A DNA stretch of 64,000 nucleotides from Phaeosaccion multiseriatum (Eukaryota > Protista > Ochrophyta, other classes), in the NCBI GenBank assembly GCA_965112735.1, contig OZ218964.1, forward strand, positions 682,001 to 746,000, given 5' to 3'. The notes beneath the pieces were generated by a model. It did no database searches. It saw only the letters and a program-made list of their open reading frames with translations, and was not told where the DNA came from. The number at the start of each line of letters is the position of its first letter. Positions within the stretch are counted from its first letter, which is position 1. The translations under genes and the position numbers were made by a program. This document shows positions 1-64,000 of the stretch, one piece after another.

Positions 1-498
1 GGGAGGAGGTCTGTGCTAGCGGCAACAACGAGGAGGGCGGCGTCGTTCTGTTGGTCTGCGGCGAGGCGTAGCAGGGCGAGTGGCCCTTGCAGCTCTGGTC
101 GGAGGTAGAAGGACCCTCGCCGCCCTCCGACCACCGTGTACGGCACCTGAGTTAGTGAGTGAGTGAGTGAGTGAGTGAGTGAGTGAGTGAGTGAGTGAGT
201 GAGTGGGTGAGTGAGTGAGTGAGTGAGTGAGTAAGTGAGTGAGTGAGTGAGTGAGTGAGTGAGTGAGTGAGTGAGTAAGTGAGTGAGTGAGTGAGTGAGT
301 GAGTGAGTGAGTCAGTCAGTCAGTCAGTCTGTGAGTACACTTGTCGGGTTAGGTCGATTGTTCTGGTATGCATACAGTGAGCAGCGAGCAGCCGGAAGAT
401 GGGCAGAGGAACGGAGAGAGTATGTGGGGAAATGGAGTGAAGAAAGGGGTTGCACAGGAGCAGAAGGGGGATGGGGAGGGAGGAGATGGTCGCAGACG

Positions 499-532
<34 letters not shown>

Positions 533-600
533 CAAAGCCACACACTTCTGCACTGAGAGTGACAGACAGCGCCACACTGACACACACCCGACCCCTACCC

Positions 601-631
<31 letters not shown>

Positions 632-2002
632 ACTACGCTCTCCCCTCCCCTCCACTCCCCTCGCTGCTCACCTTGCCCGAAGTGAGGCAGTCCTCCAGCT
701 CCCCCATCTGGCTCCTCGTGCGCACCACAATGGCCATTTCTCCCCAGCTCGCCACCACCTCTCGCCGTAACCGCCGCATCTGACTGGCGATCCACAAGCC
801 CTCTGCCCTTCCGTCGAACTGTCCCTGGACAGTCACCTTGGACGGGCCCGGTACTTTGTGTCCCCCAACAGTTGGTGGTACAACAGCAGCAGTAGCAGCA
901 GCACCGTCGTGACTGGTGGTACCACCACCCTCAGCCCCGTCCCCTCCGCTGAGAACGCCCCCGGTGGAGACGGATGAAGACGAGAATGCCGGCGCCAGGC
1001 AGTGATTCAGCGTCAAAGGCATTGCCCCTCCTGTCCCTCCTGCGCCTAACGTTGTGTCGCCGGTCCCACCCTCTACGGAGGAGCCTCTGCCTTTGCCCTC
1101 GCCTTTGTTGAAGCTGATGAGCTGCGTGGCCGTGGTGAGTACATGCAGCGGCACTCGATGACTCAGGGGTAGGCTCAGTCGAACGGAGCCAGCAAAGTCC
1201 TGTGTGAAGAGTGAATGGGGTGACAAGAGTCAAGAGAGAGAGAGTCACAGACAATGGGGTGACAGAGTGACAGAGGATGGGCGGGGGGCGGAGAAGTGTG
1301 TGGGTCGTCCGGCCGGGCCAGGGGGCGGCATTCGATTAGTGGAGGGAAAGACGAAGGGGGAGCGGTGCCACGCGAGGAGAGGAGGAGCGCAGGGCGATAG
1401 ACCAACTTCCTTCCTTAACAAAACACCTGTGCACTCGTGTGTGTGTGTGTGTGTGCTAGGGCGCACCCTTCCACCCCTTGCACTACACTTCGCTACACTC
1501 CACTCGTTCCTCTTCAGTTCCTTCCTTTCCTTCGCTTCCCTTCCCTCGGTTCCTTCCTTCGGTTTCTTCCATTTGTTCCTTCAGTTTCTTCCCTTCCGTG
1601 CCTTTATTCGTTTCCTTCCTCTTTTCCATTCTTCCTTCTTTCCTTCCTTCCTTCCGTGGCCTCACCTGCTGGAATCTGCGTAAGTGCCGTGCCATCCCTC
1701 CCCTCCACGAGTAGATGCGCTGGTCCTCGTCCGCGCAGCAAAACACGTCCACGCGCAGCTCCTCCGGGGTGCTGTACGGCGCCAGGGCCTGTGCGTATGT
1801 GTGTGTGTGTGTGTATGTGTGTGTGTACATATATGTGTATGTGTGTGTATATATATATGTGTGTGTATGTGTATGTGTGTGTGTATGTGTGTGTGTATAT
1901 ATATGTGTATGTGTGTGTGTGTGCGTGTGTGTGCGTGTGTGTGTGTGTATGTGTGTGTGTGTATGTGTGTGATGTGTGTGTATGTGTGTATATGTGTGTG
2001 TA

Positions 2003-2044
<42 letters not shown>

Positions 2045-2501
2045 GAGTTTAGTTTCAGTATAGTAGACCATGCCCAATACCAGACACCCTCCAGCCAAGC
2101 GATTCGACATCCATGTCGATATCGAATGCTCCCTTCTGTGGCCAACTCACCTGTGCGTTGATGTTGATGTTTGCCAAGCTACTCAAACTCAAACTGCCCC
2201 CCCCGCGGCTGCTGCTGCTGCTGGCGCCGCCATCTATATTGCCGTGCTGGTTGCCATTGCCGCTGCTGCTGCCCTCCCTCCCCACCACAAGGGTGTGTAG
2301 AAGGGCGTACTGTGCGGCGCTAGTGTCCTGAAACTCATCCACCAGAATGTGGCGGATGCGCCAGCGGTATCTGCTCAGTATCTGTTTGTGATGGAGAAAA
2401 GATCGAATGTGCTCTTGAGAGAAATGGATCGAGAGGGAGCTCAGCCGAGCATGCAAAGCGACTACTGCACCTCTAGAGCCTAGATACGCACACACTACGA
2501 C

Positions 2502-2565
<64 letters not shown>

Positions 2566-2568
2566 CAC

Positions 2569-2610
<42 letters not shown>

Positions 2611-4402
2611 GGCCCATCTCCGACGTGTGCCTTCATCTCGAATCTCCCTCCGTCACTCCCTCCGTCACTCCCTCCGTCACTCCCTTCCTCGCTCCCTCCC
2701 AGGTGGTGAGACGTGATTGATGCGTGTCAGGAAGTCCAAAGATGTAACCGTACAACGATACGTACCTCCGGGTGCGAGTAGAAGAGCTTGAGGCAGAGCA
2801 GAGGCAAATCACCGAAATCCACCCCTCCCGACCTGCGGAGTTGCTCATTGTACACGGGGTACACGGCCACCGCCTCCGCCTCGAATCTCGTCAGCTGGGC
2901 CTTGGGCAGCTTAGTCAGACTCTGCATGGAGGGGAGGAGGAGGAGGAGGAGGAGGAGGAGGAGGAGGAAGAGGAGGAGGAGGAGGAGGAGGAGGAAGAGG
3001 AGGAGGAGGAGGAGGAGGAGGAGGAGGAGGAGGAGGAGGAGGAGGAGGAGGAGGAGGAGGAGGAGGAGGAGGAGGAGGAGGAGGAGGAGGAGGAGGAGGA
3101 GGAGGAGGAGGAGGAGGAGGAGGAGGAGGAGGAGGAGGAGGAGGAGGAGGAGGAGGAGGAGGAGGAGGAGGAGGAGGAGAGGAGAAAGTTGGGGGGCGGG
3201 GGGGGGGCACGAGACTCAAAATGAGACTCATGAACTCACCACGACCACTACTCGTATGCAAAGCGCAAAGCACAAACCGCAAGGCTCACCCTCACAGGAG
3301 CCGGACGGGCTTGAGGTCAAGCACAGGCGCAAAAGGGAAAGGTAAAGGGTTTGTGCCTTGCATGGGATGTATCGGGTGGTCTCACCCCAAACACCCAACC
3401 CCTCCCACCCTCATCGCCGCCACACCGCACACACTCACCGCAGCGCTTTGCCCGCTCTCTTTCCAGGCCGAAATTTGATGCACCACCCTGGCCACCCCCC
3501 GAAAGTCAAGCCGCATGCCCAGCCGTCGACAAGCGGCCTCCACAATCTTGCGCTGCCCCGCCGTGTCCAGGATGTGAAAGCTGTCCCTCTGCAGCACGAG
3601 AGGAGCGTACTTCTTTAGTACTTGGGCAGCGAAGGCGCTGAAGGTGGAGGTCCACACTCGGTCCAGCAAGGCTGGGTCCAGCAGGGAGGAATCCCCCCCC
3701 CCTACCCCACCTCCTCCCTCTCTGGCTCTGTCGATGACCTCCTTTGCGCCTTGGTTCGTGAAACTCATGACCAAGACTGTCTCTGGGGCAATCTGATGGT
3801 ATGGTAGCCGTGGTCATCAGAGAGCGAGAGAGAGAGAGAGGGGGGGGGGGTGTGAGAGAGAGAGAGAGAGAGAGACAAGGAAACGCCTGGAGGAGGATCT
3901 AGTAGCAGGCATCTACCTTTTTCCTCCACAAGCTTGAGCTTCGGAGGCATGAATACCCAGCAGCTCGCTCACTCACCTCTCTCTCCGTGAGCAGATGGAC
4001 CAGCCTAGCCCCTAGCACATGCGTCTTGCCACTCCCGGGTCCCGCTGTGAGCAACACTGCGGGAGCGGTGGTCTCGATGCAAGCTCTCTGGCTCGCGTCG
4101 TTGACAAACCGCTTTGCTCTGGAGGAGGAAGGTGGCGAAGGCTGCACCAGGGTGGCGCCTCCTGCCATTGCGGCCGCCACTGTGGAGTGGCCCTCTCCAG
4201 GCCGCAGGGAGCGAGGCATGTCGCCTCCCACGTCCATCCTGATACCACCACTACTGCTAAAGGCATTGCAGCCACGCAGCACGAAGAGGAGGAGCAACGG
4301 AAAGTATCCTTTTGCTCGAGGGTAGGGAGGAAAGGGCTTCTGGACGCTTCCCGTGGTGGTGGTGCAACTGCTAGAGAGGACCACGCTTCGTCCCCTCTTC
4401 AT
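1..4402 (-). CDS. UvrD/PcrA/Rep-family SF1 DNA helicase, probably organelle (plastid)-targeted; runs off the window start
   Basis: Exons (minus): 4402-3977, 3792-3439, 2921-2766, 2381-2151, 1788-1666, 1199-672, 146-<1. All introns are GT-AG, phase 0. Motifs: Walker A AGPGSGKT, Ia SFTNQGAKE, TSTFSAF, VDFGDL, Walker B ILVDEFQDT, motif III ADEDQRIYSWRG, IVVRTRSQ, and VPYTVVGG..SFYLRPEL..LALLRL (PcrA-like). N-terminus has LLLLFVLRGCNA|F. Confidence 0.9.
147..330. repeat. (GAGT)n/(CAGT)n microsatellite at the 3' end of a helicase intron
   Basis: About 40 tetranucleotide units, reading (ACTC)n on the sense strand directly before the CAG acceptor at 149-147. Confidence 0.95.
2930..3180. repeat. (GAG)n trinucleotide tract, ~250 bp, intronic
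   Basis: Nearly pure GAG run lying just upstream (sense strand (CCT)n) of the acceptor at 2924-2922. Confidence 0.95.
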
Positions 4403-4767
4403 CCTGCGCTCTCCCACGGTGCTTCGTCCCTTCTCCTGTGCTTTGGAGGGCCGCGTAAGGATCCTACTGGGCCAGTACCACGATTGCGCCCCGAAGGAGA
4501 GGGAGAGAAGTGGTGGGTGGTGAGGGAGGCGAGTTTGGGATCAAGAGGACCAGCGGTGGTAAAGGTGGCGGAAGAAGGGTGTGAGCGAAGAAGGCGGGGC
4601 GTAGAGGAGAAGGAGGGTGTGTAATACAGGCGTTGCACAAGGACTTTAAGCCATTTAAGGTGTCGTGAGTTTTCGCGGCGGAGAAGGGGGTTCAGTAAGT
4701 CAACAATGATTTGAGTTTGGTTTTTTTGATCAGCTCCCATCGCTCCCCGCCACGCACCCGCCCACTC

Positions 4768-4803
4768 TGCGGGCTAGAGCCAAGGCCGCTAGGCGTGTCC
4801 GGG
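4768..4803. mobile_element. Degenerate solo right end of MITE family A
   Basis: gcgggctagagccaaggccgctaggcgtgtccggg aligns to gcggcctagagcctaggccgctaggcgtgcacggg (5965-5999) with few mismatches. Confidence 0.65.
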
Positions 4804-5536
4804 ATGTGGGGCCGATTTCAGGCGGGAGAATGGCACGGGTCGCCGGTTGTGCCTGATGTCCGTTTCCGACGACGCTACAGACGCCGCCGCCACTGGGGGG
4901 GGTTGGGTGACTCCCATACTCCCACCGGCCGCAAGGGGCTGAAGGGTGTGGAAGTCGTAGTGGCACCAAGCGAGCAACACACTCCTTCGTCAGCTCACTC
5001 TCACCTTGCTTGACGTGGTCGATTCTCTGTCGAAAATGAATCGCTTACAGAATGCGCCAGAGTGCAAGGTGGCTGAGAGTGAGCTGACAAAGGAGTGTGT
5101 CGCTCGCTTTTTTCTTAATGCGTCCGTCCCCCCAAAGGGGACCAAAGCCAAGCTTAACGCAGCGGGCATACGGACGACACTCACGGACCCGGAGTGTCAG
5201 GCGCAGAACGGCCTCAACGAGGCGCGCCACATCGTGCTGAAGCGGATGGGGCTGGGTCTACTGAAGGAAGCTCACTTGGAGGCCTCCTCCACGGAGAAAC
5301 TGGGGTGGGCGGCCTGGAGAGTGCCTTCATAACACAGCGACACGGCGAGGGGAGAGTGCCTCACATTATGAGCTCTACTTCAAATGGAAGCCGGACACCT
5401 CCAAGGAGCCACCAATCTTTGGAGAGAGGGCGAAGGTGCGGTACAACGGTCCACAGGGGAAGTGGGCCACCAACAACTACGACGTAGTCTACATTGGGCG
5501 CGACACGGTCCATCGCGATGGCTGTCCTCGCTTCTA

Positions 5537-6127
5537 CGTCGTGCCTCTGCCTCGGTATCGGCCCCGTGCACGCCTAGCGGCCTAGGCCTATTTTGGAAAA
5601 TTGCCCGGCCTAGCGAGGGCCGTAGGCCCTCGGCCTATTTATAGGCCGCCTAGGCAGCGGCCTAGGCGGCGGCCTAGGGCAGACGCCAACTAGGCGCAGG
5701 TCCAGGGTGGGAATATGCTCATATGCCCCTGGGCTGGCCCGGAACCCGCCCAAGTGTCGTCAGTTTTAAGCAAATGTATTGCATGGGATAAGTGAGGAGT
5801 AGACTTGGTTCGTGTTGTCTCCTCGCTGGCCCTACGAGGAGTGCAGGCCTACAGGTGTGCTGCTACCCACTGACTGGGCGGCACCACGCACGCGCCCACG
5901 GGTCACTGGGAGGCTGCCTAGAGGCGGATTAGCTAGCTATAGGCCGCCTAGGGCTGAAAAGTGAGCGGCCTAGAGCCTAGGCCGCTAGGCGTGCACGGGG
6001 CCGATCGGTATGATCTTGTAGGATGCGCTGTTGATGATGAGGTTGTGTTTCGCGACGTAGAAGTGATGGCTGCACCTCATCATCAACAGCGCATCCTACA
6101 AGATCGTACCAAAGCAGAGGCACGACG
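5537..6127. repeat. Fold-back (long inverted repeat) element whose left arm is split by MITE A
   Basis: Perfect 32-bp arms at 6012-6043 and 6075-6106. Pairing continues through 6107-6127 (gtaccaaagcagaggcacgacg) with 5537-5558 (cgtcgtgcctctgcctcggtat), on the other side of the MITE. Confidence 0.8.
5559..6003. mobile_element. Non-autonomous DNA transposon (MITE family A), 445 bp, hAT-like 8-bp target duplication
   Basis: Perfect 29-bp TIRs cggccccgtgcacgcctagcggcctaggc / gcctaggccgctaggcgtgcacggggccg. Flanks ctcggtat (5551-5558) and atcggtat (6004-6011). Subterminal cctagg/taggccg repeats; no ORF. Confidence 0.85.
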
Positions 6128-6229
6128 GCACTCTGTTCGGCGACCACGTGACCAACACCAAGACGGTCAAAGAGGAGAGGAGCGGCGCTGACGACGACGA
6201 CGTCGACGACTGGGCCCGGAGCGCAGTCT

Positions 6230-6428
6230 TCGACCCCTGACACACTATCGCCCACATTCTCGATAGCGCGCTATCGATAGCGGATAGCGTGCCGGCTGGC
6301 GCCGGCGATAGCGGATAGCGCGCCGGCTGGCGCCGGCCGATAGCGGATAGCGCTGGCGCCGGCGATAGCGGATAGCGCGCCGGCTGGCGCCGGCGATAGC
6401 GGATAGCGGATAGTGTGTCAGGGGTCGA
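6230..6428. mobile_element. MITE family B copy 1 (199 bp, 20-bp TIR, 6-bp TSD)
   Basis: TIRs tcgacccctgacacactatc / gatagtgtgtcaggggtcga; TSD cagtct at 6224-6229 and 6429-6434. Interior is a tandem array of ~29-bp gatagcggatagcgcgccggctggcgccggc units. Confidence 0.85.
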
Positions 6429-7334
6429 CAGTCTCGCAGCTGCCGCCCCCCTTTCACTTGTCAACTTGAACACGAATTGCCCGAATTTGCGTTCAAAATG
6501 TACCGGCCATCTGGCGTAGCGTGTGTGAAACTCAAATTAAAAAAAAAAAATGAGTTTGGTTCCTACAGCGATCGTACGGGAGGCTGCCCACGTTCACAAG
6601 AGGAAGAGTACTTTCGCACAAATTTCTCTGGTTGGCTTAACCCTGCCTCGGGCAGGAGCTCCTCGCTCTTGAAAGCGATGGTCTTCCAACGGTGCAATTG
6701 CAATTAGTTTTTGTGGACTGAGAGTCCGCTCTCGGCGCCGAGCGTCGACCGCTTCCCAGGTGCGTCGTTTGCAGAGAAGGTACGCGCAGGATCCATTTAG
6801 AGGAGGGGCGATGCATCGATAAGTGTTGGTAAAGGCTCGGTAGGAATGGGTCAGGGGGTGGAAGAGCGCCGGACAGGAGCCGGGGAAACTGAGGCAAACT
6901 GCTGTCTCTCTTTCGTGGTGCGGATCACGCCTTGGGGGGGCATGTGCGTGTGATCGGTTTAAAGCGGCCGCAGGAGGGACTCACAATAGCTGCACAGGAG
7001 CTCTGTGGGGGAGGGGGGGGCAAAGGACGATTCGGAGCATGGAGTGAAGAGAAGAGAGAGAGTAAAACGGACGTTGGGGAAGTTTTCATCGGCCTCCACC
7101 CACCCCCTCTCACCCGTCCCTCCCCCTCCAACTGCTCCCTTGTCCCCCCGCCCACACCCAACAGCAGCAGCGATGAGGGGATGCGGGAACGTGCGGAGGC
7201 GCAGGCGCAGCAGCAGCAGCAGCAACCGGGCAGAGGGAGATGTTCCTCAAGAGGGCCGACATGGGCGGCATTGCAGCGGCACGAGCTCCAGCCATAGCCA
7301 CAGCGGCAGGGCCGCCAGCTCCAGCAGCAATGCT

Positions 7335-9614
7335 ATGCAGCTCTTTCGCACACTACAGCTGTGCACCCTGCCCATCCTCATTGCCTTGCAAGCCGTCCAC
7401 ACCGCCACGGCTGGAGCCAACCCCCACCTCCACGTAACGGCGCATGTTGGGGAACAAGAGGCAGCGACGAGCATCGCCGGCCGTGCGGACAGGAGCCTCA
7501 AGCGGCAGCGGCCGTTGAGCAGGGACCACCAGCGGCAGCGGCACCTTGGGCTGAGGCAATGCGCCTTTGCGCTGCCCATGCCCCGCTCAGCCGCAGTAGC
7601 ATGGCCATCCTCCACGACGTCGAGGTCAAGGGCAGCAGCGTTACCCATCGCCCCGGCCGTATCGATTGGCATGTTGCCCTGTAGGCATGAGCAGCGCCCG
7701 CGTAGCGGAGGAGTGGCTCTGGATGCGATTGTCATTGGCCGTCGCTCTGGGGAGAGGTCCAGAGGGAGAAGGGGAAGCAGCGGCCGAGAACTTGCCAAGA
7801 ACGTCCCCCCAGGACTGGCCAAGAAAGTCCAGGGCTTGCTCTTCGGGGGGGGGAACCCCAGAAAGAAAAGCCCGAGGGAGAAAGAGGAAGCAGCAGCCGC
7901 CGCAGCAGCAACAGCAGTACTAGCAGCAGCAGCAGCAAGAGGCGCCTCGTTCGCGGAGAAAGAGGCCCAGCGAGCTCAAGCGCGAAGAGCGCTGTACAAG
8001 GATATGACTCTCTTGCCCCTCCTGGTGCAGTCCGTCATCATGGGCCAGCAGGTCAAGGAAGAGCAGTGGCGGGGCCTCAGGCTCTTCTTCCGCGCCGCGT
8101 CGGAGTCCTTCATGGAACGCGTGGAGACAGACGCGGCCAAGCTGCTGTTGCTGGGGCAAGACGATGATGGCAGCAACGACAGCAGCAGCAGCAGCAGCAG
8201 CGGCAGCAGCAGCGGCAGCGACAGCAGCAGCAGCAGCAACGACAACAGCAGCAGTAGTGTCAGCTATGGCATGTCTGCCGTAGGCACGGCACCCCCGCCC
8301 ACAAGTCTCACCACCATCACGGGGGATCAAGGGGTTGGTGGGCCGTTTGGGAGCCCGTTTAGCAGTCTCTTTTCGACCCTGTTTGGAGACTTTGACTTGA
8401 ACAAAATCTTTCCTTCCACCGCCGGGCCCGGCGGAGCGGACAGCCGACCGAGGGTGCAGGTGCTGGACAACGGACGCGCGGCCACACTCCTGGGGGGCAG
8501 GGAGGTGGGAAGCCTGAGGCGGCAGGCCAGCCTGGAAAAGAAGCCGGCCATGACCGTGGTGGTGCGGTGGCTCTTTGTTGCCATGATCAAGCGGACGGCC
8601 AAGCAATGGGACAACCTGCGCGTGAGCGTGCGCGCCAAGGGCAATCTGCAGGCCCTGAGTGGCAACCTGCAGAGGGTCACCTTCGACTGGGACCGTCTCG
8701 TCATGCCGCAGTGGCAGTGTACGGGGGGCGGACACGTGTCAGTCACGGGGGTGGACCTCAAGGTGATGCGGCTGCCGTGGCAAAAGTTTCGGGCCTTTCG
8801 CAAACCTTTCGAGGTGTACGGGAGCATGCATTTTCGCGATGAGGACCTCAACCGTTCCCCCTTGGTCAAGCAGCTCCTGCAGAGGGTGCTGGAGGCCGGC
8901 TTTCAGAAGCTCAAGACCGTCAAGGGGAACCTCTCTACCACCCTGCCGGGCAGCGAGAGAGAGAAGGGCAAGGTGTTTGTCAAGCACGCGGGCATTTTGA
9001 AGGGGAAGCTTGATGTGCATGGTTTCATCGAGTACGGGGGGGAGACGGAGACATCGAGTAGCAGTAGCGCAGACAGCCTCGAGTTGCGGCGGAGCATCAA
9101 CCAGAGGGAGAGTAGGCGAAGCAGCAGCAGTCGGAGGCTCAAGACTCAGCGGCGTCAGATCGGCATCGGCAGTAACAACAGCAACAGCAGCAGCAGTGGC
9201 AGCGGTAGTGGTAGCAGCACCAACACGCGATCGTCGTTTCGGCGCCAGCCCTTCAATTTCCGCTCCGTCTTGTGCACCAAGAAGAACGGACATGTGATGG
9301 AGCTTGGCGAGTCGGAGCTGTTTTACGAGTCGCTGAGTATGCTCAACATTCCCCTCAACCCCTTGGACAAGGTGTTTGATGTGGACATTGGGGACAACGC
9401 CCGTATTGAGCGCATCGCCATCGAGGGGGATGTGCTGCACCTTCAGTACCGAGTTGTCTTGTCTCCCTTGCCCAAGCGCGTCATTGGTGGGCTCAGCAAG
9501 CGGGCGGTCTTCCTGTTTGATGTCAGCGCGAGGCTGTCGGTGTGCTTCGGCCGCATGCTGGACAACCGACTAGGGCTGCACTTTTGGGGGAGGAAGAAGG
9601 TGGGGGCAGTGTAA
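7335..9614 (+). CDS. Intronless DUF2993/LmeA-like (putative phospholipid-binding) protein with an N-terminal signal peptide, probably plastid-targeted
   Basis: Single long ORF (7005-9614). ATG 7335 gives a hydrophobic signal (MQLFRTLQLCTLPILIALQAVHTATA); alternative ATG at 7173. Segment WDNLRVSVRAKGNLQALSGNLQRVTF...FRKPFEVYGSMHFRDEDLNRSPLVKQLL resembles cyanobacterial/plastid DUF2993 proteins. Confidence 0.65.
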   Translation: MQLFRTLQLCTLPILIALQAVHTATAGANPHLHVTAHVGEQEAATSIAGRADRSLKRQRPLSRDHQRQRHLGLRQCAFALPMPRSAAVAWPSSTTSRSRAAALPIAPAVSIGMLPCRHEQRPRSGGVALDAIVIGRRSGERSRGRRGSSGRELAKNVPPGLAKKVQGLLFGGGNPRKKSPREKEEAAAAAAATAVLAAAAARGASFAEKEAQRAQARRALYKDMTLLPLLVQSVIMGQQVKEEQWRGLRLFFRAASESFMERVETDAAKLLLLGQDDDGSNDSSSSSSSGSSSGSDSSSSSNDNSSSSVSYGMSAVGTAPPPTSLTTITGDQGVGGPFGSPFSSLFSTLFGDFDLNKIFPSTAGPGGADSRPRVQVLDNGRAATLLGGREVGSLRRQASLEKKPAMTVVVRWLFVAMIKRTAKQWDNLRVSVRAKGNLQALSGNLQRVTFDWDRLVMPQWQCTGGGHVSVTGVDLKVMRLPWQKFRAFRKPFEVYGSMHFRDEDLNRSPLVKQLLQRVLEAGFQKLKTVKGNLSTTLPGSEREKGKVFVKHAGILKGKLDVHGFIEYGGETETSSSSSADSLELRRSINQRESRRSSSSRRLKTQRRQIGIGSNNSNSSSSGSGSGSSTNTRSSFRRQPFNFRSVLCTKKNGHVMELGESELFYESLSMLNIPLNPLDKVFDVDIGDNARIERIAIEGDVLHLQYRVVLSPLPKRVIGGLSKRAVFLFDVSARLSVCFGRMLDNRLGLHFWGRKKVGAV

Positions 9615-10048
9615 GCAGGGGGGAGAGGGGGGGGCGAAGGGCGGAGAGAGAGAGAGAGAGAGAGATAGCAGCCAAGTCGGTTTGTCTGAAAGCGATTATA
9701 GAGTTGTACACGGTGGAGCTGCACACTTGGAGTGCTTGTAGCTTAGGGATGGGACTCAATTGCGGTTCGGAGGGGGGTGGGTAAGTGGGGGAGGGGGGGA
9801 GGGGGGTGGTGGATGAGTGTTGGAGCACTTTTGTTTCGTGAGTGAGTTTTGAAAAGCGAGGGGGGGGGGGGGGGGGAGAGACGGGGTAGGCCTAATCGCT
9901 GCCTCGGAAGGAGTGTTGTTTGTATATGTACAGATAGGTCAGCTGCTGAGACAGATGCGTCGATCGATCTTGTAAGAGGGCTAAAGAGCCCAAGGGGGCC
10001 GCAGGTTTCCTACCTGTCCCTAATAATCTAATAATGCATGTGTACCAG

Positions 10049-10129
10049 TCAACCCCTATATATCGATAACGGATAGCGCGCCGGCTGGCGCCGGCGATAG
10101 CGGATAGCGGATAGTGTATCAGGGGTTGA
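10049..10129. mobile_element. MITE family B copy 2 (internally deleted, 81 bp)
   Basis: Ends tcaacccct ... gatagtgtatcaggggttga; same internal ggatagcgcgccggctggcgccggcgatagc unit; flanks taccag / tacaag (6-bp TSD, 1 mismatch). Confidence 0.8.
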
Positions 10130-11448
10130 TACAAGTACATTGAGGAGGAAGGAGAGCGTGTTTTCTTCACGCAAGGCCTGGCAAGGGATCTCTTGTATCG
10201 TACTATAGAAAGCGTTGTGAGTGAGTGAGGGGGGGTGCCCAGGGGGGTGGGGTGGTTCCTGGGGGGGTGTGAATTTAAACTCCCACCCACCCTCCCCTCT
10301 GTGTTTTTGCGTCCCACAGATCAGGGGAGACGATTGAGCGGAGGGGGGAGGGGCGCAGCAGGCAGTCCGCATGGACAAGAGTGAAGGAAGCTGTGCCTGA
10401 GCTGCTGCAGGGAAGCATTATAAACTACGCTCTTCATTGATATTGCCAGCTTGGCCGGGAGAGACACCCACTCCAAAGTGGGATCACGTTTGAGGTCCAA
10501 AACGTTTGCAACGCCCCGTCTCTAGGGGACATCGCAAGGCGGGGGCGCGGGGCTTCGGGCGGGCGCACAGGAGGGGAGGAGCTTGCTGTCGAGCAGGGTA
10601 AGTGACCTCAAGGCACGCGGCTTTGGCGCGAACCGGAAGGTGCTACTGCTCGCGAAGAGAGCTGCTGGATAATATTCCAACCTCTTAGGAGCGAATTCCT
10701 CTCCGGCAGCTGCAGCTGCAAGGGCCGGGCAAGGGACGGGCGGGTGGACGAGGGCGGGCTTGAATGAGGCGTAGAGTCGGTGGAACAGAGCGTCGGGCGG
10801 CCAGCCTGGACTCTCTCTCTCTCTCTTTTCCTGCCCGTCTTGGGCGTCATACTCAACCAGCAACTCCCTCCAACACAAGTTGCGCTACGCATGGGTTGTG
10901 GGAGATAGCCGGGGTGGGGAGGGGGGATCAGTGGCGGTGATTTCTTGGCAGAGGGGTGATCTTGAACTCGGTGTGCTCTTCGCCACCCCCTCAACCCCCT
11001 CTCGGTGGGGGGCGAGGGGATATATCCTCAACCTGCAACACCACAGAACGCAACTCACGCAACGCATGGACTTTTTAGAGATAACAGGGGATCAGTGACG
11101 GTGGAACATATTGGGATAGAGGCTTGTGTTGATCTTGAACTCAGTGTCCTGCCCCCCCCCCCCCATCACTCGCCGCACGAACGTGCGGTATGCTGTTGCT
11201 GTTCGTAAGACATACGGCAGTGGATAGATGGGAGAGTAGCACCAATGCTCTCGGTGGAGCAGGGTTATACGTCGGGCGCAGCTCTCGCAACACGACACTT
11301 AATTACCCCCACCCCCCCCTGCGCCCCGACCCAACCCGATCCCCCCGCCCCCCCCCCCCACACACACACACACTCCGTCCTCTTCCGCGTTGCCCCTCTT
11401 CATCAGCTTGTGGTACTTGCCGCTCTTCATCAGCTTGTGGTACTAGGT

Positions 11449-21487
<10,039 letters not shown>

Positions 21488-22134
21488 TGGCGTGGCGGGC
21501 TTGATGGCGAGAGAGGCAACGCGCATCATTCGGATTCATTCATGCATTCATTAACTTACCCGCTGCTGGCGTGGAGTAGGAGTGGGGAGGGAATGGTGGA
21601 GTTGATTTGTGTGTGCGGCTGGCTGCCACACACGCACACAGAGGGAGAGAGAAACGAGAGAGACAGACAGAGAGAGAGAGAGAGAGGAGGTGAGAGAGAG
21701 AGAAAGTTAAGTCATTCCGATGGGTTTCCGAGAATTATTCACTAAGTAATCGTGTTTTAAGTTTTAATCTCCCCCCGGCTGGGAACAAGTGTGTGCCTTT
21801 CTTTTCTTTTGTATTGTAAACCTCTATTTTGCGTCTGGTTTACTCAAGCACAGCACCGCCAGAAGACTGATTGGGATTCTAGTTGCACTTGCTTGCGACT
21901 GGGCTGTTGTGTTTGATTGGTCGCTGCGGCCCTCCGCCTCCCCACTCCACTCCACCCGCAAGGGGCCGAGTACAGTCATCTTTTCCCACCCATTGCACGA
22001 TTGCCAGACGCGCTGCTCCTGCATCATGTACGGTACATCAGGTGCGGTACATGTCGTAACGGTAGCTCGCTTGCCTGGCCCTAAGCCGCACATGTAAACG
22101 CTACGCGCGTGGAAAAGGTCCTTCTGTATCACCA

Positions 22135-22165
<31 letters not shown>

Positions 22166-22477
22166 ATCTCTGCTGCGGAGAAGAGTGAGTTCGGTCGGTC
22201 GCCCGTCGAACTTCCTCTGATGCGGGTCCCTCCCTCCCTCTCCCTCCCGTCGAAAGAGTCGGGAGGGAGTTGTGAGTACAGGCCCTCACAGGGGAGCCCC
22301 CATCCCGCACCGCGACTAGCAGCATGAGCAGCGATCTCCGAAGTCGAGCTGCAGGTTGCCCTGAGAGACGATACGAGCCTGGTACGTTAGGGTGTTGTCC
22401 GCCTTGTCTTCGCTCTCAAGAAGGACAAGAAGGACAACAAGTATTGAGGACGGTGCCCTCCTCGTCTTTGATGCCCT

Positions 22478-25179
22478 CTAGGTGGAGCCAATGGTGCTGT
22501 CGAGGGCGTCAAGAAACACATTGAGGTCCGCGGGACTGACATGAAGCGCCACTTTGCCCAAGTCATACAGCAGAAACTGCCCCGAGATGATGGCCCCTGC
22601 CCACAGGGCCCGACCCTTGAGTCCCAAAAAGAGCCCCCCAAAGCCGTAGTCGGTTAGAATACCCTTCGCCGTCGCCAGGATACCCGCCCTCCCCTGCTGC
22701 TTGTTCATGGCACTGAGGATGGTGTCGGCGGGTTGTGACACGATAGAACTGGCCACTCCAGCCACCAAGCCAGACACCAGAGACACCCCGAGGGCGGAGG
22801 AGGTACTCTCGGCGAGGTAGGGGTAGTATCGGTACACGGCCTCGGCGAAATAGTCAAACACCACGAATTTCATCATCCCGAAGCTGACCTGGCGAAACAA
22901 AATGGGCCCTAGCCCCTCATAGAGCTTGCCCCAGCCCCCCCCGGGCTCGCCGATGATCCTCTCGGCTGCGTCCCAAAACCCACCCACTTCAGGCTCGGCC
23001 ACCTGCCGAATGCGCACTGCCTCAGCGGGTGCCACTCCGATGCAGGCAATGCAAGTGGCTGCCGCGCCGGCCGCAATGACAAGCGGTAGCCGTGCTGATG
23101 CTGCCAGTGCAGGGCCCGCAAGCTCCAAGAAGAGACGCTTGAAGAGCTCGTAGCCCGGATACACCGTAATGCCATACCACGAATAGCCTACCAGAGTTGC
23201 CCCAGCGCCTTGGAGGAGCATTAACGGGCCTTCCTCTCTGTAAATGTCCTTTGCACCGTCAATCAGCCCGGCGTATCTGCCCGGGGACGTCTGTAGTCTG
23301 GTGGGTGGTGGATGATGGGCGGCAAGAGGGGGGAAGGAGGGGGGGGGGTGAGAAAGGTTGGGAAGTGGGGCAAACAACAAGAGCATACAACATCTGAGAG
23401 ATGATCTCAGAGATGGGGGAGGGAGAGAGGGAGGGCTATACAGTGTGCCCAGTCGTGTGACAAGCCCAAAAAAAGCCACTTATTGGAAAGCACACCAACC
23501 CTTCTCTCTTCAAGCACGCACGTGGACGAACCGCCCGCTCCACCCACCCACCCCAGCAGGCACGCATACACACGCACGCATACACACGCACACACACGCA
23601 CACACACGCACACACACGCACACACACGCACACACACACGCACCTTGTTTTGACGACATCAAGCGGCACCAGGGCCAGGTGTGTGGCGGTACAGCCCAGC
23701 ACGCCGCACGCCGCAAACAAGCCGTAGTCTCCCCGAGTCAGCTCACGCTCTCTCTGAAGGGGGAGCGTGCCCAGCGGGCCGAAGCCACCGAGTGACTTCC
23801 TACTACCAAGCCCGCCCACCTCTCCTCTTTTGAAGGCCTCAAGATAGCCGATGAGCCCCGGCAGCATGAAGCTCTTGCCGCTCTTGTCCAGTGTGGGGAG
23901 GAGGGGCTGGGGCAGCAGGGCCAGCGGGGACGAGGAGATTGCCGCGTACACCTCCACATTGGCCGGTCCGGGGGCCGTCGCCAAGGATGGGCCCCCTAAA
24001 GTAGCACCACCGCCCCCTTTCGTCAGCCCCGCAAGTCCGGGCACACTCTCCGCCCCCGTTCCGCCTCCGCCCATACCATTACTCTCCCTCTCCCTCTTGG
24101 CCGTCTCCAGCAGCAGCGTGCGGATATCGTCCACGGGCTGCTTGCTGGCCGGTAGCAGAGAGAAGAGCAGCGCCAGGTGGCGAGGGGCGTCCTCCTCGCT
24201 TTCGTATCGCTCTCGGAGGGCGCGCAGTAGGGCGGTCCTGCCCTCCTTGCCGGTGTAGCGCTGCAGCCCAAACTCGACGGAGGATGCAAAGGCCTGGCGG
24301 GTGGGGGTAGAGAGAGAGATTGGAACAAGCGATGGAAAAGATGAGGGAACGCGCAAAGTGTGACAGACGGAGAGGGAGAGAGAATGGGAGGGAGAGAGAG
24401 GGGGGGGGAGAGAGAGAGGGAGAGAGAGGGAGAGAGAGAGGGAGAGAGAGAGTGCTGGAGAGGGTTGGAGCGATAGGGATATCCGATGCGCTTACCGCAA
24501 ACACGTCCCATCCGTTCTGCTCGCTTCCGCCCGCACGCTGCACGTCTCGTATGTAGCAGGTTCTGCACGGCCGGTCGTACGCGAGTAAGAAGCGCGCCAA
24601 ATATGCCACAAACGGCTCCGAGTAGGCCCCTACTCTCCGCCGGGACCGGTCGGTCAGTCCCTCCCCTTGCTGGACCCAGGACAGCTGCGGGTTGCCGCCT
24701 TCATCTACTGCTCCTTCTACATTGTCTGCCCTCACGGCGGTCCCTTGTTGGAAGACTGCAGCTGAAGACAACCCAGCTGCCAGAGCAGCTCTCGTTAACG
24801 TGCTGGAGACGAACTCTCTCCGGTCACTGCCGCTGCTCCTGCTGCCTCTGCTACTGACTCTACTGCTGTCGCGTCCCCTCCCGCGACTGCTGGTGTTACC
24901 CCCAGCAGCTGTACTTGTCGAGGGTAGAAGTCGCCGCCGCTGCCTCCCGTCCCCTCCTACTCTATTGATCCTCTTGTCTGTTCTATCTAAGTCCCCTCCC
25001 CTCTCTCCTATTGTCGCCCTTGCGCTGCTACCTCTGCTACCACTGCCACCCCTGCTGCTGGCGCTGCTCCTCCTACTGCTGCTCCTGCTGAGTGCAACTC
25101 CCGCTGCTGGTCCAATCTGGAAGCCATATGTTGCGCCGCAGAGCAGCAGTAAGTGGAGGAGGCAAGTGGACGCCGGCAT
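22478..25179 (-). CDS. Mitochondrial-carrier-family (SLC25) phosphate-carrier-like protein with a long N-terminal plastid-type presequence and an extra domain (~717 aa)
   Basis: Exons (minus): 25179-24496, 24293-23644, 23297-22478. Three carrier repeats PLDVVKTR, PAEAVRIR, PADTILS. PiC/Mir1-like GCTATH, GYELFK, PILFRQVSFGMMKFVVFD, SSIVSQPAD, QFLLYD. N-terminus MPASTCLLHLLLLCGATYG|FQ. Confidence 0.85.
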
Positions 25180-25556
25180 ACCCTTGTTTGCCGCCTTTGA
25201 TGTAGTGTGATAAGATCTTTTTATGTCAACAAGGAGAGGTTTCCCCTCCGGTATTTTCAGGCGCTTTTCGTTCCTCGACGATTCGATCAGTCCTGGACCG
25301 GTTAAAAACAAAAGCAAAGCAAAGCAGCATGGATGGCAAGGGCGACGCCGCATCGCAGGAGGGGGGTGTGCATAGTCCGTCTCGTACTGATGTCGCCTCC
25401 TACAGTCCCGTTGACCAGTTCGGCGGAGAAAGCGACACATTGGGCTCCAGTTCTGCCCCGTCTTCAAGAGAACAGGGAGAAGTAGATTATCGCGAAGCCG
25501 TCAGTGCCGACGCTGAGGTGAAGCAGCGCTGCCTAGACGCTATTGCGGCATCGGCC

Positions 25557-28500
25557 ATGCACAGAGAGCGTAGCAGCGGCTCTATGCGCCTCTCCTCTTC
25601 GGGTGAGATGACGGAAGAGAGTTGAGGAAAGAGAGGGGAGGGAGGTGAGAAGAAGGTGGAGAGCTCACGGCACACTTGTTTGTCCACTTAATGGTACTAT
25701 ACCGCTCCCGCCATTACTTGCCTCCTTCCAGGATCCCCTTACTTTGGCGCGGACGGTGACGACGATGACGACAACAAGTTTATTAACTACGACGACGCCA
25801 ACGACGACGACGAGCTCGTTCAGGCGGCAGCGCGAATAGCAGCAGAGAGAGCAGTAGGTAGGTAACCCCATCCTTGGTGCCCTCCTAGTAAACCCCACCC
25901 TGAGAATCTTGACCCGACCGCCTCTTCTCGGCCCTCTCTCATCCCCCGTCCCTCCTACCCGCTTGCACGGCTTGGCTTGCGCAGCAGCGGCAGCGACCTC
26001 CTCCGACGTGAATCGCCCACACCTCTCGGACATGTCGCGGACCACCTCCGATTCGGTGAAAGACACCTTTTTCGGCGAAATCAACGTACACATGGAGCGC
26101 AAGGTCAGAGCCGTAGCAGAGCTGAGTAGTGAGGAGAGGGGCGTGGGTAGGCAGGATCTTCTCGAGCCGAGGGAGGGGGGGGGAGGCAAGGGGTCTCTCC
26201 ATTCTCGCCGGGCCTCCTTCTCTAACTCTCTCTCCCTCTCGCCCCCGTCACTCTCAGACGAATGACTCGTTCAAGCGAGTGCTCATCGTTGGCGGCGACA
26301 ATGACATCGACCCCGACACCCTCTTCGCGTGCGAGAAGCTTCAGCACTGCCTAGACCTTCGGGACAAGTGGATGGCCGTCGGACCGGGTGAGTGAGTGAG
26401 GCAGCTGGTGATACAGCAGCAGGTGACACAGTAGATTTAAGTGATGCAGCAGTTGGCGATACAGCAGCGAGGACGGGGCGAGGTCGAGCAGGCACTCGAA
26501 GTGGAAAGTGTACGTGCAGTTGCTCCTGACCCTTTTCCTTTGCTGTTTGTGGCATGCTATTGTGATTGTCGGGTATCTTTCCCCTCTTGCCTGCGTAGGG
26601 TAGTGCGCTAAAGGGGGAGAGAGGGAGAGAGAGAGAGCGAGAGAGAGACCTTTCTCAGCCTCCACTAGCTGCCATCCCCGGCTCCTACCTGCCATGCTGA
26701 GGCCTCATTCACCCCCCCCCCCCACTCCTCCCTGTCTGGCTTCTCACACATGCTCAGCTCGCCCTGAGGCAGGACCGCTGGCAGCCACTTGCAAGAACGA
26801 CCACCAGGGGCAGGGGCAAGGGCAGGGAGACGGGGTATCGTTTAGGAGGCGGCCGGAGCCTGAGTACGACCCTTTTCTCGTTGACGACGTTCCTACAGCG
26901 GTTGGTAGTACAGCAGTTGGTGATTCAGCAACGGGCGATACGACTGCAGGCATCGAGCGGGAAGATGGTGATGGCAGTGACGATGGGGGTGGGAGTGGGG
27001 GGGACAAGGAGCCCAAGGAGAGCGAGGGGGGCAAGGACAAGGGCAGGAGTGGGGGGGACAAGGAGCCCAAGGAGCCCAAGGAGAGCGAGGGGGGCAAGGA
27101 CAAGGGCAAGGGCAAGGGGAAAGGGCGGATTGAGGTGATTGGGGGTATATATGTGGGTGTGTTGGGAGAGCAAGCGGAGGAGCAGGAGGGGAGGGGCGTT
27201 GGAGAGGACATTCCCAGTGTGGAGGTAGGTACGGAGGAGGAGGACAGGCAGTCAGCCAGTCAGTCAGTCAGTCAGGAAAATTCATTGGCGAGAGGGAGGG
27301 AGGAATGGCTGTTGCTTGTTGTTTGCTTGCTTGCTTGCTCGCTCAAAGTAGTGGCTTTGTTTTATTTCCACACCGATTGAGCTAGATCGTCCTTCCTTCC
27401 TTCCTTCCGTCCTTCCTTCCACACCCCTCCCCTCCCCTCCCCTCCCCTCCCCCTCGCAGGAGTTTTATCGTGACCTTGAGGCCCTCGATTCGGTGATCAA
27501 TCACGGAATGGTGAAGACCACTGCCTACCGCCGCCTGCAGCTCCTGCACGCACGCTTCAAGCTCCACGTGCTGCTCAACGGAGACAAGGTGCGTGCGTGT
27601 ATGTATGTGTGTGGGTGTGTGTGTGCGTGTGTGTGTTTGTGGAAGTGTGTCTCTTACGCCCGCGCGCGTGTGTGTGTGTGCCTGTCTCGCAGGAACTCGA
27701 GGCACAAAAGTGCGTTCCTCACAGAGACTTCTACAACATCCGAAAGGTGCGTCGGAGCGGAGGAGGAGGAGGAGGAGGAGGAGGAGGAGGAGGAGGAAGA
27801 GGAGGAGGCGGAGTGATGCCCCTCCCGCCGTCTTTCCCTGCCCTTTCCTTGTCCTGTCCTTTTCCCTCCTCCTCCTCTCCCCTCCAACCCCTTCCTCCCG
27901 CCCTCCCTGTATCACCAACACGCGCAGGTGGATACCCACGTGCACCACTCCGCCTGCATGAACTCGAAGCACTTACTGCGCTTCATCAAGCACAAGCTCA
28001 AGACGTGTCCTGACGAGATCGCCTCCTTCAGGGACGGCACCTTCCTCACCCTCAGCGAGGTGGGTGGGCAGTAAGTCAGTGATTCATTGGGTGGGGGAGG
28101 GGGGGCATGGGTGGCGCGCGGATGGATAGGTGGGTGAGTGTGTGGGCGCGTGTGTGGGCGCGTGGGTGGATGAGTGAGTGGGTGGGTGAGGGAGTGGATT
28201 GGCATTGGATGGGAGGGAGGGTTGGTGAGTAAGTGGGTGAGTACGTGTGCGGGGGTGTGCACTGGGGCTGGTGCGCTGCCCTCCTCGCTGACGTGCGCAT
28301 AATCCTATACCCGGCTATGCTATACTTCTATGCGGTACCTTTCCTGCTATACCTCTATCGCCGAAGGTGTTCAAATCGCTGAGGCTCAACGCCTTCGACC
28401 TCAATATCGACACCCTCGACATGCATGCCAACAACACCTTTCACAGGTACCGTCCTGACACTCACTACTCCCTGCTGTCCTGACACCACTGCTCACTACT

Positions 28501-29685
28501 GTCCTGACACTCACTACTCACTACTGTCCTGACACTCACTACTCCCTGCTGTCCTGACACTCACTGCTCTCTACTGTCCTGACGCTCACTGCTCACTACT
28601 GTCCTGACACTCACTACTCCCTGCTGTCCTGACACTCACTCCTCACGGCTGTCCTGACACTCATTCCTCACGACCTATGCACGCCAACAACAGATTCGAC
28701 CGCTTCAACCTCAAGTACAACCCCGCAGGACAGGCCAGGTAAGTGGATGCCTGGGTGCGTGGGTGGGTGCGCGGATGGGTGCCTGCCTGCGTGCGTGCGT
28801 GTGTGCGTGAGTGAGTGTACTTGAAGTGTTCCGTATCTGCTCCGGTCCCGTCTTCTCTCTCCCCCTCTGCGAATCGCATCACATCACAGTCGCTCTTCTC
28901 TGTGTCCTCCATTTTTTTGTTTGCTGGCTCGCTGTTGTTGTCACACCGTTGTTGTCTGCTGTTGCCTGTTGTGCTGTGCCTGCTGTTCCCTGCTGCTGCC
29001 TCTTGTTGCCTGCTTTTCTTGTTGGTACGGGCACCCGCCCCCCCCACTCCAGGCTGCGGGAGATCTTCCTCAAGACGGACAACCTTCTGGCCGGGCAGTA
29101 CCTCGCAGAGATCACAAAGGAGGTGATCAGCGATTTGGAGGCGTCGAAGTACCAACTGGTAGAGTGGCGTCTGAGCATCTACGGACGGAGGCTTGGCGAG
29201 TGGGACAAGCTGGCGAGGTGGTTCTTCGTCAACAGGTGGCGACACAAGAGAGGAGAGAGGCGAGGGAGGGGGGCGGGGGAGGGGGAAGAGGGCTGAGGTT
29301 AGGCTTGCGGTTGTCCACTTACCTTCTTCACTGAGACTCCCTCCCTACACCCCCCCCCTTTTTCTCTCTTCTGATGGCCTTGGGGGGTGTACGATACCCA
29401 ACCTTGACGGTCCTACGTGCCTTCGTGCTTGGGTGTGCTTCGTCTGCATGACTACGAACGAATGAGAATGCCAATAGATTGGCCCATCCTCTGGTGCGAT
29501 GGATGATCCAGATCCCCAGGCTCTACTTCGTGTACAAGAGCTGCGGAGAGTGCGATAACTTCCAGCAGATGCTAGACAAGATCTTCAGGTAAGAACTTGC
29601 TTAGTGAAAAGTTGGTTGATAAGGAGAAAGGCAGATAAACAACATCTCCACACATACACACACATACAAGCCCCACCTGCCCACC

Positions 29686-29716
<31 letters not shown>

Positions 29717-31710
29717 TCCCTCCCTCCCCCCAGCCCCCTGTTCGAGGTGTCTTTGGATCCTTCCTCCAACCTCCCCCTGCACGCATTCCTCAAGACCGTC
29801 GTGGGCTTCGACTCTGTGGACGACGAGAGCAAGGTAAGTCAGTAAGGAAGTAGGTTAACAGAGTGTCAGTAAGGAAGGGCGGGTGGTGAGAGCGAAGTAA
29901 GTCTGGTGGTAAGTAAGCATGTGGGGGGGTCCTACCTCATCCTCCTTCCTACGATTGTGACCAGGGTCAAGGGGGGATATTTAACTGAAACTCAATCTCT
30001 TCCTTGTCAGGTCGAGGGGATCCGGCTCCACCCAGACCGGTACCTCCCCACGCCGGAGGAGTGGACTGTGAGGGATAACCCGCCCTACACATACTGGACC
30101 TACTACCTGGTACGTAACTTCTTACAGTAAGTAAAAGTAAAAGTGTTTGCGTCTCTCTCTCTCGCTCGCTCGCTCGATTTGCACTTCGCCTGCGCTGACC
30201 TCGCTCAATCCGGATCAATCGCCTCCCCCCTGCCCATCACCACCAACCAACCAACCAACCAACCAACCAACCAACCAACCAACCAACCAACCAACCCTCC
30301 CCTCCGTCAGTGGGCGAACATCATGTCGCTGAACCGCCTTCGCCGGTCAAGAGGGCTCAACACTTTTGAGTTTCGGCCTCACTGCGGAGAGGCGGGAGAC
30401 CCCCAGCACCTCAGGTAGGGAGATTTTATTGACTTATAGAAGTAAACCTAAGAACTTTCCTAAGAATTACGTATGTAGGGAGAGAGAGGTGAGCAGCGTC
30501 AGTTTCTTTCCGTTTGTTTCTCCAACCCCTTTCCTACCTCCTCCTCATCGCCACGCCCCTCCCCGCCCCTCTCGTTTACTCTTTCGTTCTGCCCCATCCC
30601 CCCATCGTGGTGCTATGCCTATATACTTCTCTATCCATCTGTCTGTCTGTCTGTCCATCTCCTTACTTACTTTCCTACCCTACCTACCTACCTACCTACC
30701 TACCTACCTATCTACCTACCTACCTATCTACCTACCTACCTACAACCTACCTACCTACCTACCTACCTACCTACCTACCTGCCTACCTACCTACCTACCT
30801 CCAAAGTGCGTCCTTCCTGCTTGCCGACAAGATCAATCACGGCATCGTGCTGAGGAAGGTACCCGGGCTGCAGTACCTCTACTACCTCCGCCAGTGAGTA
30901 TATATGTGCGTATACATACATACGCATATTTCATATATATATAAATATATATTATATATATATATGTTATATATATTTATGTATGTGTGTGCGTATGTGG
31001 GTGAGTGTGTGTGGCTGCAATACCTCTAGCACCTCCGACAGTAAGTACGTGTGTGTGCGTATGTGTGTGTGTGTGCGCGAATGGAAGGAAACGAGAGAAA
31101 GTGCAGTCGATGGGTTAGACAGTGATCTTCTCTCTCTCCCTCTCTCTCCCTCCCTCTCTGCCCACACGCTGGCATGTTTTGATTTGATTTGATTGTCCTG
31201 TCCAAACCCCCTCCCCCCGCCAGGATCGGTATCGCCATGTCTCCTCTCTCCAATAACAAACTCTTCCTCGACTACTCCAAGAGCCCCTTCCCCACCTACT
31301 TCGCCCAGGTGAGTAAGTCAGTGGACCTGTCTTTTCTGTAACGGCCATGTAACGGTCATGCGCGTCTTGCATCACTCACCCACCCCACCCCACCTTACGG
31401 AGCTGTTCGACCGGACTTGAGACTCTGTGCAAGGACAGATGGCAGTCAATGCACCTCACATTCACTCAAGCGTCGTCCCCCGGCCTCACCCTCGTTGCCT
31501 CTCTGTGTGCGTACACCGCTGTGTGTGTGCCCACCCCGCTGTGTGTGTGCCCTCGGTGCTGTGTCTATCTCAACCCTAACCCTCCTCTGGCCGCGTGGCA
31601 CACACACACACACTCACACACACGCATATACATACATATACACACACGCACACACACCCATACACACATACATATACACACACACGCACACACATACACA
31701 CATGCATACG

Positions 31711-31745
<35 letters not shown>

Positions 31746-32586
31746 GGCCTGAACGTGTCCCTGTCCACGGACGACCCTCTGATGCTTCACTACACAAAGG
31801 ACCCCCTGCTGGAGGAGTACTCCGTGGCCACCCAGCTATGGAAGTTGGTGAGTCAGTGTTTGTGAGTCTGTGATGAGTGTACCTCTCAAAACTCTCCCTC
31901 ATAGCATCCCATCCAGTGCCATTGACTGCCATCTCCCATCTCCCCTCTCTTTCTTTGTGGGGTGTGACTGTGGTTTCTGCGTCCTCAGTCATCAACAGAT
32001 CAGTGTGAGATCGCCCGGAACAGCGTGGTGCAGAGCGGCTTCGAGCAGCGCTTCAAACAGCACTTCTTGGGCAAAGACTACGAAATGATGGTACGGGAGT
32101 AGGTAGGCAAGTTGGTGCTACGGTAGGAGAGGGGTCTGGAGGCTTTGTGTATGGCTTCACGGCGCACGCTTCACTCTCCTCCGGGGGGAGACTCCAACCC
32201 TCTCTCCGCCTATAGCTACCAAGCTTCATAATTTTGCAGTTAACCGCACACCTACCCTCCTGTATCACCAACTGCTGGCTGCTGGCGGGGCTCAGGGCGC
32301 GGAGGGAAACGACATCCGATATACCAACGTGCCGGACATCCGCCTCCGCTACCGCTGCGAGACGCTTCTCTCGGAGCTCCTCTTTGTACAGTCCGGCGGC
32401 CTCAGCGACGACTCTCACGCGACCACCCTCGAGGGGGCCTCCGCGTCTGCCTACACAAAGGAGCTCATCTCCCCCAAGCCTCAGGGGCGAGCTGCTGCAG
32501 CAGTTGGTGATACAGCAGCCTCACGAGGAGCAGGAGGAGCAGGAGCGGTTGGATTTGGTTTGGGCTCCTCTAGTGAGAAGGGGTAG
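25557..32586 (+). CDS. AMPD: AMP deaminase
   Basis: 20 exons: 25557-25602, 25732-25857, 25985-26103, 26258-26387, 26758-27224, 27460-27588, 27693-27746, 27928-28059, 28367-28446, 28694-28738, 29053-29235, 29478-29588, 29734-29833, 30011-30109, 30311-30414, 30807-30893, 31224-31308, 31746-31847, 31989-32090, 32296-32586. Motifs: [66 protein letters not shown]. The start could be the in-frame ATG at 25329. Confidence 0.95.
28450..28662. repeat. Intronic minisatellite of ctgtcctgacactcact(actc) units
   Basis: About 9 imperfect 23-27-bp units. The same gtcctgacac core recurs three times in a TTLL intron (34948-34996). Confidence 0.85.
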
Positions 32587-33728
32587 CGTTCGGCCGATGG
32601 GCGGTAGATGCGCTTGGGAGTGGGAGAGGGCTTGAAGAGTGAAGCAAGCACCACCCCTCTACTCAAGCGTTTGGAGGACGACGGGGGGAAAGACCTGTCC
32701 GCAGGTCTGTCAGTAGTTGGTGATACAGTAGTGGCAAAGCTGGTGATACAGCAGCAGCGGACCAACTGCTGCCTTGCCCCCTCCCCCTCCCATTACTTCT
32801 GATAGTCTTCCCGTGCGTGCCTTGGCCTTGGCCTATGCAATGCAACGAGAGAGGAGGGATGGCACCCTGTGTATATACATTTGTGAATTGCATAATTCGG
32901 CGGTGCTCACGGCGTACGGTGTGGCTTCATTCTCTTCTCTTCTCTCCTCTCCTCTCCTCTTTTCGTGTGCTTCTCTCATCTCCCTACGGCCATCCATCCA
33001 TCCATTGCCATCCATCCATCGCGCCCACGGTGCGGAATCCGTGTGCCTTTGCGCAAGGCGCACCAATGTATCGATGGGATGGGATTGAAGGCTGCGCTTG
33101 TGCGTGCGTGAGACAGCGACCCCATCTGCCCCCATCGCCATCCACTGCCATCCCCATCCGACCCTTGCGGGAGCAGGCAGGAGGGTGCGGTACCACACAC
33201 AGACGCGCAGACGCAGCCAATTTCGTGGTGGTGCAAGTCCCCTGAAGGCTGCTCCACTCCACTCTCCATTGTGTGGGTGTATGTCTCTTTCTCGTCTCTC
33301 TGTGGCGGTTTCGTTGCCGTTCCGCGCCAAGAAACAAAAGTAAACGACAGACGCCGGCTGCGCTCCCTCTCTTCACAGTGACTTGCCTTTAGAGTAGCAC
33401 ATTTCAATACGAATATATGGCAGTGCATTGTCAAGATGGCAGTATATGGCACGGCAGGGCTCCGGCCTGTCTCCGAGTCGGCAGGCATCGATGTTTGAGT
33501 TCGTCAAGCAAGCCGAGGACGTCGGGCTCGCAGTTGGGCCTGTCTGTCTTGCTCCTGTCCCCTGTGCTGTGGTCAGTCAGGCAGTGCCGCTGTACCTCAC
33601 GCCGCTGTAGCCCTATGCCACTGGCCTGATCTCTTCCCTCTCTCTCCTCAAGGACCCGTGCAAGGGCTGATGAGTCAGGAAGGATGGAACGGGGCTGGGG
33701 CCCTCTGATCTGAAAGGTCACAGGAAGG

Positions 33729-33960
33729 GCAGCCTCGGCTTCCCGAGACCAGGAGGGCAGACCCATAAAGCCACGTGGACGCATCCCCAAGTGCTGGTCT
33801 TGTGGAGAGCCTCATCGTCTCAGTGACTGCCAGTCTTATCGTCGTCGGAGGTAGTCTGGCAGTCACTGAGACGATGAGGCTCTCCACAAGACCAGCACTT
33901 GGGGGTGCGTCCACGTGGCTTTATGGGTCTGCCCTCCTGGTCTCGTAAAGCCGAGGCTGC
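33729..33960. repeat. Long inverted repeat (hairpin), ~105-bp arms, 22-nt loop
   Basis: 33729-33833 is the reverse complement of 33856-33960 with about 3 mismatches. Confidence 0.95.
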
Positions 33961-34482
33961 TGCGTCCTTGTTGGTAGCTGTCTCGCTCGAAGCATTCTCT
34001 CCCTGCTTCTGCTTCTTCAACTGCTGCTCCCGCTGCTGCTGCTGCTGCTGCTTCCGTTTGCTGTGGCGCCCATTCTTTCCATTGCCATTTCCGTGGCTGT
34101 CACTGTCGCTGGCACCTCCTCCCGCTCGCTGCGAGAGGCCCGGAAGGAAACTCTCAGCTGTGCCTCCCACGCGCTGAGCTGTGGCTCGAACCGTCAACCA
34201 TAATTGAAGCTCTCTCTCCACCATCTGTTCCCATTCCGTCCAGTTGTCTTCCCACTTGCCATCCGTCTTTCGCCCTTCCTTGTCCCGGATGATTGCTAGT
34301 GCAGCGACAGCCCCGCTAACGTAGAGCCAATGGAGGTGACGTTTACCGACACGGTATCCAGCTCCCGTCTCCCCATAAACAAGTTGATAGACAAAGGCCT
34401 GGGTTATAGCAACCCGCAGAAGGCAGTAGATGGCTGGCCCCAAGAGGCCTAGCCCCCAGACACAAGCAGCACACGTATCCAA
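33820..34482 (-). mobile_element. Retrotransposon gag-like remnant with a CCHC zinc knuckle
   Basis: ORF ends in KCWSCGEPHRLSDC (CX2CX4HX4C), preceded by a basic/Q-rich linker as in Gag. Intronless and intergenic; no pol or LTR recognised. Confidence 0.6.
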
Positions 34483-34607
34483 GCCGTTTGCTTCCCGCCC
34501 TCACTCATTCACCCACTCACTCACTCACTCACTCACTCCCTCACGACTCACAGGTCTGCATGGGGTGAGTGAGGAGGTCTGTATGAGGAGGCCATGCAGT
34601 GGCCCTG

Positions 34608-34669
34608 CAGAACAAACAGGTCTGTTCTACAGAACAACAGGTCTGTTCTACAGAACAAACAGTTATGTT

Positions 34670-34691
<22 letters not shown>
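34608..34691. repeat. 21-22-bp minisatellite (cagaacaacaggtctgttcta) x4 overlapping the TTLL stop codon
   Basis: Four tandem units, each internally quasi-palindromic (agaaca...tgttct). Confidence 0.85.
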
Positions 34692-37228
<2,537 letters not shown>

Positions 37229-37587
37229 TCCTCCTCTTGTCCTCTCCTCAATTTGGTGATCATTTGTTCCAACAAGAGGATGCGGATGGCACCGGACGAG
37301 TCGGTGTGCAATGGCATCCAAGGGAGTAAAATAATAAACTATTCCACTATCAAAGGGAGCGCCTCTCGCCGTTGGGGGAAGGGCTGTCAAGCTACGCTTA
37401 TGCAGGCTGGCCTTACCAGAAGAAAGGAGACAGAGGGGAGCGGGGGGAGGGAAAGGGGTAGAAGGTTGATAACGGATCAGAGAATTTTTCTGGTCCTCAT
37501 GTTGTAAGCATGGGTACCCATCGACCTGCTGCAGGTCTATAGAGATCCATTAACAGAAGGAGCAGCAGGAGCATAGCAGCTCCCCCC

Positions 37588-39897
37588 ATGTCAGGGGGAG
37601 CGTACTCTCGCTATGTGTTGGCTTTGCTGACGGTCCTGAACATCGTCAACATATGGCACCGCTATCTGCTGTACAACCTTGCGGCCGTCAGCGTTCCTAA
37701 GTGTGCTGACACATGCGAGGGGGTGGCCTTCATTCCACTGTGCCAGTCCTGCTCTTCCACTTCCAGCAGCGCCTCTGTGTATAGGGCAGCAGAGGGAGCA
37801 ATTGTGGGAGACGTCGCAGGGGAATGGCTGGCAGCTGAGCAAGGCCAGACGAAGGGGCGAGTCCCATATCACAAAGTAGGCGCGTTGCCCTTAAGCGACG
37901 CTGGTAGCCATCGTGTGAGAAGAGCGGAGGAGACCTACGATGACGATGACGACGGGCAAGACGGCTCCTGTGAAGTCTGCAATGAGTGCAGAGATGCCTA
38001 CGGCGGCGCGTACTACAACATCCGAGATGGGGCCTGCATCGACAACACGGAGTACGGGTACCTTGCCGGCTTCGGCTTCTCCCTCATGTTCGCAGTGATG
38101 GGGCTCTTCGCAGGGCGGATGAGTGACGTGTTTGATCGCCGATACCTGCACACAGGGGCCGTGCTGCTGTGGTCACTGGCCGCGGCGGGGCACGGGGCCT
38201 GCACTTCCTTCTCCTGCCTCCTGCTGGCGAGGGTGCTGGTGGGCATCGGGGAGGCCTTCAACGCACCCTGCTGCTACATTGTCATCTCGCACTACTTTGC
38301 GCAGGAGGAGCGCAGCACCGCGAATGGTATGTACAGCACGGGCACTTACCTCGGAGCCGCCATGAGCAGCCTCTGCATCTTCCTGGCCAGCGCCGTCGGG
38401 TGGCGCGCGACGGCCTTTGGGTCGGGCGGAGTCGGCATTGGAGTGGCTTTCTTGCTCTTTTACACACTCAGGCAGCCCGCTGGCGCAAGCAAAGACGGTG
38501 ATTCCTTTTGGGAGGTATCGGCGGAAGAAGCCGAGTCGCTCTCCCCTCTCATGAGCCGAAGCCGGAACGGCGAGAAGCAAGCTCCAGCGTATGACAACAG
38601 CAAGACTTGGGTTGCCCATGAGCAGCAGAAGAAGCAGCATCCGCAGCACGGGAGCTATCAGCAGGAGGTGCCGCATTACCACCACCTGCATCAGCTGAGA
38701 CAGGGGCAGCACTCTTCTTCTGCGAGGAGAATCGATACCCTGCTGGTGCACTCAGACACCGAAACTGCCCCCCCACGAGGAGAGGGGAGAGGCCGAGGAG
38801 GAGGCCGAGGAAGAGGGGGAAGAAGAAGAGGAGGAGGAGAAGGAGGAGAAGGAGGAGAAGGAGGAGGAGGAGGAGGAGGCGGAGGAGACATGCTGGTCGT
38901 GCTTCGCATCGTTGGAGGCAACCCCAAGGTTCTGCTGCTCTTGGCCGCCACCAGCCTGCGCATGATCGGTGTGGTGGTCATCGCCGCCTACCTACCCACG
39001 TACTTTAAGCGGGCCTTCCCCGACAGCACCAACGCCTTCTCCATTGTCAACGCTTGTCTGATAAGCGTGGGCGGAGTGCTGAGCTCGACGATGGGCGGTG
39101 TCTTGGCCGATCGCTTCGGAAAGGAGCGCTCCGGCATCCTGGCGTGGCTGCCTGCGGTAGGGGCGCTGTTGGGCATTCCTCTGCTGGCCATTGTGCTGTA
39201 CAGCTCGAGCTTCTGGGTAGCCATGATGGCACTCTTTGTGGAGTACCTCGTTGCCGAGTGCTGGCTGGGGCCGGGGATGACCATCTTGCAGAGGCAGACA
39301 CCTCAGCACATGCACGGGGTAGCTGTGGCAATCCTGCTCTTCCTCAACACGCTCGTGTCCAACGTGGGGCCCGTCATGATCGCCGCCCACGATCCCGGCA
39401 CGGCTCTAGTGCGCGTGCCCGTGTTCGTTCAGCTCGTGTGCTCGTATGGCCTTGCTGCCGCTCTGTTCGTCGTGCTGGGCTATATGCTGGAGAAAGAGCA
39501 GTGCCCTTCGTCAGTGTCGTCGTCATCCTCTTCGTCTTGCTGCTTCATCCCGGGGAGGATGAGGGGGACCGGTGTGTTGTTTGGCGACGGTCGAGGAGGA
39601 GGAGGAGAAGGAGGCGGAGGAGGAGGAGGCGGCGGGGGAAAGGGCAGCGGGATGGGCGGTGGCTATTGGATGAGTAGGAGCAGTAGCAGCAGCACGAGCA
39701 ACAGTAGCAGCAGTGGCAGCATGAGCTGCTTCGTGGAGGCCCGCTTCGGCGAGATGAACTACAACTTCGACAGTTGCGACAGCTACAACTCTTACGAGGA
39801 GATGGAGACTTCTCCGCCCTTTCCGAGTGGACCAGACGGGGTGGGAGGCGGTAGGGGCCGTGGTGGAGGAGGCTACGATAGTTTTGCGGCTAGCTAG
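37588..39897 (+). CDS. Major facilitator superfamily transporter, Spinster-like (intronless)
   Basis: 769-aa ORF with ~12 hydrophobic segments; MFS motif A GRMSDVFDRR and GVLADRFGKER; ARVLVGIGEA; long Gly/Gln-rich central loop. Confidence 0.88.
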   Translation: MSGGAYSRYVLALLTVLNIVNIWHRYLLYNLAAVSVPKCADTCEGVAFIPLCQSCSSTSSSASVYRAAEGAIVGDVAGEWLAAEQGQTKGRVPYHKVGALPLSDAGSHRVRRAEETYDDDDDGQDGSCEVCNECRDAYGGAYYNIRDGACIDNTEYGYLAGFGFSLMFAVMGLFAGRMSDVFDRRYLHTGAVLLWSLAAAGHGACTSFSCLLLARVLVGIGEAFNAPCCYIVISHYFAQEERSTANGMYSTGTYLGAAMSSLCIFLASAVGWRATAFGSGGVGIGVAFLLFYTLRQPAGASKDGDSFWEVSAEEAESLSPLMSRSRNGEKQAPAYDNSKTWVAHEQQKKQHPQHGSYQQEVPHYHHLHQLRQGQHSSSARRIDTLLVHSDTETAPPRGEGRGRGGGRGRGGRRRGGGEGGEGGEGGGGGGGGGDMLVVLRIVGGNPKVLLLLAATSLRMIGVVVIAAYLPTYFKRAFPDSTNAFSIVNACLISVGGVLSSTMGGVLADRFGKERSGILAWLPAVGALLGIPLLAIVLYSSSFWVAMMALFVEYLVAECWLGPGMTILQRQTPQHMHGVAVAILLFLNTLVSNVGPVMIAAHDPGTALVRVPVFVQLVCSYGLAAALFVVLGYMLEKEQCPSSVSSSSSSSCCFIPGRMRGTGVLFGDGRGGGGEGGGGGGGGGGKGSGMGGGYWMSRSSSSSTSNSSSSGSMSCFVEARFGEMNYNFDSCDSYNSYEEMETSPPFPSGPDGVGGGRGRGGGGYDSFAAS

Positions 39898-40083
39898 TAA
39901 CAGCTAGTAGTGAGAAGAAAAGGAAGGAAAAGGAGAAAAGAGAAGAAGGGGAAAAGTTTCAGTTTCAGGTCGACTTTCTTCCCATAGGCCTCCACATTCC
40001 TGTATACGATTACATCACGCCTTTCCGACCCTCTCGGTTTGATCCCTTCTTGTCTCTCTGTTTGTTCGCTGCTGGCCCTTTAC

Positions 40084-40823
40084 ATGGCCACCATGATGCT
40101 AACTATTACTCCTCGCCTGGAGGCCAGCCTTAGCGCGGCTCTTGCCTCTTCCCCGCTGAGCAGGCACCGGGGAGACGGAGGGCATGTCGATGCGCTGCTC
40201 GGTGAGGTGGAGGCCTGCTTGCATGACAAGAAGTATGACAATGGGGATGGGAGGGGGCCCAGGGCGGGCATCGCTCCGTCCCTTCTGCGGCGTCTGCGGC
40301 CTTACTTGGAGAGAATGAGGGGAGGGGCAGGGACGGCGAAGGAAGACGGGCGTGAGGGTGGAAGTGAGGGAAGGGAAGGGAGGGGTGCAGGACGAGCCAG
40401 CAGCAGTAGCTATAGCGTGGTATCGATGCTGGAAGGGGGTGAGATCTTGTTTCCCGACTCGTTGGAGATTGGACGTAAGAGAAGGGCGACGGAACGGGCG
40501 ACCGAGGAGGAAGCGGAGGACGAGAGCAAGAAGGAGAAGCGGAACCTCATGCGCCTCAGAGCAGAGGACAGAGAGTACGATAGGATGACTGCGAACGTAA
40601 AGTAAGTGGGTAGGAGGAGTGGAGGAGATGTAGAGTGAGTCTTTGCCATGTTTTTGGAGAGGAGATGGTGTTCTGTCTCTCTCTTTCTGTTCTTTCTCGG
40701 AAGCTGCTTGAAAGTCTTTGGCCTTATCAACACCGCACATTGGACCACACGCAGCAGGGTGGAGAGCTTCCTGCGAATCACTGGCATCTAAACGCTTGTC
40801 TTCCTCTGCACCACACCACCACC

Positions 40824-40856
<33 letters not shown>

Positions 40857-41853
40857 TGTGCATGTCATACCCTCTCCCCTCCCCTCCCCAAGCCCCGCCC
40901 GAGCAGCTCCCTACGGCGCAGAGGAGCTGCACGACCTGCAGAGCTCGTTCAAGTTCCAGGCCGGCATAGGGGCCAACGTGGTGCTGGCCTCCGTTTCCTC
41001 CTTCCTAGTGTGTTATTGGGGTAGCAAGCACGTGGGCATTCAAAAGGAGTCCTATGTGAGTGAGAGATGGAGTGAGTCAATGAGTGAGTGAGTGAGTGAG
41101 TGAGTGAGTGAGTGAGTGGGGGAACAGGAGAGAGGGAGGGGGTGAGTAAGGGAGGGAGGGAGGGAGGGAGGGAGGGAGTGGGTGAGGAGTGAGGGGAGGG
41201 AGGGCGTGGATACACTGTCTTCAGAGGCGCGTAAGCAAGGAAATGTCCCTCCCTTTCTCGCGCTCCCGCACCGACCTATGTCTCACAAGCACTCTTTCCT
41301 CGCTTTGTCGTGTTTCGCTCTCTCTCCCTCTCTCATTGCCCTCGCCACCACCCCACCCCCTTCTGATTGATTCTTCATTCATCACGTGCCTCCCTCCTCA
41401 CCTCTATCTCTCGACATGTGGCTTGCTGTTCTACCCATACTTCTTCGTATCTGTCCCCTCCTTCCTTTCATCACTATACATCCATATATCCTCCTCGCGA
41501 TATGGCCCTGTCTGTCCCTCCCGCAGCGCCTCGTCACCGGTCTGGTGGGTGCCATCAGCATCCTCCTCATCGAGCTGCTGGTGTTCGTCATTCGATCGCT
41601 AAAAGCCGACGAGGCACTAGAGCGGGAGCGGAGGCACGTCCAGGAAGAGTCCGACCGCCTTATTGCAGGCCGGGGGGGCGGAGGCGGCAGGGAGAGAGCG
41701 CGGCGGACAAGTGCAAGTAGCGACGACGATGGAGGAGGGGGGGCGAGAGGTTGTGGCAGCGGACGTGAAGCTGAAGAAAAGGGGAGAGGAGGGGCTGTGG
41801 AGATGAGCACCTGGACGGAGGGCAGCGAGAGGGAGAGCTTATTGGTTGATTGA
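40084..41853 (+). CDS. V-ATPase assembly factor VMA12/TMEM199-like protein
   Basis: Exons 40084-40601, 40893-41055, 41527-41853. RLRAEDREYDRMTANV matches the Vma12/TMEM199 signature, followed by two TM helices (GIGANVVLASVSSFLVCYWG; LVTGLVGAISILLIELLVFVIR). Confidence 0.75.
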
Positions 41854-43509
41854 TTCATTGATTTGGCGATGGACTCGCTCTCCGTGGAGTGCCATCTGAT
41901 CTATCCAGCCTTTGACCGGGTCTGTCGAGCTATGCAACGGGAGGCGGGCGGGGCCATTCCTTCCCTTTGTTGCGTATGGCAGCTGGCAGACGGATGGAGG
42001 GGGAAAGGGAGGAAGCACAAGGGCAAACGGTTTCAGTTTGCCGCAAGATTGGAAGAGGAAGCACAAGAGCGCAGAAGCTTCCGTTTGCCATCTGGTGCCT
42101 GCTGCTGGTGCTGCGAAACTACTCGCACTTCCCCCAAGAGACGACCGGCGCGCACGAAGAGAGACTTGACCCACTGTGGCGTGGGGAGGGAGGGAGGGAG
42201 GGAGGGAGGGAGGGGGGATTGGAGGGGACTACTTCATCATCTGGAATCATCAGTGGCGGTGCGGTAGTGCCACGTGAGCCCGGGGTGCCTAATGTGGCCA
42301 GAGGTGAAACAGATAGTGGTCAAGCTGACGGTAGGGCAACATCTTTGGCCACAGTCAGTGGGCCGAGGTAATGAGGTACTCCACCGCCAGACCAGACGCG
42401 TCCAGAAGAGTAGTCTCCAAGGCGGAGCGAGTATCCGTGGGCCTTGTGCCGGACAACCCCCACCCCCGTTTAACCTTTGACCGGCGCCCGTGATTGGAGG
42501 AGCACCAAAGCTTCGCTCGTCCTGCATGTGGCATGCGCCGGAGAAGAGGGATCGACGAGAAACGAAGGCACCAAGGGACGAAGGAGCGAAGAGGAGTCGT
42601 CTGTGCTCGCCTCGCGGGCGTCGACCTGCCCCGTGCCCATGGCAGGCAGCCCAAGGCAGGGCTCACGTGTTGAGTGGCCGAAGAGAGAAGAGAGGAACGC
42701 AGCCGCCAAGCTAGCATTGAGGGGGATGCAGCAGCTAAGCTGGCTGGGACCTGGTGTCACGCCTTGCCCGCCCTCGCGGGTCCTGGATGGTCCTGGATGG
42801 TCCTGGATGAAAGACATGATCCGCCGGGGTCCCCTCACGGCACCAAGCAGCGCCAAGTGAAGGAGGGGCAGTGAGGAGGGCGGCGCATGCTGTCTGCGCA
42901 GCCGCAGCAGCAGCAGTAGAAGTAATTGGTGGGACAGCAGGAGTTGGTGCTATCCTGTTCGTAGTGAGGGGCAGGCCGTGCGGCACAATTGTGACCGTAC
43001 ATTTGTACTGTTTTCTTTGAGCCGCTAATCTGTGGTCAATCGATCGATCATGGCGAACAAGAAAGGTTTTCATCAAGCCGGTAGTCTGTAGTCAATCGAT
43101 CACTACGAACAAGAGAGCTAGACTTTTCCAGGACCATTATCCTGCTCAAGAAGCGAAACTGTCGACAATCGGTTGACCTTAATCCCAGCGCCATGTCGCG
43201 CCAGGGACTCGAAACGCGGTGGCGGCTCGCCGCTTTGGCTCACTCCGCCTGTGCGTGTGTGTGTGCGGCCGTGCGTCAGTCGGCCCAGTTGCAGAGAGCG
43301 AGAGGCATGCTGGTCTTTTTTTTTCTCTCCCTTGTAGCTTTGTCGATTCCATGCCGATCCCATATGCCTCCCATATGCCTATCCCATGTGCCTGCCTTGT
43401 GCTTGGGCGGCAAACGTCAAAAGGCTGAAAGAAAGACTGCTTTGCTTTCGACGAGTGACGCAAAGCTCCGAACAAGCAGCGTCGTCTTGAGCAGGAGGGA
43501 AGGAGAGAA

Positions 43510-43556
<47 letters not shown>

Positions 43557-44002
43557 AAGGATAGAGAGGAGCTCTCAGACTCTCGAGCGGGCCGTTTTGT
43601 AAGGGGCGGGGGGTTACCCACTCTCCAGTGCGACGCACACGGCACCCCTCCCGGCCCGCTCCGCTGACCCCGCTCCGCGTCCACCGCCCTGCTTTACCCC
43701 AGAAAGGACGGGGCAGCCACCACGCATCATCACATCACATGTGCGTGGTGGGGGCTTCGCCTTTGGCAGCAAGCATCCCGCCATCCCCCAGCAAGTAGGG
43801 GAGGAGGAGGCGCTAACCCGCCCATCCACCCACCGACTCACCCACTCACTCCCGAGTGAAAAGTTCGGCCACTATGAGTCTCCGAGTGCCCTTCTCAAAG
43901 AAGTGGAACATTCCGCTGAAGCCCAGCCCCTCGCAGTAGTCAGTCATCAGGCATCTGCTGCCACCTCTCTCCTCATCCATCTACTGCCATCTACTGCCAT
44001 GT

Positions 44003-44716
44003 TCACTCGCACGAGGTGTCGAAGGAATGGAACATTCCGCTGAAGCCCGTTCGTCTTGTGTCCCCGTCGTCGGAGAGGTCAACGGTTTGAAGCCCGTCCT
44101 GCCCCGAGGGGGTGCCCCCCATGTCCATGACGTCGACATCTCGCACATCGATTCGCACCACCTAAGGAGGGGGGGGGGGAGGGAGAGGAGGGGGGGGAGC
44201 CAAGTGAAGTGTTTACGTCGGCCTATCTGCCTGTCTACCTGTCTGCCTGCCTTCCTCCCCCCCCCGAACCCACGGGCATTCACTACCATCCACAGTCATC
44301 CACTGCCATCCTCCACCACCCCCCTGCCCCCCTTACCTTGCCAAAGAAGATGCCATTGAAGTGCGGTGCGAGGTACACATGCTGTCCGAGAGAGAAGCCC
44401 CCCACAAAGCCCCGTAAGTCTTGATCGGCCATGGAAGGGATCTGTTGCCGCTCCTGAGAGGCCAGGTCCACCACCCTCACGCTACTCAAGGTGAAGTCTT
44501 CGATGTCCACGAAGACTACCTGTGACGGAGGAAGGAAGGAGTGTGGATGGGTGTGGGGGGGGGGGGGGGAGCGGAGAGGGGTTGGGGGAGAAGAGAGGGC
44601 AGATGGAGGGGTTTCATTTTATTCATCTATGGGCCATCTGCCGGCCCTTGTCTTTCAACGCAAGTGGTAAGGCTCTCGGCGCAGAGAGAGAGAAGATAAG
44701 GCAGAGAGAGATGAGA

Positions 44717-44758
<42 letters not shown>

Positions 44759-44778
44759 GGGAGAGAGGGAGAGGGAGA

Positions 44779-44819
<41 letters not shown>

Positions 44820-47029
44820 CAACACACGTATACATACGCGCGCGCACCTTGGAATGCTGCTTCCTCTCGTTGTAGTTGTTCTCTGTGTCGCCATTCATGT
44901 ACGGCACGAAGACTGCGTACTTGCCGTGGTTGAAGCCCCCTACGAAGCCCTCGAGGGAGGGGTCTCTCTGTGTGAGGTCAATGACGGACACTGCAGAGTA
45001 GTCTCCCCACGCTTCCAAGTCCACGCGGGCAATCTATGGGTGTGTGGGGGGCAGTGGGTGAGTGAGTGAGTGAGTGAGTGAGTGAGTGAGTGAGTGAGTG
45101 AGTGAGTGAGTGAGTGAGTGAGCGCGTCAGGGGGTGTGGAGCAGAAGGAGGGAAAGAGGGCAGGCAAGGTAGGACACTCACATACGCGTGCAAACATACA
45201 CATACACTTTACCCCCCCCCCCCTTCCCCCCTCCCCCCCCCCCACACACACGCACCTTTCCGCTGAACAGGCCCCTCCCCTCCTGATTCCGAAACGGCAC
45301 GAGGAAACCGTACTTGCCCGCCGCGAAGCCACCCATGAAGCCTCTGAGGTCGGGATCCACCCGAGTGAGGTCCATCACCGAGGCATCCGGCAAAGCAAAG
45401 GTGGTGAGGTTGACTCGCACCATCTTACCCGAGTAGTGGGTGCTAAGCAAGCCCCCGGCCTTTCGCTGGACCTCCTGCCCTGCAGTGGGGAAATCTATGC
45501 CATAGTAACCGTCGACGGTCAGGTTGGAGTTGATGCCACCGTAGGGTGCGGTGTAGGAGCGGGAGGGGACGAGGAAGCCTGCCCCTTCCCACTCGAACCC
45601 GCCGGAGAAGCCACCAACCTCGTTGTCGAGGAGAGAGAGATCGAGGACTTCCACGTCGGAGGAGGAGAAGCTCCCGATACTGATGCGCACAAGCTTGTTG
45701 CCTGTTTTCCTGTTGTAGGGGAGAGGGAAGGGAAGGGGGGAGGGTTGTTTACGGAGGGGGCGAGGAAGGGGGAGGGGGGGAGGAAGGAAGGAAAGAAGTA
45801 CGAGGATAAGAGACGGGCACCCACCCATCCACCCACCTACCACCCCACACTCGCTCTCACCTTCCCGTAAACGTGGGCACAAAGTAGGCCTTGGAATCAA
45901 ACGCGAATCCCCCCGAGAAACCCTTGAGGTCCTCATCCACCTCCTCCAGATCCACCACCCGGAACACGCAGCTGCTGTTGGAGGTCACGTCTTGGGCGAG
46001 CACGTCGGCTGTGGGTGGGCAGAAGGCCGTGTTGTTGCTCGTTGAGAAGGCCCCCATGGCTACTTGAACGGCCTTGCCGTGGTAGGCCGTCCCGTCAAAG
46101 TGGGGGCTCATGAAGCCAAGCGCGGTGCCGTTGACGCGGGTGCTGAACCCCCCCCAGTAGCCTCGGAGACCAAGGTCGTTGTCGGACCCAGTGCTGCTGC
46201 TACTGCTGCTGTCCGCGGAGGTGCTGTTGGCGAGGTTTCGCTCTGTGACCTGTCCCTGGTAGGGGCCGATGCCTGAGCTGCTAAAGAAGTCGGCAAAGTC
46301 CGTGTAGACGCCGTGCATCCGCACCGAGTTGAAGAGATGTGTGCCGAGGTTCAGCTCCACCACCGTGTTGCTGTGGCCCGCTTCTGTGTAGTACGGAACC
46401 ATGATGGCGGTACCGCACTTGCCCTCTTCGTAGATGGTGAAGTCCTGACTGAACGTATCACTAAGGGTAGAGCTCGTCTCGTCGTTGTCATCGGGGCCTG
46501 CTCGAGCGTTGACGACGCTGGAGGAATAGAGGCCAATACTGCCGCCCGAAACAACATATGGGGACTCCATGGAAGGCTCCGTGCCGTCCAGGGTGTAGTA
46601 CACGCGGTCGATGGATCTGTCGCTCACAAAGGTCACAGCGATAGGGTGCACGAAGGATCCCCCTCCCGGGAACATCTTGGGCGTGTTGGAGCGCGTATAG
46701 ACGGCCCCGGCCAGTCGCCTCGAGGAGTCGTCTTGCTCCTTAATTTGTTGTCCTGCTTCGTGCCCGCCGCTCTCTTTCTTCTTCTCCTCCTCCTCTTCCT
46801 CTTGCCGTTTTCTCGTGCTGTTACTGAAGGCCTCTGCATAGACTCTCATGCCGGGGTCGTCGAGGATGGCCCGGGCAGAGCTTAGGATGCGGGGACCCTG
46901 GTCTTTGGCCGTGCTGCTACGTTCCTCCTGGCTTGCATGGGACAGAAGCAGCTGCAGAGTGAGAAGCAGTAATAGTAGGATCCCTCCACACACTGTGGGC
47001 CGGCGCCTCTTCCTACTGCGGCACTCCAT
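44003..47029 (-). CDS. Secreted or membrane-anchored protein: Fn3-associated (chitobiase/beta-hexosaminidase C-terminal-like) domain plus ~6 'DLxGFxGGF..YFVP' beta-repeats; function unknown
   Basis: Exons (minus): 47029-45861, 45709-45256, 45033-44848, 44519-44337, 44161-44003 (alternative ATG 47191; 3' end uncertain). Hydrophobic ILLLLLLTLQLLLSHA; FPGGGSF..YYTLDGTEPS motif; repeats DLKGFSGGF, EVGGFSGGF, DLRGFMGGF, SLEGFVGGF, DLRGFVGGF. Confidence 0.75.
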
Positions 47030-47783
47030 GCCAAAGACACGAGGATTGCCAGCAGTGTCTCCGTTACGAAGACCCAACTTGCGACCCTCACAGATGGTGG
47101 TTGAAATCGAGCTCCTCGATTTTCTGGGAGGGGATTTGTCTGGTTCGTTCACCTTCCTTTCCTCCTCAACAAGGACCAGGACCGGCCGCATTATCTCTCT
47201 TGGGGCGGCCTTGATCTCTGTAGTGTCTGGGAGGGGCGAATTGGGCAGCACTTGTGCGGCAGGCGACCAATAAATGGGAAAGAGGGAGCAGGCACTTCGA
47301 GAGCAGAGAGCGTTCCCTCCGCCTTCTCCCAGAGCTCGCCAGACGATGGTGAGAGAACAGCAGAGTACAGAGGGTTGGAATGCTTCGGTAGTCACACTGC
47401 CGGAAGAGGGAAGGGGTCGAAGAGGGGCTGACGGGATACGACGACAAGCGTGAGGGGGTAGGAACGATAGGTTAGGTGCCCGTGGACAAAATGTTCGCTC
47501 CCTTGGATGCTTCCTCCTTCTCCTCTTCCTACCACTAACGCCTGCGCTTCCCCCACTCTGTTTCCCCCCTTCTCCACCTCCGTAAGCCTTTTTCCTGCAG
47601 CAAGCAGGACCAGCAGCACTGCAATGACCAAGTCGAGTGAGTGAGACCTTGGGGTCTCCATCTCTCGGTCTGGAGGGGGGTTCTTGTTAGGGACGGCACG
47701 GGAGTCACTGCAGAGGCGATCCTAGGGTGGTGTTGGCGCTGAGTGCTTACTTGCCTCGTGTGGAAAGAGAAGAGGAGGCAGCC

Positions 47784-50001
47784 ATGGAGGAGCTGGAGGG
47801 AGGTGCGGCCATGGAGGAGGTGGAGGGCAGCGTCTTCAAGCAGCTGCACGAGAGGTGAGCAGAGGAGCAGAGGGATGGGGATGGGGTGCCGTGGTTTGGC
47901 CCGCGGGAGAGGAGGGAGAGCAACCGGAAGTGGAGTGGTGTGTTGCTTCGAGAACGTCTCGGGCCCGTTAGTCTATCCTAACCCCGGGCCCCCTCCCCTC
48001 CCCTCCCCCCAAACAAACTTGCCCAAAACACCCAAACAAACCCAAAACAAACATAACCAATCAACCACGTGAAGAAACGTGCGGCCCTGGTTAGACCTCG
48101 TAGACGAGCTCCGGTCCCATGGCGTATCCGAGGACATCCCCTTACCGCAGATCGCAGTCATGGGCGACCAGTCCTGCGGCAAGTCTTCCGTGCTGGAGGC
48201 CATCTCGGGTGTGCCCTTTCCTCGCGGGTCCGGCCTGGTGACGCGCTGTGCCACGCAGTTGGTGATGAAGAGCGGGCCGCCCGGTTCAGAGTGGAGTGCG
48301 CATGCTACTGTGATGAAGGGAGCAGCAAGCGGGAGTGGAACCGCGGGAGGAGGAGGAGGAGGAGGGGGTAAAGACGCAGCCACTGCCGTTTCCGTTTCAT
48401 CTCCAGCGGCGCTGACGAAGGTGATTTCTGATCTGCAGGACTCTCTGACGGGAGGTAGTCAGACCTCCTTCAGCACGGACACCATCCTTATTCAGGTGCA
48501 GGCTGAGGGCCTTCCCGACCTCACCCTCATCGATCTGCCAGGTAAGCAGGTGGGGTTCGTGAGTGTGTGCGTGCATGCGTGCGTGCGTGGGTGGGTGGGT
48601 GGGTGGGTGCGTAGGTGGGCCCTAAACTAGACTCAAACAACTCGAACTCAAACTGGTGTTGGTGTGGGATGTTGCGTCTTCGCGTGTTGCTTGTCCTGTT
48701 GGTCTCGGTCGTCGCCAGGCATTGTGCGCACGGCCACAGCGGGACAGAAGGCCTCCGTGATGGGCGAAGTCAACGCCCTCATCGACACCTACCTCGGGCA
48801 GGAGCGCACGATCATCCTGGCCGTCGTGCCTGCCAATCAGGTGGGTAGCTGGGGTGGGGTAGGGTGGGCGGTGGGGTGGGGTAGGGAAAGTGCACACACA
48901 TGCCTACCACTGGAGAGTGGGGTCTTGGACACGTGTGTAACTCACTCCCTTACTCCTTCTCTCTCCCTCCCTCCCTCCATCCATCCATCCCGCCCCTCCC
49001 CGCTCCCTCCCTCCCTCCCTCCCCTCCTCCCTCCCTCCCTCCCGTCCTCAGGACGTTGCCACGGTAGACATTCTAGAACGGGCAAAGGCGGTCGACCCCC
49101 AGGGGGACCGCACCATCGGAGTCCTCACCAAGCCCGATCTCATCGGGCCCGGGAACGAGGAGGAGGCCCTTACCGTGCTCAGGAACGTTCGAAAGCCCCT
49201 CAAACTGGGCTATGTGATGGTCAAGTGTCGCAGTCAGACGGAGATCAACGCCGGGGTGTCTAATCGAGAAGCAGTGGTGGAGGAGGCACGCTTCTTCCGC
49301 CAGCATTCGTGTTTCAGTGCGCTGCCCGCGTCTCTGACAGGGGTGGCCACGCTCACCACGAGGCTGACGGAACTGCTCGTGAGGAGGATTGAGGCAGCCA
49401 TGCCGAGCATCAAGGTGAGTGAGATGATGATTGGTCAAATCATCTTGGAGTGAGAGAAAAGCTTTTTTGTCTCTGAGCCTGCTTTACCTTACCGCCTCGC
49501 CTACCGCTTGGTATTGTTGTTGATGATGAGGATGTTGCTGTTGTTGTTGGTGTCGTTGTTGTTGTTATTGCTTTTTGTTCTTTCTCTCCCTCTTTCTTTG
49601 CTGACTCAAGTCAAGTCAGTGAAGCATACTCTGTGGTGTGGTGCTTAGGTTTGTTTTTAGTGTAACTTTTCAGTCCCTTTGACAATCATGTCCCTGACCA
49701 CCCCCTTTCGCCTCCATTCCCTCCTCCTCCTCCCCTCCCCCCTCCAGTGGGAGATCCAGCAGCAGATGCTGGAGACAGAAAAGCTTCTGCAGCCGATGGT
49801 GAAAGGGGTCCCGCAGGACGAGGCCGAGTGCCAGACCTGTCTCATGAAGGTATGTTCACGGCATCCTTACGTAGGCTACCAGCATCCTTATGTAAGGTTA
49901 TGTAAGGTAGTATCATCCCTTTTATTTCATTTACAATTTGGACTTTTCCAAAGCTGTGTTTTGTTGAGTTAAGGTCACCTAAACTGAAACTATATGTCTG
50001 T

Positions 50002-50032
<31 letters not shown>

Positions 50033-52909
50033 TGTCATGAATTCATGAAGGTGGTTTCCGAGTACTCGCGTCTCCTCAGGCAGAGCGCAAGAGGCTATTA
50101 TCGGGACGATGTGCTCAGTGCCAGGCCTGCACTTCGCCTCCACGCCGAGTGTCAGCTCATATTCAGGTAGCGAGAAAGGGGGGAGGAGGAGGAGGAGGAG
50201 GAGGAGGAGGAGGTGATTTTCTTCCATTCACTGCGTGTCCCCCTCCCGATCCATTGCCATCCCCCGTGCCTTTGCTGATGCCCCCCCCCGCCCGCCTGCC
50301 CTCTCTCCCTCCCCGACAGACAACTCCACCGCAACATAGCGGCCACCATCCCGGGCTTCAATGATAACGGCTTTGGGGAACGTCTGGCGCTCGAGATGCA
50401 GGCCCTTCGAGGGAAGGAGATGCCCGGCTTCCTCAACCATCAGGTCTGTGAGTGAGTGAGTGAGTGAGTGAGTGAGTGAGTGAGTGAGGGAGGGAGGGAG
50501 GGAGGGAGGGAGGGAGGGAGTGGGCGAGGAGTGGATGGTGGGTGATGATAGAGAGAGAGCCAAAGAGAGAGGGTGAGAGAGGGATGGGTGGTGAGAAGAG
50601 GGAGGGAAGAGGGAGGGAGGGAGGGAGGGAGAGTGAGGGATTGGAAGAGGAAGAGGAATGGACGGGGGGGGGGGGAGAGTAAGGGAAGGAGAGTTCAGAC
50701 AGACAGAGAGAGAGAGGAGGGGTGGTGATGGGATGGGTGATGGGATGGGTGAGAGAGGGTTGGAGAGAGAGAAAGAGAGAAGGGGGGAGGGGAGAGGGGG
50801 AGAGGGGGAGAGGGGGAGGGAGAGAGAGAGGGAGGGAGAGAGAGCGGGAGAGTGGGGAAGTGAGTCACAGGTGAGGGAGTGATGGTGATGATTTGGCATG
50901 TCGGTAAGACTATGAGCTGATAAGGGGCTAATAACTTCCATCCTGAACTTGAACTTGAACCTCAGGTGTTCTACGGTTTCATGATCCAGAACGTGGAGTC
51001 CTGGAGACCCGCCGTGGAGGTGTGCCGCTCCACGGCCGCCAACGCCACTCTGACTGTCGCGAGTCTGCTCATTGACACTCTCGCTGTGCAGTTCCCGAGG
51101 CTGTGTGGAGCCGTAAGAGATGCCCTGAGTGGTATTGTGGAGACACGCGCCGAGGAGGTGAGGAGTATGGGGAGAAAGGTGGGGTGGGGTGGGGGTGGGG
51201 TGGGTGAGGGCTGGGTGCGTGGGTGTGTGGGGAGGTACAGACGTGGGGGAGTGCTTTGAACACTTACGTAAGAAAGTACGAAAGTATGTAAGTTTATCTT
51301 CCTAGCGTCGTGTTCCAGGCGTCTTGCGCGGTGTGCTTGACGGTGCGTCCCACTCCCTCTCCCATCTGCTGCCATCCCCCCCCTCCAAGGTAAGCGTCCG
51401 CATCGACGAGATCTTCCAGAAGGAGAGCGACCCCTTCACCACCAACGAGGGCATGCTCGAGGTCATCAACACCATACGCTTCAGGCACTTTGACAAGGTA
51501 CTCATTCCACTTACGTCTCACTAAGCACTCATTCCACTTAAGTCTCACTACACTCACGGCACTCACTATTCTCAAATACACTCTAAGTACACTTAAGTAT
51601 CAGTGCCAGTGCAGTAGTACATTCACTCTGTGCAGTCAAAGAGTCACTGCTGTCACTTAGTTAGTCAGTCAGTCAGTCAGGCGAGGCGAAGGAGGGCCTG
51701 GTCACTGAACTCGGCACCCTCCCCTCTTAACCCCTCCGGGGGTGGGTCTTGGCGCTACCCGTGTGCTGCTGTATCACCAACTGCTGCTGTACCACCAACT
51801 GCTATCCACTGCCATCCCCCAGGCCTTGGAGGATGCCATGGATGCTGCTGGGGAGGAGCACGAGAGTATGGCGGACCTCAAGGCCTCTGTGCAGGACAAG
51901 CTCGGCGCGTGGTATATGAGGTAGGAAGGGAAGTACAAGGTGTCAGGCTGGCTTCGTCCTTCGTCCTTCCTTCACAGTGTGGTGATTCACAGTGTATCAG
52001 GACTGTGCCAAGTGTGATTTGCCGTGCTGGTTGGTTGGTTGGTTGGTTGGTTGCTTAGGTGATTGATGTGTTGGTTGGTTGGTTGATTGATTAATCACTC
52101 TGTGCCCTCCGCTGCCATCTCTGCTATTCTGTGTAGGAACCACGGCGTGGGCACGATGGCGAACGTGGAGGACATGTGCACCCTCCTGCAGGCGTATTGG
52201 AACGTCGCCACTAAGCGCCTCGTCGATAACGTGTGCATGACCATGGAGCAGGTCAGTAAGTCAGTACGTACCTGGTGTCAAGCAGTCAGGCAGGCAGTCA
52301 GTCAGTCAGTCAGTCAGGCAGTCAGTCAGTCAGTCCGTCGGTCCTCGCACCTCCCTCCCCGTATTACCAACACCCACAGGATTTCGTGGTGCATCTCCTG
52401 AGTGATGTGGAGAGCGAATTGTTCCTGCTCACCAACAGGGAGGGGGGAATCGAGGAGCTCTTCGTTGAGGACACAAGCGTCATTGAGGTAAGCGTGTGTA
52501 TCACCAACGTGTATGTTTGTGTGTGCGGATGCATGTGTGTGTGTGAGTGTGGGTGTGTGTATCTGTGTGTGTGCGTGTGCGTGTGTGTGGTTGGTTTGTG
52601 TGTTTGTATGAATCTGTGCGTGTGTGTGTGTGTATGTGTACGTACCTGCCTGCCCAATGCCCTTCTACCAGCGTGCCCATATGCCTTTCCATGCCCCTAC
52701 GCCCGCCCACCTGCCTGCCTGCCCATACGCCTGCCCGCCGTACGACCGGATGGCTCTGCCCCTGAGCAGAAGCGCAGGAGCCTGCAGGCCAAGTACAAGC
52801 GTCTCGGCAAAGGGCTCGAGGCCCTCATGCTCAAGGCTCCAGGCATTGTCGCCGAGAGGCCCAAGTCGGTGCAGTGGCAGGTAAGTGGGAGGGGGGAAGG
52901 GCGAGACAA

Positions 52910-52954
<45 letters not shown>

Positions 52955-53162
52955 AGTGGGGGGGTGTTCGTTCGCTGGCAGTGGTTGTGGGTCCAGGAAG
53001 GAAGGGAGGGAAGGAAAAAGAAGAAAGTGGAGCACAGCTGTGGCGTCCCTGCCTTCGCTTACCCCGCCTTATTCCCTCACCCCGCCCCCCTCCTCTTTCT
53101 GCCTCACCCCCCGATCCTCCTTCCCTTCGCCCCTCTTCCCTCTCTCCTCTCTGTCGCTCTCC

Positions 53163-53193
<31 letters not shown>

Positions 53194-55448
53194 TGCCTCT
53201 TCTCTCTCTCCCCCTCGCTCTCTCCCCTCTCCCTCAACCCCCCCCCCCTCTCCCTCTTGTCCAGGACGGTTTCGATGACGACGCTTTGCAAGAGGCGCGT
53301 GTTGCTGCCCTAAGCCTGGGCGGTGCGGCGCAGGAGGAGGCAAAGGTGGGTACAGCAGTAGCAGCAGTTGGTGATACGACAGCTCACAAACTAGCCTTCA
53401 CTCATCACACACACGACTTGTCTCGCTTTCCATCCCTCCTTTCCTCCTGCAGGCAGCAGAGGCGGAGCTGAGCAACCGTTTCTCCAGCAAGTCCCTCATG
53501 GAGGCGGCTGAAGAGAGGTCCCAAAGCTCCAAGTGGGGGGCAACAACATGGGCCCGATCCAAGCCTGTGACGACGATGCATGCAGACCCCGCTCCGGGCT
53601 TTGGGTCAGGGGTGGGAGGGGGGGGAGGAGGAGGAGGAGAGTATCAAGACCATTACAACCTTCCAGTGAGGTGAGGAGCACAGTTGAGCAAAGCATGCTT
53701 TCTTAGAGATGGGGTGATGTGCTGTGTGTGTTTGTGTGTGTGTGTGTGTGTTTGTGTTTGTGTGTGTGTGTTTGTTTGTGTGTGTGTGTTTGAGTATGTG
53801 TGTGGGTGTGAAGTACTGTGTGAGCCGAGACGTCTCGCTCTTCTCTCTCTCGGTCTCTCCCTCCTTTTCTCCCTCTCTCCACTTCTCTCTCCCTCTCTCT
53901 CTCGCTCTTCTTCTCTCTCTCGGTCTCTCCCTCCTTTTCTCCCTCTCTCCACTTCTCTCTCCCTCTCTCTCTCGCTCTTCTTCTCTCTCTCGGTCTCTCC
54001 CTCCTTTTCTCCCTCTCTCCACTTCTCTCTCCCTCTCTCTCTCGCTCTTCTCTCTCTCGGTCTCTCCCTCCTTTTCTCCCTCTCTCCACTTCTCTCTCCC
54101 TCTCTCTCTCGCTCTTCTTCTCTCTCTCGGTCTCTCCCTCCTTTTCTCCCTCTCTCCACTTCTCTCCCTCTCTCTCTCGGTCTGTCACTCTCCCTCTTTC
54201 TTCTCTCCTTCTCTTCCTCTTTCCGCCTCTCTCTCCCTTCGTCTTTCTTTGGGCTTATGTGTACTCATGTGATTGAAGTGGGGGGAGGGATCGAAAGACG
54301 AAAGACGAAAGACGAAAGAGAGGAAAATAGAACCCGGCCTCCTCTCCTCGCGGAGGGAAGGAACAACGGAAGGAACGAAGGAAGGAAGGAAGGAAGGAAC
54401 GAAGGAAGGGAGGACGGAAGGAAGGAAGGAAGGAAGGAAGGAAGGAAAGAAGGAAGGAACGAAGGAAGGAACGAAGGAAGGTGGTGGTCATTGTGGCTCG
54501 CTGCTCACCCCCAGTGCGGAACAGCAAGAGGATGGCACTCTCTCTGCTTTCTCTCGCTGCGCATGGCTTGCTGCTCACCTTCCTCTCCGCTCACCTCCTT
54601 CCGACAGGCCACAGCAAATGCAGCGTCTCTCTTCTGCTCAACAGCAGCAACCACAGCCCGCTCTTCCTCCGCCACAGCAGCAGCAGCAGCAGCAGCAGTT
54701 GGTGATACAGCCGGAGGGGAATGAGACGAATGTGCTCGTGGAGCGGCTGGTGGACCTGGGCTTCCCACGGAGCAAAGTCATCGACGCGCTTGCAAAGTGC
54801 GACAACAACCCTGACTTGGCTGCAGAGAGGCTCATGACCGAAAGCTTGGGGGGCGAGGGAGGGGGGGGGGGGGCAGCATCCGGGGCGGGGAGCAAGGAGG
54901 ATGGCAATAGCAGCAGCAGTAGCGGCAGGCGAAAAAAGGCGAGCAGCAGCATCAGCAACACGAGCAGAGCCCTCCCAGCGGACTTTGCTCAGCAGGCCTC
55001 CAATCCAGCGGCAGCTTCCAAATCGAGACCCGGGGGGGGAGGAGGGGCCTCCTCTGCCTCCTCTCTCTCCGCTTCTTCCCCATCAAGGGCCGCCGACTCC
55101 GAGCAGCAGCAGCAGCAGCGCCTCTTTCTCGACGCACAAGCCAAGCAGAAGCAATACAGCGAAGATGCCGAGCTGGCAGCCTTCTTGGCGGCCGGAGAGG
55201 GAGAAGACAAGGGTCGGGGAGCCGCTGGAGGGGCTTCTCCTGTGGGGGTGGGGGCGGGGTCAGGGGGGGGGTCAGGGGGGGGGGGGTATGAGAGAGGTGC
55301 GCGGGACAGCAGCAAGTACACCAGTTTGTTCGGGGAGGACACCGCTGCTCCGAATGGCGACGGTGGGAGAGGCACCAACATGACCACCACCACCAGCAGC
55401 AGCAGCAACAGCAACAAGGGAAAGCGCTCTCTCTTTGACGACGCTTAA
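47784..55448 (+). CDS. Mx-like dynamin-related GTPase with a C-terminal UBA domain
   Basis: 16 exons: 47784-47854, 48075-48541, 48719-48840, 49052-49414, 49748-49849, 50051-50166, 50320-50443, 50966-51157, 51390-51497, 51823-51920, 52137-52251, 52380-52487, 52770-52880, 53265-53345, 53453-53670, 54608-55448. G1 [30 protein letters not shown]3 DLPG, G4 [14 protein letters not shown], stalk [11 protein letters not shown]-like [17 protein letters not shown]: [29 protein letters not shown]. The last three exons are less certain. Confidence 0.85.
53830..54181. repeat. ~70-bp CT-rich minisatellite x5, intronic
   Basis: cggtctctccctccttttctccctctctccacttc recurs at 53851, 53921, 53991, 54058 and 54128. 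Confidence 0.9.
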
Positions 55449-56535
55449 CATTCCTCAGCCCTGACATTATGCCTTGGCTGCAAGCCGATCGATTCACATG
55501 CATCCTACAATAGGCCCACAATAGGCCCACAATAGGCCCACAGGGTGAGGTGTAAGAGCGTGGTACCAGTGGTACTTTTGTAAAATGAACGAGTCAAGAG
55601 GTGTGCTGTTGAGGGATGCCTCCCTACCTCCCTTCCTTCCTTCCTTCCTCCCTTCCTGCCGGCCGCATGTCAAGTGTCATAACTTCTGATTTGGTTGGTC
55701 ATTACCGAGAGATGTCACCATCAACACAAGCATCATTATATGTATTAGTAAGTAAGTTTAGGTTTCTCTTCCACACAGCAAATTCGTTATTCGTAATCCT
55801 CTCTATACTTTGCACAGCACAGCACAGCACAGCACAGCACAGCACAGCAGTTGGTGATACAGCACCGCACAGCTCAAGGCCTGAGATGAGGTGCACATGT
55901 CGAGCAGGCCTCTCCTCCGCTCCGCTCCAAGCCTTGCAATGCCTGCTACTCCACTCTCTCCTTTTCCTCCTCCTCCTCCTCCTCCTCCTCCTCCTCCTCC
56001 TTCTCCTCCTCCTCCTCCTCCTTCTCCTCCTCTGTTGTTCTTTTCCCCTTTTCCCTTCCTCATATTTTTATATAAAAATGTACTTCCTCGTTCTTCCTGC
56101 CCCAAGGCGAGGGTAAGCCGTGCGAGTAAGGCAAACAGAGCCTCTCTTCTCTTCTCCACCCCCCACCCTTCGTCTTCCCCTTCCCTCCTGACTCGCTCGT
56201 GCAGCGGGGCCGCAAAAGCAGAGCCCTATGGCCCTCTCTTCCTCCCTCACTCTCTCCCCTTCCCTCTCCCTCCCTCCTTCTCCCCTCCCTCCCTCCCTCC
56301 CTCCCTCCCTCCATCGCTCGGTGCTTCTCCTGATGACAAACGAAGAGGCACATGCCGCTTTGACTGGTGACTGGCAACACGTGTCTGCCGTCGGCCTTTC
56401 CACCGTACGACGCCTTCTCTTCCTCTTCCTCTCCACCGTGGACACGGCTTCAATCCCTCACTTCAACCCCTCCTGGCGTACAATGGGTGTCCCCAACACC
56501 CAACACCCAACACCTTGGCTGACTGATCTGATGAC

Positions 56536-59500
56536 TCACGAAGTCTGCTGCACCACCGGCACCGGCAGCTCTTTCTTGTTGCGGCTCGGTTCCTCCAGGG
56601 CCTTGACCTTCTTCGGCTTCTTACCGCCACCTCCCTTGCCCCCCTTTCCCTTGCCGCCGCTCCCCAACGCTGTCGTCACATGATTGGACGATGAGGAGGG
56701 CAGTGAGGGGAGGGCCGGGGAGGAGGGTAGTGCGAGCTGTGGTGGCCTGGGCAATGATGGAGGAGCCCCCTCACCGCCGTCACTGCCGCTGCCGCTTCCA
56801 ATATCACTACCACTGCCCAGAGGAGGGGGCGGTGGGTCGGAGGAGGAGGAGGAGGAGGAGGAGGTGCTCGCGGTGTTGTCATTGTTGTTGTTGGTGATGG
56901 TGTTGGTGCTTGTGTAGCCCTCCAAAAGAGGAATTGCATTGTCTCCGAGACAAACGTACACATCCTCGTCATCACTGTACGCGCGATTCAGACCCTGTGT
57001 GGTGTGGCGTGGTGAGGGGTGGGGAGAGAGCGCATGACGGGAGTGACAGACAGGACAACAACACGGGAACATGGGAAGGGGGTAAGTGTGACTACAGGCA
57101 CGCACACACGCCTTCTCGCACGCACACACACGCCTTCACGCACTCACGCCCACATACACACACGCACACACCCACGCACACACACACACGTACGCACATA
57201 CACGCACGCATGCACACACACACTTGCCTGATTGAGGTATGCGATATCCTTGTCAGAGAAGACCCCGAGCTGGGCAGTGCGCAACACTGCAACGAGGTCC
57301 TTACCGAACGCCAGGCTGTCCATGTCTCTGTTGAGGCGAAAAGCAACAGCAACAGGCCAGCAAAAGGAATGAGGTAGGACACAACACGTCGGAGGTACAG
57401 GTGCGTGGGAAGGCATGAGAAGGGAGCGAAGGGAGGGCGAGGGCAGAGCAGCCAAGAGAGTCACAAAGGCAGCGACAAGAGAGAGAGAGAGGGGGGGAGG
57501 GGGGGGGCACGCAGAAGCCCGAGAGAAGGTTAGGGACAACCAAGTTGGGAGTCTCCTTGCGCCTCTCGACAAACAAGTAAACCACCAGCCTCAAACTCCA
57601 ATGGACCCGACTGACCTGTTGCGCAAGTTCCGGGCAAAGCCGCTGAAGCCCGTGAGCACGCCGATCTTGTCTCGCTCCGTCGCGTCAGTGCGCAGGTGAA
57701 GCGCTGTCTCCGCCCCCGCCGTGCACCACAACCAGCTCATCTGTGTCAGCACCTTGCCCCACAGGAACGAGTAGGATGGAGCACCACCCCCCGACATATC
57801 CCCACCGGCCCCGTCCCCTCCAAAGTGGTTATACACGTCATCGTCGCCGTCGCCATATCCGCCGTAACCGCCGTAACCGTCACGCCCCCCCCCCTCGGCC
57901 TCGTACTGATCGGACAGCGGCAAGTTGTTGTTACCGTTCTCGAAGGATGCGGTGGGGCTATCTGGCCGCTGCTGCTGCGCTTGGTCCCGGAGAGTGAGGA
58001 GTTGATTGAGCCTCGAGGTGAGGGTCGAGCTCCCTCGGGGCCGATGCAAGAGACAGAACAGGGCCTTCTTGCCGCTGCCGCTACCGCTGCGAACGTTGTG
58101 GCGGGGCTGCTGCATCACCAAGTGCTCCCCATCCTGACTCTGACCTTGACCACCGCCCGCGCTCTCCACCTCACCGCAGTCTCCGGCCAGCCCTGCCTGA
58201 AGAGCGCAGGTCACGTGCATGTAGATTCCGCAGCCGTCGACAGAGCAGCGAGAACAGCCACTCCCTCCCCGAGAGCAGAGGCAGCACCTCGGCCCTTCGT
58301 CGTCAGCCTGTGTCACCAACTGCTGCTGCTGCTCCTGGTGCTGCTGCTGTTGCTGCTGCCCGCCGCTGAAGTAGGAATTCGAGCTCAGGGGGGTGAGAAG
58401 AGAGGACCTCTCTCCGTCCGTGGCAGACACAACCTTTGAATCGTCCTCCGCGCCTCCACACCCACCAGTCGTCGCCGAGAGGGATGCGAGCTTCTCCCTT
58501 GAGGCCCAGCTCAAGCAGATACCGTGTGCCCAGCGCGGCCCCTCACGAGGGTTGCGGGACGAGAGGCGTCGCAGGGACCCCGTCCGGCAAGGGCACAGGC
58601 AGCAGAAGGGCTCCACAGAGGGCTCCGACCTACTGGAAGTCAAACTCAAACTCGACCCAGCAGCGGCTGCTGGTGATACAGCAGCGGTAGTTGGTGCTAC
58701 AGCCGTAGTCGCAGTCCTGTGAGCTCTGTTGCTGTTGTTGTCGTTGTTGTCGTTCTCTGCACCACCGCCGCCCAGGTGATGGTTGGAGGAGGAACGCTCG
58801 CGTCGCCACAGACACACATCACACAAGAACGGGGGCAAGGCAGACAGAGGGGGCAAATCGGCCGAGCCAGAATAACGGCCGGCTGTCCCATTGGACCCAT
58901 TGCCATTCACAGCAGGGGCGGCGAAGGAGGCGGCTACCCCTGTCCCCCTCCACGCTGACGAGCTGCAGCACATCTCGTAGCAGATCCAGTGCACAAACAC
59001 AGAGCAACCCGCGCACTTCCACAAGCCTCGCGTGTCTCCTCCCTCGCACACGTCGCACACATGCCCTCTGAGCTCCACATTATCAACCCTTGCCCGAGGG
59101 TCTTCCCGCATCGCAACAATGTCATCGTCGTCGTAGAACTCGTTCTTCGCGACGACAGCGCCTCCCGTCATGCCTCTTGTTGTCTCTTCCTCCTGTCCCT
59201 CCTCTCGCCCTCGCTCCTGCTGCCCTCGCTGAGGCCCATCTCGCGGCTGGCATACTAGCGTGGCGCCGTTGTTGATGTTGTTGCTGCGACCTTTACTGCT
59301 GCCACTGCTGATGCTGCTGCTGCTGCTCCTCCTCCCGCCCATAGACTTGAGCTGCTGCTTTGACCTTGCCCGCTGCTGCTGGTGGCAGGCGTACGGGCTC
59401 ATGGGCTTCGCAATCTCATGATACATATCCTCCCCCCCCCCAGCTTCAAAGGCCCACTCCCTTTGTCTTGCTTCCTCCCTTGCCTTCCTCTTTCCTCTGC

Positions 59501-59895
59501 GTGCGTAGTCCTCGCTCTCGTCGCTCTCCCCTGCCGCCGTGGCCGCTGCTGCTGCTGCCGCCGCCGCCGCTGCCTTGAACCCAAGCACCATAGAGGCCGA
59601 TTCTCCGGGGAGCGTCTCCTCCCTCCCAGCCTCCCGACCACCACCAAGCCATTCACCACGGCGAGCGCCGCCAGACCCCGTCCTCCCAAAGCCCCTCCTG
59701 CCCCCTTCCGTGTCCTCTTCCTCGCATCGTAAAGAGTGCTCTTCCTCCCCTTCGCTCCATTCTCTGTCCCGCTCCTGCTGCCTCTCTTCCCTTCTCTCGT
59801 CATATCTGCCTGAGGTGTCCGCCTGCTCATCACGGTATAATCCGTCGCGCCGCTGCGCACCGCTGAAATCGCAGTTGGGAGGGCACTTCCCCCTA

Positions 59896-59927
<32 letters not shown>

Positions 59928-62900
59928 GGTACCCGTCTCCTCAGCCCCATACTCCCAGGCCTCGGTCCGGGCTGTTGCAGTCGCCTTGTTCTTCTTTTCA
60001 ATGGCATGCCTGGGACACAGAGCCACCCACGTGTCCGGATTGTTTCTGTCGGGCATGCTCAAGGCGGCCCCCCCACCTTTCGCGCAAGTGACGTGGAAGC
60101 AGGCGCAACATTCGTTGCACTGGACGAGCCCCCCCTCTCCTCTAACGCAAAACACACACTTCCTCGAGGAGCGAGGAGCTCCCCCCCCGCCCCCCCCTCC
60201 GGAAGCGCGTGAGCCCGAGCCGGCTGTTCCTCCTCCTCCTCCTCCTCCTCCTCCTCCCCCTCCTCCTCCTCCTCCTCCTCCTCCTCCTCCCCCTCCTCCT
60301 GCTGCTGCTCCTGCAAACCCCACTCCTCCGTCATGGCCAGAGCCAGCGCCGCTGCCTCCTCCTCCTCTTCCAAACAGCTTATCCATGAGAGCGGCAGCGG
60401 CAGCAGAGTCACTTCGTTGGCGCTCCAGAAACGCCCTCACCGCCACCTCACCCCCCTCCTTCACCTCCAGCCCCTGCCACACGGCACATATGACGTGGCA
60501 CCAGGTATCGGGACCGAGATCGGTGGCAGAGAAGGCGCCCCCATAGCCTGGGCACAGGACGCAAGTGAGATCGTGCCTTCCTCGCTCGCCCACAGGAGGC
60601 GGAGCAGAGGAGGAGTAATGCGGGCTGAGCCCACTGCTGCCCGATAGATGGCTTCGGCCTCCAAGACTCGCAATGTCGCCAGTCTCGCTTCCGTTGTCGC
60701 TGTTGCTGCTGTTCCCAACCCCCCCCTGGCCTCCTCCCGCTCCTCGACCTAGTCCCTTCCACCCTCCGTACCCGCCGCCCCTCTCCCCATCCAGACTGCT
60801 GCAGCTCCGGCTACGATGCTCGTCCCCCTCCACGCTGGTCACCCCCATGTCGTCATCGTTGTGGTGATTATGGTGACTATGGTGGTGGTGGTCGTCATGG
60901 TGATGGTGATGGTACAGATTGGCCTGGCCGTCACTCGCCTCCGCTGCCCCTGGCTGCTGTATCTCCAACGGCTTGTCCCGTGTATCCAAGCTGGATGCTC
61001 GGCCAACAATGCCACGGGCACATGGATTACAAAACCAATCGCCCAGAGGAAGCTCCGCCAACCCGTAGCAGCTCTGATGCACTGCCACGTCGCATCGCTC
61101 ACAAAACACAATGTTATCCACGTGCGACACCTCCCCCCCACCGCAGACGTAGCAGTTGGTGTCCATATCCTCCTCCACCTTCTTGAGCCAAGCAAGGCGC
61201 TCATTCCTTGCCCGCTCCATGACTTCTTCCCACCGCTTCAGCGCGTCGGCATCCTCTGCTTCCTTCTGCTCGCGAGCTCCCGAACAGTCGTACTCTGTCT
61301 CCGCCTGCACCCTCCTCAGGAGCACCTCCCTGGCGGCGCCGCTGGCTGAAAGTAGTCGGTGGAGCTCCGCTTTCTCTCTCTGAATCACTGCGCCGAGCTC
61401 GCCAGAGTCCTCCTCCTCCTCCTCCCCCCCCGCCTCTCCTGTCGCATTTGCAGTTTCGTCGAACTCTCCTTCGTCCTCCTCCTCCTCTCTCACACCTCCA
61501 CAGCCATTGATCACCGTCCCCGCCTCTGCATGTGCACCCCCCTCCCAACAGTCGCTGCTGCCGTGCCGTTTTGGCGATGCTGCACATGCTTGCTTCCTTG
61601 CAGCCTCCGCCCTAGCCCCAGCCTCACCCAACGGCGATGATTGTGGCTCTATCCAAGCCTGAAGAACGTCCAACGACCACACAATGGCAGCCGTAGTCGC
61701 AGCGGCAGGTGGTGGGAACAGCCCCTTCCTCTCCTTCTCTCCCGCCCAAGCCCCCGCCGCGGCGAGGCTGGCCTTCCTCTTGACTCCAGGACTCCTTGTC
61801 GACTTCCGAGCCGGGCTACTGCTGTTCATGCTCCTGCTGCTGTTAGTGCTACTGCCGCCGGACTTGGTGGGCGTGGAGGGGAGAGGCCGGACCCCTTCTG
61901 CACTCCTCGACAATGATGGTGATGGTGCTGATGCTGATGATGATGATGACGAGGAGGAGGAGGTTGATGATGTAGCCCTCGCCGCGCCGCCGTGCCCCCG
62001 GCTGCTGCAGCCACAAGGGGGTGAACACCCGGGAGGCGAGCACGCCCCCTCCCCCAGACCGGCTGTCTCCCCACACACGTCCTTCATCTCACCCCCATCC
62101 ACTACCATCTCACCATCCAGGATCCTCGCACGCAGGGAAAAAGCCTTCTTCAGCTTGCAATTGGTAAAGACGTCCTGCCGCCGCTGGGTGGGGGACAGCT
62201 GCTGCTGCTTCATGTTCCACCGCTTCCTCTTCTTGGAGACACTCCCTGTCCCGCCTGCCCCTACCATCCCCTCCGGCTGCGTCTTGCTTCTACTGCTTGG
62301 GTCATGGAGAAAGCGGCAAACGGTTCGCACCACTGCCACGTGGTCGCCCTCCTTCTCCTCCTTCTCCCCCCCTTTCTTCTCCTTTTTCTTCCTCTTCTTC
62401 TTCTTCGCCTCCTTCTCCTCCTCCTCCTCCTCCTCTTCCTCCTCGTCCTTCTCCTTCTGCTGCTCCTCCTCCTGCTCTCCAACCTCCAGCCCGGCAGCAG
62501 CAGAAGCGTCTGACCTGCTGGCTGCTTCCTGTTGGCGCCTCCCTGCCCGCCTGGACTCTCGACTTGGCTCAACGGAGTCGCAGCAGTCTCCTCCTGCCCC
62601 ACTCAGCACACCCCGAGAACAAGAGTGACGAAAGGCTGCCCTTGCCGCGGCCGCTGCCGCTGCTGCCATTCCCCCCAGGAATCCGTACGAGCCTTCTGAC
62701 ACCGGTGCTGCTGACTGGAGAGCAGCAGCAGGAGGCGGCGTGGAAGGAGTAGACGCGATGGTACGCTTCCTCGGGTCCTTTGCACCAGCACCAGTGCCGG
62801 CCCCGTCGGCTTCTGTGGTGGTACTGCTGTCTCCCCGCCCACCACGGGTATGGGCATCACCTTGCACTCTCGAGGTGGTACCGGTGCCGGTGGCCCACCG

Positions 62901-63665
62901 GAGAGTAGAGGGGGAAGCGCTGCCTCTGCCACTGCTACTGTCTCCTGTCCTACCGCTGGACGATGACGAGGGCCGTCGACGCCGCCTTGAGCTAGAGATA
63001 GGAGATCGGTGGGAGGCGATGAATCTATCAACGCCAGAGATGGGCGGGGGGAGTATCCCACTGCTTTTGTGGCTGCTGCTGCTCGTGGGTACCCCGCTGG
63101 CCCCCGCTGCAGCTCTGGCTACTCTTGCGCCCCCCTTGTCGGCAGCAACAGTCATCAAGGCGTCCAGCAGAGCTTGCCGTCCCTGCTGGGACTTGGGGAT
63201 CATCAAGGCGTCTAGCAGGGAGGTTGCCTGCTGGAGGGAGGGCACGGGGCTAAAGTATCTGTCCCCCACGCTCCTCCAGTCCAGCTGCAATGCCCTCTTG
63301 CCCCCCTCGTGCTGAGGGGCGTCTTCTTCTCGGAACAGCGCCATCACCGTCACGTCCTCAGCAGTAGCACCATTGCTGCCACCATTCCTACTCCTCTTAC
63401 CCTTCTTACTGAGTCCACTGCCGTGGCTGCTGCTGCCGCTGGCAGAAGCGTTGTTGCTCCCGAAGCTGCCGCTGGATGAAGTCGACCGCTGCTTCTTCCC
63501 TTTCCCCTTGCTCTTCCCCTTACACTTCCCTTTTCTCCTCGTCACGTGCTGCTGGTGATGGGAGCCACGACCTCCAGCCTCCACATCGCTGAAGGCCTCC
63601 ATCCCGCTGCCGCCAGCCAAGGCGCTTGGGGGGAGGGCAGAAGGGCACCTGCCAGGGCTGCCCAT
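56536..63665 (-). CDS. PHD-finger chromatin reader with two PZP (PHD - Zn knuckle - ePHD) modules, JADE/BRPF/Nto1/Snt2-like (~2200 aa)
   Basis: Exons (minus): 63665-57616 (6-kb exon), 57327-57228, 56994-56536; second intron GC-AG; 3' end tentative. PHD CYVCGGGE...IVFCERCDVAVHQSCYGL...WFCNPC; CVLCPGYGGAF..WCHVIC; CVFC..QCNECCACFHVTC..LCPRH. Second set: CDVC..KCAGCSVFVHWICY..LCDVC, CCLCP..WAHGIC, CCLC..CSVDGCGIYMHVTC..FCLLH. Confidence 0.85.
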
Positions 63666-64000
63666 CTCTCTCCTCCAAACTCGGCTGTTACGGCACACCA
63701 GCCCACGCAGCAGTACCCATGGGAGCTCCTGAGTTGGTCCTGCCTTCCTCTCCCACCATGAGCTGCAGGTTCCTGCTATTGCGGCGGCTCCTCTTACAAA
63801 TATAAAGCACGGGCAAGGGAGCTGCGGCCCGGACCCGGGGGGGCCTACCCCCTTGTTGCTTTCCTGCTCCAAAACCTCGCTTTGCTTTGCTTTGCCTCTT
63901 TCATAGCAGTGTTATTGTAATCAGTGGGGTGGGTGGGAGGAGCCGGGTGGCAGGTAGGACGGCAGCGCAGCAGCGGGGCAGCGTAGCATATAAATTTTTT

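What the first reader, a model, noticed from the sequence alone, without database searches (positions are those of the whole stretch)
47784..55448. Mx-like dynamin with a ubiquitin-binding tail (UIM-like + UBA + terminal 'LF-acidic' motifs)
Seen: the GTPase, stalk and GED motifs are of the Mx/DRP4 type ([17 protein letters not shown], no PH domain). Phase-compatible splicing extends the protein into [15 protein letters not shown] (~53274-53318, UIM-like), a clear UBA (~54735-54836), [14 protein letters not shown] (UIM-like), TSLFGED and the C-terminal SLFDDA. Established: animal Mx proteins are antiviral and end at the GED; UBA and UIM bind ubiquitin; L-F-acidic motifs in FAM21 bind retromer. 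Inference: an algal dynamin recruited to ubiquitylated membranes or virions, coupling membrane remodelling to endosomal sorting or defence.
Basis: partly seen in the sequence, partly recalled or inferred. Interest (0 to 1): 0.7.

Follow-up and report, generated by a model that had tools for sequence, protein, structure and literature searches.

The report
Mx-like dynamin with ubiquitin-binding tail
This alga's Mx-type dynamin GTPase gene runs on through three more exons into a long flexible tail with a ubiquitin-binding (UBA) domain, a layout kept in at least three other algal lineages and apparently undescribed, which suggests a GTPase steered to ubiquitin-tagged targets.

Summary
A 16-exon, all GT-AG, phase-consistent model (47784-55448, + strand, 3258 coding bases) links an Mx-like dynamin to a disordered tail of about 375 residues. 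The tail carries a Pfam-significant UBA domain and two conserved LF motifs.

No RNA data exist for this organism, so the fusion rests on comparative evidence. Orthologous contigs from three other lineages carry the same tail exons directly after the same dynamin, on the same strand. Introns sit at different places in different lineages, so each of the three disputed window junctions is continuous coding sequence in some other lineage. In one lineage the UBA exon has no ATG ahead of the fold. Tail exons are conserved from their acceptor sites and show purifying selection. No Met is conserved in them.

The two 'UIM-like' calls are not supported. The retromer and antiviral ideas are untested. I found no description of a dynamin with a UBA domain in the paper library.

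The scan has noted two other tailed Mx-like dynamins (PDZ, SUN-like) elsewhere in this genome, but not this one. Verdict: a new variant of a known kind.

The parts
47784..47854 (+). Exon 1, start codon and first BSE-helix residues (..FKQLHE)
   Evidence: ATG at 47784 and a GTGAGC donor. It joins exon 2 in phase 2, giving Arg.
48075..48541 (+). Exon 2, first half of the GTPase domain. G1 GDQSCGKSS is at 48163-48189, the G2 Thr lies in LVTRC at 48235-48249, and G3 DLPG is at 48532-48543 (split codon).
   Evidence: Dynamin_N 8.1e-18. Mx1 is the best solved relative at 8.6e-26. Motif positions.
48719..48840 (+). Exon 3, GTPase domain
   Evidence: Dynamin_N positions 116-140. It is 70-88% identical in orthologs.
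49052..49414 (+). Exon 4, end of the GTPase domain (G4 TKPD at 49127-49138), the Mx-type LGYVMVKCR at 49205-49231, and the start of the stalk
   Evidence: Dynamin_M 6.2e-23. Mx2 and Mx1 are best at 1.6e-25.
49748..52251 (+). Exons 5-11 (49748-49849, 50051-50166, 50320-50443, 50966-51178, 51390-51497, 51823-51920, 52137-52251): stalk and start of the GED
   Evidence: All GT-AG and phase-consistent. They are 55-100% identical to ortholog exons. Weak GED hit on exon 11.
52380..52880 (+). Exons 12 (52380-52487) and 13 (52770-52880): the last GED/BSE helix, ending ..[10 protein letters not shown] with a GTAAGT donor and no stop
   Evidence: Orthologs read ..VEKRR[AS]LQAK.. across the exon 12/13 junction.
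53265..53345 (+). Tail exon T1, acidic then Ala-rich, probably helical ([12 protein letters not shown]..). It is not a UIM.
   Evidence: Strong acceptor and donor. The homologous exon in L011-L014 has 3-5 synonymous and 0 nonsynonymous codon differences. L016 reads SQWEDV.. continuously across the exon 13/T1 junction.
53453..53670 (+). Tail exon T2, with conserved AE.R..SS.W and DHYNLPV motifs and a Gly run
   Evidence: Homologous to L010 exon B and to L012 T2a/T2b. The T1-like and T2-like motifs share one exon in L008/L010.
54608..55448 (+). Tail exon T3: polyQ (54675-54698), UBA (54735-54836), a disordered Ser/Gly-rich stretch, TSLFGED (55320-55340), the C-terminal SLFDDA (55428-55445), then the stop
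   Evidence: UBA 2.8e-10. Predicted three-helix bundle with mean pLDDT 77.5, whose nearest solved folds are all UBA domains. The T2/T3 junction PV|R|PQQ is continuous in L012 (PVRPAQ) and L008 (PVRQQQ).
53671..54607 (+). Intron 15 (937 bases), made of micro- and minisatellites. An in-frame TGA follows the T2 donor directly.
   Evidence: No assembled Logan contig lies on 53637-54119.

Best explanation
One gene (47784-55448, + strand, 16 exons, about 1085 residues) encodes an Mx-type dynamin-family GTPase. The GTPase, bundle-signalling element and stalk/GED are all present, with no PH or proline-rich domain. After the last GED helix the protein continues into a conserved, mostly disordered tail of about 375 residues. 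In order, the tail holds an acidic helix, an SS.W motif, a DHYN.PV motif, polyQ, a RAD23-type UBA domain, and two LF motifs, one of them at the very C-terminus.

Shown here: the domains, the exon chain, and its conservation as one unit in four lineages.

Inferred: the GTPase/stalk part self-assembles and hydrolyses GTP as Mx and dynamins do. The flexible tail acts as a tether. The UBA would bind ubiquitin or ubiquitin chains on a membrane, organelle or viral structure, and the LF motifs would bind a second, unknown partner, so that the assembling GTPase concentrates on ubiquitin-marked targets. Whether the job is antiviral or routine membrane or organelle turnover is open.
For: Domains.

Exon chain: all 15 introns are GT-AG, the phases agree, there is no internal stop, and the total is 3258 bases.

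One gene rather than two:
(a) Orthologs of this same dynamin (exon 9 is 88-100% identical) carry the tail exons directly downstream on the same strand. This holds in L008, L010 and L017 (GC 42%) and in L011-L014 (GC 52-55%). The L011-L014 contigs end before the UBA. In L016 (an NCBI assembly, GC 43%) the exon after the GED carries weaker T2-like motifs, and that contig also ends before the UBA.
(b) Introns lie at different places in different lineages, so each window junction is continuous coding sequence elsewhere. Exon 13/T1 (..SVQWQ|DGFDDD) matches SQWEDV.. in L016. T1/T2 matches ..AALLSAAESRR.. in L008 exon B. T2/T3 (DHYNLPV|R|PQQ) matches DHYDLPVRPAQ in L012 and DHYNMPVRQQQ in L008. The UBA and the LF tail share one exon in the window but are split in L008.
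(c) The UBA exon of L008 and L010 has no in-frame ATG before the fold.
(d) In the L008-L010 and L011-L012-L013 DNA alignments, conservation starts at the acceptor AG and collapses in the introns. The split Arg codon is AG|G in one and AG|A in the other.
(e) Splicing from the GED exon to the tail is phase-compatible in the window (phase 0) and in L011, L012, L013, L008, L010 and L016 (phase 2).
(f) Selection: T1 shows 3-5 synonymous and 0 nonsynonymous codon differences. Between L008 and L010, dN/dS is about 0.08 for the UBA exon, 0.14 for the last exon and 0.38 for exon B.
(g) No Met is conserved in T1 or T2.
Against: There is no transcript evidence. No RNA run holds this locus, and the four runs found are DNA contigs that include the introns. 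The anchored match that bridges exon 13 and T1 in L016 is short, about 10 similar residues of 15. L016 and the L011-L015 contigs end before the UBA, so the UBA itself is seen in only two lineages, the window and L008/L010/L017. In the window the UBA loop reads LGF where most relatives have MGF. No full-length fused protein turned up in the 1.84-billion-protein library. That blank may only reflect a lack of transcript-based gene models for these algae.
Confidence: 0.8

Rival explanations
1. Two neighbouring genes. The dynamin would end in retained intron sequence, either at the stop at 53469-53471 or at the TGA at 53672-53674. A small stand-alone UBA protein would start at the ATG at 54618 (..PQQMQRL..) or at 53498.
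For: In-frame stops lie just past the T1 and T2 donors, and ATGs exist at 53498 and 54618. There is no RNA to show the splices. The genome is compact: the upstream divergent ORF ends only about 390 bases from the dynamin ATG.
Against: The L008/L010 UBA exon has no ATG before the fold. T2 and T3 are continuous in L008 and L012. T1 and T2 are continuous in L008. No Met is conserved. Exon conservation begins at the acceptor sites. A start at 53498 would leave 27 bases after a dynamin stop at 53471. The adjacency, strand and phase compatibility are kept in four lineages whose GC content runs from 42 to 60% and whose intron positions differ.
Confidence: 0.07
2. The fusion is real but the UBA is not a ubiquitin receptor for targeting. 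It might bind a UBL domain, mediate dimerisation or autoinhibition of the GTPase, or protect the protein from the proteasome, as some UBA domains do (my own knowledge of the UBA family).
For: Ubiquitin binding was not tested. The nearest relatives are RAD23 internal UBA domains, which also bind UBLs and act as stabilisation signals (the functions are from my own knowledge). The window has LGF instead of MGF.
Against: The columns invariant across the aligned UBA set (G, NN, A, L) are all kept, and the fold matches ubiquitin-bound UBAs such as Ede1, Cbl-b and EDD at 1.6-2.2 A rmsd. L008 and L010 keep MGF. The UBA exon has the lowest dN/dS in the tail.
Confidence: 0.2
3. The protein is a housekeeping remodeller for endosome, autophagy or organelle turnover, not an antiviral effector. 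'Mx-like' reflects ancestry only.
For: Mx-like proteins are ancient and widespread, and their function outside vertebrates is unknown (PMC11789081). The gene is a conserved single-copy ortholog in four lineages under purifying selection, which is not the rapid-turnover pattern typical of immune genes. Earlier scan notes (not checked here) report UBA-bearing tails on a formin and on CYFIP in this genome.
Against: Nothing here argues directly against it. The genome holds several Mx-like paralogs with different tails, which can also be read as diversification of target recognition.
Confidence: 0.45

Closest known systems
Vertebrate Mx1/MxA and Mx2/MxB (interferon-induced dynamin-like GTPases)
   Same: They are the best solved relatives of each GTPase exon and of the uninterrupted L016 ortholog fragment (1e-25 to 1e-39, against 1e-10 to 1e-33 for dynamin, Vps1 and Drp1). 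The layout is GTPase-BSE-stalk without PH or proline-rich domains, and the ..GY.MVKCR.. motif is present.
   Different: Mx proteins end shortly after the last GED helix. This protein adds about 375 residues with a UBA domain. Interferon control and antiviral action are unknown here.
Mx-like dynamin-superfamily lineages of algae, fungi and plants (MxF, DRP4C; PMC11789081)
   Same: An Mx-like protein in a non-animal eukaryote. That paper reports such proteins in stramenopiles, haptophytes, cryptophytes and others.
   Different: The paper's text mentions no ubiquitin, UBA or PDZ. I did not place this protein in any of its three Mx-like lineages, because no tree was built.
RAD23/hHR23A internal UBA (UBA1) and other UBA domains
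   Same: Pfam UBA above the cut-off. The library hits are RAD23-like proteins at 32-47% identity. The fold is a three-helix bundle with the loop G-F and the NNPD motif.
   Different: There is no UBL, no XPC-binding domain and no second UBA. The domain sits in the tail of a large GTPase.
Guanylate-binding proteins (GBPs), which work in a similar way (my own knowledge)
   Same: They are dynamin-superfamily GTPases that assemble on pathogen compartments marked by ubiquitin.
   Different: GBPs belong to a different family, carry no UBA, and are targeted through lipid anchors and other factors. This is an analogy only and was not tested.
FAM21 LF-acidic (LFa) retromer-binding repeats
   Same: The motif type is Leu-Phe followed by acidic residues (TSLFGED, SLFDDA).
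   Different: FAM21 has about twenty repeats (my own knowledge). This protein has two, and in L008/L010 they read GLFGE and a terminal GLFG, with few or no acidic residues. Retromer binding was not tested.

Membership tests
Dynamin superfamily | GTPase domain with G1 GxxxxGKS, the G2 Thr, G3 DxxG and G4 (T/N)KxD | tested here: met
   [18 protein letters not shown] and TKPD are at the expected places. Dynamin_N scores 8.1e-18.
Dynamin superfamily | Middle/stalk domain and a GED that folds back as the BSE | tested here: met
   Dynamin_M scores 6.2e-23. GED reaches only 0.015 on one exon, because the domain is split over exons 11-13. A 'GED (weak)' hit is on record for the unsplit ortholog exon in L008 and L017.
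Mx / Mx-like clade | Closer to Mx than to dynamin, Vps1, Drp1 or Opa1 | tested here: met
   Mx1 and Mx2 top all three PDB searches by 6 to 15 orders of magnitude.
Mx / Mx-like clade | Groups with Mx in a phylogeny of the GTPase domain | not tested
   No tree was built. The joined protein was deliberately not assembled, and no reference set was held locally.
Mx / Mx-like clade | No PH domain and no proline-rich domain | tested here: met
   No PH hit on any exon.
Mx / Mx-like clade | Antiviral activity or induction by infection | not testable with these tools
   No RNA runs exist for this organism.
UBA domain (PF00627) | Profile match above the curated cut-off | tested here: met
   40.3 bits against 22.4, E 2.8e-10. 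It is the best UBA match in this genome.
UBA domain (PF00627) | Compact three-helix bundle with the loop-1 (M/L)-G-(F/Y) patch | tested here: met
   Helices at residues 5-19, 23-32 and 37-50 of the 56-residue model, with block-mean pLDDT of 81-89 across residues 11-50. The top fold matches are all UBA domains (probability up to 0.99, rmsd 1.5-2.1 A), but their E-values are not significant for so small a domain. The loop reads LGF.
UBA domain (PF00627) | Binds ubiquitin | not testable with these tools
UIM (ubiquitin-interacting motif) | Acidic run, then hydrophobic-x-x-Ala-x-x-x-Ser-x-x-acidic, with these positions conserved | tested here: not met
   No Pfam UIM hit at E<=1. In T1 the Ser lies two positions too far along. 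The orthologous exon (..AEMKARFEEAALLAQ) lacks the pattern.
FAM21-type LFa repeats | Many tandem L-F-acidic motifs that bind retromer | tested here: inconclusive
   Two LF motifs are conserved in position, but their acidic flanks are not conserved in L008/L010. Binding cannot be tested here.

The most novel reading that the evidence does not exclude
Algal Mx-like GTPases may form a modular family. A conserved intron right after the GED would have let different target-recognition tails be attached: UBA here, a PDZ-like domain in the closest paralog, and a SUN/discoidin-like domain in a third according to an earlier scan note. On this reading the UBA version is an innate-defence effector that assembles on ubiquitin-coated viral factories or virions. 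That would be a ubiquitin-guided, Mx-based antiviral system outside animals.
Probability: 0.15. Interest if true: 0.85.

Novelty: new variant of a known kind. Interest (0 to 1): 0.6.

Why it matters
Mx-like proteins were only recently recognised across eukaryotes (PMC11789081). Outside vertebrates nothing is known about what they act on or how they find it. A conserved ubiquitin-binding tail gives a concrete, testable targeting mechanism for one of them. Together with the PDZ-tailed paralog, it hints that tail swapping after the GED diversifies what these GTPases are aimed at. For annotators it is also a caution. In these algae the UBA exon is separated from the rest of the gene by a repeat-filled intron of nearly 1 kb. 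Prokaryote-style callers have already filed it as a free-standing small protein (one relative is labelled 'RuvA-like' by its source).

Tried and rejected
- RNA evidence: the look-up of sequencing runs found no RNA holder. Laying the four runs showed DNA contigs that include the introns. The listed 'joints' have 19-24-base sides in CAG/CTG-type repeats and are not splices.
- Big protein search with the tail: the top two hits are synthetic His-tagged tandem-UBA constructs and most of the rest are RAD23-like proteins. Only the 79-residue P0011 was a true ortholog fragment, and its 'M' comes from a TTG start called by the gene finder.
- P0064/L009: an unrelated UBA exon next to DNA-polymerase subunit genes, with no dynamin upstream.
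- Tail paralogs in the window's own genome: none.
- ESM Atlas look-alikes of the tail: only generic UBA clusters, all scoring under 0.8.
- Foldseek against the PDB: the right fold family, but E-values of 0.18 or worse because the domain is tiny.
- Literature: no paper in the library combines dynamin or Mx-like with a UBA domain. The NCBI assembly accession of L016 appears in no paper.
- Intron 5 as a repeated 'introner': rejected, because it is single-copy in the genome.
- All searches were exon by exon and by reference. The script translated each exon and each split codon separately.
Full report
**What is in the window.** The region belongs to a GC-rich (about 60%), intron-rich eukaryotic genome of 67 Mb in 22 contigs. 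The window is C15:682001-746000. Another report of this scan calls the organism a photosynthetic stramenopile; I did not test that. Six-frame reading and Pfam scans done exon by exon show a dynamin: Dynamin_N 8.1e-18 on exon 2, Dynamin_M 6.2e-23 on exon 4, and a weak GED hit on exon 11. The ORF at 54606-55445 carries a UBA domain at 2.8e-10, above Pfam's cut-off. Among solved structures Mx1 and Mx2 are the best relatives of exon 2 (8.6e-26, next family 1e-10), of exon 4 (1.6e-25), and of an uninterrupted 211-residue ortholog fragment (1.3e-39 against 3.4e-33 for dynamin-3). So 'Mx-like, no PH domain' holds.

**The exon chain.** I fixed every boundary from the splice signals and from ortholog alignments. 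The 16 exons are all GT-AG with consistent phases and no internal stop. They total 3258 bases including the stop. Low-complexity DNA offers many chance GT/AG pairs, so independent evidence was needed.

**No RNA evidence.** No RNA run holds the locus. The four runs that do hold it all come from one sample, and their contigs run straight through the introns. The question therefore had to be answered by comparison with other genomes.

**Finding orthologs.** A full HMMER search of the tail against 1.84 billion proteins gave mostly generic UBA relatives. The top two are synthetic tandem-UBA constructs and most of the rest are RAD23-like proteins. The one useful hit was a 79-residue fragment, P0011. 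Its contig, L008 (5.7 kb, GC 42%), is a true ortholog of this dynamin: exon 4 is 67% identical, exon 6 80%, exons 9 and 11 88%. Its UBA exon lies 1.3 kb downstream of the GED on the same strand. A word search found P0067 on a 48-kb metagenome contig, L010, which carries the whole gene. A profile of exon 9 then found more orthologous exons. Their contigs give a second lineage (L011-L015, GC 49-55%, exon 9 97-100% identical) and a third (L016, from an NCBI assembly, GC 43%, with fewer introns). L017 and L018 are relatives of L008.

**Why this is one gene.**
- *Shifted introns.* Introns sit at different places in the four lineages, so each disputed junction of the window is uninterrupted coding sequence somewhere else.
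  - T2/T3: the window has DHYNLPV, a split Arg, then PQQ. L012 reads DHYDLPVRPAQ and L008 reads DHYNMPVRQQQ within single exons.
  - T1/T2: L008/L010 exon B holds the T1-like ..AR...AALL.. directly followed by the T2-like AE.R..SS.W. In L012 the same two pieces are split exactly there (..AALLAQ | AEGRSSSTDW).
  - Exon 13/T1: the window has ..[10 protein letters not shown] | DGFDDD. L016 places its intron four residues earlier (..AEKP | S) and then reads SQWEDV..ED.. continuously.
  - The UBA and the LF tail are one exon in the window but two exons in L008/L010.
- *No start codon.* The L008 and L010 UBA exons have no in-frame ATG before the fold, so they cannot open a gene. No Met is conserved in T1 or T2 across the lineages.
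- *Conservation pattern.* In DNA alignments of close relatives, conservation is about 90% inside the predicted exons. It begins at the acceptor AG, about 70 bases upstream of the first ATG of exon B, and is lost or much reduced in the introns. A 3-base indel keeps the frame, and the split Arg codon changes synonymously from AG|G to AG|A.
- *Phase.* The splice from the GED exon to the tail is phase-compatible in every contig examined: phase 0 in the window, phase 2 in the others.
- *Selection.* The T1 exon of L011-L014 shows 3-5 synonymous and no nonsynonymous codon differences. Between L008 and L010, dN/dS is about 0.08 for the UBA exon, 0.14 for the last exon, 0.15 for exon A and 0.38 for exon B, against 0.03 for the GED.

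Together these leave little room for a separate UBA gene. I put the single-gene model near 0.9. The remaining doubt is the lack of transcripts and the shortness of the L016 bridge.

**What the tail contains.** Features conserved between lineages are:
- the acidic then Ala-rich T1 segment;
- an SS.W..(T/A)W motif;
- a [DG]HY..P[VI] motif;
- polyQ;
- the UBA;
- an LFGE motif;
- an LF motif at the C-terminus (TSLFGED and SLFDDA-end in the window; AGLFGE and GLFG-end in L008/L010).

The UBA keeps every column that is invariant across an alignment with its orthologs and RAD23-type UBA domains. Its loop reads LGF where most relatives have MGF. It is predicted as a three-helix bundle. The nearest solved folds are all UBA domains, several of them solved with ubiquitin bound, although the E-values are weak for a 45-residue domain.

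The two 'UIM-like' segments fail. There is no profile hit, the Ser spacing is wrong, and the pattern is not kept in orthologs.

**Mechanism.** The architecture is shown. The rest is inference from the families. An Mx/dynamin-type GTPase oligomerises through its stalk. A long flexible tail bearing a UBA and two short linear motifs is the kind of appendage that recruits such an assembly to a marked surface. I think ubiquitin-directed recruitment is the most likely role of the tail (about 0.55). A regulatory or UBL-binding role for the UBA is the main alternative. Whether the target is viral or cellular cannot be decided here. The gene behaves as a conserved single-copy ortholog under purifying selection, which fits a housekeeping role at least as well as an immune one.

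**Comparison with what is known.** Mx-like proteins in stramenopiles, haptophytes and other algae are described in PMC11789081. That paper mentions no ubiquitin-binding or PDZ additions. Two full-text searches found no paper that links dynamin or Mx-like proteins with a UBA domain. I therefore rate this a new variant of a known kind.

In the same genome the closest paralog (C14) has a PDZ-like ORF. It can be joined in phase 0 to a donor placed at the same point after the GED. Earlier notes of this scan list that paralog and a third one with a SUN-like tail.

**A rule I followed.** The joined protein was never assembled, searched or folded. All searches used single exons by reference.

Noticed in passing
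L004 (G000:C14:2787000-2796999), about 6016-6632: The closest paralog of this dynamin ends its GED at ..ANIQ with a GTCAGC donor in phase 0. About 300 bases downstream, a strong acceptor (..CTTCTCCATAG|G) opens a PDZ-like ORF in the matching phase. PDZ_6 scores 2.2e-5, 24.5 bits, just under the cut-off of 27. This is the same 'tail after the GED' design with a different domain.
   Followed up: partly
L006 (G000:C4:3746000-3755999), about 7960-8125: A third Mx-like paralog appears to end with a stop right after its last GED helix (..KRQAKRSGQ, then stop). An earlier scan note claims a SUN/discoidin-like tail for an Mx-like gene on another piece. I did not check whether that is the same gene.
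   Followed up: no
window 49841-49851 and 50042-50052 (ends of intron 5, 49850-50050): The 10-base string TCATGAAGGT stands at both junctions of intron 5. Orthologs L008, L010, L011, L016 and L017 have no intron at this point, where exons 5 and 6 are continuous. This looks like a recent intron gain with a target-site-like duplication. The intron is single-copy in the genome, so it is not a repeated introner. It resembles the AMPD intron noted earlier in this window.
   Followed up: partly
window 53671-53674: The T2 donor GTGAGG puts an in-frame TGA directly after the exon. Retaining intron 15 would give a dynamin with T1 and T2 but no UBA. This is a possible regulated isoform. Exon 1 has the same AG|GTGAG arrangement.
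   Followed up: no
window 53671-54607: Intron 15 is built almost wholly of TG microsatellite, a minisatellite with a unit of roughly 135 bases, and an AAGG-type repeat. None of the four public runs has an assembled contig on 53637-54119.
   Followed up: no
L008 3590-3612 and L010 about 9290-9310: A block of about 20 bases (ATCACA.A.TGACATGC) is conserved inside the otherwise unalignable intron after exon A. It lies 35-60 bases past the donor (alignment A1, columns 566-583). Its role is unknown.
   Followed up: no
L008 5408-5653; L010 11289-12260; window 55449-57590: In L008 and L010 a protein-kinase gene follows the dynamin-UBA gene within about 500 bases. The window has no such neighbour. The next large gene there is a convergent Cys/His-rich (PHD-finger-like, by eye; no domain scan run) ORF on the minus strand (57591-63872). 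Wider synteny is therefore not conserved, which makes the conserved dynamin-to-UBA adjacency more telling.
   Followed up: partly
P0001, P0002 (protein library): The public protein library contains synthetic His-tagged four-fold tandem UBA constructs (TUBE-like). They top any UBA search with a misleadingly good E-value.
   Followed up: yes
L007 (G000:C6:1155000-1161000), 1849-3831: A divergent dynamin with a nearly uninterrupted 660-residue ORF. It is 38% identical to exon 4 over 73 residues and seems to include one in-frame unspliced intron. It is a different dynamin class, which I did not identify.
   Followed up: no
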